Shown here: positions 1 to 64,000 of the stretch, in pieces
Layout: each line of letters begins with the position of its first letter
Numbering within the stretch: position 1 is the stretch's first letter
Source: a virus
Length of the DNA: 64,000 nt
Virus record (IMG/VR): IMGVR_UViG_3300030329_006380
Coordinates: 72,484-136,483 of that record
Reading direction: 5' to 3' (one strand)
Position numbers and translations under genes: made by a program
Notes under the pieces: model-generated
Databases searched by the model: none
What the model saw: the letters and a program-made list of their open reading frames with translations, nothing else
Told to the model about the DNA's origin: nothing

Positions 1-192
1 GACTTTCTCAATCTCATAGCTTTCCTTGAGATCCAATAGTTTATTTTTTATAAATTCTGCTTTATGGAACAATGTTGGAAAGTGTCTTTTATTTCGCGTG
101 TCCCAAGCTTCGCAATATAAAATTTTTCCACTTTCATCAATTACTGTAGCGCCAGTGATGCTGGTACTAACGTCAAGGCCAAGAATATTCAT
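1..192 (-). CDS. RuvC-like Holliday junction resolvase (runs off the window start)
   Basis: Not in the ORF track. Manual translation from ATG 192 gives MNILGLDVSTSITGATVIDESGKILYCEAWD..., with the RNase H-fold ILGLD-x-S-x-x-x-TG first-strand motif. The start overlaps the upstream stop (TAATG). Confidence 0.75.
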   Translation of the reverse strand, partial: MNILGLDVSTSITGATVIDESGKILYCEAWDTRNKRHFPTLFHKAEFIKNKLLDLKESYEIEKV

Positions 193-1394
193 TATATATC
201 CAGTTTGAGTTTAAAGGTGTAAGAGTCGGCCTCTTTCTTCCGTACCGGATTGGCCAACTTCGCAATTGCAATTAAGTTTTTATTCTCATCATATATGCCG
301 ATTTTTGATATAAATGTTTGCTTGAGAAAACTAGCTGTTGGGTCCGGATAAGAACTACTAACAGTATTCTTAAATAAGACCTCTGGGTCTCGATAATAAG
401 TGGTATCATAGTCCGCAGAAGCTGTCCTGTGTTCATAATCAATATAGGTGGGATTAGCAGAATAATTCAAATGCATCTTTGGAGCATGCGCATACGCAGT
501 CATCGTACTAACATAATTACTGCCAGAAAAAGACAAACTAAAACTCGAACTGGGGAGCTTTGTCGATGTTGCACTAGTCGTTTTTGATCCAGTGGCAGCA
601 AAATATATCCATGCGGGGTTCTTTGCAGTGGCACCTGGTTTATAGTTCTCCCAAGTCAGCGAGGTTAACCTTGCGCTGCCAGTTAATATAAAAAATCCCT
701 CTTTGTATAGCGCTATGCCGGCGACACTGCCCGATTCAACGCTTCCTACCGGACCAGTCTGTATTAACTCTCCATTTTTATTTAAATCCTGTAGGCGGCT
801 AATCAAAGTTCCAGTTACAAAGAATTGTAAATCTATCGTCCCGCGCTTAATTGAAGACCCATAGAATATACTGGGTATGCTTATAAGATTTACGGCTGCA
901 CTGGCGAAGTCCCGCGCATGCGGGTGGCCATCTGAAGATGAAAAAGCGTAGTGCATGCTGTTTTTCGTATAGTAGTCTAGGACATTCTTAAGGGCAGTAA
1001 CGTGGGGGCGCGTGAGGTCGTCTTCTGCAAAAAACTCACGCGATATACTAGCTGTCATAGGATAATGAAATTTTTGTATGTCGGCCCAATCGTTAGTGGC
1101 GAAGGTACCAGTAGAAACAGTTCGAAATGAATTCCTAGATGAGTGTTTTTCTAGAAATGCATATGGCATGCAATCAGCCGGTCGGTCGACAACCATTTCA
1201 TACAAGCTTATACCCGGATGGCCATAAGCTATATCTGCACCGGTCATATGTAACACAGCATTATCAAAAGAGCCGGCTCGGTATGGTCTATGGTTATAAT
1301 ATATACTGCCGCTATATATAAAAAAATTAACGCTAGGATAGGTTTTTATTCTATTAACAAGAATATCATTTTCTTTAAATTTATAATAAGGCAT
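192..1394 (-). CDS. Virion structural protein (baseplate/tail-fibre attachment type), paralog of 1401..2537
   Basis: 400 aa. The C-terminal ISKIGIYDENKNLIAIAKLANPVRK resembles the C-terminal half of tail-collar/DUF3751-like domains. Lies in the structural operon. Confidence 0.6.
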   Translation of the reverse strand: MPYYKFKENDILVNRIKTYPSVNFFIYSGSIYYNHRPYRAGSFDNAVLHMTGADIAYGHPGISLYEMVVDRPADCMPYAFLEKHSSRNSFRTVSTGTFATNDWADIQKFHYPMTASISREFFAEDDLTRPHVTALKNVLDYYTKNSMHYAFSSSDGHPHARDFASAAVNLISIPSIFYGSSIKRGTIDLQFFVTGTLISRLQDLNKNGELIQTGPVGSVESGSVAGIALYKEGFFILTGSARLTSLTWENYKPGATAKNPAWIYFAATGSKTTSATSTKLPSSSFSLSFSGSNYVSTMTAYAHAPKMHLNYSANPTYIDYEHRTASADYDTTYYRDPEVLFKNTVSSSYPDPTASFLKQTFISKIGIYDENKNLIAIAKLANPVRKKEADSYTFKLKLDI

Positions 1395-1400
1395 AGCATA

Positions 1401-2537
1401 TCAGTAATCTAATCTAACCCGTAGAGTTAATTCATTTTCTGGTGTTTTCTTGATTGGCTCGCTTAATTTAGCAACTGCTAAAAGCTCATTGTCTTCTGAA
1501 TAAAGCCCAACTGTGGTGATATAAGTAACAGGAGGATCTGTTGATTGCTCCTTGACTCTTATTTGACTTCCGGTAAGATATGTTGGGTTTGAACTATAAT
1601 TAAAATCATTGTGATTGGCTCGACAGAAATATATTGCTGAATTTAGCTCTGTTGTGTTATTAAACTGAAGATTGTAAATTCTGGCTCTAACACCATTAGC
1701 AACAGTGTCAATAGTCGAAGCCGTAATGTGGTTAAAGCCGCTAGCGCCTAGGGACAGATTCATAATAGTAGTGCCGGCATCAGCGTTGTGTAAAAGGCCG
1801 CCGTCAGCCTCATCATTAAAAATGGACCCAGAGATAACTGCGATGCCGGCCTGATAATATATCAAACCAACCGCATGATATGCGTCTGTTTTAAGGGCAT
1901 TTTTCTGTGCAACACTAGAGGTTGCGTAAAGCACTCCATACTCGCCAGCGGGTGAATTTTTGAAGTAGCCGTCTGATCCACTATAATCAGTAATTTTTAC
2001 CCTTTGAGCGTTGTCAAAAAGATCCCCATCATAATCAAAAGCAGACGTTAAACCTAGTTCTAATTCAAATGTGCCTTTTTTAATTTCATCTTTAGTTAGT
2101 AAACGAGAGAAGTTTAAGAAAAACACATCGTCCATTTTGTTGGCCTCATCACCAACTCCCGGCGAGGATCCATCCATATCAAAGCGTCCAACACTGCCAG
2201 TTAAATCGTATCCAACCAATATTTGTGCCATCTGGTTGTAGATATTAATTTTTTTAGCCTGCTGGCTAGTTGTAGACCCTGAAATCCGTGAATTAGATGA
2301 AATACCACATGTAATATCAAATATATGATTAGCCGAAGAACTTAAATACGGATAATCATAAACGGACTGAAATTGTCCATGTGAAAAAGTTTTAATGTGT
2401 CTCTCACTCCCCAAAGCAGCATATGGATCACTACCATAAGTACCCGATATGATTGATCCTGTAATTGGGATCGCTTCGTGTAAAAGAGTCCTTGAGTCGA
2501 TAACATCATTATTGGTTAACATCTTAAAAGTAGACAT
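1401..2537 (-). CDS. Virion structural protein, paralog of 192..1394
   Basis: 378 aa. Shares IKKGTFEL/IKRGTIDL, FNYSSNPTY/LNYSANPTY and ITTVGLYSEDNELLAVAKLSEPIKK with the neighbouring gene. Confidence 0.6.
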   Translation of the reverse strand: MSTFKMLTNNDVIDSRTLLHEAIPITGSIISGTYGSDPYAALGSERHIKTFSHGQFQSVYDYPYLSSSANHIFDITCGISSNSRISGSTTSQQAKKINIYNQMAQILVGYDLTGSVGRFDMDGSSPGVGDEANKMDDVFFLNFSRLLTKDEIKKGTFELELGLTSAFDYDGDLFDNAQRVKITDYSGSDGYFKNSPAGEYGVLYATSSVAQKNALKTDAYHAVGLIYYQAGIAVISGSIFNDEADGGLLHNADAGTTIMNLSLGASGFNHITASTIDTVANGVRARIYNLQFNNTTELNSAIYFCRANHNDFNYSSNPTYLTGSQIRVKEQSTDPPVTYITTVGLYSEDNELLAVAKLSEPIKKTPENELTLRVRLDY

Positions 2538-2563
2538 ATTTTTTCCTCTAAACTATTGTCTTT

Positions 2564-3526
2564 TTAAGCTAGCTTAAAAAATCGTATTGGCAGATCTATT
2601 CTTTGACCGGTTACTGCTCCAGTTACCCGAATAACAGTATCGATTACCTTGCAACTTGTGTCTCCTGCGCCCATCTTAGCCGTTTTGCCTATTTTGTTAA
2701 ATAAAACATTGCTATCTGCTAAATCCGGGTGAGATCTAATTTTAAATTTTAATCTAGTCCCTTTACGGCCAGTGATTGGGCTCTTTCCTCCCTCATCTGC
2801 CTCGGGGACAACGCCGACAAAATTTCCGGCTGTTTTATTACTGATAAAGTATGTAGCGATTTTATCATCATCAACAAATGATGGTTCCGGCGAAGTTGTG
2901 TTTCCATCGCCATCTTGCTGTGGGCCGACAATCGATCCCAGCCGGTCATCGATTTCTATTAAATACGCAGAATCAATAAGCGAGTGGGGGAGTTGGCCAA
3001 CATTTTCCACAGTATCAACCAAGCCTTGATCGATCATAATATGAGTTGTTGAGTTCTTCGGTCGAACGCCATCCAGTACACCAGTTGAAGCTGGGGCCGC
3101 AGCATTTGCTGTTGTTTGTGTTCTTGTGGCTTCATTAACCGCAACACCAAATATATTATTACCAGATGGGCCGCCAACAGTTGCTAAAGATCCACCAGCC
3201 ATTCGTTGATTTGGTGCCTCTTCCTCATTCAACCTGAGAACCGGAAGGTACAGAATTTGTCGATTATTAATCGTCATTAATTTATGTTTCAGTGAGGCCC
3301 GATTATCTGTGAATGCTTCCAGCACCGGTGTCTGCATAATATCTAGATCGTAATAAGCTGAGCCGCTCGAATGATTTCTGTTATATGTGGTATAATCAAT
3401 CTCGTCATCCGAAAGTGCAAAATATTTTATACGAAAAGAGCCATCGCCCTTTGCGAGCCTCATTCTACCAGTATCAGTCAACACTGCATCCAGAATGATA
3501 TCGCCTGAGTTATCTAAAAAAGCCAT
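2564..3526 (-). CDS. Virion structural protein (baseplate-associated)
   Basis: 320 aa. N-terminus LDAVLTDTGRMRLAKGDGSFRIKYFALSDDEIDY is similar to the N-terminus of 10456..11553. SD-like AAGGAG upstream. Confidence 0.55.
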   Translation of the reverse strand: MAFLDNSGDIILDAVLTDTGRMRLAKGDGSFRIKYFALSDDEIDYTTYNRNHSSGSAYYDLDIMQTPVLEAFTDNRASLKHKLMTINNRQILYLPVLRLNEEEAPNQRMAGGSLATVGGPSGNNIFGVAVNEATRTQTTANAAAPASTGVLDGVRPKNSTTHIMIDQGLVDTVENVGQLPHSLIDSAYLIEIDDRLGSIVGPQQDGDGNTTSPEPSFVDDDKIATYFISNKTAGNFVGVVPEADEGGKSPITGRKGTRLKFKIRSHPDLADSNVLFNKIGKTAKMGAGDTSCKVIDTVIRVTGAVTGQRIDLPIRFFKLA

Positions 3527-3541
3527 GTCTTTCTCCTTAAT

Positions 3542-3550
3542 ATAAGTAGT
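3542..3550 (-). promoter_or_regulatory. Candidate late-promoter motif ACTACTTAT
   Basis: Instance of the recurrent intergenic (A/T)CTA(A/C/T)TTA(T/C) motif, just upstream of the SD of 2564..3526. Confidence 0.45.
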
Positions 3551-3558
3551 TTTTCTAT

Positions 3559-3567
3559 ATAATTAGT
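3559..3567 (-). promoter_or_regulatory. Candidate late-promoter motif ACTAATTAT
   Basis: Second copy of the same motif in the same 67-nt intergenic gap. Confidence 0.45.
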
Positions 3568-3593
3568 CATAAAAACCTTATATTTCTTATTTA

Positions 3594-6500
3594 TCAGCGA
3601 ATAATATCTGAAACAGGGGACTCTGCTGAAGTAGCCCTTCCTCTCATTCGCGCCTCCAGTTCTTCTAAGTTCACTTGTGGATCTTCGTAGCATGTCTCTT
3701 GTTGCACCGTTGGCTTGTGTATGTGCTTAAACTTAACATTAAAGTCTATTTTACGCCCTGTTGACTTAGATGTCAACCTAATTTTAAATTTTTGTCCATC
3801 CCAAATCGAATGATCACTGTCTCCCATCGTAACTGGTATCGAAGATAGCTGGTCTGTTAAATTATCATATCTAGTACCATCATCAATTTGTGCTTGAATG
3901 TCTAAAACTGCGTTTAAAGTTTCTTCACGAGCTTGCGTTTGATTGACCGACGGTGAAATATATATATATTTTCTGGCCGGTTTTATATAATTTACTTCTT
4001 CAATCGGGAATTCAATGATATCAATCCTAGGAAATACACCGCCATTGGTGTCAATTAATTCCACTTCAAAAACCGGAGATGGGTTTGATAAGTGACCATG
4101 CACGTCCTTAGACCTAAACATATAATAATATTTTATATTTGGTCGAATTGTTTCATCTAAAAAGTCTATAGTAGAGGCTTTGAGATCACAAAGTCTTTGA
4201 TGGTGATCAACTTCGATTGTTGTGGCAACCTCTGCTATCATATTATCTTTAAAATCAATATATGCTGACGGTCTAGATGTCATCCTATAGACAAAAAATG
4301 ACTCAATCCTGTCATCGCTGCGAAACATTATCGGAGAATCTTCAGGAAGCTCCTGTGCTTGTCTCACCGAGTCATACATGGCTTTTTCTATATCATTGAA
4401 TGCTATGGGGTGTTGTACTAATTTTCCGGGATTGTCACGTAAGAAAAAAGTCAACTTATCGGATCTTCCACGATGAGGTAATACCTCAACAACGGGCTGA
4501 CAAGGTGGACTATCCATTATAATGTTTTCAAATTCATGAAATGGAACTTCAACCATCTTTAAACAGGGTTCATAATGCACTTTGAATCTATAAGGATTAG
4601 TTAGATGTCTGGCATATTGATATTGTGTCCCATATACAACTTGATAAGCGTATACTTTATATCGATACTTTTCTCCATACTTAACTTGAGTATCTAACCA
4701 CTGCAGTACCTCTATTCTATTTGAATTAATTAAATAAAAATCTTGTATTTTTTCTTCTTTTTCTTCGCCGGCGACGCTAACTAGGGCATGCTTCTCTATC
4801 CTATAGAACATAGTCTCAGACTTGGCTTTCTTTCCGGCCATTATTTCTCGCCATGTTCTATTATATTGTTTCATCGAGCTTTTAATTTTTGCATTCATTA
4901 GAAATGAAAAAAGTTTTTGTTTAATTAAAGAGCCGGTTCTCAAAGAAGTGCTTGAATAAAACCAACTGCTGCCGCGGCTCAACTTAGAAAAGCCAAGATA
5001 AGTTATAATATCATCACTTACAAAATCATAGGTGTTGGTGCCCCTTTCTTTAAAAAGTTGCAGCCAATTATTGAGATCCCACACCCTTAACATTTGTTTT
5101 AGGTTTTGAGTGCCCAAGTCGGATGTAAGACTAGAAGTATTTATACCGGACTCTTGGCCTTGTACTATTTTATTATAAGCGCGCCATGTAAGAATATCTG
5201 TCTGGAGTACTGGTCTTCCGTCAATTATTCCTCTTTGCCGCTCGGATCTATTGCCCCTATCTTCTGCTTCAGGGATTCCCTGAATTATCTCCTTGATCAA
5301 GGGAACATCATAATCAAATTGAGTGAAACTACTCACTAAATCCGATTGATTAATCGGCGGAGTTTTAAAGTTAATTTCCAAAAACATAGGAAAATCATGT
5401 TTCTTCTGTAAACTAGCATTATTAACATGATTGGATGTGGATAGAAAATCAACTTCTCCCGAAAGCATAACCATGTTTTTTTGTTTTTCCTTAAGAGACT
5501 CTAAAGGTTCATCGTCCTCCGGATAAAAAAGCGAAAAAGCATCAAAAAGATTAATACCAAGTTTTAATTCCGGCCCTGTACCTGTTTGCTTAATTAAAAA
5601 ATTACTATCCATTATCTTGTTCAATGAAATTAGATTGTAAAGATCGGAGACTATTGGGGCCCAAAGATTGTCCCTCTTTACGCGTTCTATGAATGATAGC
5701 CAAACATAAAGGTTTGGTAGGGCGCGTTCTGGTATTGCTAGGTCTGAGATTCTATTTTCATATCTTCGAATATAATAATTATAGCGGCTAAAGGAATTAA
5801 AAACAAGCACATTTTTTAAATCCGGAAAGTCTTTAACAAAACGATCAGAAAATGGTAGGCTTATTTGAAACGTAGTATCGTAGTATATTTTATTTGGATT
5901 ATTCGGTATTGTCGGTCTAAAATTATTTTCAAAGCCTCCTATACAATATTTTTCAAACAACCCCATGTCACCATTGAAATATTGCTGCAGTCCTTCTTGT
6001 GTGGGTTGTATGTTCATCCTCTCAGTATCAGCCAGATCGGCAAAGGGCGTCGATGGCCAATTATCAATATCAACATAGTTTTCTGTCTCAGCCTCAGGAT
6101 CCTGACTCACATACCCTACACTAAAAACCCGTGGGACTGCCAAATCGAAACCGGTGCGTGTTCTGCGAATAGCACTTAGATCGTCCATCCACATTAATTT
6201 ATTATCTTGATATATCCACCCTTTCCTAGCCCTAAATCTAAAAATGTCCTCCATACTTGTCGTATCTAGGTGAGGATTCGTAGAGATCTGGCTCCACGGA
6301 ATAGCACTAACTTGCCCTCCGGGAGCTTTATCGTCACTAACTCCGCCTGGTATCAGACCTGCCGTAAAAACCTCGGGCCATGGCTGATAAAGGCCAACAT
6401 TTAAGGGGATCTGTCTCTCCTCTCCTATAGCAAATTCGCCATTGAATATTGCACTATCAATAAAAAGTGCATCTTGAGCGATGGATGTCGCCTCTGGTGA

Positions 6501-6635
6501 AAAACGTAATTCCGCATCTTCTACCAATACCGGGTCTGGCTCAACAGGAGCGGGTTCCGGAGGAAGCTCGGGCTCAGAAATCTCCGGAGGACATACCAAG
6601 GCTCTCAATCTTTGTAAAAATTCACTCTCTGCCAT
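3594..6635 (-). CDS. Large hypothetical virion protein with two FN3-like segments
   Basis: 1013 aa. WLDTQVKYGEKYRYKVYAY and FLDETIRPNIKYYYMFRSKDVHGHLSNPS resemble fibronectin-III C-terminal strands. Pro/Glu-rich N-terminus. Confidence 0.45.
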   Translation of the reverse strand: MAESEFLQRLRALVCPPEISEPELPPEPAPVEPDPVLVEDAELRFSPEATSIAQDALFIDSAIFNGEFAIGEERQIPLNVGLYQPWPEVFTAGLIPGGVSDDKAPGGQVSAIPWSQISTNPHLDTTSMEDIFRFRARKGWIYQDNKLMWMDDLSAIRRTRTGFDLAVPRVFSVGYVSQDPEAETENYVDIDNWPSTPFADLADTERMNIQPTQEGLQQYFNGDMGLFEKYCIGGFENNFRPTIPNNPNKIYYDTTFQISLPFSDRFVKDFPDLKNVLVFNSFSRYNYYIRRYENRISDLAIPERALPNLYVWLSFIERVKRDNLWAPIVSDLYNLISLNKIMDSNFLIKQTGTGPELKLGINLFDAFSLFYPEDDEPLESLKEKQKNMVMLSGEVDFLSTSNHVNNASLQKKHDFPMFLEINFKTPPINQSDLVSSFTQFDYDVPLIKEIIQGIPEAEDRGNRSERQRGIIDGRPVLQTDILTWRAYNKIVQGQESGINTSSLTSDLGTQNLKQMLRVWDLNNWLQLFKERGTNTYDFVSDDIITYLGFSKLSRGSSWFYSSTSLRTGSLIKQKLFSFLMNAKIKSSMKQYNRTWREIMAGKKAKSETMFYRIEKHALVSVAGEEKEEKIQDFYLINSNRIEVLQWLDTQVKYGEKYRYKVYAYQVVYGTQYQYARHLTNPYRFKVHYEPCLKMVEVPFHEFENIIMDSPPCQPVVEVLPHRGRSDKLTFFLRDNPGKLVQHPIAFNDIEKAMYDSVRQAQELPEDSPIMFRSDDRIESFFVYRMTSRPSAYIDFKDNMIAEVATTIEVDHHQRLCDLKASTIDFLDETIRPNIKYYYMFRSKDVHGHLSNPSPVFEVELIDTNGGVFPRIDIIEFPIEEVNYIKPARKYIYISPSVNQTQAREETLNAVLDIQAQIDDGTRYDNLTDQLSSIPVTMGDSDHSIWDGQKFKIRLTSKSTGRKIDFNVKFKHIHKPTVQQETCYEDPQVNLEELEARMRGRATSAESPVSDIIR

Positions 6636-6652
6636 CCGTTCACCTCTTCTTC

Positions 6653-9600
6653 CTAGTAATCACTAGCACCGCCTGTTGCTGGGCCCGTCATATATGTTGA
6701 TGTGTTGGTGGCTCGGGGGCCGACGCCAGTGTTAGTTATAGTTCGTTGCACCGTAGCTTGGGGTGCTGCCGTCTGTGTTGTGACGCTGTTTAAGTTATCC
6801 CTCAGAAATGCTCCTTCGATTGCTGATCCATGAACTTCGTATTTTCTAGACACACTAGCATTCCTAGAAATAATCGCTTCCGCCTTAAGTCCAGAGAGTG
6901 GCTTAGGTGGTCTAAACGTAGATGGGCGGAGAATAAAGTATTTATTATAAATAGGCATCTGTAGTTTGCTCGAAGAGTTGACACCAAACTCCGGCAACTC
7001 GTAGGGCACTAATCTACAAATAAACTCCTGATCGCTATTTGTTATCTGTTCCATCCATCTGGAAGTGATAGGCACCCAAATAGGGCGACTAATTGATTTC
7101 CCCATGTATCCGGATAATACCTCTACTCTAACTAGAGTTTGGTGTTTGAAATAAACCTCCAGTAGATCCTTGGTGTTGTTTTTAGCGTCCTTGGAGCCAT
7201 TAAAATAATTAGCACTACTATTCAGTGCATCAGTTTTGTTTTGTGCGCTTAGTATTAACGACTTGATTTGGTTTGGGAGATTCTGCACCTTACTAGTCAA
7301 CAGGTTTTTTCTTTCTGATTCTGTTGGGGCGCGGATGCCCGATTCTAAATCGGTCAAACCCTTGACTGGGCTAAATGTTCTGAAGGAATCCAGCGGCCGA
7401 ACACTGGATCTAGATGAAGAATCTTCCATCTGTTGCTTAGTATGAAAAATACTAGATTGTGCTAGATTAGCCAAGACTTCTGGCATAAAATTATTAGCAT
7501 CGTCTTCATTATGAATATCACCCAGTGCACTATCTAGCATGATTACCGGCAACTCTAGAGTTGTTTCTTTTGGCGTTGAAAAACAAGTACCAAAACTGGT
7601 GTTAAAAAAATCTTCTACATTAGCCGCAACTGTTGCAACGTTAGTGGCTGCCCTAGAGTTGCGCCATGGTGCGCGAGATTGACGCTGATTTAATATCGTT
7701 ACATTAACATTCGATTCATTTGCCAAGTGACCTGCCATGGAATCTGCCGCCATAATCTCTTCTCTTTGGGTGTCAGTAATTATCATCTTTTTATTGGACG
7801 GCACATTAGAGAGTTTCGGCGCCGTTCGCGGGATTGATGATAAAGAATTAGATGGCTGCGCAGATAAAATATCAGCAACAGCAGAAATACTAGCATTATT
7901 TTTAAAATTATCAACAGAAAAAGCTCTATTGGGGCTAGATCCGGGAGTTCTTATAATATTCGGTGATAAATAAGTATACCTTGTTCTTTCTGTGGAGTCC
8001 TCACCGTCGACACCATCAATTGAAAATGTTGTATCTGGTTTGAAATCCCTAGCAACCTCTTGTCGTGTCCTGTTGATATAATCTGCTGCAGTGAAAGCTG
8101 TGAGGCCCATACTAGTATTGCTAATTTGTCCGCCTTCGCGTTCGCGTTGATTCGCCATCTCGGTCGCTTGGCCTTTAAAGCTTTCAACCGGAGCCGTCGA
8201 TAAGAATTCCAATCCAGGAGACATAGTTTCTAAAATAGAAGTCACGTCGTTATTAAAATATTTTTTTAACTTAAAGGATCTAATGGAATGGTTCTTTAAA
8301 CGAGTAGTTCCCGATGCACCAGTTACTTCATCTGGCTCATGAGAAACCTTTGATTTTACATTGACTCCTATAGCACTCTCTATAATTTCTATAATTTGGT
8401 CAGTCATCTCTAAAACATCCAATATCCCATCGGGACTTCCAGAGCTATAGTGCACTGCATAAAACATCAATTCAATTCCGTTGGAGCCAGCAGAAAGAAA
8501 GCTCTCTAAAGTTTGGCCCGTTATGACATTAAAATACGCAGCCATGGATGTTATAGCTTCTTTTGCTAATTCGTTATAGCGCTGAAATTCTGCTAACTGA
8601 TGACCGGAAGAATTAAATCGATTTGTTTTACGGTTATAGTTCCCCCTCATAATCGAAAATTTATAATAAGCTGATAAAGATGCTCGGTGATTTTTAAGTT
8701 TGCTATAAATTTCCTGTAAATATCTAACCGATCCGTCTTCAATCTCCACCTCTACAGCATATTGGTAATTCCCATATCCCTTCTCTTTTAGTTCACCATC
8801 CACTCCAGTATATGTATAAATTCCCGAATTTGGGTTCCAGTTAACCTTACGAATGATGTTTTTAGAAAAGGAGCCCGATGGAACATGAACATTCATCGAT
8901 GCATCTGACAATAATCTAACCACAATATCTTCTTTCGGGTTGTTTCTATCAAAAGGAGTAAGGCCAGACTCTCCAAAAAGATTAATTGAGTCTCTAGCCT
9001 CTAGAGTCCTTTGAGAGTCATTCCTACCTCTCAATATTGCCGGCGCCTCTTTTACCCGCCGGCGAATCACATCGATCTTTTTAATTTTGAAATACTCTTC
9101 AATATCTCCGGGCACCCGAGACAGTACTTCCGGAAAAATACATTTGTCTTTTGCGGCAGTAATATAATCAAACTGAAACATAAACATGTGATTATCATAA
9201 TGATCGTTCGAGAGCCAAATATCAGAGAAATATGATTTCTCCTTGCTCCATTTATAATAATTCTTCCCTTTTGTCACTCTACGCATCATCGAGTCATGCA
9301 TCGATTTAAAAGCGGGGAAACGAAGTGAAATATTATTGCTGTATTTCTTAAACTTCTGAGATGCTCTTCTATCTTGTACCCTTGTATCGAAAACATCAAC
9401 TGCATATAAAAACCTTGAAGAATTACTGTGGCTTTGACCCGTCATCCAAGATCCATTTTCCATTTGATGCGCTGGTCCAGTATAAACTGATTCCGAACTA
9501 AGAGATGCTTCACTGAATAACGCTACGGATTTAGTATTTAACTTTTTATCATGAAAAACCGTTTTTGTTATGACTTGACTAGCCATTGAAGCTAACTCAA

Positions 9601-10456
9601 GAATTATGCTGGTGTTTTCGTTGGCGGCATCAAAAAGAGGGGGGTCATCAATCTCAGACATCAAGCCTGCATCTCTCATTAAGGAATTAACATCTAGGTA
9701 AGAAATAACAAAATAAGTTAAATGATTCGGAGTAAAAGCTGGAAGAGTTGTGTCCGTTGTCATTACCCTCTCTCGATCCTCTGGCTTAGCCAGCGAATAG
9801 GACACATCTGGGTCATGAGCATCGTCAAAGTTGAGTCTAAATCTATAACTGTAGACAGATTCCGATCCCGGCCCAGAAACCTGCATTATGTTCTCTTCTA
9901 TATCTTGCATGCTTATACTAAATAAATTCATATTGCGTGCGCGGCCAATTTTTAAGTCCTTTGCCCACCCCTCCACTAACTGCTTACTGTACAAAGATTT
10001 TTGATAATTATCCCAGTTAGCTGGAGTATTCAGAGTGCTGACTTTATAGGCGGCCAATTTCTTTATCATATAAGAATAACCAAAGGGAGCGTATTTAAAC
10101 ACATCAGCTTCTTTCCATAATTGCGTCATTTCAACATCAGTGCTCTGAATGGCTATAACTTTTATATAATCTTTAAAGGAATTAGGTGGGCCGTTTGGAT
10201 CTACTTTAACATCACCAAAGAGACCATGGTGTCTAGAAAAAAAATTATCATGACCAACTTTCTCTTTCACGCATAAATCCAGAGATACAGAAAGTCCAGG
10301 ATTGGTAGTCAATTCCTTATTAACTATTTCGGACCACTGTGCGCCGCCCGGATCTTGTGAAGATATTGTTTTCTCCTTAGAACTACGAGAGGTATCCAAA
10401 GTGATTTTATCAATATAAGCTGTCGGGGCGCCATGGCCATGCAATAATTCAGTCAT
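6653..10456 (-). CDS. Large hypothetical protein, probably structural
   Basis: 1267-aa ORF coupled to the upstream gene within the structural operon. No recognisable catalytic motif. Confidence 0.45.
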   Translation of the reverse strand: MTELLHGHGAPTAYIDKITLDTSRSSKEKTISSQDPGGAQWSEIVNKELTTNPGLSVSLDLCVKEKVGHDNFFSRHHGLFGDVKVDPNGPPNSFKDYIKVIAIQSTDVEMTQLWKEADVFKYAPFGYSYMIKKLAAYKVSTLNTPANWDNYQKSLYSKQLVEGWAKDLKIGRARNMNLFSISMQDIEENIMQVSGPGSESVYSYRFRLNFDDAHDPDVSYSLAKPEDRERVMTTDTTLPAFTPNHLTYFVISYLDVNSLMRDAGLMSEIDDPPLFDAANENTSIILELASMASQVITKTVFHDKKLNTKSVALFSEASLSSESVYTGPAHQMENGSWMTGQSHSNSSRFLYAVDVFDTRVQDRRASQKFKKYSNNISLRFPAFKSMHDSMMRRVTKGKNYYKWSKEKSYFSDIWLSNDHYDNHMFMFQFDYITAAKDKCIFPEVLSRVPGDIEEYFKIKKIDVIRRRVKEAPAILRGRNDSQRTLEARDSINLFGESGLTPFDRNNPKEDIVVRLLSDASMNVHVPSGSFSKNIIRKVNWNPNSGIYTYTGVDGELKEKGYGNYQYAVEVEIEDGSVRYLQEIYSKLKNHRASLSAYYKFSIMRGNYNRKTNRFNSSGHQLAEFQRYNELAKEAITSMAAYFNVITGQTLESFLSAGSNGIELMFYAVHYSSGSPDGILDVLEMTDQIIEIIESAIGVNVKSKVSHEPDEVTGASGTTRLKNHSIRSFKLKKYFNNDVTSILETMSPGLEFLSTAPVESFKGQATEMANQREREGGQISNTSMGLTAFTAADYINRTRQEVARDFKPDTTFSIDGVDGEDSTERTRYTYLSPNIIRTPGSSPNRAFSVDNFKNNASISAVADILSAQPSNSLSSIPRTAPKLSNVPSNKKMIITDTQREEIMAADSMAGHLANESNVNVTILNQRQSRAPWRNSRAATNVATVAANVEDFFNTSFGTCFSTPKETTLELPVIMLDSALGDIHNEDDANNFMPEVLANLAQSSIFHTKQQMEDSSSRSSVRPLDSFRTFSPVKGLTDLESGIRAPTESERKNLLTSKVQNLPNQIKSLILSAQNKTDALNSSANYFNGSKDAKNNTKDLLEVYFKHQTLVRVEVLSGYMGKSISRPIWVPITSRWMEQITNSDQEFICRLVPYELPEFGVNSSSKLQMPIYNKYFILRPSTFRPPKPLSGLKAEAIISRNASVSRKYEVHGSAIEGAFLRDNLNSVTTQTAAPQATVQRTITNTGVGPRATNTSTYMTGPATGGASDY

Positions 10457-11553
10457 TAGTCACAAGGATCCTCATATTCTTCAGGTCTATAGATATTGGG
10501 CCTGATTGATGGGGCAACGCCCTCTTCACATTGAATTTGCAAATCAGAGAAAACATCATTCTTCACGCCACCTTCAATTATGTTGCGGCATAATACCGGA
10601 GGATCTATTTCCTCGTCAACAAAAAAATCAAAATAATATTCAACATCTGTCGGTGATGCATCCCCGGTCAGCAATGTTGTTATATCGTCCATTCGCGACC
10701 CCTCAAAAAGTGTCTCTGATTCTGGAACGTCGATTAAGATACCGTCAACAACTAAATTTCTTGTTGGGTCCTTCTTGAATCGCAATGGCTCAAGTTGAGC
10801 CGGAACTGTTATGTTTCCGGAAGTATCAACCTCTGCCTCTTTCAATACTTTAAATATCTCAATATCAAAATTTTTTCTTTGTAATGCATCTGCATTTTCT
10901 TCTAAAACCTCTAAAACAATATGATTTTTAACTATCTTTACATACGCTGTTTGATCTTGCTGGGTGATTGTTAAATCATCCAAAACCACTTCAGAATCGT
11001 GACCGGGATCATCAAAATCATCAGCACCAACAAAACCTCTAAATCCTAAGGACGATGTCCAATATGGCTCAATATTTATTTGAGGTATTTTTGCAATAGA
11101 TACCCTATCATCCCCTATACTGCCACTAATCTTAGATGATAGGGCACGTATACTCCACTGTGGGGCCTTCTGATTGCTGACAGAAGAATTCCCAAGCGGC
11201 GAGGATAGTGAATAAAATTTATCCTTCACTGGCTGTATTGGCTCTGAAAGAAGCACATTCCTGCTTTCGGCGGGCGAAGATCCAAATTTCTTCTCCATTT
11301 TTCTATTAATATCAACAAATTCAGACTCGATTCCATAGTACAAATATTGAGCCTTGGTTCGAACAGTTTCTTTGATTCTCTGCACAATATCATTTTGATT
11401 CTCTTCGAAGCCGCCATACTCGGAATCATACAATATATCATCATCATAGAAGGCATAATAAACCGGCTTAAATAAACCACGGGATAATTTTGCCTTCCCA
11501 AATTGTGTCAACTCTATATCAATAACTTCTTCTTTTTTATTAAAAAAGGTCAT
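10456..11553 (-). CDS. Virion structural protein, N-terminal paralog of 2564..3526
   Basis: 365 aa. N-terminus IDIELTQFGKAKLSRGLFKPVYYAFYDDDILY. ATGA overlap with the upstream gene. Confidence 0.55.
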   Translation of the reverse strand: MTFFNKKEEVIDIELTQFGKAKLSRGLFKPVYYAFYDDDILYDSEYGGFEENQNDIVQRIKETVRTKAQYLYYGIESEFVDINRKMEKKFGSSPAESRNVLLSEPIQPVKDKFYSLSSPLGNSSVSNQKAPQWSIRALSSKISGSIGDDRVSIAKIPQINIEPYWTSSLGFRGFVGADDFDDPGHDSEVVLDDLTITQQDQTAYVKIVKNHIVLEVLEENADALQRKNFDIEIFKVLKEAEVDTSGNITVPAQLEPLRFKKDPTRNLVVDGILIDVPESETLFEGSRMDDITTLLTGDASPTDVEYYFDFFVDEEIDPPVLCRNIIEGGVKNDVFSDLQIQCEEGVAPSIRPNIYRPEEYEDPCD

Positions 11554-14500
11554 TCGTTTATACCTTCATGTATTCTTGATTTTTCGTGGCCCTCTGGAAT
11601 TTCATCGGGCTCGGAACTTAATGCAACTTCAGCCTCTAGATTAACTAATTCAACAAAAGAAAAATAATCATACGGCCAATTATAACTATATCCCCTTGTG
11701 ACCGCATGATTAACATTAGTCATGGGAGAGGCACCAACACGATTTAATAAATCAAGCCTTTCAAGCCTTTTTGTCAGCGACATACCAGGAATTGGAGTAT
11801 AATCCGTAAGTGTCGACAGCTTGACTGCATCTCCATAATTATTTAAAGCTCTTTGCTTTACCTTAAAGACCATCCATCTTAATTCTTTTCCCACTTTTTT
11901 GGTGGGATCAAAAAAAGCAGTTCTCAAACTAGGATGGACCACCGAAATTTCAGAAACGTCGGGTATACGGGCAGACTCCTCATGAGAACTGTGGCCCGTG
12001 GGTATCGGACCCCTTGTCTTGTTAGTTGCTGGTAAAAGATTTTGCCAAATATTCGCTAAATCTTGACCAGAAAACTTATAATTAAATTCAAACACAAACA
12101 TCACTGCCGGAGTTACTTCCTCAAATTCAACAAAATTAAAGGAAGGCGGAAAGACATACTTGTCCATCATTGCAACAATATTCACAATAGACCTGTGCGG
12201 AGGGTCGTCAATGACTTCCTGTGGTATTCCGGTGAAATCTAATTCACTTGTGGCGCCTTTGAGTTTCTTCTTGGCATATTCTATGTGATCGCGTGGGATA
12301 GTAAAAAATTCCTTTTCATTGCTGTTATTTAACATAAAAGGCACAGCAACAACTGCTTCGAAAACTTCTCTGGTTTTCTGGGGCATGTCGCCAATCTTGA
12401 TTTTGGCGCCGCCACCAACAAATTGCGCTGCTGTTCTAAAAGTTTCTCCCTCCATCGAAGAAAATCCCAAAACTTTCGCTAGGGATCCAGTCATTGTATG
12501 GTCGGTGGCGAATTTATAGTCCTCAACCGAAAGATATATACCCTTATCCACACTCGGCAAAGATCCATACTGATGCCACATACCGCGGGATAAACATTCG
12601 CTTCCATAAGCTCCAGATGTTACCGAGACACTTTGAAAATCTAATACCGGGCATTCAAATTTTGGCGAAATAACCCACTGAGATTCGGGATTCCCCGAGG
12701 AAGGATCGTTTGATATTGACTGTATGCCACCTGCTTCCGAAAAGGATATCTGCTTTCTTTTAACAATGTTAAATAGATTAACAGAAGAATCCAATTGCAT
12801 TCTTTGGGCGCCTGGCCCAGTATATACATATGCGAAGGAAAAAAAGCCCTCCTCGTGAGCAGGAGTAGATCTTCTAAAAGTTACACTGCTGGAATTGATG
12901 ATCTCCATTAAAGTATATTCTTTATTTTCTAGAACAGTATCGCCGGCCGGGAAAGTGATAATTGCTTGTGCGCCCTTCTCTGTTCCAAAGTAAGGAGGTG
13001 TATGAGGCCAATAAACTGAGGCGGTGTTGCTATAGTTTGTAGGTATGCTAAGTACCCCAAATTGAACAGCGCTTGGCGGACCAAAAGCCGATGCTCTATT
13101 GTACATTGTAAAATCTTTTGTTTGCCTTAGATTTATTTCCATCGCATATCTACCAAAACTTTGATTATCGAAACTTATTTTATTAACCGGTTTGCTAACA
13201 ATGGCGCCTGGTCCTCGTTTTTTTAAAAAGAAGTTCATCGTCTCAGCCAAAAAATTATTCATTGCAATGCTGTAAAGAGGGTCAGGTTGAACAGACGGAT
13301 TAAAAGAAGCCGTGAGATTAAGAGAAGCAGACGGATGAGGTTCATTGTCAATTATCTTAATTGATTGATTAGCAAGACTTGCGCCACTCGGGCCTGGAAA
13401 ATAAATTTCCGGAAACATTAACCCTTCAAAAGGTATTCGGTCGTCATAGTTTTGTGCAATGGACATCTGAGGTACGTGCTCAGGAATTGTTGAGGTGCCA
13501 ACACTGGCAGAAGGATTTAGTTCCGAAGACACATGCACAGGGTAGTCAACCGCTATGCCCGATTTAATACTATTAAAAAGAATTCCGGGAGCATACAACG
13601 CAGAGGCTATCGGCCTGTATCTAACGGGCGCAGTTACTCTTTCATCATCTGAATCTGCGCCTGACGATGTCAGCGCGTTAGCATATGAACTAGAAAACAA
13701 GCTTGCAACTTTCAGCGCTCTTTGCGCAGGATAAAAGCCTTCATATGGTAAAAATTTCTTAAAAGCCTTACATGTTAGTGTGATGGCAGAAGCGTTATTG
13801 GATTCATGGTCTTTCCGGAACACATCAAAAAATTTCATAAAATCAGAATGTAGATATTCGCGACAAAAGGAGCTAAACGAACTGTCACTCGATGCTGCGC
13901 CGGTCAAAGAAAATAAAGAATCTCTTGTTGCAGAGAAATCCGACAAATTGTCTTTAATATAATATTCTAAGTGCTCACTTATTCTAAATTCTGGTATGAG
14001 ACTATATTCTTTTCCTTGGGCGCGCATGACTTCCGCATATGATTCATATGAAGTATAATATGGTTCTAATCCAGACTGCGTGGCTGCCTCCCACATCGTG
14101 TCGCCGGCTATTTCAGGAAATGATGCAGTTGCTGCATCAGAAACTGTTCTTCGCGCATACACGGCGCCGGCTTTGAGTTTATACTCGTTTGCTGGCATCA
14201 AGAGAGAACCGGAATGCCAACGCACGTAAGATGCCTGGAGTGCGCCTGCGCCATCAGTTTTGTTGGCATACCCCGGAACTGCTGTTGCAAAATCTGCTCT
14301 TGCATCCAGCGGCCACACGCTTTCGGTTGGGATTGTTTCACCAAAATCGTTAATACGATTAGTTTTTGTTCTATCAGCACGCGTGGAGTTCCAAAGATGA
14401 TTATATGTAAACTGCGTTCTTGCACGTGTACCAGAAAGATATGTATTTGCCTCAGCCGGATATACAATTTCTCGATATATCATATTCCTGAATATGCTTT

Positions 14501-17500
14501 TTCCTGCTGGAATATTGCCAAGTCTTTCGCGTTCAGAAGGAGAACGGAAATTTAAACTATAATCTTGGTACAGTTGATCATAAGTCTGGGTTCTCTCATC
14601 ATTGTCTGATCCGAACAACTCCAGATTCAGATCTCTATTTGTAAATCTAGTTTTGTTGTTTCCATAACTGTGATCGACTTTATATCTAAGGCCCTCGGGG
14701 GCGCCGGCAACAGCAAATTCATGGCTAATATATTTATGTTTTGATGTTATCGGAGGCTCTGTATATTGCTTGAGAGAGGTACTTTTGGAAAATTTGAAAG
14801 TTGCTCCCTCGTGGGCTCTCTCTTCTGTTTTCACTATTGAGAATCTATTGTGTTGGACCTCGTCTCTTCTAATTGGATGATTTCTTCCTCTGATTTGCTT
14901 CCAAGAGGGCCAGCCATAAGGACCTTGGCGATGGTGGATGAGAGCGTTTAAAACACCAGCATAGGAAACCCAAGACGGCCAGTCCGCGTTCCTTTTAATG
15001 GTGGAGATATTCTGATAATTCGACAAATCATCAAAATCACCACCAATACAGTTTGTCGGGCAATCAAAACTAGAGTATCCTAAAATATTACTTGAAGCTG
15101 TTATTGGTTCATATATATGATAATTTAAGCCGGCGAAATCAGTACGTAAAAACCCAGTTGCACTCGCTGCGTCAGATTGTGCCAGAGTAATACCAAATTC
15201 TCGATTCGGATACGGAACAGTACTACCGAGTTCACTCGCACTCAAGAAGTTAATCTCATCTTCTTCCAGCGCATGGCCAAATGGTAAAGAAGAAGCAACC
15301 GCGGAGGCGGTTATCCATGCATATCCCGAGTCTTGCGCCGGTATTGGCCTTTGGATAAATTCATTATCATATATACTGGCTGTGGAAAAAGCGCTGCCAT
15401 CGCCTGGATCGCTGGCTGTATCAAATCCCGCATTGTATTTAATGCGGCGAAAACCATTTCTTTGAATTTTTCTAAAAGATGCCGAAGGTGCAGAAGTATA
15501 CCAACTGGCAACATCATCTTCGTGAGACGAATGGCCGCCCGGGCCACAATGTATTGAAGCAAAATCATTTAAAACCTGACGAACGTTAAAGTTTCTATAA
15601 TTCAAGCAATTATAAATAGAATATTCGGCTGATAGGGCGTCGAGGCCGGGACCGCCATCAGTATCACCCATAGTTTCGGGGCCACCAGGAGCAGAAAATC
15701 TTTCAACGATTACATGTTTCCCGCGGGCGCGTATTGGCTTCGTATAATCCTTTAACCCACCAACTAAACCAGAATCTGCGGTCGTACTTAAATTAAAACT
15801 ATCTTTTGCGAAATCCAAATCACTGGATTCTAAATCTCCGCCTTCCGTATCAACAAACCATCGATTGTTGAGTCTTCGATTGGAAGTCTGGACAATCTGA
15901 TAATCCTTTTCATAATTTCCTAGGAAATTTGATGCAGTAGTGTGCTGAATGTTTTTAATATTAATCGGTCGCCTTGACGTGCCGTCTTTATAAAAATCAG
16001 ACCTAGGGAGATGATATCTAGCATTACCAAATGGATTGTTTCTCGGGTTAACGATCTTCAGCTTAGTTGTGTCAGCATAAACTCTAAACGCTTCTGCGCG
16101 TGTATCTTGCGTATCTGTACCATCACTAACAAAATTCGAACGATGGGGCATGCCACCAACATGAGTTCTAGTGAATGGGCCCTGCAGTGGTCTCTCATAC
16201 TCCGGGCCGTAAACATCTTCGTGAAGGCCGGTTATATCAATTTTAATACTCTCCGGAGTGCTTAAAGTATGCAGATCGGTGACACCATAACCAACATCTA
16301 CGGATGAGCTATAAATACTAAAGGGAAAAGCCATATCTCCGGTGGGGGCTGCATCACCTGCGCCGTCTTGTATTTGAACATCTAGCTTTTCTTTTTGTAT
16401 GAGTTCTGAATAATCGACTGTATTGATTCTTCTATCGATAAATAGTTTTGAGGAACCATCTCTTGTTATAACGTTTGCCTGTAAAGTTGAATTTGCTCTG
16501 CCGCTTTTATATAAATCATATTTCTTTTGCGTAGGAAAGTTCACGCCACCTTTAATGTATTTGTCATGACCAAACGTTGTTCGCAAAGCAGTTTGTCTTT
16601 TTCTATCGGTTGTACGCTGAAGAACATCGGCAATTGTCTGTCGACTTGTATCAACAGAAGTATCACCGCTAGTCAAATCAGGATCACTTCTCTCTGTTCT
16701 AGTTTTCCACCACAGCACATTATCTTTCTGAGACTTTGAAATAGGAGCGTGACTAACACTCCAGTTATCTGACATTCGTGCAAAAGATTGCTTGTACAGT
16801 GGTATATTAACATTGTCATCATCGTCAACTGACATTTGTTCTGAAATGCCTTTGGCAACACCTTCAATAATGTTAAGTTTTTCTTCTATAGTGGGGAATT
16901 TAGCTCTATATTTATTTCTCTCTAGAATATGACTCTCAATAACATTCTGTACATTATCGGGCATTCGTGCAGAAACCGGCACAAGCTCCTTAATAAGTTT
17001 ATTAAGCGCACTATCAAACCAGCGATAAAAATCAATAAACCTTTCGACATCCGGAGTATTAGACACTTTAGAAAAGAATATTTCCCTTAATTTTTCTAAA
17101 CCTTTATACCCGTCACGATAGCGATGTACTGGGTCGCCAATTAAATTACTAAAAGCTGCAATCGTAGAGAACATATTAATCATCTCTTCCGAAATATTTT
17201 GATACATGCTTTTTTCAATCGACAAGAAGTAAGTTGTTGGTCTCTCGTCTCTACCAAAAGTCTCCTCAGCGGATCCAGTTATGATATTTACCATATCATA
17301 GCTATTCATAATCTCAGGTAAGGATTTCTTTGCGGATTGTACATGTTCAACCACAATCGCGCCGTTATGATCGGTCGGGAAATCATAGCCAACGCCGGGG
17401 TGGTGAGTCAACGCTATTTTTCCTATTGTACCATAATCACCTTGCGCAGTTGTTGAGCCTGACGAAATGTCAGTAACTGTAAAGGCTTCAACTGAAGAAT

Positions 17501-20288
17501 CTCCGGATCCAGTAAGATTGCTGAAATCCCAATGTAGTGCCAGAGTTTTAACCTGAGGGTGGTGGGATCCCGTCAACACATATGTACCGGCGCCGGAGGG
17601 GGAGCCACCTAAACCTTCATATAAATACGCATTTCTGTATGGATCTCTGGTTCCGTAGTTCAGTGGACTTCTTGCATGAAAATTAATAGTTTCATTATCT
17701 AGATAATCCAACCAATATCTTACAGAGGATATCTTAGCATAAGATTGCTGTAATACTGCACCAGTAAAATTAGTTCTGTGTGCACCAACAAATATCCTTT
17801 TGCGATCGGATAAAAACCTAGTTCCGGGAGTTTCATCAATAGTACCGTGTATGTGAAAGCTACTAGATTGATTTGACAAGATAGAATGTACACCATAGAA
17901 ATCTACATCATATGTGCTGGGGCTTGTCCCATTATATGTGGAATCACCTATTAGTGACTGAGGAGTTCTTGAAGGTTTAACCCTAATGGCAAAATTCCAC
18001 CGTTTATTGTCAAATACGTTAACAAATACACTGCTGCTTAACGTAGGAAAATTATTTTGAGAACTGGACAAATAGAATCTGGCATTTCGGCTATATCTAC
18101 TATTTCTAACTGCATAAACATGAAAGCTACCAGAATCTGAGGTATCCCATGTCATATCTGCATCGGCGCTGCCAGACGCTTTGGAATGGCCACCGAATAA
18201 AGAACACGTTACTGGTACCTCAAAGAAATTTTTATCCTGCGGAAATGCCACGCGCGGGAATATACACTCAGCTTCCACTGTTACAGCGTGATCTTTTTCA
18301 CGTAAAATCAAACCTGATCCACTTATATAAGATAAGGAATCGCTTATCGCGCTAGATGTTTGCTGAAATACTGTTGCATTAAAGCTACCAGTATTATAAA
18401 AATTAACATATCTTTTTTTCTCGACAACTTCTCGATAATGATCTTCAAAAGTATAAGTTTCATTATCAGCATATAAGTTAATTCTTAAAAGTTCCTCATC
18501 AACGCCAAAGCAATGAAAAAGATTTCTAAAAGATTTTTCCGTACCTTTCGACTTATAAATATAAATCAAATTATTATATATATTTTTATAAATTAAATTT
18601 TTAATATCATGTATGGTGTCTCTATAGAGCCTGTCTTCATCTCTATCCTTAAAAAATTCTAAAATCTCTGCATCTGCAAATAACTCTGGGGCGGGGAACC
18701 CACGAGACTCCAACATACGGTCAACAAATGGATACGGTTTAAAACTACTAGTGGCTACGTGGGACCCAGAAGTGTATTCAATGGCAGAGAGAGAGGGCAG
18801 GACCTCAACTTGCAAATGAAGCATATCAAAATAGCTAGCTATTATCTGAGTTAAGTGTTTTAACTCGCTGGTACCTTCTTCCTCGTCTTCTTCAATAATC
18901 CACGCAGGTACGCTTTTAATAATGGATGCATTATTGGTATAATCATACTCTTGGCCAACCTTAACCTTCTCATCGTAATAAGAAGATACATCCGGGTGAT
19001 CTGAATAAATAATTGGATCCTTGGTTTCAAATTCTGCCGCCGATGCAGAAACAATAGCTGAGCCAACATTTCTTGATGCATCGCCCACATAACCAGTCCA
19101 TGTTGCGTTAGAGACTCTTCCAGAATAATCTAACACTTTAGAATCGCGAGTGGATTTGCCAGTAATCCCCTCATTAAATTTAAAATAAATCCCCAGAGAA
19201 GTGTTTGACGTATCAGTGTTAGTGCCACCATCAACTTGTGTAAACCAATTCCTACCAATATCGCGAGAAGTCCTGGATTCCTTCCAAAATCTGAATTCAT
19301 CTAGCGAGCCTGAGAATTTGCCCCACCCTTTCATATCATCGCCAAATGTGTGATATATATTGCCTGAGGGAGCAGTCAGGAGCCCACCAATGTTCATTTG
19401 ACTTCCGGTACTAATTATCTCGGTTAGGCCGCCGCCGCCGAAAGTATTAAGCGTTTGATTTAATTCGCCATTAACATAGAATTTTAATAAATTTCTAACG
19501 GCGCCGGATACGATCGAAAAAGCATAATGATTCCACCCGTCTAGCAGGCTAGCCGTTGTAAAGCCACTACCTATCATCTGATTGCTGTATCCGGATGTTC
19601 CGGACATATATGTAACTCTAAAGGGTGAATCATCTGCTGTTGTACTAGCACTCACTTCAATAGTAAATCGACCATATTCAACACTAGATGAAGGTGCACC
19701 ATTCCAGAGGTCAAATATTACCTCTTTGCTGGTTAGTGCCAGACCTGCATATGCTTCCTTCTTTAACCAAAACTCAACAGTGGACCCGGACCCGTTAAGC
19801 CCAATGTTAAAAGTTTGACCGGTGGCGCTTTCAAAAACATTGTCAACATTTATACTCTGTGACACATGGATATACTCATAGGATGCCGTTGCGGGGGCGC
19901 CATAATCACCTATTGTCTCTACTTTGTTCCCCCAGCCTGCGCATGCTAAATTTATATATCCATTAGTCTTGGGGTATTCATTCTTAAAAATATGTAAATC
20001 TAAATAAGAAGAACTAAGCTCCCACAGTGTCTTTTCATATCCAGAGCCATCATACGGATACGTATGTATGATTCTTCTTATTGAGTCTTTATAGTATTTT
20101 TCAGCCGATCCATATTTTGCAAAATTCTCAGGCACATACAGATCAACATGAGGAATTGATCTATCTTTATTCTTTACATAAGCATCAATATAATTTTCTG
20201 ATTCGACTTCTTCGCCTAATTTTCTCAGCGATTTGCCAACTAAAGCGCTAGAAGCTTCTTCATTTCTAAAAAGATCTTTTATAGCCAT
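11550..20288 (-). CDS. Giant baseplate wedge/tail protein with LamG (ConA-like) domain(s)
   Basis: 2912 aa. LamG motifs TVEFWLK...WNHYAFS...FYVNGEL...FSGSLDEFRFW, a second LamG-like unit (RWNFAIRV...ISSVRYW), and the wedge-type motif NNLIYIYKSKGT. Confidence 0.7.
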   Translation of the reverse strand: MAIKDLFRNEEASSALVGKSLRKLGEEVESENYIDAYVKNKDRSIPHVDLYVPENFAKYGSAEKYYKDSIRRIIHTYPYDGSGYEKTLWELSSSYLDLHIFKNEYPKTNGYINLACAGWGNKVETIGDYGAPATASYEYIHVSQSINVDNVFESATGQTFNIGLNGSGSTVEFWLKKEAYAGLALTSKEVIFDLWNGAPSSSVEYGRFTIEVSASTTADDSPFRVTYMSGTSGYSNQMIGSGFTTASLLDGWNHYAFSIVSGAVRNLLKFYVNGELNQTLNTFGGGGLTEIISTGSQMNIGGLLTAPSGNIYHTFGDDMKGWGKFSGSLDEFRFWKESRTSRDIGRNWFTQVDGGTNTDTSNTSLGIYFKFNEGITGKSTRDSKVLDYSGRVSNATWTGYVGDASRNVGSAIVSASAAEFETKDPIIYSDHPDVSSYYDEKVKVGQEYDYTNNASIIKSVPAWIIEEDEEEGTSELKHLTQIIASYFDMLHLQVEVLPSLSAIEYTSGSHVATSSFKPYPFVDRMLESRGFPAPELFADAEILEFFKDRDEDRLYRDTIHDIKNLIYKNIYNNLIYIYKSKGTEKSFRNLFHCFGVDEELLRINLYADNETYTFEDHYREVVEKKRYVNFYNTGSFNATVFQQTSSAISDSLSYISGSGLILREKDHAVTVEAECIFPRVAFPQDKNFFEVPVTCSLFGGHSKASGSADADMTWDTSDSGSFHVYAVRNSRYSRNARFYLSSSQNNFPTLSSSVFVNVFDNKRWNFAIRVKPSRTPQSLIGDSTYNGTSPSTYDVDFYGVHSILSNQSSSFHIHGTIDETPGTRFLSDRKRIFVGAHRTNFTGAVLQQSYAKISSVRYWLDYLDNETINFHARSPLNYGTRDPYRNAYLYEGLGGSPSGAGTYVLTGSHHPQVKTLALHWDFSNLTGSGDSSVEAFTVTDISSGSTTAQGDYGTIGKIALTHHPGVGYDFPTDHNGAIVVEHVQSAKKSLPEIMNSYDMVNIITGSAEETFGRDERPTTYFLSIEKSMYQNISEEMINMFSTIAAFSNLIGDPVHRYRDGYKGLEKLREIFFSKVSNTPDVERFIDFYRWFDSALNKLIKELVPVSARMPDNVQNVIESHILERNKYRAKFPTIEEKLNIIEGVAKGISEQMSVDDDDNVNIPLYKQSFARMSDNWSVSHAPISKSQKDNVLWWKTRTERSDPDLTSGDTSVDTSRQTIADVLQRTTDRKRQTALRTTFGHDKYIKGGVNFPTQKKYDLYKSGRANSTLQANVITRDGSSKLFIDRRINTVDYSELIQKEKLDVQIQDGAGDAAPTGDMAFPFSIYSSSVDVGYGVTDLHTLSTPESIKIDITGLHEDVYGPEYERPLQGPFTRTHVGGMPHRSNFVSDGTDTQDTRAEAFRVYADTTKLKIVNPRNNPFGNARYHLPRSDFYKDGTSRRPINIKNIQHTTASNFLGNYEKDYQIVQTSNRRLNNRWFVDTEGGDLESSDLDFAKDSFNLSTTADSGLVGGLKDYTKPIRARGKHVIVERFSAPGGPETMGDTDGGPGLDALSAEYSIYNCLNYRNFNVRQVLNDFASIHCGPGGHSSHEDDVASWYTSAPSASFRKIQRNGFRRIKYNAGFDTASDPGDGSAFSTASIYDNEFIQRPIPAQDSGYAWITASAVASSLPFGHALEEDEINFLSASELGSTVPYPNREFGITLAQSDAASATGFLRTDFAGLNYHIYEPITASSNILGYSSFDCPTNCIGGDFDDLSNYQNISTIKRNADWPSWVSYAGVLNALIHHRQGPYGWPSWKQIRGRNHPIRRDEVQHNRFSIVKTEERAHEGATFKFSKSTSLKQYTEPPITSKHKYISHEFAVAGAPEGLRYKVDHSYGNNKTRFTNRDLNLELFGSDNDERTQTYDQLYQDYSLNFRSPSERERLGNIPAGKSIFRNMIYREIVYPAEANTYLSGTRARTQFTYNHLWNSTRADRTKTNRINDFGETIPTESVWPLDARADFATAVPGYANKTDGAGALQASYVRWHSGSLLMPANEYKLKAGAVYARRTVSDAATASFPEIAGDTMWEAATQSGLEPYYTSYESYAEVMRAQGKEYSLIPEFRISEHLEYYIKDNLSDFSATRDSLFSLTGAASSDSSFSSFCREYLHSDFMKFFDVFRKDHESNNASAITLTCKAFKKFLPYEGFYPAQRALKVASLFSSSYANALTSSGADSDDERVTAPVRYRPIASALYAPGILFNSIKSGIAVDYPVHVSSELNPSASVGTSTIPEHVPQMSIAQNYDDRIPFEGLMFPEIYFPGPSGASLANQSIKIIDNEPHPSASLNLTASFNPSVQPDPLYSIAMNNFLAETMNFFLKKRGPGAIVSKPVNKISFDNQSFGRYAMEINLRQTKDFTMYNRASAFGPPSAVQFGVLSIPTNYSNTASVYWPHTPPYFGTEKGAQAIITFPAGDTVLENKEYTLMEIINSSSVTFRRSTPAHEEGFFSFAYVYTGPGAQRMQLDSSVNLFNIVKRKQISFSEAGGIQSISNDPSSGNPESQWVISPKFECPVLDFQSVSVTSGAYGSECLSRGMWHQYGSLPSVDKGIYLSVEDYKFATDHTMTGSLAKVLGFSSMEGETFRTAAQFVGGGAKIKIGDMPQKTREVFEAVVAVPFMLNNSNEKEFFTIPRDHIEYAKKKLKGATSELDFTGIPQEVIDDPPHRSIVNIVAMMDKYVFPPSFNFVEFEEVTPAVMFVFEFNYKFSGQDLANIWQNLLPATNKTRGPIPTGHSSHEESARIPDVSEISVVHPSLRTAFFDPTKKVGKELRWMVFKVKQRALNNYGDAVKLSTLTDYTPIPGMSLTKRLERLDLLNRVGASPMTNVNHAVTRGYSYNWPYDYFSFVELVNLEAEVALSSEPDEIPEGHEKSRIHEGINE

Positions 20289-20291
20289 AAT

Positions 20292-21791
20292 TTATTCTAC
20301 TCTGAATTTGAATATCTCGGGTTGTTCATGATATTGACCATTGATGTAATAAGTGAATCTTAAGTTGTATAAGTAATCCGGCTCGAAAAAACTCATATCT
20401 AGATCAAGATAACTCCCAGAGATATCATACGACATCTGTGTATGCTTCGTGCTCCCCGTGCCATAACTTATAACTTCTAAGTTATCGATGGCGCGTTCAA
20501 CTTTATAATAAGCATCATCAATTATTTCAGAAGCCATCACACTAGTTGCTTTTGTATAAATAGTTGGAGACCAATCTTTTTGTCGAATGAACAATCGAAG
20601 TCGCGGCTTCTCTTCTGCGGAGTATGTAGATTTCAAATTCTTTATAGTTGTTACGTATTCTGGATTGGTGCTATAATTTTGTGAACCAAATGTTTTGACT
20701 GTTATTGCACTACCGGTATGATAAATAGTGTTGACGTGGGCACCGAGGCCTGAGCCAGAATGCCACACTGGATATATCGTTGTTGTTCCGGAAGAAGTAT
20801 AAGCAAAGGAAGCTGAGTATATTCCCGTTGTAACCCAGCTAGCCGTAATATTTGCATCATTATTGGTCAATACGCCGCCGCCCAGTGGAAGTGTTATGTG
20901 ATCACCACCGAGAGTTGAATAAAGGCTAACTAGCATATGACTAGTGCCAACACCGGGGATATCTTGATATTGTCCCCTAATATTATTATAGAGATATATA
21001 TTGTTTAGATTATCTGCCGGAGGGGCGAGGGCGCTACTCAAATAAAAACTACCAGCATTATCTTTCTTCGCAGAATCCCAGCGCGCCTCTATTAGAGGAC
21101 GTTTATTGAAATATTGTGTTCCGCGGGCAAAAAACTTCTTCGTATAAAATGATCCGGATGTTGATCCATCTTCTTGGCTGCCCGTAAGATAAACAGCAAT
21201 GCCGAAATTATCATATCCGCCGGCCCCAGTGCCTGCAATCCATTTTTCCACTAAATCTGAAATATCGATTTCTAGATCCTCGGTGCCGCGGTCGAAATAT
21301 TGAGTATAAATATTGCTAGTATAATCGTAATCGGAGGACGTTAAAAAATTGCCGCCTTCGGAAACCCACGCTGTTGTGCTACTAGCGGATATCCAGTTGG
21401 CATACCCTTTATCGGTATACCCTTCCATATCGAGTCCTTCTCCTTCATCCCAAGACTGTGATATAGCAGAAGCCACCAGTGTAAATTGCCTAGGCAAAGT
21501 CTGACTATGGACGGCATTGAACAAGCGTAAATAAAAACTTACGCTACCACTAGCAGGTATCGTATTGGCTGTTCGGTCATCCGATATTGCCGTAATCGGG
21601 AATTTATATAAAGCTCTAGATTTTTCTACAGAAGCTCCATCAGTGCTACTTGACACCTGCGAATAAATAGAAAATATTTCCGTAATATCTGATTCGCCCA
21701 TATTTGAACCCGTGCCGCGGGTGGCGAGACCAGATTTATATGCATTTGTTATTGTGGTGTCAGCACTAGCTGTATATCTTGTTATTGCCAT
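20292..21791 (-). CDS. DNRLRE/CBM96-like domain structural protein
   Basis: 499 aa. ASADTTI...KSRALYKF...YLRLF...SQSWDEG...DISDLVEKWI...NFGIAV...RPLIEARW pattern. Confidence 0.6.
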   Translation of the reverse strand: MAITRYTASADTTITNAYKSGLATRGTGSNMGESDITEIFSIYSQVSSSTDGASVEKSRALYKFPITAISDDRTANTIPASGSVSFYLRLFNAVHSQTLPRQFTLVASAISQSWDEGEGLDMEGYTDKGYANWISASSTTAWVSEGGNFLTSSDYDYTSNIYTQYFDRGTEDLEIDISDLVEKWIAGTGAGGYDNFGIAVYLTGSQEDGSTSGSFYTKKFFARGTQYFNKRPLIEARWDSAKKDNAGSFYLSSALAPPADNLNNIYLYNNIRGQYQDIPGVGTSHMLVSLYSTLGGDHITLPLGGGVLTNNDANITASWVTTGIYSASFAYTSSGTTTIYPVWHSGSGLGAHVNTIYHTGSAITVKTFGSQNYSTNPEYVTTIKNLKSTYSAEEKPRLRLFIRQKDWSPTIYTKATSVMASEIIDDAYYKVERAIDNLEVISYGTGSTKHTQMSYDISGSYLDLDMSFFEPDYLYNLRFTYYINGQYHEQPEIFKFRVE

Positions 21792-23608
21792 TATCTAACA
21801 CTTCCCTTAATATTTGTAAAAAGTTTTTTGAATTCAAAGACTACATTCAGTGGAGCAGTAATATACCTCCCAGAGGGTGCTGTCTGATCCTCTACACTAA
21901 AGATTGTCTGAGAATATCCAACGTTGGTCACTTGGTTGACTTTTACATGCGCAACATCTAATACACCCTTAACCTTTCGAAGTATATCATAAACCTTCGT
22001 TATGTAAAAAGGTTCGCCCATTTCCATAGTTTTCTGTCCTAATTTATTCACCAGTGCATTGGTGCATGATTGTAGGACCTCATATTTATTGTGATTATTC
22101 TCCGACACCACTATAAACTCTAAACCCAGATTCACAATTTTACCATCAACAATATCTACGGCATCGTTAATCATTTTGTATTTCTGAATCCAAGTTTTTA
22201 AATTTGTCTTAAGTGCATTATTTGGAACGGTTAAAAATCCATCGGCATCTTCGGATAAAATGTAAATATTCACGGTTCTTCTGTTACTATCATAATTTTG
22301 TATTACATTACATTTTTTAACTGCGCCGAAAGCAGCAGGCATATTATATACTATAGCACTGTAATCTGACTTGGTGACTGCGCGGTTTTGTGAAGCGAAA
22401 GTATCCATTATTCTTATCTTCATTTCTTCAATCGTGGGTTTACTTATATCTCCAACGATCGATTCAACATTGTTACATTCAATTGAACTCTCCACGAATG
22501 TCTTGAGGGAGGAATCTAAAGCAGCCAACTCTTGCTCTTCGTAGGGAAACTCTAAAGTATATTCATTTACGTTCGCTACTGATCCCGCCTCAGCGTTAAC
22601 CAATCCGGCACTATTGTGCCGATAAACTATATGCAGTGAAGTATCAACTGGGGCAATGCCAAATTTATCAGTCTCCACTATTTTAGTCGGATCAAATGTT
22701 TTATCAGTAATATAATCTCTCCCATAAAAATCAATTGCAACATTCTTCGGGTCATCAATTATATTGGTCTTCAATTCTGCTTCAGATCCATAGCCAAAAA
22801 CTAATATTGTACTAGTTCTGGTATGTTCCACTGTGAACCTACGTGGGACAATTTGAGGTACCAAAACATTGGGTATGCTTACCTTACCTTCGCCAGTATT
22901 TGGAATCGCTCGATAAATAACATTTTGAGAAAGATAATCAACCTCATAATATTCATTGCCCTCTGAATCTATAACACTGATTATCTCCGAGATATTTGCA
23001 GCCGGAATTGCTACCTTCTGGAATCTTCTAAATCCGCCGACTGCTATATCCGTGGAACTCTCCTGTCCGGATATAATTCGACCGGAAACTCTAACTGCTA
23101 TAGCATTAACTCCTCCGATAGACGCATCGTCTATTCTCGCAACAACATAATCAGCAACGGGTGAAGAAAAATCAACATCTTCAATTAAAGTAAATTGGAC
23201 GCCACCGGTGGAAGATACCTTTGATCCCTTCTTGAGGACCGGTAAATAAAATGGATCGGGGGTCAATCCATCAGTAGATGCTGGCACCAATACATAAAAA
23301 TCTACAATCCCCTGTGATACTGGGCTACCAGAGTATTTATATCCCATCTGGCGACCAATGCGCGATACATTGACGAATTCAGTTGCAGAGTCCAGATACA
23401 ACTCATTAACTTGATAATCTAAATAAAAAGATAAAATATCGCCAACATACGCTACGGTATCGATCATCAAAGAAGCAAATGATGCCTTGCTAAAATCTTT
23501 GAAAGAGTCTGAATAATATCGTGTAGCATAAGAGAGGAGGTCGCTTCTTATACTATCGTAATCTCGGCTAGTGTATTCGATTGGGACATATTTACGTTCT
23601 ATTGGCAT
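21791..23608 (-). CDS. Baseplate wedge subunit (T4 gp6 / baseplate J-like)
   Basis: 605 aa. YTSRDYDSIRSDL...AYVGDILSFYLDYQVNELYLDSA and FASQNRAVTKSDY are typical gp6-like motifs. Adjacent to gp25. Confidence 0.85.
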   Translation of the reverse strand: MPIERKYVPIEYTSRDYDSIRSDLLSYATRYYSDSFKDFSKASFASLMIDTVAYVGDILSFYLDYQVNELYLDSATEFVNVSRIGRQMGYKYSGSPVSQGIVDFYVLVPASTDGLTPDPFYLPVLKKGSKVSSTGGVQFTLIEDVDFSSPVADYVVARIDDASIGGVNAIAVRVSGRIISGQESSTDIAVGGFRRFQKVAIPAANISEIISVIDSEGNEYYEVDYLSQNVIYRAIPNTGEGKVSIPNVLVPQIVPRRFTVEHTRTSTILVFGYGSEAELKTNIIDDPKNVAIDFYGRDYITDKTFDPTKIVETDKFGIAPVDTSLHIVYRHNSAGLVNAEAGSVANVNEYTLEFPYEEQELAALDSSLKTFVESSIECNNVESIVGDISKPTIEEMKIRIMDTFASQNRAVTKSDYSAIVYNMPAAFGAVKKCNVIQNYDSNRRTVNIYILSEDADGFLTVPNNALKTNLKTWIQKYKMINDAVDIVDGKIVNLGLEFIVVSENNHNKYEVLQSCTNALVNKLGQKTMEMGEPFYITKVYDILRKVKGVLDVAHVKVNQVTNVGYSQTIFSVEDQTAPSGRYITAPLNVVFEFKKLFTNIKGSVR

Positions 23609-23626
23609 TATACTTACTCCTGAAAA

Positions 23627-23635
23627 ATAATTAGT
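23627..23635 (-). promoter_or_regulatory. Candidate late-promoter motif ACTAATTAT
   Basis: Overlaps the gp25 stop codon and is followed by SD CAGGAG and the gp6-like start. Confidence 0.45.
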
Positions 23636-24008
23636 CCGTGAAGAATTTAAAATCTAATATATCGAATTCGTTTAGAGCAGGTATGAAGTAGCGAACATTC
23701 ACTGTAATTCTATTGTCAGGTGAGTCGAAACCATCAATAGAAACCGTCTGCAGGCTTACTGCGGGTAAATATCGAGCTATTTGTTCTTGAATTCTTCCCT
23801 CGATTTCAATTGCAATTGCTGATGTCTTTTCTCTGAAAAGATATCTTTTTATTCCAACTCCAAAATCGGGGTCCATCATTCTTTCGCCCGGACTGGTCAA
23901 TATTAACATTTTTAAATTTTGCTTTGTTAGTTCCTTAAAGTTATTAATTAAAAGAAATCCATTTAATGAGTTCCTTGATAATGGTAATTTAACTGCTAAT
24001 CCGGACAT
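23631..24008 (-). CDS. GPW/gp25 family baseplate protein
   Basis: 125 aa. QNLKMLILTSPGERMMDPDFGVGIKRYLF...IQEQIARYLP is the gp25 signature. Confidence 0.9.
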   Translation of the reverse strand: MSGLAVKLPLSRNSLNGFLLINNFKELTKQNLKMLILTSPGERMMDPDFGVGIKRYLFREKTSAIAIEIEGRIQEQIARYLPAVSLQTVSIDGFDSPDNRITVNVRYFIPALNEFDILDFKFFTD

Positions 24009-24011
24009 TTT

Positions 24012-27000
24012 TTATCCTCCAAATGGAAAATCGTTATCTGCGCCACCAGAAAAACTATTGGGCACCGATGTCCTAGCTTTTCTACCTGCAGCGCGGGCTT
24101 CCCTCTCTTTAATTTGTTCACGTGTGCCACAACCATAGCCATCGCCCAATCTCCTAGGAAGATTTTCCTCATCGTCATCGTCAGATTTTCGATTCGGAGG
24201 TAATCTGCCCAACAAATCTTTACAAGTCGTCCACTTACCCGTCCATGGCCAACCACTGAGCACCGAACAAAGAGGATCGACAATTGCCGCGAACCATGGT
24301 ACTGACAGAATTATTTGCAACAGCTTCTTGGGCACATATGTGATAAATGCTAATAAATTAAAAGATAAGTCAGTCTGAAGTAGCTTCATCCACCATGGTA
24401 GTGGATCAAAAGCTCCATTCTTCATCATCTCCGGTATGTCAACCCTCCACCAACCTGGCCGGCCATTTTCGTCACTAACAAAACTAGATGCCATTGCAAT
24501 AAATAACTGCTTAGCATGCAACTTTGTATCTGCGAATACATTCCTATATAGAGTTAGCCCGGAAATTTTTGACGTCGAATATATACTAAACAACGATGCG
24601 AATCTCTTAAGAGGAAAAATATAATCGGTTAACAGAGAATAATTGTGACTAGAGATTAGATCCTCAATAAGGCGATGTTTATATCCTCTTTCACCGTTCC
24701 TGCCGTTAAATAAATCTATTGCATCGGCAGGGAGATTTGGAAAATCAAAGGAACTGCTGGACGATCTATAATTTTTCTGCAAGTTATTAATTGAGATTAA
24801 AGCTCTTCTCATTTTCCTTTCATATCGCATATTGATTCTCTCAATTGCATCATTAATTTTTTGATTAAGAGTGAGCCTAAACTCCTCATATGCGTCTGAG
24901 TCGAACACAGTCCTCGTTTCAGTAAATATAGCTTGATGATAATATTCTTCATAGCACCCGCCCGGTTCGAATAAAACACGATTACCGGAGTGATGTTCTA
25001 TACGGTTGCCGCGATGTATAAAGCGCCTAACCACATCCGGGCGGATCGCTTTGGGGTCGCCGGCTTGATCAACCGGACATCGTCGAATGAGTGCCCATGC
25101 AGGCGCCATATTGTCCGTCCATGTACTATGAAAATCTTCATCAACAGGAATCTCTGTATCTATATCGGGAAGTGAATTTAGCCAGCCCTCGGTACCAACA
25201 AGCATGGGCGTCGTTCTCCCAGTTTGAACTGTGATTGTTTTTGTAAAGGATCCCGGACCCGCAATGGATTCAACCCACGAGGTTGATTTCTCTGGTAAAT
25301 ATCTTTTAAAAATAGTCTTTAGTCGCGTAGTCCACGATTCCCAGCATGGTGCTGTCGTCTGTGTTTCGTATACGTTGGATGATTCCCAATAATCCTCCAT
25401 GCATTGAGCCACAGGAAACGACAACTGTCGATGATTAAAAGTAGCTGGATTGTTAGTATCGCAAGTTCCAGGAACAGTCCTCGTTTTTTTCGTCCTTGTG
25501 GTATCCACTACTACTTGTATTGGTGTGTTCCAAAAAGTTTTCAGGCCGGCCGAAGTATTTATAACTGCAAGAACTGTACTTAAAAAAGATGCATCACTAA
25601 AATGTCTGAAACCTTCGGGCCCAAAAGCACCTTCAAATTCAGGCGAGCGTACTAAATCTGCACGAAAGATTCTGGAGCTTCCAAATGGATATTCTCCGCC
25701 ATCCTGTGGCAAAATCCAGAGATCTTTTTCTACCCACGGGAACCGCGAAATAAAATACTGTTGTATTTTATCTTCAATTTCTCGAATACCCCTATCCAGG
25801 GCCTGTATGGCAAGAATAGCCGAATCATTGTCCTCGGAAAACGAATTTGTCATGTCATTATAACGCCGAAGACTTACAAAATATGACAGATTCTCCCAGT
25901 ATCCCGCATCGGTAATTTTTCTAAGGATCTCAGTCATATCGCCACAAACACTCGAAGCGGGAATAATTTGCTTGCCGGCTGCATATTCACGATCAATACC
26001 AAAAATTATAGCATATAAATCATCTAAGTTGCCAGAGTGAGTAACACCAACTTTAGTATCGCCCACATATGTTGGCTCATAAGATCGCCACTGCAAGAGT
26101 TCGCCGCCGGCGGACATAGAGTCGGTATGTATTGACAATTTTGGAAATTCAGGCGCGGTGAACCATGCATATTCTAAATCCTCACCGCCCTGTATAGAGG
26201 TAGAAAGCTGATTGATATCTATCTTCTGGAGTTTTTCGACAACCGGTACCGATAAAAAGGCTATTTCTGATTCAGGATATCTTACTGATGCTACCTGATG
26301 GGCGAATGGGACGCCGGACGCACTAGCATTAAAGGTTGAATAAGTCGATTCTGTCAACAGAAAAGCTTTATTCTTTCTAGAAATAATTCCTTTGGCTTCG
26401 TCCGATAACTCTTCTAGAAGAGAAAATGTTCCTTCGTTCTGCGTATCACGATCTTTAATGATGTCAATAGCTTCTTCATATGTACTAACATCAGACAGAA
26501 TTTCAACAATTGATTCTTCCGAATATACGCTCTTTTGGTACTGCTTATCAACCATCATCAATCTTAATCCAAATTCCATGTTTTCAAACATGTGTTCATA
26601 ATTAAAAATTGCTTTTCCGGTCTCACTATTGACCTGCCACATGGGATTAACTTTATTCCCATTTTCATCCTGAAATCCTAAGCTAGCCAACCACTCAAAC
26701 CACTGTTCGATCGGAACTATCGACTCTTTAAAATACGTATTATCTTGTTTCTTCTCAGGATTTAGGTCTAAATAAATTGATTCAGGATCCTGAGGATTGG
26801 ATCTGCTTGGATTGGGATAAGTGAGGAATCTGTTTCCGGGTGCCATCTTTTCCCATAATTGATACATCTGGTCCGATGTATAGTTTGTATCGGGTCCAAA
26901 GAAATCTTGTATATTTGCAGACTTAAGATCATTCCAGAAAACGGATCCATAGTCTGTCACCTTTATATACCGCTCTAAGATAAACGGCAGTGCTGTACCA

Positions 27001-30000
27001 TCGAAAATCTCTTCGGGGAGTCGAGGAGCGGAACTCAAATTTTGTTCTTCTTTTAGGAGGGAGGGAATATCAACAACCTGTTTAACGAAATACTTGTTTA
27101 CCGGATCACGTGCGATGGGATTAATATTTCTAAATCTAGGATTAATATTTCCTAAAAATAAACTATTGATATCCTCTATCTCTGATCCTATATAGCTCTC
27201 TACTTCGTGCCTCACGGTATAGAGTTGTTCGCGTGCCATGAACTCCAAATATCCCATTTTAATTTTATTAGTTTCTGGGTCTCTCTCCCATGAACTAAAT
27301 TGACCCGAGGCCTCCTCGTCGCTCACAACTATACACTCGCAATCATAAGATCGGGATACCTCGTCATACCATGTAAAGAATGTTGGCGGATCAATCATAA
27401 ATTGCGGAGTGTGTGGAATTAAGCTTTCCGGGTCTAGACCGTCGCGATACATTCTTTCCGAAATCTCATTTATACTCTGTGGTGTCCAATCCGGAGAGCG
27501 AAGATCAGAGGCAGCAGTGGCGATAATCTCTTCCAGACCCTTGAAAATTTGTTCTCGGAGAGCATCTAGAGTTTGGAGTCTCTCTGGATATCTCTCAATC
27601 TCAAGTGCCGGGCCTTGAGTATAGTCTTTGTCCGGCCACCAATTCAACTCCACCTCAAGAGCATGCAAAGATTCATGATTTTCCGTCAGTCTAGGATCGA
27701 AATTATCTCTTCTCTCTCGATCATCAACAAAATCTGCCGGAAGTTCTCCATTAGAATCTCTCAAAATATCTAAATTTTGTTTATAAGCCCAGTAGACATT
27801 ATACCAATTACGAAGAGCAAAATAGTATCTAGAGTGAGGAAGCATATCATCAACATCCTGAAATTTAACACTGATCCTCTCTTGATTCATAATGGGATCA
27901 AGCGTAACGATAACTTGCTGTCCTAGGAATTTATCAAAGAAATTCTCCTCGGCCTCTATTCGTCGCAGAATAGAAATTTCACACCATCTTAAAAATTCTT
28001 CATAAAAAGTTGCCTTCCAAGAAGAAACGTTTTTAATTAATAATCTTTCATGAACTCCTGCATTTTGTAAGAACTTTCGAATTTCTTTGAATCCATGGAT
28101 TCTCCCACTAAGAGGAAAGCTCCCTTCTCTTGTTAAGCCATCCCGCAGATGTTTTACAGCTAATTTTAAAATAGGTTCGTCCATAACATCCTGCGAATTG
28201 AACCTAGAAAATGGGAATATCCCACTTAAAATAAATTCTAACATGTACACTCTTATGAAGGTGTTGACAACGCCCTCAAAAACTGCCATACCAAATCTCT
28301 CTTTGTGGTCACTTATAATCTGATCGGAATAATATCTGTCTCTCACATGCGCAGTAATTGTATCGATATTAACTAAGCTATCCTTGGGGGGTACACACGC
28401 TTTATCCCCCTTGAGCGCCAGATTTCTCAGTGCCCCGTAGCTAAAATATTTAGAATTACCAACGGCTGCAGCCATTGATTGTAAAAACTCCTGTGTCAAT
28501 ACATTAAAATTATCACGGAGATAGTAATCATAAAGAGGGGAAGTATCAGCCGTGAGATTAGAGACATCCACACCTACACCTGCGAACTCACGTTGCCAAG
28601 TTTTCATCATGAAGTGGGCGAAAATTTCTTGTTGTAAAGATGCGAAACCCTTAGGTTCATAATTCTTCACAACATCCATATTTAATATTTCAGGTTTTAT
28701 TTTTTTCTCACCAGCAATATTAAGTACCGGGCCGCTTAAAACATTTAAGAAATCTTGTTCATATCCAGATACCGTCGGGCCAGCTACAGACACTACTTCG
28801 CTATCTAACTGCACTTCGTAAAAATCCCTCTGCTTATCCCATTCAACACAGAAAGAAGAAAGAGGAAGAGAATAGGTCATCTTTATTTTCCCAACTATAG
28901 GTTCCATACCCATTGCTCGGGCCAAGGGGGACTGGCCCGATTCATGCTCATTTGTCGGTGTGTCTCCTGCTCCCGGAATATAATCTAATATATTATCCCC
29001 CTCGTTAAACTGCAGGTCGATAGTATCATATGCAAACGATTTAAAGGGTGCCATCTCTAGAGTAAATGCTGTGGCGGTTTTACCCTTGATATCCGCCGCG
29101 CTAAACTTGAAATTCTCCGGTGTACGTAAATCATCCTGCAAGCCTGATCCAATAATCTTTTTTCCTGTTGGTGTCGACATCTTAATTTGTGATAAAGGTC
29201 CTCCGGGAGCAGTTAAATTACCCAACTGGAGTGGAGAATCGCTATCTGAGTCGACTAAATTCTTAATCATGTTAGAGAATCCGGCCATAGATAAATCCGG
29301 AGTAAACATATTGTTTTCTCTATCTTCTACCGCAGAGGAGACATCTAGAGAAGTGTTACCCGCTAAGATTCCATCAAGATCACTGGGTGATGAATACTTA
29401 TACTCAGTCTCAATTAGAGATTCAGGAAAAGAAGTGGCATCACGGTCGAAGGCCATGGCCACTGGCAAGAAAATAGTATCGACGGTTTTGTCAACCATAC
29501 TTCGAAGCTCTGGTGGGTCGCGAGGAATCAAACTATCTTCGCCTGGAGCCCCCATTATTGGTGGTATTAACTTTTTAAGGAAGTCCTGCGGGTTCTCAGA
29601 TAACTGACGAGCGACATCACTAACCGCCAAAAGGCGTTGCTGACGGCACAAGCGGACTCCCCTAAGAAGCTCAGCTATTTGATCCGAACTAGAATCTCCT
29701 GCCCGCAAACGTTCCTTAAGTTCATCGATTGGAGCGCCTTCACATATATGATCTGCGATTGGAGTATTATGAATAGAGTTTGAAAGATCAACCAGTTGAT
29801 CACATATTGTAGTATCCGATAATCTTCGACCAACAATTATAAATAATTGCTGTATCTGAGTCTGGTCTCTCAAATAAGCTGTTAGTGCGGTGTGTTGACT
29901 TTGAAGCAAATCTTCCAACGTATTTAGCGTTCTAGGGTCTGCTTCTCCGCGGATAAGCTGACAAAACTCTTTGGGGCTAACAACTAGAGGAACATCATCC

Positions 30001-32906
30001 ATATATGGCCGCAGCAGATCCATATTCATTGGATCTGAGTTGATTCCGGAGCTAATAGCTTCGGCGCTTGCGGGGTCTCCAAAAATATCAAAATTTGTCG
30101 CATTGTTCAACAATTGATTAAATTCTTCTTGCACCTGTGGATCTGATTTGTCAAATTCGCACCGTAACAAATCATCCAAAAGTTTTTGTATGAGACCTAA
30201 GATTATATTCAATAATATATCAATAAGAATATCAATTAGCAGGCCCACTAAATAACCAAAAATACCCTCAATAGTGAACCTAGGAATGTCAATATTTGGC
30301 AACGACAAATCTATACACGAACACAGTAATGGAAGTGCCTTGCAAAGATCTTTACAGATTGCTTCATGAGCAAAGGCAGCGCCCTGTGCGCCTGCGCCCG
30401 GACCAAACATCGAATCCAATCCAGCGACTGCTCCTCCAATTGCCAACTCTGAGGCAACGGCTGCAGCAGGTGGCAAATATGCATCATCGCCTTGATCCAA
30501 AATTACGCCGGAGGGAGTATACTCAAAAGACATTTTATCTGATATCGACACTCCCATAGCATCGGCTGCGGCCTTTATTCCCGGCGGAGTCGGAATCGTG
30601 ACTTCCCTATTGGCCAAAGTTGTATTGCGTCCCGGTGGAGACGCAGTGTGAGCCCGAACATATCTCCCTGCACGCGCGCCGGCTGGAAGTTTTTCTGTAC
30701 TCTCGTTATTTTTAAGAGAGTCAATAGTTGGTCTAGTTGAATGCCACCATTCTTCTGGTGATTGTGCCGGAGGCGGAGCACCGGTCAAGTTGGCTTGTTC
30801 AATTAGGTCTTCCACTTCTCGCAATTGTTGCTGTGCGCGGTCGCCTTGGGCCTCCAGAACGCTACATGTACACTCTAACGCCTTTTTCATTATTCCGCGT
30901 ACATTAATGGCATTCCATATTTTACCCATATCTTCCCATGTTGGTGATTGATAGTCCTCCGCTGAAAAGAATTGACCGTTAGCGCCGAAGGCACCCTTAC
31001 CTGCAAGCCTTTTAATAATATCAGAAATAACCGGTTCATTAATAAACTCATAATCCGTCTTAAGGCACTGCGAAAGGCCGGGCGACATAAGTTTGATGTC
31101 CGCATCTTCCAATAATTTAAAACTAGCCTTTTTAAGCGGAGAATACTTACTTCGATAAGCTTCAGGTGGTTTAAAATCTATATATCCCTTATCATGCACT
31201 TGTTTAGCAGCATCTATCAATGCTGTGACGGTATGGATTCCGGATGGTGCGCGGGGGTTGTCTATAGTCGTAAACAAATTAATCGGGGTATTTTTACCCG
31301 GACAAGAAGCTAGAACAAAGCCCTCTTGGTAGTTCAAGAAATCTTTTTTAAGTTTCTCCGGATCTAACAAGTTTTTAATTTGAGCCTTGGTATTTTTACC
31401 TATTTTTCCAAAATGATCTTTGATCCCATCACTACTCCACAAATCAAAGTCGCAGCATTTTAATGGACGTAAGGGATCGGGTTTGCATGGTCCTTTATCT
31501 GAGCTAGCTAAATTTGCTACTTTATCAGGAGTAGGCATTATAAAGTCCTGAATAAAATCCTCTGCGGATACCTGATTTCTCTTGGATCTGATCACCTCAA
31601 CCAAAAAATCATAATTTTCCAAAAGGACCATGGTTCTGGTCATGGAGCAGGGGGCATTTTCCCGGAAGAAATTAAAACCAACCGTCAATGGGATATTCCC
31701 TAATCCCTGATCGATCATGACATAACTTATCTTGTGGTCCATGTCGAATCCAATTTCGATAAAATCGTTATTTTGTCGACGAAAATTAAAACCGTTTGTC
31801 CTCAAAAAATTAGCCAAAAAAGGTATAAATTCACTTAACCGCTCTGCTTCATATGCAAATGAAAAATCACCATAACCCAGTGGGCCCTTGTACATCCCTT
31901 CAACATCTCTCCATTTAGCATCTTGATGAAACTCCAAAAGATAAAAATTAATTAAATTTATATTCTCTTGCATCTCAGATGTATTGAATCTAACAGTAGT
32001 AAAGTGATTTGGTATCTTCTCTTCCAAGAAGGTGTGTAAATTTCTAGTTCGCTTTGGGATTGCATCGAAATATTTTGCAGGCACAGTAACTAAAACCTTA
32101 AGCCCGCCGCCAGGAGGCGGATCAATATGCCAAGCTGTCGCTCTAGCAAATTCATATGCATCATGCTTAAAGATGTTTTTAAAATCTTCATCTCTTACTT
32201 TGTCATAATATTCAAAAAGTGCATCAATACCCAGAGATATCGCATGATTTTTTCTAGCCTCCAGTTCCTGCTCCGAGCCTCCGGCGCCAGAATCTCTTGT
32301 CCTCACGGTAATCCAATATTCACATCTAGGCGCGTACAAATAAGGCTTAATTAAATTAACCCACTGAGAGGTTGTTGCGTCACAAACAGTGCCTTCTAAA
32401 GTAGAGGTTATCCTACATGTATTGTTGGTAACCGGCAACAATCGCTTGGTCTGGGAAAGTCTTCGAATATATTTTGCCTGAATAAAAGCTTCTGTGTCTG
32501 CTAATTCCCCATTCAGTATGCGAATTTTGTGAAATTCGGAGTTCCTACCAACATGAGTATTGGTTAATTTGACAATTGTACCAACATGAGCGTTTTGACC
32601 GGTGGCCTGCGATAAATAATAAGAGTTAACTCTGGCCAATAAGTTGCTTCCGTCAATCAAAACTGCGGGACTGGTGAACACCGGTGGGCACCAAGATCCC
32701 TCCACTTTATCTCTCCCAGTGAAAACAAAATGGGAAGCCTCGGGATATCTTATTGCAGCGGTGTCCGCGGAGCCCAATATTGTCATATATCGCTGAAAAT
32801 CTTCCTCTTCATTAATGGACTCTATTTCTTCTATGTAAGAATTCCGGGATGATAGATACTGTATTCGAGCTAGTTGTTGTTTTCTTTCAAAAATTGAATC
32901 AGACAT
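24012..32906 (-). CDS. Giant hypothetical protein (2964 aa), probably virion-associated
   Basis: Uninterrupted ORF between the spike-like gene and gp25. Cys clusters and two hydrophobic/amphipathic stretches; no recognisable enzyme motif. Confidence 0.5.
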   Translation of the reverse strand: MSDSIFERKQQLARIQYLSSRNSYIEEIESINEEEDFQRYMTILGSADTAAIRYPEASHFVFTGRDKVEGSWCPPVFTSPAVLIDGSNLLARVNSYYLSQATGQNAHVGTIVKLTNTHVGRNSEFHKIRILNGELADTEAFIQAKYIRRLSQTKRLLPVTNNTCRITSTLEGTVCDATTSQWVNLIKPYLYAPRCEYWITVRTRDSGAGGSEQELEARKNHAISLGIDALFEYYDKVRDEDFKNIFKHDAYEFARATAWHIDPPPGGGLKVLVTVPAKYFDAIPKRTRNLHTFLEEKIPNHFTTVRFNTSEMQENINLINFYLLEFHQDAKWRDVEGMYKGPLGYGDFSFAYEAERLSEFIPFLANFLRTNGFNFRRQNNDFIEIGFDMDHKISYVMIDQGLGNIPLTVGFNFFRENAPCSMTRTMVLLENYDFLVEVIRSKRNQVSAEDFIQDFIMPTPDKVANLASSDKGPCKPDPLRPLKCCDFDLWSSDGIKDHFGKIGKNTKAQIKNLLDPEKLKKDFLNYQEGFVLASCPGKNTPINLFTTIDNPRAPSGIHTVTALIDAAKQVHDKGYIDFKPPEAYRSKYSPLKKASFKLLEDADIKLMSPGLSQCLKTDYEFINEPVISDIIKRLAGKGAFGANGQFFSAEDYQSPTWEDMGKIWNAINVRGIMKKALECTCSVLEAQGDRAQQQLREVEDLIEQANLTGAPPPAQSPEEWWHSTRPTIDSLKNNESTEKLPAGARAGRYVRAHTASPPGRNTTLANREVTIPTPPGIKAAADAMGVSISDKMSFEYTPSGVILDQGDDAYLPPAAAVASELAIGGAVAGLDSMFGPGAGAQGAAFAHEAICKDLCKALPLLCSCIDLSLPNIDIPRFTIEGIFGYLVGLLIDILIDILLNIILGLIQKLLDDLLRCEFDKSDPQVQEEFNQLLNNATNFDIFGDPASAEAISSGINSDPMNMDLLRPYMDDVPLVVSPKEFCQLIRGEADPRTLNTLEDLLQSQHTALTAYLRDQTQIQQLFIIVGRRLSDTTICDQLVDLSNSIHNTPIADHICEGAPIDELKERLRAGDSSSDQIAELLRGVRLCRQQRLLAVSDVARQLSENPQDFLKKLIPPIMGAPGEDSLIPRDPPELRSMVDKTVDTIFLPVAMAFDRDATSFPESLIETEYKYSSPSDLDGILAGNTSLDVSSAVEDRENNMFTPDLSMAGFSNMIKNLVDSDSDSPLQLGNLTAPGGPLSQIKMSTPTGKKIIGSGLQDDLRTPENFKFSAADIKGKTATAFTLEMAPFKSFAYDTIDLQFNEGDNILDYIPGAGDTPTNEHESGQSPLARAMGMEPIVGKIKMTYSLPLSSFCVEWDKQRDFYEVQLDSEVVSVAGPTVSGYEQDFLNVLSGPVLNIAGEKKIKPEILNMDVVKNYEPKGFASLQQEIFAHFMMKTWQREFAGVGVDVSNLTADTSPLYDYYLRDNFNVLTQEFLQSMAAAVGNSKYFSYGALRNLALKGDKACVPPKDSLVNIDTITAHVRDRYYSDQIISDHKERFGMAVFEGVVNTFIRVYMLEFILSGIFPFSRFNSQDVMDEPILKLAVKHLRDGLTREGSFPLSGRIHGFKEIRKFLQNAGVHERLLIKNVSSWKATFYEEFLRWCEISILRRIEAEENFFDKFLGQQVIVTLDPIMNQERISVKFQDVDDMLPHSRYYFALRNWYNVYWAYKQNLDILRDSNGELPADFVDDRERRDNFDPRLTENHESLHALEVELNWWPDKDYTQGPALEIERYPERLQTLDALREQIFKGLEEIIATAASDLRSPDWTPQSINEISERMYRDGLDPESLIPHTPQFMIDPPTFFTWYDEVSRSYDCECIVVSDEEASGQFSSWERDPETNKIKMGYLEFMAREQLYTVRHEVESYIGSEIEDINSLFLGNINPRFRNINPIARDPVNKYFVKQVVDIPSLLKEEQNLSSAPRLPEEIFDGTALPFILERYIKVTDYGSVFWNDLKSANIQDFFGPDTNYTSDQMYQLWEKMAPGNRFLTYPNPSRSNPQDPESIYLDLNPEKKQDNTYFKESIVPIEQWFEWLASLGFQDENGNKVNPMWQVNSETGKAIFNYEHMFENMEFGLRLMMVDKQYQKSVYSEESIVEILSDVSTYEEAIDIIKDRDTQNEGTFSLLEELSDEAKGIISRKNKAFLLTESTYSTFNASASGVPFAHQVASVRYPESEIAFLSVPVVEKLQKIDINQLSTSIQGGEDLEYAWFTAPEFPKLSIHTDSMSAGGELLQWRSYEPTYVGDTKVGVTHSGNLDDLYAIIFGIDREYAAGKQIIPASSVCGDMTEILRKITDAGYWENLSYFVSLRRYNDMTNSFSEDNDSAILAIQALDRGIREIEDKIQQYFISRFPWVEKDLWILPQDGGEYPFGSSRIFRADLVRSPEFEGAFGPEGFRHFSDASFLSTVLAVINTSAGLKTFWNTPIQVVVDTTRTKKTRTVPGTCDTNNPATFNHRQLSFPVAQCMEDYWESSNVYETQTTAPCWESWTTRLKTIFKRYLPEKSTSWVESIAGPGSFTKTITVQTGRTTPMLVGTEGWLNSLPDIDTEIPVDEDFHSTWTDNMAPAWALIRRCPVDQAGDPKAIRPDVVRRFIHRGNRIEHHSGNRVLFEPGGCYEEYYHQAIFTETRTVFDSDAYEEFRLTLNQKINDAIERINMRYERKMRRALISINNLQKNYRSSSSSFDFPNLPADAIDLFNGRNGERGYKHRLIEDLISSHNYSLLTDYIFPLKRFASLFSIYSTSKISGLTLYRNVFADTKLHAKQLFIAMASSFVSDENGRPGWWRVDIPEMMKNGAFDPLPWWMKLLQTDLSFNLLAFITYVPKKLLQIILSVPWFAAIVDPLCSVLSGWPWTGKWTTCKDLLGRLPPNRKSDDDDEENLPRRLGDGYGCGTREQIKEREARAAGRKARTSVPNSFSGGADNDFPFGG

Positions 32907-32923
32907 TTTTTACCTTTCGTGCA

Positions 32924-33970
32924 CTAATTTGTTGAATTATGGTGGCTTAAAATATATTGTGGTGCCAGAGGTTGCAAATATTTAAATGAATCGGCAACTA
33001 AATTAATCCTACCCAACAAACAAGGGAACGTACATTGCATTAACATATCAATATTAACTTTTATTCCGGCCGGCAAAGCAGAAAAGGAAAGAGAGGTGGG
33101 GGTGGCCGGTGTCGTCGTCGCGTGGCTGTGGAACATTAGTGCATTATTATATAATGCTTGTGTTTGTATGATATTATCGATAACATTATATATATCATTC
33201 AAGGTATCTAACACCGTATTACAAAATTCATAAAGATTATTGCCCTTAACTAAGGGCTGTAGCTCCCATTTAGTACCGGGAGTATCCTTGTTGCCGGCTA
33301 TTAAGTCAATTCCCTCAGGATGTGCCGCTTCCCAGCCTTGACCCAAAGAGTTTCTCTCATCGGCCCCAGTTATAATTTTAATTCCCGCATCTCGTGAAAC
33401 CAATCTTATACCGTCAGCTTTTGCTAATACAAAAGACCTCGGCCAATAATCATTCCCTATTGTCCCTCCGGCCAGCGAATAATCCAAATCCATCCTAGAT
33501 TTCTGCACAATTTTAACACGTGCAGCGTCCAAAGAAACATGGGGATCTGCATATAGTGGTTCAATCTCAAATTGATCCAGTGCTTTATCGCGAGATTTTG
33601 GATCAGAAACTGTTCTAGCAACAGTAACTTGATTAGTGCGTATCTTAGAATCAACTGTTACTGCACGAACTGCTGGGCCACATGGACCAGCGACTAAATC
33701 AATCATGCCGCATAGAGAGTGGCCCATGCCGCCATACCCAGTCAATCTAGATCCGGGCCTGTCAACACCTAAAGTTATTCTAGCCGTCCTTCTGTCGCTT
33801 TCAAGGACTTTTTCTGCATCCGCCCTATTATAATAAGGCACTGGCTCAGTCATAAAAGTGCATGCCACTCCCTGAACCCTGCCTTCTATTTCTGCTACTG
33901 ATCTCTGCACTGGATCCAATCGATCCGGATCATTAATTTTTTGATAAGTTCCAAAAACTGGATTTGTCAT
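32924..33970 (-). CDS. Putative baseplate central spike protein
   Basis: 348 aa. Beta-rich middle, then QPLVKGNNL, a helix and an HSH (HxH) tip motif as in P2 gpV/phi92 gp138-type spikes. Position in the baseplate module. Confidence 0.55.
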   Translation of the reverse strand: MTNPVFGTYQKINDPDRLDPVQRSVAEIEGRVQGVACTFMTEPVPYYNRADAEKVLESDRRTARITLGVDRPGSRLTGYGGMGHSLCGMIDLVAGPCGPAVRAVTVDSKIRTNQVTVARTVSDPKSRDKALDQFEIEPLYADPHVSLDAARVKIVQKSRMDLDYSLAGGTIGNDYWPRSFVLAKADGIRLVSRDAGIKIITGADERNSLGQGWEAAHPEGIDLIAGNKDTPGTKWELQPLVKGNNLYEFCNTVLDTLNDIYNVIDNIIQTQALYNNALMFHSHATTTPATPTSLSFSALPAGIKVNIDMLMQCTFPCLLGRINLVADSFKYLQPLAPQYILSHHNSTN

Positions 33971-33984
33971 CTTTTCTCCTCATC

Positions 33985-33993
33985 ATAATTAGA
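33985..33993 (-). promoter_or_regulatory. Candidate late-promoter motif TCTAATTAT
   Basis: Intergenic, directly upstream of SD GAGGAG of the spike-like gene. Confidence 0.45.
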
Positions 33994-34006
33994 ATATATT
34001 TAAATA

Positions 34007-35317
34007 TTACGGCCGGATTATCTGAACATAGTTATCCGGCCATGTCAAAACTTCACGTGTTCCAACATACCATGGCTGTTTAAGAGACTTTTGACTACTA
34101 GGATTTCCCGGATCTGGCTGGACCGATACGTGCTGAAATACGCACCTATCTCCATCTTGACATGTTCCTCCCAGTCTAACCGGTACATTTTTCCTAGTTA
34201 CTGAGCCCAAAGCAAAATCTGTGACTTTGGGCTTGGGATTTCTTACTTGACCCTTTGCCCACGACATCGTTAAGTTCATCATTTTAGATTTTTTATTAAT
34301 TGTTTCTGACAGGGTCCAAGATTGAAGTTTTGCTCGCCATGATGTGCGATGTGTAGAGCACTTATCTGTTCCATGGCTCTTTGCACCTTTAGCGCAGAAT
34401 TTACCAGACGCCAACCAAAGAGGGTTAATTGGTTGCGAATACGCTCGAATTGTCTTATAATAAGAACTACCATAGCTGTTACCACGAAGTTTAAAAATAA
34501 CAAATTTTAAGGCCATAGACCATAGAGTCAAATCTAGATGACCACCTTCTCCAACAAGCATCTTGGCGGCCCAAAATATATCTGCATCTGTAAGCTGATA
34601 ATTGATTTTTCTATCAGAAGTAATTATTCTCCCCCATTTCCCATCGAACCCTAAACGTCGGGCTTCCTGCAGATCGGCGGCGGGGATTGATGGAGGAGGA
34701 ATTGTTGCAGTAATTGGGCCGGATTGTCTTCCAGAAGTTGAGGAACCCCCCGCAGTACCTATAACATTTGTTCTTTTCAGTCCTGCCGCGGCTTCGGCAC
34801 CTAGATATAATGGGTCTTCTCTGGTAGCGAGATTCCCGAATCTAACACGAACTATTTGACCGGGGTTTGGTATTTCCACAGAATCAGATTGCGCATAAAA
34901 AGTTGGATACATATCAATTATTGGATGCCAACATTTCGAAATCTTCTTACCGGTAAGTTTTGATAAACAATCTTCACTGCCGGTAAATACTGGTACCGGC
35001 AACATATAATGTAATTCTGGGATTCTAACTTTAACGGCGACTAGTGTTGGCGGAGTAGAAGACTTACCTCTATATTTTTTCATTGGAAAGGAACCGGGCT
35101 CATAAGGAAACTTAGAATTATTTGAACTGCCTAGCGATTGTTCTACACGCAATACCACACCAACAAAATCTTCTCTTTTGCTGGTAATATCATGATTGTG
35201 TTGGTCCTCGGCTATCTTTTTAGAAGTATTAACAAAATTAGTGTTATTGTTCTTTCTGTGACCAAACTTACTAGCCTTAGTGGGGTTGATAATTGAGTCT
35301 AAATTTTCAATGCTCAT
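34007..35317 (-). CDS. gp5-like OB-fold N-terminus fused to a putative SleB-like cell-wall hydrolase
   Basis: 436 aa. Shared N-domain (VLRVE...VKVRIPELH.MLPVP...HPIID.YPTFYA...PG..VRV). The C-domain DIFWAAKMLVGEGG...IRAYSQP resembles Hydrolase_2. Confidence 0.5.
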   Translation of the reverse strand: MSIENLDSIINPTKASKFGHRKNNNTNFVNTSKKIAEDQHNHDITSKREDFVGVVLRVEQSLGSSNNSKFPYEPGSFPMKKYRGKSSTPPTLVAVKVRIPELHYMLPVPVFTGSEDCLSKLTGKKISKCWHPIIDMYPTFYAQSDSVEIPNPGQIVRVRFGNLATREDPLYLGAEAAAGLKRTNVIGTAGGSSTSGRQSGPITATIPPPSIPAADLQEARRLGFDGKWGRIITSDRKINYQLTDADIFWAAKMLVGEGGHLDLTLWSMALKFVIFKLRGNSYGSSYYKTIRAYSQPINPLWLASGKFCAKGAKSHGTDKCSTHRTSWRAKLQSWTLSETINKKSKMMNLTMSWAKGQVRNPKPKVTDFALGSVTRKNVPVRLGGTCQDGDRCVFQHVSVQPDPGNPSSQKSLKQPWYVGTREVLTWPDNYVQIIRP

Positions 35318-35326
35318 GATATGTTC

Positions 35327-36970
35327 CTAAGCCTTCACGCTCGATGCATTTGGAGAAGAAGTTTTATTATATGTTATTTCATTGCTTTTCTTCCAATATA
35401 ATTCTAAACCTGGAGTGGGAGCAATTCTTTTTCCCGTTGCCCCTGAAGTTGTATGAGTGGTTATTGTCGCGGCCATATGTATTCCGGAGACCTCTACCTC
35501 TATCCATCCATATTCCTGTCCAACATCGCTCTGTAATCTCCTTCGAACCATGCTGCGAAGATGGAAGCCGGCCTGTGCTTTTTTTGAAACGGTGGCGATA
35601 AATAATTTTGCGCAAGGGTCAGGATGGGTCTTTACTCTCATGAATTCGCCTGTTTTTTTCCATCCATATGGCTGAGTTTCTCCGCGGCCGATGAATCTAG
35701 GCTGCGAAAAATTAAATATTGGACTCGTAGCACAGCGGCCGCGTGGAACAAATTTTGCACCAGATGATGGTGTGGATGTACCAGATTCACGCTTTGGGGG
35801 CCCAGGGCGGCCCTTACAATAAGGGTTACCATCATAAGATTGTTTCGACGAGCGGGCGGATTCAGCAACCGATGGATCGCCCTTAAACTCAAAATGCATA
35901 GAATCAACATACCCCTTCCAGTCGCCGCCCCAACTAAATCCATACCTCTTAAATGCTGCTATCACACACTCCGGAAGATCATAAATTAATACACCTTGTT
36001 TTGCGGGGTTTTGTGCAGGATTAATGTCAATTGCTGTTCCCCATGCATGATTACTAATACCTATCTTGCAATCATTAGGAAACGTACCTTGATGTCTCAT
36101 GCACCTGCAGGCATACGTTCCGGGTCCCGGAAGGCCTTGATAGAATTTATAATTCTGAGCTTCTTGGCACATGGCTATATCTGCTTCCACCATCTCAAAA
36201 GCAGCAGCAGCAGCGGGATTAACCGGTATTTTTCTATTCCTAAAATTCACGTTTGCCCTTTTACCTTTACATGGTGCACCATAAAATTGATCTCTCATTT
36301 GGGCGTTTCTTACAACTACCGGAACACGTGGATAACTACCACATGTCGCAGCCGGAATATTGGCTCCGCCGCCCGGTATTCCTCCGCCTCCGCCTCCGCG
36401 GCCAACCCCATAGCTTCTTGCGCCACCGGTGGTTGCAACCGTTGGAGCAAAGTACTTAGTTTCGGAGCTTATATATATGGGATCGGTGCCGGCATTAAAA
36501 TTTCGGAATGTTACACGTACAAGTTCTCCGGGATCTGGGGTTGGGAGATCACTGGTTTCCGCATAAAAAGTTGGATATAGGTCTATTATCGGGTGATGAC
36601 ATTTCTTTACTGTGTCTTTATCGCTACATGGCTCTGACCCCAATTGGTTTGGGACAGGAAGCATGGCATGGATCTCCGGTATCCGAACTTTAATCGCAAC
36701 TAATTGCGGGGCTGTCTCACCACGATATTTTTTAGTCATCAGTGATCCTGGCTCAAAGGGCCATGAAGAATCACCAACAGTATTAGTTTCCACCCTTAAA
36801 ACCATCCCAACATAGAACTTTCTTTTTTTTGTTGTATCCTTTGTGTATTGAGCTTCCGCTAGTTCTTTAACTGAGGAAGTATATTTCTTGCCTCGCGTAT
36901 GTCGCGGGCCATATTTAGACGGCGCATCATGCGTTATGTGCGATTCTAAAAATGATTTATCACTTACCAT
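35327..36970 (-). CDS. gp5-like OB-fold N-terminus fused to an M15-family peptidoglycan peptidase
   Basis: SNHAWGTAIDIN...FKRYGFSWGGDW...DSMHFEF are the M15 Zn ligands (H, D, H). Start ATG 36970 follows GGGGA; the alternative is TTG 37000. Confidence 0.8.
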   Translation of the reverse strand: MVSDKSFLESHITHDAPSKYGPRHTRGKKYTSSVKELAEAQYTKDTTKKRKFYVGMVLRVETNTVGDSSWPFEPGSLMTKKYRGETAPQLVAIKVRIPEIHAMLPVPNQLGSEPCSDKDTVKKCHHPIIDLYPTFYAETSDLPTPDPGELVRVTFRNFNAGTDPIYISSETKYFAPTVATTGGARSYGVGRGGGGGGIPGGGANIPAATCGSYPRVPVVVRNAQMRDQFYGAPCKGKRANVNFRNRKIPVNPAAAAAFEMVEADIAMCQEAQNYKFYQGLPGPGTYACRCMRHQGTFPNDCKIGISNHAWGTAIDINPAQNPAKQGVLIYDLPECVIAAFKRYGFSWGGDWKGYVDSMHFEFKGDPSVAESARSSKQSYDGNPYCKGRPGPPKRESGTSTPSSGAKFVPRGRCATSPIFNFSQPRFIGRGETQPYGWKKTGEFMRVKTHPDPCAKLFIATVSKKAQAGFHLRSMVRRRLQSDVGQEYGWIEVEVSGIHMAATITTHTTSGATGKRIAPTPGLELYWKKSNEITYNKTSSPNASSVKA

Positions 36971-36990
36971 TTCGTGATATCCCCATAAAT

Positions 36991-38289
36991 CTAAGACCAA
37001 TCAACTATGCCATTACTAACTCTCTGGCAGCGTTCTATCATTTTTTCATAAGCGGCGCGTGGTGGAAGACCCCTTGATCTAAAATAAGTATATGTCATTT
37101 GCGTAGTACCATCTGCTCTGCGAGAAGGCGATATGTGAGAGTGCGCCAATAGGCCTGGCGGGGGTGGATTTGACCGGGACCAATCTCCCTTAATAGTATA
37201 GTCTGTACCATTAAGACCCACCCACCTCATCGGTGTAGAAGTCTGACCAGTGACTTGTCTAACAATCGTCCACGCTGATTCATAAGAAGCTAGCGGAGGT
37301 ACCGGATATGTTCTAGAAATCCAATGTGAAAAATTATAAATTCGTACCGGAACCTTCTCTACGCTTTGATATGTTTTCCTATGCCACCCTTGTAAAGCTC
37401 TTGCTTGGAATGGATTAACGACTTCGAAGCCAACAGATCTAGGGTTGTATAAACTCCCTGCGTGAACGCCCCATTGGTCATAACTAGCTAAATTCCACAG
37501 TTTTCCATCCCATCCAACATAATGGTGCAAAAAACCCGATTTACTGTTATTGACATAATTAATACTCTTCCCAGCATGCATTGGGCCGCCAGTTTCATGC
37601 ATAACTAACCACACCACATCGCTTGTAGCTCTCTGATATGTTCGGTTCCATCCTGTAAACCCTTCAGGGAGGACTGCGCCCTGAAAATTCTTCCAATTTC
37701 CCGAAACGGTCTTGACTGCGCCATACGCAGATACAGAAGTTCCATCACCAATGGCCATCCTTAGGTTCCCTGTCTCCGGCGATAAATAAACCGGATCTTT
37801 AAAATTATTTAAATCACCATATTTAACCCTAACAATATCACCGGGTGCTGGAGTTGGGACCCCCGGATTGATTGCATAAAAGGTAGGATACAAATCAATA
37901 ATAGGGTGGTGACATCTTTTTAAAATATTTCTATTTCTTTTCCCAGTGCAATCAGTGGCTGGTCCTCCAGAGGGAATGGATGGCACTGGTAGCATGGTGT
38001 GAAGCTCTGGGATACGAACTTTTATCGCAACCAATTTGGGAGGAGTCCCTGTTTTAGCGCGATATTTCTTAAGAGGCATTGAGCCAGGTTCGTATTCTCC
38101 CTCTCCACTAGTACTAGCTTCAACACGAAGAACGATGCCGCAAAAAGTACCCTGTTTATCAGTGGCATCATTTTGAAATGCCTTTTCATTGGTTTTTTTT
38201 GCAGATTTTACAAAATCTGTATTAACATCATCTCGCGGCCCGTATTTCGGAGCATCGAACCAGTTTAAGAAGGTATCTAAAACCGACAT
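36991..38289 (-). CDS. gp5-like OB-fold N-terminus fused to an N-acetylmuramoyl-L-alanine amidase (Amidase_2)
   Basis: 432 aa. LVMHET...HHYVGWDG...HAG...NPRSVGFEV...LAHSHI...RADG is the amidase_2 pattern. Confidence 0.8.
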   Translation of the reverse strand: MSVLDTFLNWFDAPKYGPRDDVNTDFVKSAKKTNEKAFQNDATDKQGTFCGIVLRVEASTSGEGEYEPGSMPLKKYRAKTGTPPKLVAIKVRIPELHTMLPVPSIPSGGPATDCTGKRNRNILKRCHHPIIDLYPTFYAINPGVPTPAPGDIVRVKYGDLNNFKDPVYLSPETGNLRMAIGDGTSVSAYGAVKTVSGNWKNFQGAVLPEGFTGWNRTYQRATSDVVWLVMHETGGPMHAGKSINYVNNSKSGFLHHYVGWDGKLWNLASYDQWGVHAGSLYNPRSVGFEVVNPFQARALQGWHRKTYQSVEKVPVRIYNFSHWISRTYPVPPLASYESAWTIVRQVTGQTSTPMRWVGLNGTDYTIKGDWSRSNPPPPGLLAHSHISPSRRADGTTQMTYTYFRSRGLPPRAAYEKMIERCQRVSNGIVDWS

Positions 38290-38591
38290 TATTCTCCGCC
38301 TTGAATTATCTCAAATAGTTCATCGCGATCCTCGTTGGTCAACTCATTTGAAGCATCTTTTTTCTTCTGCAACAAGGAAGCTAATTTAACCAACTGTTCA
38401 TTTGAACGCTGCAGTGTCTCTACATATTTTGCTGCGATCAGGCCGACGCCTCTATGGTTTTCATCTGATTTCTTTATATAGGCCAAAAGATCGACCAACA
38501 ATGTTTTTGTTAACGAGCGATCTTCATGGATATTTTCTACGGCCTCTTTTATAAATTCTTCAGTGCTTTTTAAATCTTTCCCGTATCCCAT
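38289..38591 (-). CDS. Hypothetical helical protein
   Basis: 100 aa, coupled to its neighbours. Confidence 0.5.
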   Translation of the reverse strand: MGYGKDLKSTEEFIKEAVENIHEDRSLTKTLLVDLLAYIKKSDENHRGVGLIAAKYVETLQRSNEQLVKLASLLQKKKDASNELTNEDRDELFEIIQGGE

Positions 38592-39280
38592 TTCTTTTTA
38601 AATTCCCTATATCGTGCGCGGAGCTTGTTAAGGTTATTGACAATCTGTTTTGTGTTAAGTCCTGTAAGTTCTCGCAAGTATAGATAAATAGCCTTTTTAT
38701 TGAAAATTTCTATTTCGTCACAGCTTTTAAGAAGTATTTTAACAGCCTCAAGTACTTTCTTTTCATTCTCCTTTAAAGAGCCAGTATCCCAAGTTTCGAT
38801 CTCCGTCCATAGGTAATGCCAGAATTCTGCTTCTTCGCGCCATGTGTCATATTCATTATATACAACCATATTATCTGATGCAGGTTCCTCCATGAAATAG
38901 TCTTCATAAAGCACCTCTCTCTTGTTTCTTTTAGAAGTTTTCTTAACCTCGTGAATAAACCAATTTTTTGTAATTACACTGAAATAGGAAAATGCCTTTG
39001 ATCCCTTGTTCGGATCATATTTGTCCAATATTGTTGTTAACCAGATTTTACAATCTTCCCGAAGACAGTCGATATTCGGAAGTGTTGTAAATTTGTAAGT
39101 ATATACGATTTTATCAACCATTTCGCTAAACACAGGCCCAATAAATTTAATATATAAATCACTTCGAATATCGGCATCTTCTGTATTAGCATATGCTACT
39201 ATTGCATCTTCATGCACTTGAGTGAAGTACTGCTTCTTCTTGCTCCGTCGGCGCCGGGTCTTCCTCTTCTTCTCTGTCAT
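38570..39280 (-). CDS. Phage RNA polymerase sigma factor (gp55-like/sigma70-related, probably late)
   Basis: 236 aa. Region-2-like LDKYDPNKGSKAFSYFSVITKNWF and a C-terminal HTH-like YLRELTGLNTKQIVNNLNKLR. SD GAGGAG. Confidence 0.7.
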   Translation of the reverse strand: MTEKKRKTRRRRSKKKQYFTQVHEDAIVAYANTEDADIRSDLYIKFIGPVFSEMVDKIVYTYKFTTLPNIDCLREDCKIWLTTILDKYDPNKGSKAFSYFSVITKNWFIHEVKKTSKRNKREVLYEDYFMEEPASDNMVVYNEYDTWREEAEFWHYLWTEIETWDTGSLKENEKKVLEAVKILLKSCDEIEIFNKKAIYLYLRELTGLNTKQIVNNLNKLRARYREFKKKWDTGKI

Positions 39281-39587
39281 CTATTAACTCCTCTGAGGTC
39301 TCTAAGTCCTCCTCGGTTAAAGAAAATATTTCTTCAAATTTATCTATCTCATCTACTAAAAATCTTGAATGCTCTAACATCGCCATAATTGTTTCATCGC
39401 CATAAAACAGTTCCATCTCAGATAACGCTGTAAGATGTTGTTTAAAATCCAAAACAACGTCCATCAAGTGGCCTATGTTTTTAGAAACAAACACTAGTTT
39501 ATCAATAGTGCCTCTTATGTACCACACCAATAATATATTTATTGCCGATGATAGAATTAACAATAAACTGATTATAAAAATAGTCAT
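39210..39587 (-). CDS. Hypothetical membrane-anchored protein
   Basis: 125 aa. N-terminal hydrophobic helix (IFIISLLLILSSAINILLVWYI) and acidic tail. Confidence 0.5.
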   Translation of the reverse strand: MTIFIISLLLILSSAINILLVWYIRGTIDKLVFVSKNIGHLMDVVLDFKQHLTALSEMELFYGDETIMAMLEHSRFLVDEIDKFEEIFSLTEEDLETSEELIDDREEEEDPAPTEQEEAVLHSSA

Positions 39588-39853
39588 TCCGGTTTATACT
39601 CCTGTTTTCTCAAATTTTGACGTTCTTCTTGTAGTTCCCCCTTTGCATCCTCAATGAATTCTCTCACGAGATCCCCTGTTCTAGTAAGTCTTGACTGTTG
39701 TTCAGATTTGGTAAAAATAGACGCTACAGGAGGAATTTTCAGCAAATTACCGTCTTCAAGGCAGTTGGGGCAACATTGATGTATATCAGACATCGAATGG
39801 CGTTTTTGGTGAACAAAATCGCATTTTTGACATTGGTATGTATATCTGGGCAT
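39584..39853 (-). CDS. FmdB-family zinc-ribbon protein
   Basis: MPRYTYQCQKC...CPNC pattern. Confidence 0.8.
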   Translation of the reverse strand: MPRYTYQCQKCDFVHQKRHSMSDIHQCCPNCLEDGNLLKIPPVASIFTKSEQQSRLTRTGDLVREFIEDAKGELQEERQNLRKQEYKPE

Positions 39854-39856
39854 GGG

Positions 39857-40042
39857 TTAATTATATTGTTCCCCTTCATCAATGTCAAATTTAACTTTAG
39901 GAGGGTTAGTTACAACTATCTCACTATTCTCATCAATTTCTAATTCAAATCCTTTAAGGGTGCGGGTTACATCTGAGCGCTCCAGTATTGCTTTCTGTAA
40001 TGCTAGCATAACTGCTCCCAGTGCTTGATCTGATAATTTCAT
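39857..40042 (-). CDS. Small hypothetical protein
   Basis: ATG 40042 after SD AAGGAG, with an ATGA overlap to the epimerase stop. Begins MKLSDQALGAVMLALQK. Confidence 0.5.
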   Translation of the reverse strand: MKLSDQALGAVMLALQKAILERSDVTRTLKGFELEIDENSEIVVTNPPKVKFDIDEGEQYN

Positions 40043-40896
40043 TCTCTCTCCTTTAATTTTTGAAAACAAGAGTTTATCCCCTGTTCAATATTTATTTTTG
40101 TTTTCCATCCCAACGACTCTAGAGGAGCAATATCTGCTCTGGTCTCCCTTACGTCTCCACTCCTCTCTGATATGCGCGAGAACGTCACATTTGGAAAATA
40201 TTTATTAACAATCGACGCTACCTCATTTAGAGATATATTACTACCAGTTGCTGTATCATAGTGGCGACCTTTGAAATTGCCCTTGTAATTCATACAGAAA
40301 ATATTAGCAGATACAACATCAGAAACATGAATCATATCTCGGCGCTGATCTCCGGCGCCAGTAATATATGGATCTTTCCCCTTTCGAATGTAATCCATAA
40401 AATTAGCAATTGCCGTTGCATATGGACCATCGACCTCCTGATCCTCTGAGTATACATTAAAGTAACGAAGAGATACTGTATCTAAGCCATAAACATCAGA
40501 ATAGTTTTTACATAAAATCTCTGGTATTAATTTTGATGCGCCATATGGGCTGGTTGGCCCATCTCCATTGCCAACTACAGATGAAGAACTAGAGTAAATC
40601 ACCCTCTTGGCACCATTCTTTCTGGCGTATTCCAGAATTCGAATTGTGGAAAGAACGTTGTTCTCTAAGACCTCCTCGGGAAATTCCATGCTATATGGAA
40701 CTCGTGGAATCGCCGCAAGGTGAAAAATGTACTCTGGTCTGAAGCACTTATATCTTTTGTGATTTAAGTCATGAATTATATCCAGCCCATCTTTTAAATC
40801 AATACCTCGAACAACGCAACCCATCTTCTTCAAGGCTTTGTAAACACGAGATCCAATATATCCTCTATATCCTGTTACTAAACATCTAATAGCCAT
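40039..40896 (-). CDS. NAD-dependent nucleotide-sugar epimerase/dehydratase
   Basis: LVTGYRGYIG Rossmann motif, YSSSSSV, SPYGASK (YxxxK), SLRYFNVY. Probable start 40896 (ORF track 40917). Confidence 0.9.
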   Translation of the reverse strand: MAIRCLVTGYRGYIGSRVYKALKKMGCVVRGIDLKDGLDIIHDLNHKRYKCFRPEYIFHLAAIPRVPYSMEFPEEVLENNVLSTIRILEYARKNGAKRVIYSSSSSVVGNGDGPTSPYGASKLIPEILCKNYSDVYGLDTVSLRYFNVYSEDQEVDGPYATAIANFMDYIRKGKDPYITGAGDQRRDMIHVSDVVSANIFCMNYKGNFKGRHYDTATGSNISLNEVASIVNKYFPNVTFSRISERSGDVRETRADIAPLESLGWKTKINIEQGINSCFQKLKERE

Positions 40897-40907
40897 ATAG
40901 TCACAAT

Positions 40908-41522
40908 TTATATCCATTTGAAGTTAATATTTTTTAAGTTCTCCTCTTGAACGCGGCGCTTAATCTCTTCTGTGGCCGGCCTCAAGGATGGAATCTTTTT
41001 CTCGTGGGTCTCAACAAAGACATAGGGGATATCATGCAAAGCCCCATTATCCAATAAATGCTCTAGGAGATCACACTCAGCACCCTCGATATCTATTTTT
41101 AAGACCTGTATATTCTTTTTAAATTTATTCTTAATTTTCTGAATTATTCGATTGAGATCAATCGTTTTGACTTCTACATAATCATCAATGTTAACGTTGC
41201 TCTTCTCACTCACCAAGGAACTCCCAGTAGAATATTTTAAAGGATCTTCTGGTGATTTCTGGTGCATATATAACTTTGAAACTCCGTCACTAGAAGAAAC
41301 TGCCGCTTTAAAACACCTTACATTGCGATTATTCTTAAATCGATTAGACAATACATCAAAAGCTCTATCATTCGGCTCATAAGCTAACACTATTGCTCCA
41401 TGATTTATAAATAAATTTGTAATATCGCCGATATTTGCACCACAATCAATAACAATATCGCCTGAGTTTATAATCACGTCAACGAGGCTATTATCTTTAA
41501 GCTTTACTTGCAACACACTCAT
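40908..41522 (-). CDS. FkbM-family methyltransferase
   Basis: VIDCGANIG, YEPN, LKIDIEGAECD. Confidence 0.85.
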   Translation of the reverse strand: MSVLQVKLKDNSLVDVIINSGDIVIDCGANIGDITNLFINHGAIVLAYEPNDRAFDVLSNRFKNNRNVRCFKAAVSSSDGVSKLYMHQKSPEDPLKYSTGSSLVSEKSNVNIDDYVEVKTIDLNRIIQKIKNKFKKNIQVLKIDIEGAECDLLEHLLDNGALHDIPYVFVETHEKKIPSLRPATEEIKRRVQEENLKNINFKWI

Positions 41523-42412
41523 TGTTTCTCCCGCGATATCATCATACTTCTGGCTATTTTTTTAGTATACCCGTTGAGCCATGGCTCTAAGTTTTCTCTA
41601 CAGGTTATAGCTATAGCATCTTCGTTTTTAATATTTTCATAAATGCCACGATTGAATCCATCTGTCTGGACGATATGGGTTGGTTTATACCCCAGTTTTG
41701 CAAAGAGTTCAGGTTGTGGTCTGGGCGTTGCAACAATGTAGCTACACCTAAAACCGATATCAAAATATTTTCTCAAAATATTTTCAAAATCATTGTTTTC
41801 TGAATATTCTGACGGGTGGATTTCCAAAAGTATGTGAGTTTCCCCCATATTTTTTTTAAAATATTCATACCCTCCGTTAAAGACTGACACCTCGTGACCC
41901 TCAATATCCATTTTTATGAAATTGGGGTATCTTCTATTTTGAAAAAATGTTTCTAGTGTGAAGCATTCAACTGTCTCTTCCCTCACACTGTGTTTGGTTT
42001 TATTAATACTGTTTAAGTTTGGCTGTCGTGCAATCCAAAAAGATGATTCCCCATCATGGTCGGATATTAAACACTTATTAAGCTCGCAACGATCTGGTGT
42101 TAGATATCCATTTTTTTTAATATTTGTTTTTAAAAATTTCAAATTATGGGCGTCAGGCTCAATGGCGTAAACAAAGCCAGAAAACCCACTATTCCTGAGC
42201 ATGATCATTGTAGCGTAGCCTATATTGGCGCCCAGATCTAAACATGTCATACCAGGCTTGACCGTCTTATTCATGATAGCCATAAAGGCGCACTCTCGTG
42301 AAAAAGAAAAACCTTTGCCATCAGTGTGCGAATAATACAGAGTGCTTCCAATACCGCCATCATTAATGTCTAGAATCCATTTAAAATCATCAACTTCTTT
42401 TCTATATAACAT
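41519..42412 (-). CDS. FkbM-family methyltransferase
   Basis: CLDLGANIGY, AIEPD, FIKMDIEGHE. Probable start 42412 (ORF track 42424). Confidence 0.85.
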   Translation of the reverse strand: MLYRKEVDDFKWILDINDGGIGSTLYYSHTDGKGFSFSRECAFMAIMNKTVKPGMTCLDLGANIGYATMIMLRNSGFSGFVYAIEPDAHNLKFLKTNIKKNGYLTPDRCELNKCLISDHDGESSFWIARQPNLNSINKTKHSVREETVECFTLETFFQNRRYPNFIKMDIEGHEVSVFNGGYEYFKKNMGETHILLEIHPSEYSENNDFENILRKYFDIGFRCSYIVATPRPQPELFAKLGYKPTHIVQTDGFNRGIYENIKNEDAIAITCRENLEPWLNGYTKKIARSMMISREKQ

Positions 42413-43544
42413 CACTACCCCCACTAGAATCTATCACACAATAATTAATATTCTCTTGTTCCAGTGCATAAAAAAGATTCTGATATGAAAAAGGATAATT
42501 GTCTAAATGTTGATTTATTGAGTTCCCTCTCTTATTCTTTACTCGATTCAAAAGTCTCTCTCGATGAATATACGGCTTTACGTAGCATATAATCGCAGTT
42601 GCATCTTTATCCCGCAGTATCCTTACCCACTCATTAATGTTCGGCTTAAACCCACTAAGCGATTTGTAATTCGGAGCAATATATATCACAGGATAGTCAT
42701 CTGTAAACGTTGTTATATTTTTCCCATATTTTAGCGATCTCCCCTCACCATCAAAAACCTTGTTTTTAATGATATTCTCCCCCTTGTATTCTACTGGTAT
42801 ATTATAAAAATCATGCAAGAGCCTCGTTTTCCCAGAAGCGCCGGGACCAATTACAATCCCCCTCTTAAGATTTCGAACCGATTCTAAATCACTAAAAAAT
42901 ATTTTTCTTTTTTGAAAAATGCAAACATATCTCTCTGGGCCCATAAAGCTTTCTTGATTATCACTAGCCTGTTTAATTAACAAGTCATAATTTCTCTCCC
43001 GAAGAAAGGAGATTATATCCTGTAGGTTTAGATTTCCTTCAAACTTAACTTCCTTACCTATATCTCTCTCGTAGGCGTCATAGAATCCAAATAATGGAGC
43101 TTCTATGCAGATCATATCATTCGATAGTTCTGCTACTAAGTCCAATATCTTGTAAGGAGTCTGTACGTGATGTAAAATATTTAATAAGAATATACAATCA
43201 TATGATTCTTTCGTTTCACTTAAAAATGGTTCAAGTTTAGATAATATAAAATTTATATTATCGATATTATTTTTTTCAGCAATATCGATTCCAATATTTA
43301 ATTTTTTATCATCGATATCAACCGCGGTACCTTTTAATATTTTATCTTGTATATTAAACAAAATTGCGCCGGCGGCGGTACCCAAATCTAAAACACTTTT
43401 ATTATTAAAATAATCACCACCAAACATATCAATAATATAATTAGGTGTTCTATTTTTGTCGCCATCTTTCCCCATATAAACCCTGTCACCTATCTGTATA
43501 TGTCTATAGGTTTTTTGTGGGTATGCTATATTCTTTTTACCCAT
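42402..43544 (-). CDS. Class I SAM methyltransferase fused to a P-loop domain
   Basis: VLDLGTAAG...YDCIFLLNILHH in the N-half; IVIGPGASGKT Walker A in the C-half. Confidence 0.7.
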   Translation of the reverse strand: MGKKNIAYPQKTYRHIQIGDRVYMGKDGDKNRTPNYIIDMFGGDYFNNKSVLDLGTAAGAILFNIQDKILKGTAVDIDDKKLNIGIDIAEKNNIDNINFILSKLEPFLSETKESYDCIFLLNILHHVQTPYKILDLVAELSNDMICIEAPLFGFYDAYERDIGKEVKFEGNLNLQDIISFLRERNYDLLIKQASDNQESFMGPERYVCIFQKRKIFFSDLESVRNLKRGIVIGPGASGKTRLLHDFYNIPVEYKGENIIKNKVFDGEGRSLKYGKNITTFTDDYPVIYIAPNYKSLSGFKPNINEWVRILRDKDATAIICYVKPYIHRERLLNRVKNKRGNSINQHLDNYPFSYQNLFYALEQENINYCVIDSSGGSDVI

Positions 43545-44418
43545 CGTTCACCCCATTTTGTTTTTTTATAAATTCTTCTAAATCAATAACATCTTTTGAG
43601 TATTTTTCATTAGCAAATTTCTTCCATAAATTTATTCTATGATTTAAATTTTTTCGTTGTGAATCTGTAAGCATGTATATTCCATTGTTGATAAAATTGT
43701 GATATCTATTTTCCTTTTCAGTCTTTGTAATGATTGTATTTTGCACTCCCTTGAAGTGCTGTATACACGTTCCATCAAACCAATCAGATTTTGGATTTGA
43801 TCTGTTCAGATAATCACAATGTATTGCCAAAAATCTTATACCTCTTTCATCAAATTTGAAATAGTCATCCCTAGAAGAGGACAACACACTATTAACAAAT
43901 TTAGAGTCTCTATTTATTAAATTTATAAAAGTATACTGGTCATTTTGATTCCTTTTTATATCAGCAATCATATTAGATTCATAATCTTCAAAAAATTTAA
44001 GAGCTTTTTCATTTCTCCTGACAAGCATAACTCCACTGTTAATCCACTGTGGAAGACTATGCCTCCAAGTAAAAATAAAGTCTGCGGCGTTCTCCTCCGC
44101 CATTTTTATAAAGCTATCAATATTTTTCAACAAAGCAGTATCGTTATCCATAAACAAAACCCATTCACTATCTGCTTCTTTAAAACCCTGATTCCAGCAA
44201 ATAATTTTTAAACTCCCAGGTGAAATTCTAACAAATCCTATTTCATCTCTAAGCTTATTAATTCTATCTTCATCTGTTGGAGTGTCTTTTCCAACAACAT
44301 TGATTTTCATTTCTGGATAAATAGCCTTTACACTATTTTTTAATGATCCGACATAAGGATCACAGCAAGTTCCGAATGAACTTGCTACAACTGATATTTT
44401 ATCTTTTGTTATTGCCAT
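43537..44418 (-). CDS. GT-A fold glycosyltransferase (nucleotide-diphospho-sugar transferase-like)
   Basis: WVLFMDND (DxD), INSGVMLV, NDQ. Start 44418 after SD GGAG (ORF track 44496). Confidence 0.7.
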   Translation of the reverse strand: MAITKDKISVVASSFGTCCDPYVGSLKNSVKAIYPEMKINVVGKDTPTDEDRINKLRDEIGFVRISPGSLKIICWNQGFKEADSEWVLFMDNDTALLKNIDSFIKMAEENAADFIFTWRHSLPQWINSGVMLVRRNEKALKFFEDYESNMIADIKRNQNDQYTFINLINRDSKFVNSVLSSSRDDYFKFDERGIRFLAIHCDYLNRSNPKSDWFDGTCIQHFKGVQNTIITKTEKENRYHNFINNGIYMLTDSQRKNLNHRINLWKKFANEKYSKDVIDLEEFIKKQNGVNDG

Positions 44419-44419
44419 A

Positions 44420-45016
44420 TTATTTTCTCCAGTTATTATTTTTGTTAAGGTATTCATTTGGATTATAAGACTTAATCGGTGTTTTCCAGTCGCCATAATA
44501 AAATGTCAAATATTCTTCTGCGGGACCAGGAAGAATAAAATCTCTGCCCCTGAAATTAAATTTCTCGCCATTGTTATAATATTTATTAGGGAATTTCTGT
44601 TGTAAGTCACATCGATATCCCATGCCATTATCATAAAGAGCACTAGTTGCAATTTTGATGCCGTGTTTAAAAAATGCCATTTTGCTAGTTTTTCCCCTGA
44701 ATGTGGCGCGGGTGATGAATCCATGACTAATAAACGTCTCCTTAATTTCTTCAAAACGTGGTACATAAACCTCAGAAAAAATCTCAATATCAATTTCATC
44801 ATCCCATGAGATAAAATCCCCATCGCGATAAAACCCTAAAGCGGTACCGCAAGACAAAAAATATTTTATTCCCAATTCTCTAAAGATATCATCAACCTCT
44901 AAAAGTGCTAACGATGCTGCTTCCCTATCCATACCTTTGTTGGGTACATGATAATTGTGCCTCACTTTTCGCCATTCCTCAGTTGATAAAAGACTTATTA
45001 TTTCATTTTGTTTCAT
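44420..45016 (-). CDS. licD: LicD-family phosphotransferase
   Basis: YFLSCGTALGFYRDGDFISWDDEIDI is the LicD/fukutin motif; FYYGDWKTP tail. Confidence 0.85.
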   Translation of the reverse strand: MKQNEIISLLSTEEWRKVRHNYHVPNKGMDREAASLALLEVDDIFRELGIKYFLSCGTALGFYRDGDFISWDDEIDIEIFSEVYVPRFEEIKETFISHGFITRATFRGKTSKMAFFKHGIKIATSALYDNGMGYRCDLQQKFPNKYYNNGEKFNFRGRDFILPGPAEEYLTFYYGDWKTPIKSYNPNEYLNKNNNWRK

Positions 45017-45603
45017 ATATACAGACTCCTGTTAAAGTAATTTTCTTTCGACGGAGTATTCCAATCTTTACCATATGTATGTTCTACATATCCCAGTACA
45101 TCAGGAGCCTGGAAATTCATATTTTTAAAAATTATATTTTGACCTCTCTCGTATAAACTGGCTGGCCATTTGTACCTATACCTATAGCGTATTTTTTTGA
45201 CCGGATTTAAATAAAGGGCAGCGATGCCGACTTTTTCACCAGAATGATAAGCATTAATCTTCATATTGGGGTACTCTCTAATCCCCCTAGTGATATATCC
45301 TAAGTGAGTTAATTTGTTTTTTATAGTATCAAATTTAGGTATCAATTGTTCTGCAAAGACGTCCATATCTACATCGGGATCCCACTGGATGAAGTCGCCT
45401 TCTCTTAGATAACCCAATAGAGTGCCGCCGGAAAGAAACAAATCTACACCTTCCTCTGATAATATTTTTTTAAAATTTGCCATTATTTCCATTCTTGCGT
45501 TGAAATTGTAATTTGGAAACGAATTCAAGAGCGCATCTTTGTTCTTCTTTTTATATCTAATCCACTCCGAATGTGACATACTGCTAATCTCAATATTATT
45601 CAT
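45013..45603 (-). CDS. licD: LicD-family phosphotransferase (tandem paralog)
   Basis: LFLSGGTLLGYLREGDFIQWDPDVDM; TYGKDWNTP tail. Confidence 0.85.
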   Translation of the reverse strand: MNNIEISSMSHSEWIRYKKKNKDALLNSFPNYNFNARMEIMANFKKILSEEGVDLFLSGGTLLGYLREGDFIQWDPDVDMDVFAEQLIPKFDTIKNKLTHLGYITRGIREYPNMKINAYHSGEKVGIAALYLNPVKKIRYRYRYKWPASLYERGQNIIFKNMNFQAPDVLGYVEHTYGKDWNTPSKENYFNRSLYI

Positions 45604-46003
45604 AATCCTCTTTTATTCTCTCAATGATAGCGGTCGTAGAGACATGCTTAGTTCTAGGTACATATTTCATAATACCCATTTTTATTGGTACTGCCTGCTG
45701 TCTTAGGAGTTCGGGCGTGATATCATCGCCCCTAACAACATAGTCAATTTTGTTCTCCCCTAAGAACTGTTCGGTCATGATAAGAGGTGCTGCCTCTATT
45801 ACTTCATCGACATATCTACAAGCGCGGACCAATTCATATCTCTGTGACTCATTGATGATAGGTACTCTTTTATAACTAGCAATATCAGCATCTGAGTGGA
45901 CACCAACAATCAAATAGTCTCCTTGTTCGCGCGCCCTCTTAATCAGATTTAAGTGACCCAAGTGGAATAAATCTGCTGCCATATCAGTGTATATACGTAT
46001 CAT
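45596..46003 (-). CDS. Cytidylyltransferase (TagD/ethanolamine-phosphate CT-like), probable AEP-activating enzyme
   Basis: DLFHLGHLN (HxGH), LIVGVHSD, YKRVPI, RYVDEVI, VSTTAII. Confidence 0.85.
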   Translation of the reverse strand: MIRIYTDMAADLFHLGHLNLIKRAREQGDYLIVGVHSDADIASYKRVPIINESQRYELVRACRYVDEVIEAAPLIMTEQFLGENKIDYVVRGDDITPELLRQQAVPIKMGIMKYVPRTKHVSTTAIIERIKEDYE

Positions 46004-46004
46004 C

Positions 46005-46988
46005 TTATACTGTGTCCTTAAAGGCTTTAACTATTTTTTTAAATTTGATATCAAAATCCACGCTCATTGTCGCGACTCTGAAGCTACGGTCTACGCCATC
46101 AACACCCGAGTAAATAACAATCTTGCGACTCAATAGAAAATCATGTAATTTTTTGTATCCCATTCTAGGATGTTTAAATGCAATTATTGAATTCGCCGGA
46201 TTAGAATTAATACACTCGATTCCGATAGATGACATAGCGGATATTAATTTTTCTCTTCGAAGGTTAAATATTTTTTCATTTTCCAAGCTTTGGTCAACAG
46301 TATATTCTAAAGCATATACCGATTGTGTTGGCAGCGTAAAAGGCAAATGACCCAATTGATACTTCGAAAGATTTCCATAATAAGATCGATCAAAAATCTG
46401 CATCTCTTTATTCCACAACACTATTCCTAAGCCCGGAGTTGACTGTAGGCACTTGTTACTACAAAAAGACAATGCCGCTATCCTATGACCAAGTTTTTTA
46501 TAGTCGGAGGCGCCAAAAGCAGAGGTGGCATCAATAATAAATTTAGCCTCTGGGTAGATCTTGCACATCTTCTCTAGAGAATAATGCTCCCCTGTAGAAG
46601 TCTCATTTTCAACATAATAAACATACTTAACATCTCTATTTTCAACCAAATCATCAACTATTCTAGAGTTGACCTGCGCGCACTGAATGTTATATGTTTT
46701 GAAAATTTCCATTGCACGTTGACCATACTTGCCGGCGTTGACAACAAGCGTATCATTTGGTGCCAGTGAAGATATCATGGCTTCCATTGCCGCTGTTCCG
46801 GATCCACAAAGAATTGCGATTCGGCCGGCCGATGAAAATTTTACAGCACTTAAAAGTTTCTCCTGTAGTGATCTGAGTACTGCCTTGAAGGTGTCTTCTC
46901 TATGACAAATATCACTGCCCAGCCACTGCTTTATTTTAGTCAGAAACCTAGTATTTGTAGGTCCGGGATTCAATAGGATATCAGACAT
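46005..46988 (-). CDS. aepZ: 2-aminoethylphosphonate transaminase (class V PLP, PhnW/AepZ-like)
   Basis: LLNPGP, CHRE, GSGTAAME, YGQR, ENETSTG, IDATSAFG, SNKC (PLP lysine). Adjacent to the ppd and pepM genes. Confidence 0.8.
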   Translation of the reverse strand: MSDILLNPGPTNTRFLTKIKQWLGSDICHREDTFKAVLRSLQEKLLSAVKFSSAGRIAILCGSGTAAMEAMISSLAPNDTLVVNAGKYGQRAMEIFKTYNIQCAQVNSRIVDDLVENRDVKYVYYVENETSTGEHYSLEKMCKIYPEAKFIIDATSAFGASDYKKLGHRIAALSFCSNKCLQSTPGLGIVLWNKEMQIFDRSYYGNLSKYQLGHLPFTLPTQSVYALEYTVDQSLENEKIFNLRREKLISAMSSIGIECINSNPANSIIAFKHPRMGYKKLHDFLLSRKIVIYSGVDGVDRSFRVATMSVDFDIKFKKIVKAFKDTV

Positions 46989-47445
46989 TCAAAAAACTCC
47001 GGAGATTCTCAATATTCTCTTTACATGAGAGGCCAACACGAGGAGTTTTACCATCATTGGAAATTTTTATAATCTCGTTAACGCCAACATAATTAAGCTC
47101 CAAGTCAGAGCATTTATACTCGCCAACTGACTCGTGGCAACCATTATCCAGTACGTAAATATATAGATTACCGAGGGCCTCATCCCTAATGGTATGGGTA
47201 ATCCCCAGATGCATAAGAAGTGATGCATCACCCACAAATACTACAACATCTTTATCAATATTCCTTGCAGCCCCCAGCCCTATTGCCGGTGAAAGACCCA
47301 TACTGCCTTGCATATAAAGAATATTTTTATTATCCGGGTATATATTATATATTGCGCGGGACAAATACCCAGTATTCGTAATATATAAAGAATTCTCTCC
47401 GTGTCTTTCAAAAATATTTTTTATCGCTTCCTCTCTACTTAGCAT
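46981..47445 (-). CDS. ppd: Phosphonopyruvate decarboxylase, C-terminal (TPP-binding) subunit
   Basis: YMQGSMG, VGDASLLMHLG...LDNGCHESVG TPP motif. Probable ATG 47445. Confidence 0.8.
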   Translation of the reverse strand: MLSREEAIKNIFERHGENSLYITNTGYLSRAIYNIYPDNKNILYMQGSMGLSPAIGLGAARNIDKDVVVFVGDASLLMHLGITHTIRDEALGNLYIYVLDNGCHESVGEYKCSDLELNYVGVNEIIKISNDGKTPRVGLSCKENIENLRSFLNV

Positions 47446-47830
47446 TATTTTCACCACATATCAAAATATAATTTGAGTAACCAATTAAATCCAAGATCTT
47501 TTGATCAACCTCCCCCATCACTTTGTGTTGAGGAAGCGTGTGTCTGTGTCCAATTATCAACAATGGTTCAATACCAAAGGGGATACACAAACTAGTCAAG
47601 GGATTAATACAATTTCCCAGTCCAGAATTCTGTAAATATACACATGGTTTCTTGCCGGCTAGGGCTGCGCCGAAAGCTATAGCTACCGCCTGCGATTCAT
47701 GTACCGCTATTATATTTGGCACACCAGATGCAAGGATATCATTTTGGAAATTCTTTAAAGCACTGTCCGGAACACCGGTGAAAAAATCGTATCCCTGTTT
47801 AGATAATCTTGAATAGAGGTCATGATCCAT
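47435..47830 (-). CDS. ppd: Phosphonopyruvate decarboxylase, N-terminal subunit
   Basis: FFTGVPDSALK, HESQAVAIAFG, YLQNSGLGNCINPLTSL, PQHKVMG are classic Ppd/ComD motifs. Confidence 0.85.
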   Translation of the reverse strand: MDHDLYSRLSKQGYDFFTGVPDSALKNFQNDILASGVPNIIAVHESQAVAIAFGAALAGKKPCVYLQNSGLGNCINPLTSLCIPFGIEPLLIIGHRHTLPQHKVMGEVDQKILDLIGYSNYILICGENNAK

Positions 47831-48686
47831 ATTTATCCTGATTCTCCTTCATTTCATCCACAGCAATCAAATCAAAGATGGTTGTCATGGGAACCACAAA
47901 ATCATTTCCGGCAGAAAGAGTACCCTCTTTAATAATAGTCGTAAACATAGATTCTAGAGTGTTAACTGTAGCCCTGACGGAGTAATTAGCATAGATTGCC
48001 AAGCTTACACCACAGTTCCTCATCTGTTCCGTTGTCATCTGGTTGTATGTGGTGGGAACAATAACCAAAGGCGTTGTCAACCCCTCTTTGTGATATCGAT
48101 CGCAAAATTTTAAAACTTCATCCGGTGTCTTATTCTTGTTGTGGATCAGGAAGCCGTCGCAACCAGCATCAGTATATGCCTTTGCTCTCTCGATGGCGAC
48201 GTCAATGCCTCTGTTTTGTATGAGAGCCTCTGTACGTGCAATCACCGCGAAACCTTCCTTGTTATTCTTCTCCAAGGCCGCTTTAATCTTTCCAACTGTC
48301 GTAGGTGTTTTTTCAAGTACTTTCTTCATACCATAAAAAGAACATCTCTTAGGCGAAGGGTTATCCTCGATGCACATCGCCCATGCACCAGCCTTAGAAT
48401 ATTCACGTGCCATCCGGATAGTGTTGATAGCACTTGGACCACCTTCATCTGCGTCAACTAAAATAGGTATATTCACTCGATCTGCAATCTTGCTAATCGC
48501 GTCTGCATAGTCAGCTACATTCAAAATTGATGCATCTGGGAATCTGTTCCATGCGTGCATCTCAAAACTAGAAAGCCAAATCGCGTCAAATCCTGCATTT
48601 TCGGCCAACTTTGCTATCATTGCATTACTTGCACCGCAAGCCAAACTTAATTTTTCATCTCTCAATAAATCTTTTATGGTTCTCAT
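47820..48686 (-). CDS. pepM: Phosphoenolpyruvate mutase (ICL/PEPM superfamily)
   Basis: AKLAENAGFDAIWLSS, PILVDADEG, CIEDNPSPKRCSFY, IARTEALI, LVIVPTTY. The Ppd/AEP-transaminase/CT context supports PepM although the EDKxxxxxNS motif is variant. Confidence 0.75.
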   Translation of the reverse strand: MRTIKDLLRDEKLSLACGASNAMIAKLAENAGFDAIWLSSFEMHAWNRFPDASILNVADYADAISKIADRVNIPILVDADEGGPSAINTIRMAREYSKAGAWAMCIEDNPSPKRCSFYGMKKVLEKTPTTVGKIKAALEKNNKEGFAVIARTEALIQNRGIDVAIERAKAYTDAGCDGFLIHNKNKTPDEVLKFCDRYHKEGLTTPLVIVPTTYNQMTTEQMRNCGVSLAIYANYSVRATVNTLESMFTTIIKEGTLSAGNDFVVPMTTIFDLIAVDEMKENQDKYGS

Positions 48687-48696
48687 ATCACTTCCC

Positions 48697-49587
48697 TTAT
48701 TCCGTGACGAAGTTTAAATACTCTTTTGCTACGTTATGCATATTATAGCAAGAATCATAGGAATTGTCAAGTTTATTATTAAAGTTCAAGACCTTGGGGG
48801 AATATAAATCTATTGGTGAAAAATCCCATTCCTCTTCTTCAATAATAATTGCATTAGGGCCTGCTATTTCCTTGGTCCCTCCGGAGGATGAACATATCAC
48901 CCTGCACCCGCACGCGCGGGCGTCGACAACAACATTTGGACAATGATCTAGCCATGCCAAGTGAATAAAATACTTTGAAGCTTTGTAGATTGAAATTAAC
49001 TGCCTCTGATTTAAGTGGCCCAAGTATTTAATTCTAGGATGTTTAATCGGTTCTTCGTTAGTTGAACCAGCAACCAAAAGACAATCTCTTGCGCCCGAAT
49101 GCTCTAAAAAATATCTTATATTTTCTGATAATCTTTTGTGAGGGCGCCACGATGAAGCGCATACCCAAATATTATCATAATTCTGCGAGAACTCATCAAT
49201 AGGAGAAACCTGATCAATTAATTCTAAATCTGCGCCATTGTGAATGACCCTGTAGTTCTTGTGTGGGCCAAACCACCTAAAAATAAGATCTTTGTTGAAA
49301 GTGGACTGAAATATTACCCCACTAGAATGTCTGTATGTTCGAAGAATATTACTATTCTTTATATCATAATTCTCTTGTGTATTAAAATAAATGCCATCTA
49401 ATCTCTGAAAAGTGGGCATAGAATTAATGTTTTTACGATGGGACTCGATAAAACATAGGCTGATATCGGAGATTCTTAGGTCGGTAACCTCACACCCCAA
49501 GATATTGAATTGATTTTTTAATTTTTGAGCAAATGAATTCGGGCCGCTGTTGCTACCCAAGTTAACATTTTCTAGGCATATTTTCAT
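48697..49587 (-). CDS. GT4-like (GT-B) glycosyltransferase
   Basis: QRLDG, VIHNGAD, YLGHL, WLDHCPNVVVDARACG, GGTKEI. Confidence 0.8.
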   Translation of the reverse strand: MKICLENVNLGSNSGPNSFAQKLKNQFNILGCEVTDLRISDISLCFIESHRKNINSMPTFQRLDGIYFNTQENYDIKNSNILRTYRHSSGVIFQSTFNKDLIFRWFGPHKNYRVIHNGADLELIDQVSPIDEFSQNYDNIWVCASSWRPHKRLSENIRYFLEHSGARDCLLVAGSTNEEPIKHPRIKYLGHLNQRQLISIYKASKYFIHLAWLDHCPNVVVDARACGCRVICSSSGGTKEIAGPNAIIIEEEEWDFSPIDLYSPKVLNFNNKLDNSYDSCYNMHNVAKEYLNFVTE

Positions 49588-51230
49588 AAAGACTTTAATC
49601 TCTCATATTGAGACTTCTTTCTTATCTGTGCTTCGATTCGTAACTGATCTCTCCGTTGCACCCGATCAACAGAAAGAGGATTTAGGCGATTGTAAGTATA
49701 TACAATCTGATCGATCGATTTATAGTGTGTTTGGCCGGCCATCTCTAACATAGGATACATCAAGGCTCGATCAAAAGTACATTGGTAAAATTTACCATCT
49801 TCATCTTTTAAATCTGATTTGTCAATCTTATCAAAAAGTTTTTTTCGAAAAGTTCTAAGGTGGGAAAAAACATTTGGGTGACCCGAACCATCGTAATATT
49901 TTCTTAAGTTACCATTCCACATTGCATCATCAGAGTTAGCCGATTTAACTACCCGACATGTCGTTGATTCTATGTATGTTCCTGCGGTAATCCATGTCTC
50001 CTTATCATATTCCTCATTAAGCCTAGCTAACACATTAAAACTAGATAACCAGTCATCGCCATCGAGCAACACTATAATTGAGTCATCACGGACTTGCTTT
50101 ATAGCATTGTTAATATTATACAGAGCCTTGTAATTCTTCTTATTCCTTATAATATTTAAACGATCTTCTTTGTCATAAAGATCTTTTATCTCAGAAACCA
50201 AATCATATGTGGCATCCTCTGAATCATCGTCGATGTAAATAATATTAAAATTACCATATTTTTGGTTTAGTGCAGATAAAACATTTTTTTCAACCCATGG
50301 GGCGCAATTATATGCAGGTATAATAATCGTAAAATGGTTTTTCTCTAATAAGTTATTGCCTATAGGAGTGTCAATGCTGGATATCTCTTCTATCTTTTTC
50401 CAGAATGTTAGCGGTCTAGATGATAGATACTCTTCTATCTCCCTCGTTGACGTTGAACTAAACCATGTCTCATCTTTATGTTGAACATGGTCATTTATAA
50501 TCAATTCCTTCCCTAATAATTTAGCCTCTATTACCATTCTAGGGCAAGTATCTGATCCAATTGGCAAAAAAAGCAACCCCCTGCATGCTTGCATTTTTTT
50601 TAAAAACTCTTTATGAGGTAGATCCCCAACTAATTCATACTCTAGATTATTTTCTATCGCATACTCAATCGCTTCTCTAACCCCCTTGATTTTTGAACTG
50701 GAATTCATTATAAGCCATTTATTAGTATGACCCTTCTTCTCTTTCAAAAGAGAAATATATTTCAAAGTGTCTAAAGAGAAAATAGAACTGAGTACATAAC
50801 TCTCTTTGTTCTTCAAGAAGGGAAATTTACTATGATATTTATCTCTCTGTCCCTGTGACATCCACCACAATGATTTTGCACCCTTGAAAAAGATAGATAT
50901 TAGTTTACCATGTGATTCTTTGTGGCATTCGCATTTCCCCTCGGCCATTTCATGCAACTCTTCACATCGAAATTTACAAAATTTATAATCGTATTCAATC
51001 ACTGAATATTCTAAATTTTTATATGCGTGCAAAAGAAGCGATGTATCTAAATTATAAAAATTTCCAAAAACCCAGTGATAATCCTTATAAGAATGCATAT
51101 GCTTTTTGGTACAATGATGTGAGTGGAGTTTAATAACTGGGAGCGGGCATTTCTCTATCAACGCCTCAGAAGTTAATTCTGCTCCACCTGCATGATCTTC
51201 TTTGAAGAAGTCCGAGACAAATACAATCAT
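49584..51230 (-). CDS. Bifunctional GT-B plus GT2 glycosyltransferase
   Basis: N-half DTCPRMVIEAKLLG; C-half FTIIIPAYN, YIDDDSED, LLDGDDWL. Start 51230 after GAGG (ORF track 51254). Confidence 0.8.
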   Translation of the reverse strand: MIVFVSDFFKEDHAGGAELTSEALIEKCPLPVIKLHSHHCTKKHMHSYKDYHWVFGNFYNLDTSLLLHAYKNLEYSVIEYDYKFCKFRCEELHEMAEGKCECHKESHGKLISIFFKGAKSLWWMSQGQRDKYHSKFPFLKNKESYVLSSIFSLDTLKYISLLKEKKGHTNKWLIMNSSSKIKGVREAIEYAIENNLEYELVGDLPHKEFLKKMQACRGLLFLPIGSDTCPRMVIEAKLLGKELIINDHVQHKDETWFSSTSTREIEEYLSSRPLTFWKKIEEISSIDTPIGNNLLEKNHFTIIIPAYNCAPWVEKNVLSALNQKYGNFNIIYIDDDSEDATYDLVSEIKDLYDKEDRLNIIRNKKNYKALYNINNAIKQVRDDSIIVLLDGDDWLSSFNVLARLNEEYDKETWITAGTYIESTTCRVVKSANSDDAMWNGNLRKYYDGSGHPNVFSHLRTFRKKLFDKIDKSDLKDEDGKFYQCTFDRALMYPMLEMAGQTHYKSIDQIVYTYNRLNPLSVDRVQRRDQLRIEAQIRKKSQYERLKSL

Positions 51231-51231
51231 C

Positions 51232-52503
51232 TTATACCTCTGAGAGTTCTGCAAATAGCTTGTCTATCTCTTCATCCCTCTCTAGCTGATCACCCATGAT
51301 AGCTTCGACCATCTTCTTGTTGATCTTTTGCACCTCAAAGGCCTCTAGAGTATAATCCTTTAGTTTCTCAGCCTGCTTCTCATACATCCCCAAATTTTTA
51401 TATACATCGCGCATTTTCATCTTTGCGCTGCCCTCCCTAGGATAACACCACATTGAACCCTTCTCTAGGACACCCTTCCAAACTGCTTTTTTAGGTATTG
51501 GTTTAATATCATAAGACACGCTGGCGAAGAAGGGGCGCTTCTTCTTTTTCCCATTCTTCTTAACAGTGTCCATAAAGAGGAAATCATTTTGACCGCTCCA
51601 CTCGGTAGTCACCACAGGTAAGCCATGATACACTGCCTCAAAAATCGGCAACCCATAACCCTCGCCATGACTTAAAGATATTAAAGCTTTGATTTTTTCA
51701 TGATTATATAGATATGACATTTGACCCTCTGAAAGGGAGCCATGAAGTAGATGTACCTTGCACTTTCTCTTGCTATATTCTTCATTCGCCAATAAATTTT
51801 TAATCTTTTCTCTAAAGTGGTAATAATCCATCAAAGAATTGCTTGCAATATTACATTTAAGCACTAATCCCACCTCTTGATCGATAAATTCTTCAACAAA
51901 CCACTTAATAGTGTTCTCTAAGTTTTTACGAGGGGACCATTGGGCTACTACTAGAAAATTAAAATCATACTCCAGATCAATCGTCACCTCCTCTGGTTCA
52001 AAAAATCGCACTGGGTATCCAACGACCTCTATAGGGGTGTTGCATTTGAAATTAGGAATCGTCTGGCCGGTTTGAGGGTCTCTCGCTTCATAAGAAGTTG
52101 ATTCATAAACATTCTTTGCATGATTCGAAACAACTATAATCTTGTCCATGCCCATGGATTTCTCAATCCACTGTGGAGCGACTTTTGTTGTCTCGATGCC
52201 CGCGGTGTATCCAATATTAATTGGTGCTAGGCGCTCCCATTCGTTAGGTATTGTCACTTGAAGAGATATATCGAAATGCTTTGAATTCTGCATGTACACA
52301 GCCGTTTTCTGAATTAAGTGATCAATCCATTGTCTCTCTTCAGTGTCTCTCCATTGCCAACTGGTGCGGCCCCAATTTAAAGTATGTACATATATATCAA
52401 AAATCTCTTCATGTTCTCGGAGGGCCCGCAAAGCAAATCTGGCCTGCTCACCATACCCACTCTGACTTAATATGGGTCCTCTCACTAATATCTTTTTTCT
52501 CAC
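51232..52503 (-). CDS. GT4-family glycosyltransferase
   Basis: SQSGYG, YTAGIET, RKNLE, SHGEGYGLPIFEA...PVVTTEWSG. Confidence 0.85.
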   Translation of the reverse strand: MRKKILVRGPILSQSGYGEQARFALRALREHEEIFDIYVHTLNWGRTSWQWRDTEERQWIDHLIQKTAVYMQNSKHFDISLQVTIPNEWERLAPINIGYTAGIETTKVAPQWIEKSMGMDKIIVVSNHAKNVYESTSYEARDPQTGQTIPNFKCNTPIEVVGYPVRFFEPEEVTIDLEYDFNFLVVAQWSPRKNLENTIKWFVEEFIDQEVGLVLKCNIASNSLMDYYHFREKIKNLLANEEYSKRKCKVHLLHGSLSEGQMSYLYNHEKIKALISLSHGEGYGLPIFEAVYHGLPVVTTEWSGQNDFLFMDTVKKNGKKKKRPFFASVSYDIKPIPKKAVWKGVLEKGSMWCYPREGSAKMKMRDVYKNLGMYEKQAEKLKDYTLEAFEVQKINKKMVEAIMGDQLERDEEIDKLFAELSEV

Positions 52504-52511
52504 AGTATCTC

Positions 52512-53774
52512 CTATAATGTTGTGTAGCGATATGATTTATAATTTTCCCTAGAGTCCCAAGAACCATGGGTTTCATGTACTCGAATCAAAAGATTCTCCC
52601 AAGATTTTGCATACTTATCATATCCATATTCACGGAGCACATGTTGTCTTCCCTTTTCCCCCATTTCTTCGCGCTGTTCCTTCGTCATATTGAAGAAATC
52701 AAGCAATGCGTCAATAAAATCTTCCTTGTTGAGGCGATCTTCGTAAATCCATGGAACTTCTTGCGATCCTATCACAGCTTTCGAGCTAGGTTCGAGGCCT
52801 ATCCCATACCACTCTTTACCATTCGTAACTTGTTGCTGTAATCCGCCGGTCATATTCACTATAATGGGTGTACCAGCAAAAAGAGATTCCAGTGTGGATA
52901 ACCCAAACCCCTCAGCATCAGCAATATTAATTGTACAATCAGCAGCATTATAAATCATATTTAATGCTGCTGGTGGAAGTTTTTCCATGGATAATAAAAC
53001 TTGCCCTTTGTTCATCCCTAATTCATGAATTATCGCATGTAAAGATTGACCATGCTGGTCATTGGGATCAGTGTGCATTAAGAGCATTGCTTTATCATGG
53101 CCAACTTTGTCTAAAAATTCTTTAAACCAAAATATCAAAGTTCCAGACTGCTTTCGCCTAGCATTTCTATTGTTCCAGAAAAACACTAGTTTATCCTCTC
53201 CCTTTCCATGGAAAAAATTTTCTTTTCGAAATTCTTGTATCTCTTCTTTCGAAAGTTTTTTGAATTCTTGGTCATTGGCCGTATGAGGTATATATTCAAC
53301 ATCAACAGAGGGCGACACATTTCGTACAATATCGTCTGTGACTTTAGATATCGTCACTACCATATCATTTGATTCATAAAATGGCGCATTAAATTTAGGA
53401 TATGGGTAGTTATCCCATACATGATAATAAACCATAGGGCATAATGGCCGTATCTCATCTGAGATTTCCCATAGCCATGCCCAAAATCGAGGATCTGTCA
53501 TAAACCACAACATATCCGGACGATGAATTCGGAGCATCGATCGAACCAGATCTGCGTTCCCATATCCATCAACTGGGTGGATTAATAGATCATCTCCCCA
53601 TTTATCTGTTTTTTGTGGTGAATAATTCTCATGTTTCATTGCCCCCGCAATGCACACAAAGGAAAACTTACCGGTACCCAATAAGTGTTCAATCATATAT
53701 CTCGTCTGAGTTCCCACTCCAGAGGGGGCAAACGGGTGGTCACTCAACACAAGTACCTTAATTTTTTTGGACAT
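52512..53774 (-). CDS. GT4-family glycosyltransferase
   Basis: SGVGTQ, NRNARRKQ, EGFGLSTLESLFAGTPIIVNMTGG. Confidence 0.85.
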   Translation of the reverse strand: MSKKIKVLVLSDHPFAPSGVGTQTRYMIEHLLGTGKFSFVCIAGAMKHENYSPQKTDKWGDDLLIHPVDGYGNADLVRSMLRIHRPDMLWFMTDPRFWAWLWEISDEIRPLCPMVYYHVWDNYPYPKFNAPFYESNDMVVTISKVTDDIVRNVSPSVDVEYIPHTANDQEFKKLSKEEIQEFRKENFFHGKGEDKLVFFWNNRNARRKQSGTLIFWFKEFLDKVGHDKAMLLMHTDPNDQHGQSLHAIIHELGMNKGQVLLSMEKLPPAALNMIYNAADCTINIADAEGFGLSTLESLFAGTPIIVNMTGGLQQQVTNGKEWYGIGLEPSSKAVIGSQEVPWIYEDRLNKEDFIDALLDFFNMTKEQREEMGEKGRQHVLREYGYDKYAKSWENLLIRVHETHGSWDSRENYKSYRYTTL

Positions 53775-53777
53775 GTT

Positions 53778-54545
53778 TCACCTAGGGCAGTGCGAGGTTC
53801 TATAAAACTCGCAATTTTCACACTTAAGTTTGTTTTTGATAAAATTTTTATTTTTTATATTATAGACTGCTTTCTTAACTTTGTCAAGAGAATTCTTAAC
53901 TCTCTTGGGTCCACTAGTAACCCGAAGAAACTCAACTTTATCTTTCTTGGCGGTCCTCTTAAGAAGAGCAAAATACGTTTCAATATCTTTCATATCTATA
54001 TTATATTTCTTAGCATAATAATTTTTATATAAAACAATCTGGTAGATGACCATAGGATCTGCCTTTTTTCGCGAGTCCCAGCCCCACGAACATGTCTTCC
54101 AATCGATTATATGATATTTCTGATCGGGTGTTCTGATTATTAAATCGATAAATCCCTTGAAGATATAATCTACATCTTCCATCTTCTCATACAACCTTTC
54201 CTCAACGCCAATAACCTCGAAGACACCAAAATGTTTCTTTAATTCCGGTATCGCTAATGAAACTAACGTGGTGCCCTGCTTCAAGAATTCAACAAACCGC
54301 TCCTCTTCAACCTCTTCTGGTATTTTGTTGATCTCTCGTAAAAAAGATTCACAAAAATAATCTTGCATATCCGCCTGTTTAATCTCCTTCAGGAGATTTT
54401 TTTCGCAAGATTCATGCAGAGCGGAACCAAATGCTGTAAATATATTCCCCTTGAAGGGTCTGAGGCCATCTAAATTTACTAATTTATGATAAAATGGACA
54501 GAAATCCCAATTTTTTAACTCAGAAAAAGATATATGTTTTTTCAT
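53778..54545 (-). CDS. PD-(D/E)XK Cas4/AddB-like exonuclease
   Basis: SFSELKNWDFCP, GSALH, GFIDLI, IIDWKT, Q..Y, and C-terminal CENCEF...HCP Fe-S ligands. Confidence 0.85.
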   Translation of the reverse strand: MKKHISFSELKNWDFCPFYHKLVNLDGLRPFKGNIFTAFGSALHESCEKNLLKEIKQADMQDYFCESFLREINKIPEEVEEERFVEFLKQGTTLVSLAIPELKKHFGVFEVIGVEERLYEKMEDVDYIFKGFIDLIIRTPDQKYHIIDWKTCSWGWDSRKKADPMVIYQIVLYKNYYAKKYNIDMKDIETYFALLKRTAKKDKVEFLRVTSGPKRVKNSLDKVKKAVYNIKNKNFIKNKLKCENCEFYRTSHCPR

Positions 54546-54859
54546 ACTTCCTCGGTGGAAGCGACCGTTGTTTTCTTTTTGCGGCTGCGAGTGGCCTTCT
54601 GTTTCACGGGAGGAGGTGATGGAGCTAGCTTCTTTAATCTACATTTAAACGCCTTAATTCTTATGTCCTCTCGATAATTTCCCATAGGTGCCAAATTTTC
54701 GACTTTAAGTACCTCTTTTATATTGTCGCGAATAAAACTTTCCACTTCGTGAGGGGTGGACTTTAAAGTGAGACCATCTACTGATTCCTTAGTGGGTAAC
54801 TCTAGTGTCACCTCCAGAAATTCAGTTCCGGAGCCCTCCTTTTTGATAATTTTAAGCAT
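54542..54859 (-). CDS. Hypothetical protein with a basic C-terminal tail
   Basis: 105 aa, overlapping start and stop with its neighbours. Confidence 0.45.
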   Translation of the reverse strand: MLKIIKKEGSGTEFLEVTLELPTKESVDGLTLKSTPHEVESFIRDNIKEVLKVENLAPMGNYREDIRIKAFKCRLKKLAPSPPPVKQKATRSRKKKTTVASTEEV

Positions 54860-55547
54860 TTCCTAATTTCTCCTCTAAAAATTTTATTTTTTTGTACAGT
54901 ACTGGACAAAGCAACTGTATATAGGGTCTCTCACCATATTTCGTAAAATACTCTTCAAAACCAACGGCGAAATATTCGCGAATTGACGTGACAGAATAAG
55001 GCCCAATAAACAATCCGGTAGTAAAATTTGTCAACTTTTCATATCCGATTTCTTTGTACAAAAGGTTATCAAAGTCTACGGAGTATTCCAACTCCATAAA
55101 CTCATCTGTTGGTATATTATATCCATGTGCAGTCAAAATGTCAAGTAATTTATTTCTTTTTCCTAAAAATTCTGCTCTTATGTAGCCATCTCCGTAAATT
55201 TCCTCTGAATATCGCTCCTCAATCATGTGAGCGATCTCATGAACAATATCATCAATAAGGTCAGCGTCACTATCTTGATCATTGGTGATATGGAGGGTAC
55301 CATTCTCATAAAAAGCGTTAACCTGTTTATTTTCGAACTCCTCGGAGTAACCAATAATTATAGACTCTAAGCCCAAAAAGAAATTATCCGGCAACATTTT
55401 CCGGATTTTTGTAAATATGTCAATAAAATCGATGCCCACAGGAAGGGGGTCTTTAATTTGGACTTGAACTTTTCCGCCCAATACGCTAAAACTCCCTGCG
55501 TTTCGCTTCATCCGCGAGGAAGAGTTAGCAATATATTCTCTAATCAT
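54852..55547 (-). CDS. Putative zincin metallopeptidase (HEXXH)
   Basis: IVHEIAHMIE plus a downstream REYFAVGFEEY (third-ligand E pattern). Confidence 0.55.
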   Translation of the reverse strand: MIREYIANSSSRMKRNAGSFSVLGGKVQVQIKDPLPVGIDFIDIFTKIRKMLPDNFFLGLESIIIGYSEEFENKQVNAFYENGTLHITNDQDSDADLIDDIVHEIAHMIEERYSEEIYGDGYIRAEFLGKRNKLLDILTAHGYNIPTDEFMELEYSVDFDNLLYKEIGYEKLTNFTTGLFIGPYSVTSIREYFAVGFEEYFTKYGERPYIQLLCPVLYKKIKFLEEKLGNA

Positions 55548-55878
55548 TGGTTCCTTCTTCCGTGGGCGTATTGGCTTGTTCTTTTATAATCTTTTCCCCG
55601 ACCTCGATATCTACAAAGGCTTGCCTGTAGCCGCGGATCCAATTTTCTTCAGCAACAGCAAGGAGAAACTCTGGGAATTCTTTGGCCATAGTTTCAATAA
55701 TCATTTCGACTGTCACATCGTCATTGTCGTTATTATGCTTTTTACCTACATAATCAACCAACCAACTCTTCAATTGATTATCGCGAGTTGCTTTGGAATC
55801 CAAATTTGGATTTGCAATTGCTTCTTTCTCAGTAGTTAACTCACTTTCGTTAATTTGTGCTGTCATCTTATCCTCCAT
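55540..55878 (-). CDS. Hypothetical protein
   Basis: 112 aa, coupled to its neighbours. Confidence 0.5.
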   Translation of the reverse strand: MEDKMTAQINESELTTEKEAIANPNLDSKATRDNQLKSWLVDYVGKKHNNDNDDVTVEMIIETMAKEFPEFLLAVAEENWIRGYRQAFVDIEVGEKIIKEQANTPTEEGTND

Positions 55879-56194
55879 TTAGGTTGTTATAGTATGAATC
55901 CACAGCAAAAGAATTTGCAACAATCTTTACGCTGTATTCAATTTGCACAGAAGTAAATAGAACTATTTTTTGTTTATTGACAATTTCAACTTTCTTTAGG
56001 TACCTAGCCGGTGATTTGGAGATTTCCAAAAACTTCTTCCTAGCACGGGCCATTGCGCGGCGGGTTGATGCTTGATCTTCGTAAAAACTAACGTCAACAA
56101 AAGCCACCTCATTTAAATCTGCCGCGGGTGATGTAGAGTCCTCTATCGGAATCATATACCAGTCTGGTATATAATCATCATAACTGTCTGTCAT
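55868..56194 (-). CDS. Hypothetical protein
   Basis: 108 aa, ATGA overlap with phoH. Confidence 0.45.
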   Translation of the reverse strand: MTDSYDDYIPDWYMIPIEDSTSPAADLNEVAFVDVSFYEDQASTRRAMARARKKFLEISKSPARYLKKVEIVNKQKIVLFTSVQIEYSVKIVANSFAVDSYYNNLNGG

Positions 56195-57555
56195 AATATT
56201 TTTGCAGCCAATGTAGCTATCTTGGATCTTTCACCCTTCGTTAATGTTACGTGACCGGATATGCTATGATCTTTAAATTTTTCAACAGCATATGCTAATC
56301 CATTGCTGGTTTCATCAATATACACATTATCAATCTGTTCGATGTCTCCAGTAAGTACAATCTTCGTGTTTTCACCTGCTCTTGTAATTATAGTCTTTAA
56401 TTCGTGAATTGTCAAATTCTGAGCCTCGTCAATAATAATAAAAGCATTCGCAATACTTCTACCTCGTATATATGTCAATGCCTCAATCTCTATTATACCT
56501 TGGGATACATACATCTTCAATGTATCTTTATTGTTTCCTAGTAGATATTTTAAATTATCCTGTATTGGTGCCAGCCATGGCATCATTTTTTCTTCCATTG
56601 TTCCCGGAAGATACCCAATGTCTTTTCCCATGGGCTGGATTGGACGCGAAACGATTAAGTGTTTGTATCCCGGTGAATCAGCGGCCGGGCTTAAAACTTG
56701 CTGCAGGCCTGCTGCCGTGGCCAAAAGTGTTTTCCCCGTTCCTGCTTTCCCAACGATCGTAACTAAATCAATATTGGGATTATTAAGAAGATTCATTACA
56801 AACCCTTGTTCTTTATTTCTAGTCTTAATTCCCCATGCATCTTTCTTCTTTTTATTATTGTTATTACATTCCGTAACCTTCAAAAGAGGCTCATCGTAGT
56901 CTACAAATCTGGCGATCCCTGTCTTCTTATCATTCAGCGAGGAAACCAATAATATAAATTGATTAGGGTATAATTTAATATCATCGCGATCTAGAAAAAT
57001 CTCTTCGCCGCTGTGAAATCTATCGATTATCTGATCATCAATCAAGTGAGAAGTGAAACCGGTATATAAATCTGTTCTACTTTTAACAACTTGACTTGGG
57101 ATATATTCTTCCGACAAGAGATTTATAGAATCACACTTAACGCGCATATTGATATCGCGCGAAACCATTATTACCTTTCTAACTGTTTTTCTATTCTGAT
57201 CTAGTTTAACAACATCTCTTTTCTCAGTCAGTGCTGTTGCAATTATCTGATTATCTGGCACTGAGGAATCGAAACTATCCGGGAGCAGTGAAAGGTCCGG
57301 TGTTAAAACTCGAAGTATTCCCTTGCCCTTTGCTAACCGAACACCAGAATATAAGTTACCTTTAATACGCAATGAATCCAAAAATCGTATAAATTTTCTA
57401 GCATTGGAGCCAACGGTATCTTGTCGCTGTTTGTGTTTATCTATTTCGTCCAATACTTTTAACGGGATCACAATATCATTATTTTCAAAAGTATTAATAG
57501 AATCACAATCGGTTAAAATAACGCTAGTATCGAACACATACGTCTTTTTTGCCAT
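56191..57555 (-). CDS. phoH: PhoH-family protein (PIN domain plus ATPase; PhoH2/YlaK type)
   Basis: YVFDTSV PIN start, GKAGTGKT Walker A, GYLPGTMEEKM, YIRGRSI, IIDEAQNLT, LTGDIEQID. Confidence 0.92.
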   Translation of the reverse strand: MAKKTYVFDTSVILTDCDSINTFENNDIVIPLKVLDEIDKHKQRQDTVGSNARKFIRFLDSLRIKGNLYSGVRLAKGKGILRVLTPDLSLLPDSFDSSVPDNQIIATALTEKRDVVKLDQNRKTVRKVIMVSRDINMRVKCDSINLLSEEYIPSQVVKSRTDLYTGFTSHLIDDQIIDRFHSGEEIFLDRDDIKLYPNQFILLVSSLNDKKTGIARFVDYDEPLLKVTECNNNNKKKKDAWGIKTRNKEQGFVMNLLNNPNIDLVTIVGKAGTGKTLLATAAGLQQVLSPAADSPGYKHLIVSRPIQPMGKDIGYLPGTMEEKMMPWLAPIQDNLKYLLGNNKDTLKMYVSQGIIEIEALTYIRGRSIANAFIIIDEAQNLTIHELKTIITRAGENTKIVLTGDIEQIDNVYIDETSNGLAYAVEKFKDHSISGHVTLTKGERSKIATLAAKIL

Positions 57556-57581
57556 AAAATACCCTACTCTATCCTTCTTAA

Positions 57582-57590
57582 GTAAATAGA
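57582..57590 (-). promoter_or_regulatory. Candidate promoter motif TCTATTTAC
   Basis: Motif variant in the divergent gap upstream of phoH. Confidence 0.35.
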
Positions 57591-57652
57591 AAATAGATTA
57601 TTTTTGGGAAACTTTTATTTGATCACCTAACTATTTTATGGAGGGCGCATTT

Positions 57653-58441
57653 ATGAAGAAAACCTCATCACTTATCATTTTTATGTTATTCTTATTTGCG
57701 CTTTTTCTTTCATTGTCCTCCTGTATCACCCATGGCGCGCAAAACAAAGACTTCAATGTTTTTAACTCTTCCAAATATTCATTTCTTAAAATAAGAACTT
57801 ATGCTTTAATAAGAGGCTGCAAAGACGATGTATGTAGGGAAGTCGAGCAACAATTATCCAGCGGATCGGGCTTTACTGTTGCCCGCGATAGATATGGGGC
57901 TTACGTTATGACTGCTGGTCATATATGCGAAAGTATGGCATATGACGCCTTCAAAGTAAGCACAGAAGACAAGAAAACCAAAGTTAGTATAAAATTTTAC
58001 GGATACACAATTGATCATAAAAAATATGAATTGCACACCGTTAAAGTGCATAAAGGTTTGGATCTCTGTATGATGTATTCAGTTAACTTAAAAACGGTAC
58101 CATTGCCGATCGCTGTGAGTCTGCCGGCAGCAGGGGAAAGAATATATAATATTGCAGCCCCCAAAGACATCATGCACATGAATGCGCCGATTATGATCGA
58201 TGGCTTTTACAGCGGGCGAGATATTAAAATGGGTGCGGATATTTATACGATGATTGTCGACCACGGATCCTCGGGATCTCCTATCCTAAACAGCCGTGGT
58301 GAAGTAATTGGTTTAATAAGTATGAAAAACACTTTATTTGATTTTATCTCTTATTCTCCTCCAATGGAGTACATAAGATATTTCATCAAAGGAATACTAA
58401 ATAAGTACTCACCTGAACCTATATCCAACCTTGATCCCTAA
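57653..58441 (+). CDS. Trypsin-like (S1) serine protease with a putative lipoprotein signal
   Basis: TAGHIC, LDLC and HGSSGSPI give the catalytic triad. MKK, a hydrophobic stretch and LSSC form a lipobox-like signal. ATG 57653 follows GGAGG (ORF track 57638). Confidence 0.85.
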   Translation: MKKTSSLIIFMLFLFALFLSLSSCITHGAQNKDFNVFNSSKYSFLKIRTYALIRGCKDDVCREVEQQLSSGSGFTVARDRYGAYVMTAGHICESMAYDAFKVSTEDKKTKVSIKFYGYTIDHKKYELHTVKVHKGLDLCMMYSVNLKTVPLPIAVSLPAAGERIYNIAAPKDIMHMNAPIMIDGFYSGRDIKMGADIYTMIVDHGSSGSPILNSRGEVIGLISMKNTLFDFISYSPPMEYIRYFIKGILNKYSPEPISNLDP

Positions 58442-59065
58442 CACATGTGCGTGCCCGACCTCCTCTTCAGCTACAGTCTCTAGAATATAAAATGTATCCA
58501 ATTCGACACCCTTGAGAACCGGAACAGTGAAACCAACATAAGCACGATTCTTAAGAAAGCCATTCCCAGTTAAAGACACAAACACCTCATCCGCTAGAAA
58601 TGGCTGTACAGGTTCAAACCCAGTGTATTTTATTTTGATTTTATCCCTCAGGCGCCATGGTTCAGTTCTATCCGGGGCATACTCAACCATGAGACGATTG
58701 AAGAATTTGAAATCTGATTCTTCAAACTTCAACTTCCCGGAGAAGCGAGGACCATGATGAAGTTTCCATTGATCTTCTTCATTTTCAAAGCCGATCACGT
58801 AATCGGCACCCAGACGCAGCCAATCTGCTGGATAGTAAGATAGGCCAGCAGCATTTTTAAATTTCTCAAATCTTTCAAAATTCTCGGTTGCATAATATTC
58901 CTGCAATAGATCCAGTGAATAATGATCGTCAAATTTCCATTTCACACTTGAGGATCCTCTAAGTTGTACACCCTCCTCAGCATTAGCTAGTTCTACTTGC
59001 GCAGCAAAAATCGCCATAATCGTTAACGCTACCGCAGCAAATTTAATTTTTGTCATCTTAAACAT
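58409..59065 (-). CDS. Outer-membrane beta-barrel protein (DUF2490-like)
   Basis: Signal peptide, alternating beta-strands, WRLRDKIKIKY, PFLADEVF, NRAYVGF, C-terminal VGYRFR. Confidence 0.65.
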   Translation of the reverse strand: MFKMTKIKFAAVALTIMAIFAAQVELANAEEGVQLRGSSSVKWKFDDHYSLDLLQEYYATENFERFEKFKNAAGLSYYPADWLRLGADYVIGFENEEDQWKLHHGPRFSGKLKFEESDFKFFNRLMVEYAPDRTEPWRLRDKIKIKYTGFEPVQPFLADEVFVSLTGNGFLKNRAYVGFTVPVLKGVELDTFYILETVAEEEVGHAHVLGIKVGYRFR

Positions 59066-59077
59066 CTTATCTCTCCT

Positions 59078-60040
59078 TTATTTAATCACATAATTAACCA
59101 ATACGACCAACACAACGGACACCGCCAGACCCGCTAAGATCTTCACAAAGTCTTTAGCGACAATTGGCCACACTGTCTTAAGACTACCATCTTTAACAGT
59201 ATTAAACAATGAATGAATTGCTAATTCGCGACCACACAGCAGACCAACAAAAACCCATGTTGTGGACATCGGAATATCACTCCACTGTTTAAACACCAAC
59301 AAAGTAACCGCATAAACAATATCAATAATTGTCGCCGATCTCACATATCGTGAGCCGCTCTTACTAACTACAACTTGTTGAATTTTACCACCGCCCTGTC
59401 GAAGCATATAAGCGAGGCCGGTAACAAATACAATTAATACAAAAATTAACCATGGGAAGCTTAATGTCCTAGGTAAGAAAACAACAATATTTGCCATATC
59501 ATGCATCAACCACTGACTCCATAAGAAGCCAGTTGCAACCCACTGCGCTATGCTCCATAATTTCTTCCGCTTTTCACTAACAATTCTTTTACTTTCATCA
59601 AAAACTCTACGTAAAATAAACCACATCGAATAAGCAAAAGTGGCCGCAACAGCATATCCCAAGATCGATTTAACCAGCATCTTCTCGAATACCAGTGTTG
59701 AGGCAAACACACTCAACACCAAAAAAGTTGTCGATACTGGAAATCCAGTTCTGGTTAAAATCAAAAGAATAGCAGGGGCAGCGACATGATACCACTGAAT
59801 GCCGTCTGCTGGCATGGGTATTTTATCGAGCCTCCCACTAGCAATGTCGCCGCCATTTACAACCCAACTATAGCAGAGTGTGGCAACCAAAATTGTTGAT
59901 ATATATCCCCAAAGGATTCGCCAATCGATTTTCTTATTAGAACTTAAAAAAGTTCCTAACGTTTGAATTGAATCGTTGCCAACGACCGAATATGCCGCTA
60001 AACAAAAACCCAATAGTCCTAAGACACTAACAGTTTCCAA
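59078..60040 (-). CDS. Multi-pass membrane protein, PiT/PHO4-like phosphate transporter
   Basis: About 9-10 hydrophobic helices. VGNDSIQT, HDMANI, PVSTT and PMSTTWVFVG resemble the duplicated PiT signatures. TTG start after SD GAGGAG. Confidence 0.55.
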   Translation of the reverse strand: METVSVLGLLGFCLAAYSVVGNDSIQTLGTFLSSNKKIDWRILWGYISTILVATLCYSWVVNGGDIASGRLDKIPMPADGIQWYHVAAPAILLILTRTGFPVSTTFLVLSVFASTLVFEKMLVKSILGYAVAATFAYSMWFILRRVFDESKRIVSEKRKKLWSIAQWVATGFLWSQWLMHDMANIVVFLPRTLSFPWLIFVLIVFVTGLAYMLRQGGGKIQQVVVSKSGSRYVRSATIIDIVYAVTLLVFKQWSDIPMSTTWVFVGLLCGRELAIHSLFNTVKDGSLKTVWPIVAKDFVKILAGLAVSVVLVVLVNYVIK

Positions 60041-60069
60041 TTCTTCTCTCTCCTCTTAAACTTTCATTA

Positions 60070-61098
60070 TTAATTTTCGGCAGAACAGACCGTCCTTACC
60101 ATTAAAGTGGAAACTACATAAGGATCGCAATTAGCATTTGGGCGGCGATCCTCAATATAACCACCATCATTCTTTTCAACTTGCCACGGAATACGAATTG
60201 AAGCGCCTCTATCAGAGACACCATACTTAAATTCCTTATAAGAGCAGGTTTCATGTTTGCCTGTTAACCTGTCTTCAATTCCATGGCCATAATTTTTAAC
60301 ATGCTCTTCTCTGCGCTCTCCCAAAGCCTGACAGGCATCTTCACACGCAGAAAGAGAATTTCTCATTTTCTCTGTACTAAAATTAGTATGACATCCAGCA
60401 CCATTCCAATCGCCAAAGGCTGGCTTGCCTTCGAGGGAAACTTCCACTTCATGATCTTCGGCGATCCTTTCTAAAAGCCAGCGGGCAATCCATAATTGAT
60501 CAGAGGCAGCAATTGGATCTAAAGGCCCGACCTGAAATTCCCATTGTCCCGGCATGACTTCAGCATTGATGCCAGATACTCTCAGACCTGCTCTCAAACA
60601 GGCATCCAAGTGTCTCTCGGCTATCTCTCGACCAACAGCATGACCTGAACCCACACTGCAATAATATGGGCCTTGCGGCAAAATCTCTTCTCCGTCTGTT
60701 CTGGCTTTAGTAAAGCCATATGGCACATTGTCTTTTATAAATGTATATTCCTGCTCGAAACCAAAAATAGGAAGTTTTTCTTGATGCTTTCTAAACTCAA
60801 TATCACACCCCTTCCGCGTATTCGATTCATGGGGGGTTCCATCAGTATTGCAAACTTCGCATAACACCAAGATATCTTGATTCGGATTTCGGAATCCACC
60901 AGAGGTATCCGGACAAGAAAATACTGGCTTCAAAACGCAATCTGACGCTTCGCCGGGAGCCTGATTAGTAGAACTGCCATCAAATCCCCAAATAGGAATC
61001 GACTCTTCGTGACGTAAGATTTTAGTTTTAGAGCGAAGTTGAGCGGTAGGTTGTGTACCATCTAGCCAAATATATGTGGCTCTATAAGAATTATTCAT
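60070..61098 (-). CDS. glnII: Glutamine synthetase type II
   Basis: YIWLDG, LRSKTK, WGFDGSSTNQA, FGFEQEY, NAEVMPGQWEFQVGP, DWNGAGCHTNFST, RLTGKHET, DRGASIRIP, YIEDRRP. Confidence 0.95.
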   Translation of the reverse strand: MNNSYRATYIWLDGTQPTAQLRSKTKILRHEESIPIWGFDGSSTNQAPGEASDCVLKPVFSCPDTSGGFRNPNQDILVLCEVCNTDGTPHESNTRKGCDIEFRKHQEKLPIFGFEQEYTFIKDNVPYGFTKARTDGEEILPQGPYYCSVGSGHAVGREIAERHLDACLRAGLRVSGINAEVMPGQWEFQVGPLDPIAASDQLWIARWLLERIAEDHEVEVSLEGKPAFGDWNGAGCHTNFSTEKMRNSLSACEDACQALGERREEHVKNYGHGIEDRLTGKHETCSYKEFKYGVSDRGASIRIPWQVEKNDGGYIEDRRPNANCDPYVVSTLMVRTVCSAEN

Positions 61099-61132
61099 TT
61101 TTTCACCTTTTTAATGCTTTTGTTTCTTTGAT

Positions 61133-61141
61133 ATAAATAGA
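61133..61141 (-). promoter_or_regulatory. Candidate promoter motif TCTATTTAT
   Basis: Intergenic, upstream of SD AAGGTG of glnII. Confidence 0.4.
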
Positions 61142-61167
61142 TTTCACATACGTGTTAAATGTGACAA

Positions 61168-61926
61168 TCATGTTAAGATTCTGTTAACTCGACTTACAAA
61201 TTCCTTGGCCGTCGTGCGAGTATCACCCCTATAGAGTGAACGACTGATGCTTATAATTATACGAGGATTTTTCTTATCTTTGACGTGTTCTAGGATATTT
61301 TCTATTTTCCCTCCCTGATGTCCAATACCGGGAACTAATAGCCACCCATCATACTTCTCTCGTATTTCCCTGAAATGCTCCGGATGATTTCCCGATACCA
61401 CTAAACCGATATTATCGTGCTGATCGATTCGCTTACTAAATTCTATAATTTTGTGATAAATATCATTCAGAAAGTCTTCCGATCCGGGATTGGATGTCTT
61501 ACAAAGAATAAATGTGCCCTTGTGTTCATAATCCGTAAATGGCTTGACTGAATCGTGACCCATCAGAGGGTTGACGGTTGTTGCATCTGCTCCGCATGTT
61601 TCAAATATTGCCCGAGCATATGCCTCCGCAGTTGATCCAATATCTGATCTTTTTGTATCTAAAATAAATGGAATCTCTTGATACTGAAGATGGTTTGCTA
61701 TGCGATGCATCGCCGCGATGCCATGTGGCCCATAGATCTCGAAAAAAGCTGAATTAATCTTATAACACAGCGCTAAATCTTTAGTCTTGTCGATTATATC
61801 AAGACAAAAAGCTTCTGCGTCATATGGCGTCTTCGCCAAGTATTCATGCGGATCCAAACCAACACATAAAAGGGACCGGTTATTTTTGAACCGGTCCCTT
61901 AATCTTTCAAAAAAATTATTTACCAT
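61168..61926 (-). CDS. pyrF: Orotidine-5'-phosphate decarboxylase (subfamily 2)
   Basis: CVGLDP, YKINSAFFE, ILDTKRSDIGST, TVNPLMG, KTSNPGS, LVPGIGHQGG, ISRS. Probable start 61926 (ORF track 61944). Confidence 0.92.
   Translation of the reverse strand: MVNNFFERLRDRFKNNRSLLCVGLDPHEYLAKTPYDAEAFCLDIIDKTKDLALCYKINSAFFEIYGPHGIAAMHRIANHLQYQEIPFILDTKRSDIGSTAEAYARAIFETCGADATTVNPLMGHDSVKPFTDYEHKGTFILCKTSNPGSEDFLNDIYHKIIEFSKRIDQHDNIGLVVSGNHPEHFREIREKYDGWLLVPGIGHQGGKIENILEHVKDKKNPRIIISISRSLYRGDTRTTAKEFVSRVNRILT
61862..61900 (-). terminator. Intrinsic-terminator-like hairpin inside the pyrF 5' end
   Basis: Perfect 12-bp inverted repeat AAGGGACCGGTT (61870-61881) / AACCGGTCCCTT (61889-61900) with a 7-nt loop. 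On the minus strand the stem is followed by a U-rich tract (UUUUAUGUGUU, partly overlapping the stem base). Confidence 0.5.
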
Positions 61927-62734
61927 GAGCCAAGTTATATGCACGACCCATGCGCGTTAAACCAATGCCGCCACCAAATCGAGGAATCATAGCGTGAGAG
62001 AAATATTCTTCCAACTCTTTGACAACCCGCTCCTTACCAAATTGCTTAAAGAGCAACTGAGCATATTCTCCATTGGAGATGGTGTAAAAGTCTTCTCGCA
62101 TCTGCTGAACGTTCGTCGCTCGTTCTGCGGAACCAATTGTTTCCATTCCGTAAAGAAGGACATCGATCTTATTATAGAGATTGGGGTCACCCTCATTACG
62201 CTTCATGTTCCAAAAAGGATCAGTGCGACGGGGGAAATATTCCAAGCTGATTGAGTCTCCAACATCCTCCCAGAGAGCAGTCTCGTGTTCTGTCTCTAGA
62301 ATATCAACGCCATATTTTTCGCAGACAGCGTCATACTTTAAAATCTCCGGAGCGGGAATTTCCAAATGGTCCAGCAACCCTTTGTTGAGTTTGCGGAGAT
62401 CGTTAATGCTTCCCTTTGATTCAAATTCGAACATTGGGAAAATTTTGTCGTGTCGACCGGGGATTGGATTCTTCTCTTCGCGATAGGACGTAGAAATACA
62501 GTAACATCCATTCCAGTCTGGATTCTTTAGAAGCTCGTATTCAAGCCACATCTGGCCGGTTTGTGGAAGAGGCCAAATTGACCCTTCATATCCAAAGCTG
62601 GCCACTGTTTGAGGATCCTCACATGCTGCCAGAATTGACAGTCGCGATTGGACCGGTACTTCCAGAAATCCTTTTGATCGGAAGTATTCGCGCATCTTGT
62701 TAACTACTACATCATAAGTCTTGGTGTCTTTCAT
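61916..62734 (-). CDS. Class II aaRS catalytic-domain paralog (AsnRS/AspRS-like; probable ammonia-dependent asparagine synthetase A type)
   Basis: 272 aa with no anticodon-binding OB fold. FLEVP, LPQTGQMWLE, STSYREE...RHDKIFPMFEFE, ETIGSAER, PRFGGGIGLTR (motifs 1-3). Confidence 0.8.
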   Translation of the reverse strand: MKDTKTYDVVVNKMREYFRSKGFLEVPVQSRLSILAACEDPQTVASFGYEGSIWPLPQTGQMWLEYELLKNPDWNGCYCISTSYREEKNPIPGRHDKIFPMFEFESKGSINDLRKLNKGLLDHLEIPAPEILKYDAVCEKYGVDILETEHETALWEDVGDSISLEYFPRRTDPFWNMKRNEGDPNLYNKIDVLLYGMETIGSAERATNVQQMREDFYTISNGEYAQLLFKQFGKERVVKELEEYFSHAMIPRFGGGIGLTRMGRAYNLAHGK

Positions 62735-64000
62735 GTTCTCTCCTTCTTAAAGCAATATATTGACGGCGTCAGATTCAACAAAAACGCCTTGTGGGTGTCG
62801 TGAATATCCAATTTTTTTACCATATTAGAATATTCTTTGCGAGAGTTGATCTTACCTCCTCTCGACTTCTCTTTAATCATTAAATATGCGTCCTCGTATC
62901 CCTCCTTTCTTAAAAAAAGTTGAACCGGCTCCATGAGGGCGCACCAATTATTCTCAATATCACTTCTGATTTTGGGCAAATTAATCGATACTTTATAAAA
63001 CCCTTTTTTGATATTAGCTATAGCCAATATCGTATGAGCCAATGGTACACCAATGTTCCTTAAAACAGTGGAGTCCGATAAATCTCTCTGTAATCTAGAG
63101 ATCTGAAGTTTGTTGGAAAAATGCGACAATATAGCATTTGCTATTCCTAAATTGCCTTCCGCATTTTCAAAATTTATTGGATTAATTTTTTGAGGCATCG
63201 TTGAGGAACCAACTTCTCCAGAAACAAATTTTTGTGAGAAATATTCCATGGATATATATTGCCACATGTCCCTACAGAAGTCAAGTAAAATGTTGTTTAT
63301 TCTTCGAATATTATCAAAAATACCACAAAGATTATCATACGGTTCTATTTGTGTTGTCCATTTTGTTCTTTTCAGCCCATATTGATTAATAAATCTTTCT
63401 GAAAAACTCACCCAATCAACTTCCGGGAAAACATAATTGAGAGCGCTCAAGTTTCCAACTGCGCCACCGAATTTAGCATTGATTGGGATCGATTTCAGTA
63501 ATTTTACTTGACCACGAAGTCTCTCGGAAAAAACTTTCAATTCTTTGCCCATACTGGTGGTGACTGCTGGTTGGCCATGGGTGTGCGCTAACATAGGGAT
63601 TGTTTTATGTGCGCTATAGAAGGCATTCAAGCCTTTTATAATGCCCTCAATCTCACTATAGTACCGGTCTTGCAAGAAATCCCTTAACATTAAAGGTGTC
63701 GCCGTGTTGTTAACATCCTGCGATGTCAAGCCCAAATGTATAAATTCTTTATATGCGCTCAAGCCCAAAATTTCAAACTCTTCGCGAAGAAACATCTCTA
63801 TTGCTTTAATATCATGCTTGGTGGTTTCTTCTATTTTTTTAATTCTAAAATAGTTCTCTTGCGTTAGGTTTTCTAAGTTTCTCACTAGCTTCTCTTTGTC
63901 ACTTTCGATAGGCTGTAATCCTGTCGCTTTAACTAGTTCAAAGAAGTAGTCAATCTCCACTTTTAATCGGTACTTGTTTAGTGCAAAATCGGAAAAATAA
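62731..64000 (-). CDS. purB: Adenylosuccinate lyase (5' end outside the window)
   Basis: TKHDIKAIE, HLGLTSQDVNN, HTHGQPA, GSSTMPQKINPINFEN. The frame is open to the window end (YFSDFALNKYRLKVEIDYF), so GTG 63960 is not the true start. Confidence 0.95.
   Translation of the reverse strand, partial: YFSDFALNKYRLKVEIDYFFELVKATGLQPIESDKEKLVRNLENLTQENYFRIKKIEETTKHDIKAIEMFLREEFEILGLSAYKEFIHLGLTSQDVNNTATPLMLRDFLQDRYYSEIEGIIKGLNAFYSAHKTIPMLAHTHGQPAVTTSMGKELKVFSERLRGQVKLLKSIPINAKFGGAVGNLSALNYVFPEVDWVSFSERFINQYGLKRTKWTTQIEPYDNLCGIFDNIRRINNILLDFCRDMWQYISMEYFSQKFVSGEVGSSTMPQKINPINFENAEGNLGIANAILSHFSNKLQISRLQRDLSDSTVLRNIGVPLAHTILAIANIKKGFYKVSINLPKIRSDIENNWCALMEPVQLFLRKEGYEDAYLMIKEKSRGGKINSRKEYSNMVKKLDIHDTHKAFLLNLTPSIYCFKKERT

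Follow-up and report, generated by a model that had tools for sequence, protein, structure and literature searches.

The closest described system is the Pnt pathway of Treponema denticola, Atopobium rimae, and Olsenella uli, in which Ppm, Ppd and AEPT are combined with the cytidylyltransferase PntC and LicD-like transferases (Rice et al., 2019; PMC6697681). Among viruses, an AEP core with adjoining sugar-modifying genes was predicted in a giant-virus (NCLDV MAG) neighbourhood, GCF 881 (Li and Horsman, 2022; PMC8942020), so the prediction of an AEP (2-aminoethylphosphonate) pathway in a virus is not new; the authors also screened 364 genomes of huge phages and, with EDKX5NS as the filter, reported no Ppm in them. 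We found no paper on a phosphonoglycan of a tailed phage in the literature; among cultured phages, a PEP mutase is annotated at least in Vibrio phage Va2.

The DNA analysed here (the window, 64,000 nucleotides) comprises bases 72484-136483 of a 136,483-bp IMG/VR viral record with a CheckV completeness of 62%; positions below are those of the window. The contig comes from a real, large, uncultured marine tailed phage (a myovirus) whose full genome is estimated at ~220 kb. PHROGs matches in the window include baseplate wedge, late sigma factor, endolysin-type proteins, and PhoH, and those in the rest of the contig include major head protein, portal, large terminase, and tail sheath as well as DNA polymerase, DnaB, RNR, and GroEL. 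These structural and replication genes bear out the preliminary description, which had called the genome viral and had noted its baseplate and sigma factor genes. It had also described seven contiguous, tightly coupled genes, and we indeed found seven intact, translationally coupled ORFs on the minus strand (44420-48686), neighbours overlapping or abutting by 1-23 nt. They encode a PEP mutase homologue (PepM, 288 aa, 47820..48686; PF13714, 142 bits; TIGR02320, 230.6 bits); the putative N-terminal (alpha; 131 aa, 47435..47830; TPP_enzyme_N, 35 bits) and C-terminal (beta; 158 aa, GTG start, 46981..47457; TPP_enzyme_C, 37 bits) halves of a phosphonopyruvate decarboxylase; a predicted PhnW/AepZ-type 2-aminoethylphosphonate transaminase (327 aa, 46005..46988; TIGR03301, 165 bits); a TagD/CCT/ECT-type cytidylyltransferase (135 aa, 45596..46003; PF01467, 82 bits; TIGR01518, 67 bits); and two LicD-family phosphotransferase paralogues, 1 (196 aa, 45013..45603; PF04991, 35 bits, above the gathering cut-off) and 2 (198 aa, 44420..45016; PF04991, 46.6 bits). 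The Pfam matches are, in order, PEP_mutase, TPP_enzyme_N, TPP_enzyme_C, Aminotran_5 (borderline), CTP_transf_like, LicD, and LicD, and the best NCBIfam families are PEP_mutase TIGR02320, Ppyr-DeCO2ase TIGR03297 (both halves), and PhnW-AepZ TIGR03301. Every earlier gene assignment stands at the family level; the three pathway-specific models all score below their equivalog (trusted) cut-offs (319.55 bits for TIGR02320 and 360.8 bits for TIGR03301).

The alpha half of the decarboxylase scored 104.5 bits on TIGR03297 (profile positions 1-122) versus 70 bits on the sulfopyruvate decarboxylase alpha model, whereas the beta half, which carries a GDAS...LDNG ThDP-type motif at residue 76, scored almost equally on the two (87.6 bits at positions 170-291 versus 85.7 bits for sulfopyruvate decarboxylase beta). 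The best PDB matches of the transaminase are the T. denticola nucleotidyltransferase/aminotransferase 6pd1 and the PhnW structures 9kk8, 1m32, and 7e7g, with which its SNK PLP-lysine aligns. The cytidylyltransferase contains the motifs HLGH, RYVDEVI, and RTKHVSTT. The two LicD paralogues share 36% identity; paralogue 1 has the motif GTLLGYLREGDFIQWDPDVD, and the AlphaFold model of paralogue 2 (pLDDT 90.4) has the FKRP catalytic domain as its best match (Foldseek E 7e-9; TM 0.63, query-normalised), its sequence motif aligning with FKRP 292-331.

The cassette is part of a 13.7-kb, 16-gene island rich in soluble glycosyl- and methyltransferases, all on the minus strand. Four glycosyltransferases recognised by Pfam lie upstream of pepM (48697..53774; GT4, GT2, GT4, and GT4 of 296, 556, 423, and 420 aa); the gene at 52512-53774 also has a PHROG glycosyltransferase match, and all four are syntenic in three related contigs (L002, L014, and L015). 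Beyond the LicD genes are a GT-A-like nucleotide-diphospho-sugar transferase (319 aa, 43537..44496; PF03407, 28 bits; PF00535, 24.5 bits), a class I SAM methyltransferase (380 aa, 42402..43544; Methyltransf_31 and related families at residues 48-142), two FkbM-type methyltransferases (301 and 204 aa, 40908..42424; PF05050, 63 and 59.5 bits), and an NAD-dependent sugar-nucleotide epimerase/dehydratase (292 aa, 40039..40917; PF01370, 153 bits; GDP_Man_Dehyd, 124 bits). The C-terminal half of the class I methyltransferase is a P-loop domain resembling small kinases, with the Walker A motif GPGASGKT and an Atlas lead to Zeta_toxin/AAA_33-type clusters (score 0.92). Perfect sigma-70-type promoter matches were found on the minus strand 56 nt upstream of the pepM ATG (48742..48770, TTGACA-17-TATAAT with a TG extension) and 85 nt upstream of the island's first glycosyltransferase (53859..53887); the whole window, where 0.06 would be expected, holds five such matches, and these all lie from 39.8 to 56.4 kb on the coding strand.

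A survey of viral databases for pepM clusters, suggested in the preliminary description, revealed the five-gene core PepM-PpdA-PpdB-AEPT-CT in several ENA assemblies as well as in 11 IMG/VR contigs; two phage backbones are represented, and the order is the same in every related locus that reaches far enough downstream. In L002, L014, and L015 the island is found at the same place in the genome, with PhoH/PD-(D/E)XK on one flank and the late sigma factor on the other. The tailoring genes vary among the relatives carrying the core, and LicD is absent from the available sequence of some close relatives (L014). The cassette is under purifying selection: PepM has a dN of 0.08-0.19, with dS saturated, and is more conserved (75-88% amino acid identity) than PhoH (62-64%) in the same pairs of phages.

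We think it likely that this large marine myovirus encodes a pathway for phosphonyl tailoring, set in a variable island devoted to glycan building. Host PEP would be converted by the PepM homologue to phosphonopyruvate, which the two-subunit ThDP decarboxylase would turn into phosphonoacetaldehyde, drawing the unfavourable equilibrium forward; the class-V transaminase would form AEP; the TagD/ECT-type cytidylyltransferase would activate it to CMP-AEP; and the two LicD/FKRP-fold phosphotransferases would pass the AEP head group on to glycan hydroxyls, the glycan presumably being built and O-methylated by the soluble glycosyl- and methyltransferases of the flanking genes. The route from PEP through AEP and CMP-AEP to LicD transfer, as first proposed, remains the best reading given the gene families, the viral contig, and synteny, from which we infer each activity, above all the mutase activity of the variant enzyme described below, and likewise the nature of the acceptor. 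We lean towards a cytoplasmically assembled glycoconjugate, for example a glycan on a virion protein, because the island lacks membrane segments and the contig lacks both a flippase and an initiating phosphoglycosyltransferase; the contig is just ~62% complete, and the rest of the genome may hold export genes.

The same chemistry could instead act on a host envelope precursor (an undecaprenyl-linked O-antigen, capsule, or teichoic-acid-type intermediate), which is possible but in our judgement the less likely case; host flippases would then display the methylated AEP glycan on the infected cell, masking receptors from superinfecting phages or grazers. LicD, GT2, and GT4 enzymes classically work on lipid-linked intermediates at the cytoplasmic face, as established for the Lic pathway and O-antigen assembly, but the 136-kb contig lacks a polymerase and the families Bac_transf, Glycos_transf_4, and Wzx, and membrane segments are missing from 22 island and flanking proteins, including all 16 of the island. 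The sigma-70-type promoters before the island and pepM suggest transcription by host RNAP, hence early, which would suit an envelope acceptor; the match upstream of pepM is not conserved at the same place in relatives. The tailoring genes differ among close relatives in the manner of surface-antigen loci, and phosphonoglycoproteins have been proposed as armour against phages and grazers (Acker et al., 10.1101/2020.11.04.368217); against an envelope acceptor, the backbone resembles that of a lytic T4-like myovirus, and the investment of 16 genes would need to suit the export specificity of the host.

New here is the active-site loop of the PepM homologue and its conservation: it reads EDNPSPKRCS (EDN-x5-CS) instead of the diagnostic EDK-x5-NS, a detail missed in the preliminary description. 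To our knowledge, no enzyme carrying this loop has been assayed so far. In Mytilus numbering, K116 is replaced by N, N122 by C, and Leu124 by Phe, so two of the five defining-motif residues are changed, while the equivalents of D58, D85, D87, E114, K120, S123, R159, and H190 are kept (the metal and substrate ligand roles of D58, D85, D87, E114, R159, and H190 are summarised in PMC7916636). Asn122 lies on a mobile loop and is invoked by most authors to explain mutase versus hydrolase chemistry (PMC7916636); since the loop departs from the motif at this residue too, mutase activity rests on context and phylogeny. The fold family is that of canonical PEP mutases (Mytilus edulis 1m1b; Streptomyces 5unc), whose Mg/substrate ligands are all kept, and also that of phosphonopyruvate hydrolase (2dua/2hjp), which has Thr at the Asn122 position; lyases have Cys-Gly-His in the loop, and the phage enzyme combines features of the hydrolase and lyase groups. 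A Cys loop has also been attributed to CPEP mutase, which is a C-P mutase from the lyase-like branch.

It is conceivable, though unlikely, that the Cys loop drives another reaction, the enzyme being a hydrolase- or lyase-type relative or the head group something other than AEP. PKRCS is similar to KRCGH, the loop found in methylisocitrate and isocitrate lyases, and PF13714, which matches 11 of 14 control genomes, is unspecific by itself. On the models of phosphonopyruvate hydrolase and methylisocitrate lyase the protein reaches 177.6 and 158.9 bits, respectively, but TIGR02320 is the best superfamily member and the best PDB match is the PEP mutase 5unc (E 1e-58). The EDN..KRCS loop is invariant in all 120 nearest PepM homologues (66-100% identity, marine metagenomes), and at least 585 matches in cellular genomes have the EDN..CS variant; Ppd lies within 6 kb in 57 of the 80 best cellular loci with this loop. 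Metagenome representatives are sometimes fused to an NTP_transf_3 (PntC-type) or ThDP (Ppd-type) domain, as canonical PepM often is (PMC6697681). In two trees rooted on lyase-like sequences, EDN..CS sequences form a grade nearest to the root, but the canonical EDK..NS clade arises from within it. Moreover, Ppd, AEP transaminase, and cytidylyltransferase are tightly and repeatedly associated with the enzyme in phages, and no known lyase or hydrolase product suits a phosphonopyruvate-type decarboxylase followed by cytidylylation. Because EDN..CS sequences adjoin Ppd, show PntC- and Ppd-type fusions, and contain canonical PepM in the trees, we predict that the phage enzyme and its EDN..CS relatives are most likely true PEP mutases, and motif-filtered surveys of phosphonate genes discard such mutases.

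A little less likely still, the cytidylyltransferase and LicD may use a conventional phosphodiester head group (glycerol-phosphate, ribitol-phosphate, or phosphoethanolamine), with AEP serving elsewhere as a free metabolite, in DNA modification, or in a phosphonolipid. CDP-glycerol is a possible product, since the nearest named equivalog of the cytidylyltransferase is glycerol-3-phosphate cytidylyltransferase (TagD), but PF01467 enzymes such as Fom1 and PhpF act on phosphonates (PMC6697681), and the gene lies 1 nt from that of the transaminase, an adjacency kept in all relatives extending that far. FKRP, the best match of the LicD model, is a CDP-ribitol enzyme, but no supply genes for glycerol-3-phosphate or ribitol-phosphate were seen in the island. 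In a groundwater contig (L009) and Vibrio phage Va2, pepM sits amid nucleotide-metabolism genes; against a role in DNA, no base-hypermodification genes, including the thymidylate-synthase family, were found in our contig. An assembly artefact fusing a cellular phosphonate island to phage DNA, a possibility raised in the preliminary description, is effectively refuted even though the DNA comes from a metagenome and GC is slightly lower in the island (0.32-0.39) than in the structural block (0.40-0.45), because independent contigs from other samples carry the island in the same genomic slot with identical junctions (to PhoH, PD-(D/E)XK, and GT4 at one end and to the sigma factor and lysis genes at the opposite end), a single strand carries all the genes, the exact PepM protein is recorded on six contigs, and the phage PepM copies form one clade (99% SH-aLRT), the nearest cellular PepM being just 48-54% identical.

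Virus-encoded cytoplasmic glycosylation of virions is known from chloroviruses, mimivirus fibrils, and some mycobacteriophages, and these systems, like the phage island, lack lipid-carrier and export machinery and employ FkbM-type methyltransferases and sugar-nucleotide enzymes along with soluble glycosyltransferases; we know of no report of phosphonate addition in any of them. For the phage island, targeting of the virion is putative. In the Lic pathway (LicC and LicD of Streptococcus pneumoniae and Haemophilus) and the dystroglycan pathway (FKRP/fukutin), the enzyme that moves the CDP- or CMP-activated head group has a LicD fold and a DxD centre. The model of phage LicD2 can be superposed on FKRP, but the phage LicDs are minimal (~197 aa, a single domain without the FKRP stem domain), and their presumed donor is CMP-AEP rather than CDP-choline (Lic) or CDP-ribitol (FKRP).

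The giant-virus neighbourhood GCF 881 likewise places an AEP core near sugar-modifying genes and was read as a viral phosphonoglycan system, but it belongs to a eukaryotic giant virus and has a Ppm-Ppd fusion and the canonical motif (PMC8942020). The Actinomycetota MAG cassettes (Acidimicrobiales, Solirubrobacterales, and Frankiales; L031-L048) share with the phage the order PepM-PpdA-PpdB-AEPT-CT(-LicD), the split Ppd, and the EDN..PKRCS loop, and their PepMs, at the 48-54% identity given above, are the sister clade of the phage PepMs; they are cellular, mostly from soil or freshwater by record titles, and uncharacterised, and are not evidence for the phage host. With the Pnt pathway, the phage cassette has in common the PEP mutase, decarboxylase, class-V transaminase, CMP activation, and LicD-type glycan transfer, and the T. 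denticola PntC-AEPT fusion (6pd1) is the best solved relative of the phage transaminase. The phage genes differ in sitting in a tailed-phage genome, in the Ppd split in two, in a stand-alone PF01467 (TagD/ECT-type) nucleotidyltransferase in place of the assayed PF12804 PntC, and in an EDNx5CS mutase of the kind excluded by the motif filter of Rice et al. (2019; PMC6697681).

The seven open reading frames that the preliminary description had grouped as a phosphonate cassette are all intact and follow closely on one another along the minus strand, from the pepM-like gene (47820-48686) to licD2 (44420-45016); adjacent genes overlap by 4-23 nt or are separated by a 1-nt gap, and the pepM-like gene overlaps the gene for the Ppd alpha half by 11 nt. 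Pfam returned the families proposed for them (PEP_mutase, TPP_enzyme_N, TPP_enzyme_C, a borderline Aminotran_5, CTP_transf_like, and LicD twice). In NCBIfam the assignments held in rank but not in score: TIGR02320, TIGR03297 (both Ppd halves), and TIGR03301 were the top-ranked models, each under its equivalog cut-off. The phosphonyl-tailoring (Pnt) gene set is complete and contiguous, with Ppm, Ppd, the transaminase (AEPT), and a nucleotidyltransferase beside glycan and LicD genes. According to Pfam, the cassette lies at the centre of a glycan island (40039-53774, minus strand) that carries four glycosyltransferases on the upstream side, and a GT-A-like transferase, a methyltransferase/P-loop fusion, two FkbM methyltransferases, and a sugar-nucleotide epimerase/dehydratase on the downstream side. 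Outside the island, a 231-aa ORF (54852-55547, minus strand) has a sub-threshold Pfam match to ATLF (zincin-like; E 0.0017, 18.5 bits vs a cut-off of 27.4) and probably represents a distant metalloprotease-like fold at most, if anything.

The source record in IMG/VR has 136,483 bp, of which the window makes up the final 64 kb; at the completeness of 62% given by CheckV, the full genome would be roughly 220 kb. That the contig is viral, as first supposed, was confirmed with PHROG: capsid, portal, large terminase, sheath, and baseplate genes occur together on it, indicating a myovirus-type member of the Caudoviricetes. Baseplate wedge, gp55-like late sigma factor, peptidoglycan hydrolase, and PhoH genes lie in the window; major head protein, portal, large terminase, tail sheath, DNA polymerase, DnaB, RNR, GroEL, and SbcC genes lie in the rest of the contig, where nearly all genes are on one strand. 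In the baseplate protein, even the nearest cultured phages, Flavobacterium phage immuto and Microcystis phage Mel-JY01, share only about 29% identity with this one, as does a 484-kb uncultured phage. Two giant ORFs on the minus strand (11550-20288, 2,912 aa; 24012-32906, 2,964 aa), either side of the baseplate-wedge gene, are almost blank in Pfam, with one sub-threshold Laminin_G_3/ConA-like match, and are probably giant fibre or baseplate-associated proteins. Outside the window, the contig also carries a full-length GroEL-type chaperonin (G000:C1:10129-11733; PHROG 5725, 472 bits) and a single tRNA-Arg(TCT) (G000:C1:27340-27413). A chimeric assembly is excluded by independent contigs from other samples that share the gene order: PhoH, PD-(D/E)XK nuclease, GT4, GT4, GT2, (GT4), pepM, ppdA, ppdB, transaminase, cytidylyltransferase, variable tailoring genes, and then the sigma factor.

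The PepM homologue scores 142.4 bits against PF13714 (cut-off 31.5), a Pfam family that is not diagnostic alone, having matches in 11 of 14 control genomes. Its score against TIGR02320 (230.6 bits) is below the trusted cut-off of 319.55, yet this is still the best NCBIfam model, followed by PPH (177.6 bits) and PrpB (158.9 bits). The protein departs from the EDKx5NS motif and reads E107-D108-N109-PSPKR-C115-S116; compared with the solved PEP mutases (5unc, 1m1b) and phosphonopyruvate hydrolase (2dua), Lys116 is replaced by Asn and Asn122 by Cys (1m1b numbering). The Mg2+/substrate residues D58, D85, D87, E114, R159, and H190, whose roles are summarised in a review (PMC7916636), are retained as phage D51, D78, D80, E107, R151, and H182, as judged from a phmmer alignment to 1m1b. 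Asn122 and Ser123 lie on a mobile loop and are presumed to contact the phosphoryl group, and most authors ascribe the difference between mutase and hydrolase to Asn122Thr (PMC7916636). A full-text literature search, with subscription journals mostly outside its coverage, found no description of the EDN..CS variant. We know of no assayed enzyme with this loop.

We consider it very probable, from loop conservation, gene neighbourhood, and phylogeny, that the EDN..CS phage homologue is a true mutase. The other reading is a lyase or hydrolase: the PKRCS string of the phage protein is similar to the KRCGH loop of methylisocitrate lyases, but either activity would make no sense ahead of a phosphonopyruvate-type decarboxylase, an AEP-type transaminase, and a cytidylyltransferase. 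In favour of a mutase, the variant loop is fixed among its relatives: in the databases (Tara, JGI, ENA, and Logan), all 120 of the closest clusters, at 66-100% identity, have [IVF]EDNP[SCT]PKRCSF, save one with EDNTSPKRCSF. Among the best 150 representatives at 50% identity, 93 are EDK..NS and 19 are EDN..CS, with intermediate loops (EDN..NS, EDN..HS, and EDS..CS) also present; some of the EDN..CS representatives are fused to NTP_transf_3 (PntC-type) or ThDP domains, partners likewise reported for canonical Ppm (PMC6697681). Coupling to Ppd is kept in all phage relatives that reach far enough, and three more EDN..CS proteins (34-49% identity) each adjoin Ppd genes. A scan of one prokaryotic genome per species gave at least 585 relatives matching EDN-type patterns; the EDN..KRC[ST] loop is found in all of the 80 best cellular loci, and in 57 of these a Ppd can be recognised no more than 6 kb away. 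The phage order PepM-PpdA-PpdB-AEPT-CT (CT, cytidylyltransferase) is repeated in Actinomycetota loci, some of them with LicD as well. PepM is also the best-conserved protein of the region (75-88% amino acid identity, vs 62-64% for PhoH), with dN of 0.08-0.19 against relatives; synonymous sites are saturated, so we use the low dN alone and leave dN/dS aside.

Two quick maximum-likelihood trees both place the canonical EDK..NS clade within a basal grade of EDN..CS sequences (backbone SH-aLRT 83-96 in one tree and 87-94 in the other). This nesting is provisional, because the root consists of two lyase-like EDQ..KRC[GA] sequences and the search was quick; as the trees stand, canonical PepM appears to have descended from Cys-loop ancestors. 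The broader proposition, that EDN-x5-CS enzymes make up a large branch of C-P bond-forming mutases that has been overlooked and is discarded by every motif-filtered pepM census, is one that we advance tentatively and think rather doubtful.

The two putative Ppd halves match TIGR03297 over profile positions 1-122 (104.5 bits) and 170-291 (87.6 bits), to be read against a cut-off of 312.5 for a single chain, and contain the GDAS...NG ThDP motif; the beta half scores 85.7 bits against sulfopyruvate decarboxylase beta. Sulfopyruvate decarboxylase ComDE is likewise split, but the phage decarboxylase scores higher on the Ppd model. The best match of the predicted AEP transaminase is TIGR03301 (165 bits, below the 360.8 cut-off), and its top five solved relatives are all AEP transaminases (the T. 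denticola PntC-AEPT fusion and four PhnW structures), with which its SNK PLP lysine and the Asp before it align. The putative AEP cytidylyltransferase scores 82 bits against PF01467 (cut-off 21) and shows the TagD/CCT/ECT signature (HLGH, RYVDEVI, RTKHVSTT); PF01467 includes enzymes that act on phosphonates (Fom1 and PhpF) and is the second family found fused to Ppm (PMC6697681). Both LicD paralogues, 36% identical to each other, exceed the Pfam gathering cut-off; their centres (WDDEID and WDPDVD) belong to a GTxLGxxRxGDFIxWDxDxD pattern that they share with FKRP. The top Foldseek matches of the LicD2 AlphaFold model (pLDDT 90.4) are FKRP with CMP or CDP-ribitol (E 7e-9, TM 0.63 on the query). 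In marine data the LicD2 family forms 28 clusters, and several of them come from contigs that match PepM-bearing ones in size (e.g., 97,317 bp) and are presumably identical with them.

Around the constant five-gene core (PepM to cytidylyltransferase), the surrounding genes differ among close relatives. Among the loci with the island in the same genomic slot, the extra genes of L002 encode a B12-radical SAM enzyme and two sulfotransferases (13786-18305), and in L014 a small methyltransferase and a PhyH-type Fe/2OG dioxygenase stand immediately before pepM (8551-9990), with no LicD in the stretch seen. Of the other loci, L012 adds a LicD, a GT11 fucosyltransferase-type enzyme, and a GDP-mannose dehydratase (13102-17024), L005 has sugar-nucleotide genes (CTP_transf_3, DegT, and epimerases), and L009, from groundwater, has a methyltransferase and an NTP_transf_3-phosphodiesterase-family fusion (10105-13667). 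Because these tailoring genes vary around a constant core, they suggest that the glycan, and possibly the head group too (as N-methyl or hydroxy-AEP), is diversified among the relatives. The fusion in the window (42402-43544, minus strand; 380 aa) joins a class-I SAM methyltransferase to a C-terminal P-loop domain (GPGASGKT), for which a Pfam search gave no match, and a 428-aa homologue is kept in L002. The two domains of the fusion could add methyl and phosphate groups to a sugar or to the head group. As an Atlas lead only, the P-loop domain resembles small Zeta-toxin/AAA_33-type kinases.

Among 50,697 phage records, the 4.3-kb cassette had no blastn match, PepM had only six weak tblastn matches (26-34% identity), and no close cultured relative was found. 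A pepM survey of IMG/VR gave 16 loci on 15 contigs, 11 of which have the EDN..CS type, and the phage lineage comprises more than 120 distinct protein clusters at 90% identity (Tara, JGI, ENA, and Logan). The EDN..CS IMG/VR contigs and ENA assemblies form one PepM clade (99% SH-aLRT), in which two subclades correspond to two different phage backbones, one syntenic with the window and the other carrying a DEAD helicase, peptide deformylase, Apyc1-like gene, AAA_24, and DUF669. In L005, which has the second backbone, an Apyc1-like (anti-Pycsar) metallo-beta-lactamase-fold gene (5089-5847), the peptide deformylase, and a CCA-adding-type nucleotidyltransferase lie within a few kb upstream of pepM. 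A separate viral clade has canonical EDK..NS PepM (L026-L030, five loci on four contigs; L026 and L028 are possibly from one contig region each), with Ppd in L027-L030 and cytidylyltransferase and LicD homologues in L027, L029, and L030; the PepM domain of L028 sits in an 806-aa ORF. In the cultured, 128-kb Vibrio phage Va2 (MW073017.1, 104837-110942), an annotated 434-aa PEP mutase and 366-aa ThDP-binding protein flank the RNR genes. The 12.6-kb stretch covered has no annotated transaminase, cytidylyltransferase, or LicD, and the phosphonate product of Va2 may be a different one. Phage phosphonate genes are therefore recurrent rather than a singleton. The sister clade consists of the nearest cellular PepMs, which come from Acidimicrobiales, Solirubrobacterales, and Frankiales MAGs and reach only 48-54% identity, so the phage gene represents an old viral lineage rather than a recent acquisition from a host; the sister position of the Actinomycetota sequences bears on the gene, not on the phage host.

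Five perfect sigma-70-type matches (TTGACA-N17-TATAAT) are present in the window, where 0.06 are expected, all on the coding (minus) strand between 39.8 and 56.4 kb: 39860-39888, 48742-48770 (just upstream of pepM), 53859-53887 (just upstream of the island), 55116-55144, and 56387-56415; the structural block below 38 kb has none. This pattern suggests that the region is transcribed early by host sigma-70, in a host with classical -35/-10 promoters. Fourteen related loci lack a perfect match ahead of pepM, so we do not build on the pepM promoter. In L002 and L014, a strong sigma-70-type match occurs about 8.3-8.5 kb before pepM, which in L002 corresponds to the position of PhoH. The T4-type late promoter TATAAATA gave 14 matches vs 7.7 expected, none on the coding strand inside the island; the TATAAATA search gives no support for late transcription.

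Virion-protein glycosylation in the cytoplasm occurs in chloroviruses, mimivirus, and some mycobacteriophages. A cytoplasmic acceptor such as a virion protein is favoured here because all 22 of the proteins from the island and its flanks lack hydrophobic segments and because the export families Bac_transf, Glycos_transf_4, and Wzx are absent from the contig (weak evidence, at about 62% completeness); we place a virion or other cytoplasmic glycoconjugate first, at slightly less than even chances. The host envelope is the second candidate, at somewhat lower odds, since LicD, GT2, and GT4 enzymes work on lipid-linked precursors too, and export genes might sit in the 38% of the genome outside the contig. 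Some other acceptor is improbable, and DNA modification can be set aside, with no thymidylate-synthase or dCMP-hydroxymethylase family in the contig and nothing else pointing to DNA. The two neighbours of about 2,900 aa and two other large structural ORFs, almost blank in Pfam, give no clue to the acceptor.

Phosphonates are a major, poorly sourced pool of marine organic phosphorus. The loop variant matters because surveys accept only EDKx5NS as PepM: their filters drop the phage lineage of more than 120 clusters plus at least 585 cellular genomes. Should the variant be active, infection would divert host PEP and scarce phosphorus into C-P compounds, the potential for phosphonate production would be underestimated, and, given the apparent descent of canonical PepM from Cys-loop ancestors, the accepted catalytic signature would need revising. 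A phosphonate glycan on the virion or infected cell, if true, would be a new phage surface chemistry, phosphatase-resistant in phosphorus-starved water. Should the variant instead prove inactive or have another function, it marks an unknown reaction closely tied to Ppd.

The preliminary remark that no characterised phage phosphonoglycan system was known agrees with our literature check, which found no paper on a tailed-phage one (full text, with subscription journals mostly outside coverage). A viral AEP pathway has been predicted once, in a giant-virus MAG, and 364 huge-phage genomes scanned with an EDKx5NS filter yielded no reported phage Ppm (Li and Horsman, PMC8942020). The same motif is used to count phosphonate producers and was required for PepM by Rice et al. 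(PMC6697681), Li and Horsman (PMC8942020), and Acker et al. (10.1101/2020.11.04.368217), the last with a narrow exception that tolerated up to two missing motif residues only with a TIGR03297-passing gene nearby. Judging from their methods and our scores, the phage cassette would fall outside this exception, because its split Ppd would fail TIGR03297. Compared with the bacterial phosphonyl-tailoring pathway (PMC6697681), the phage version would be functionally equal, but it has a PF01467 nucleotidyltransferase in place of the assayed PF12804 PntC, a split Ppd, and a variant mutase loop.
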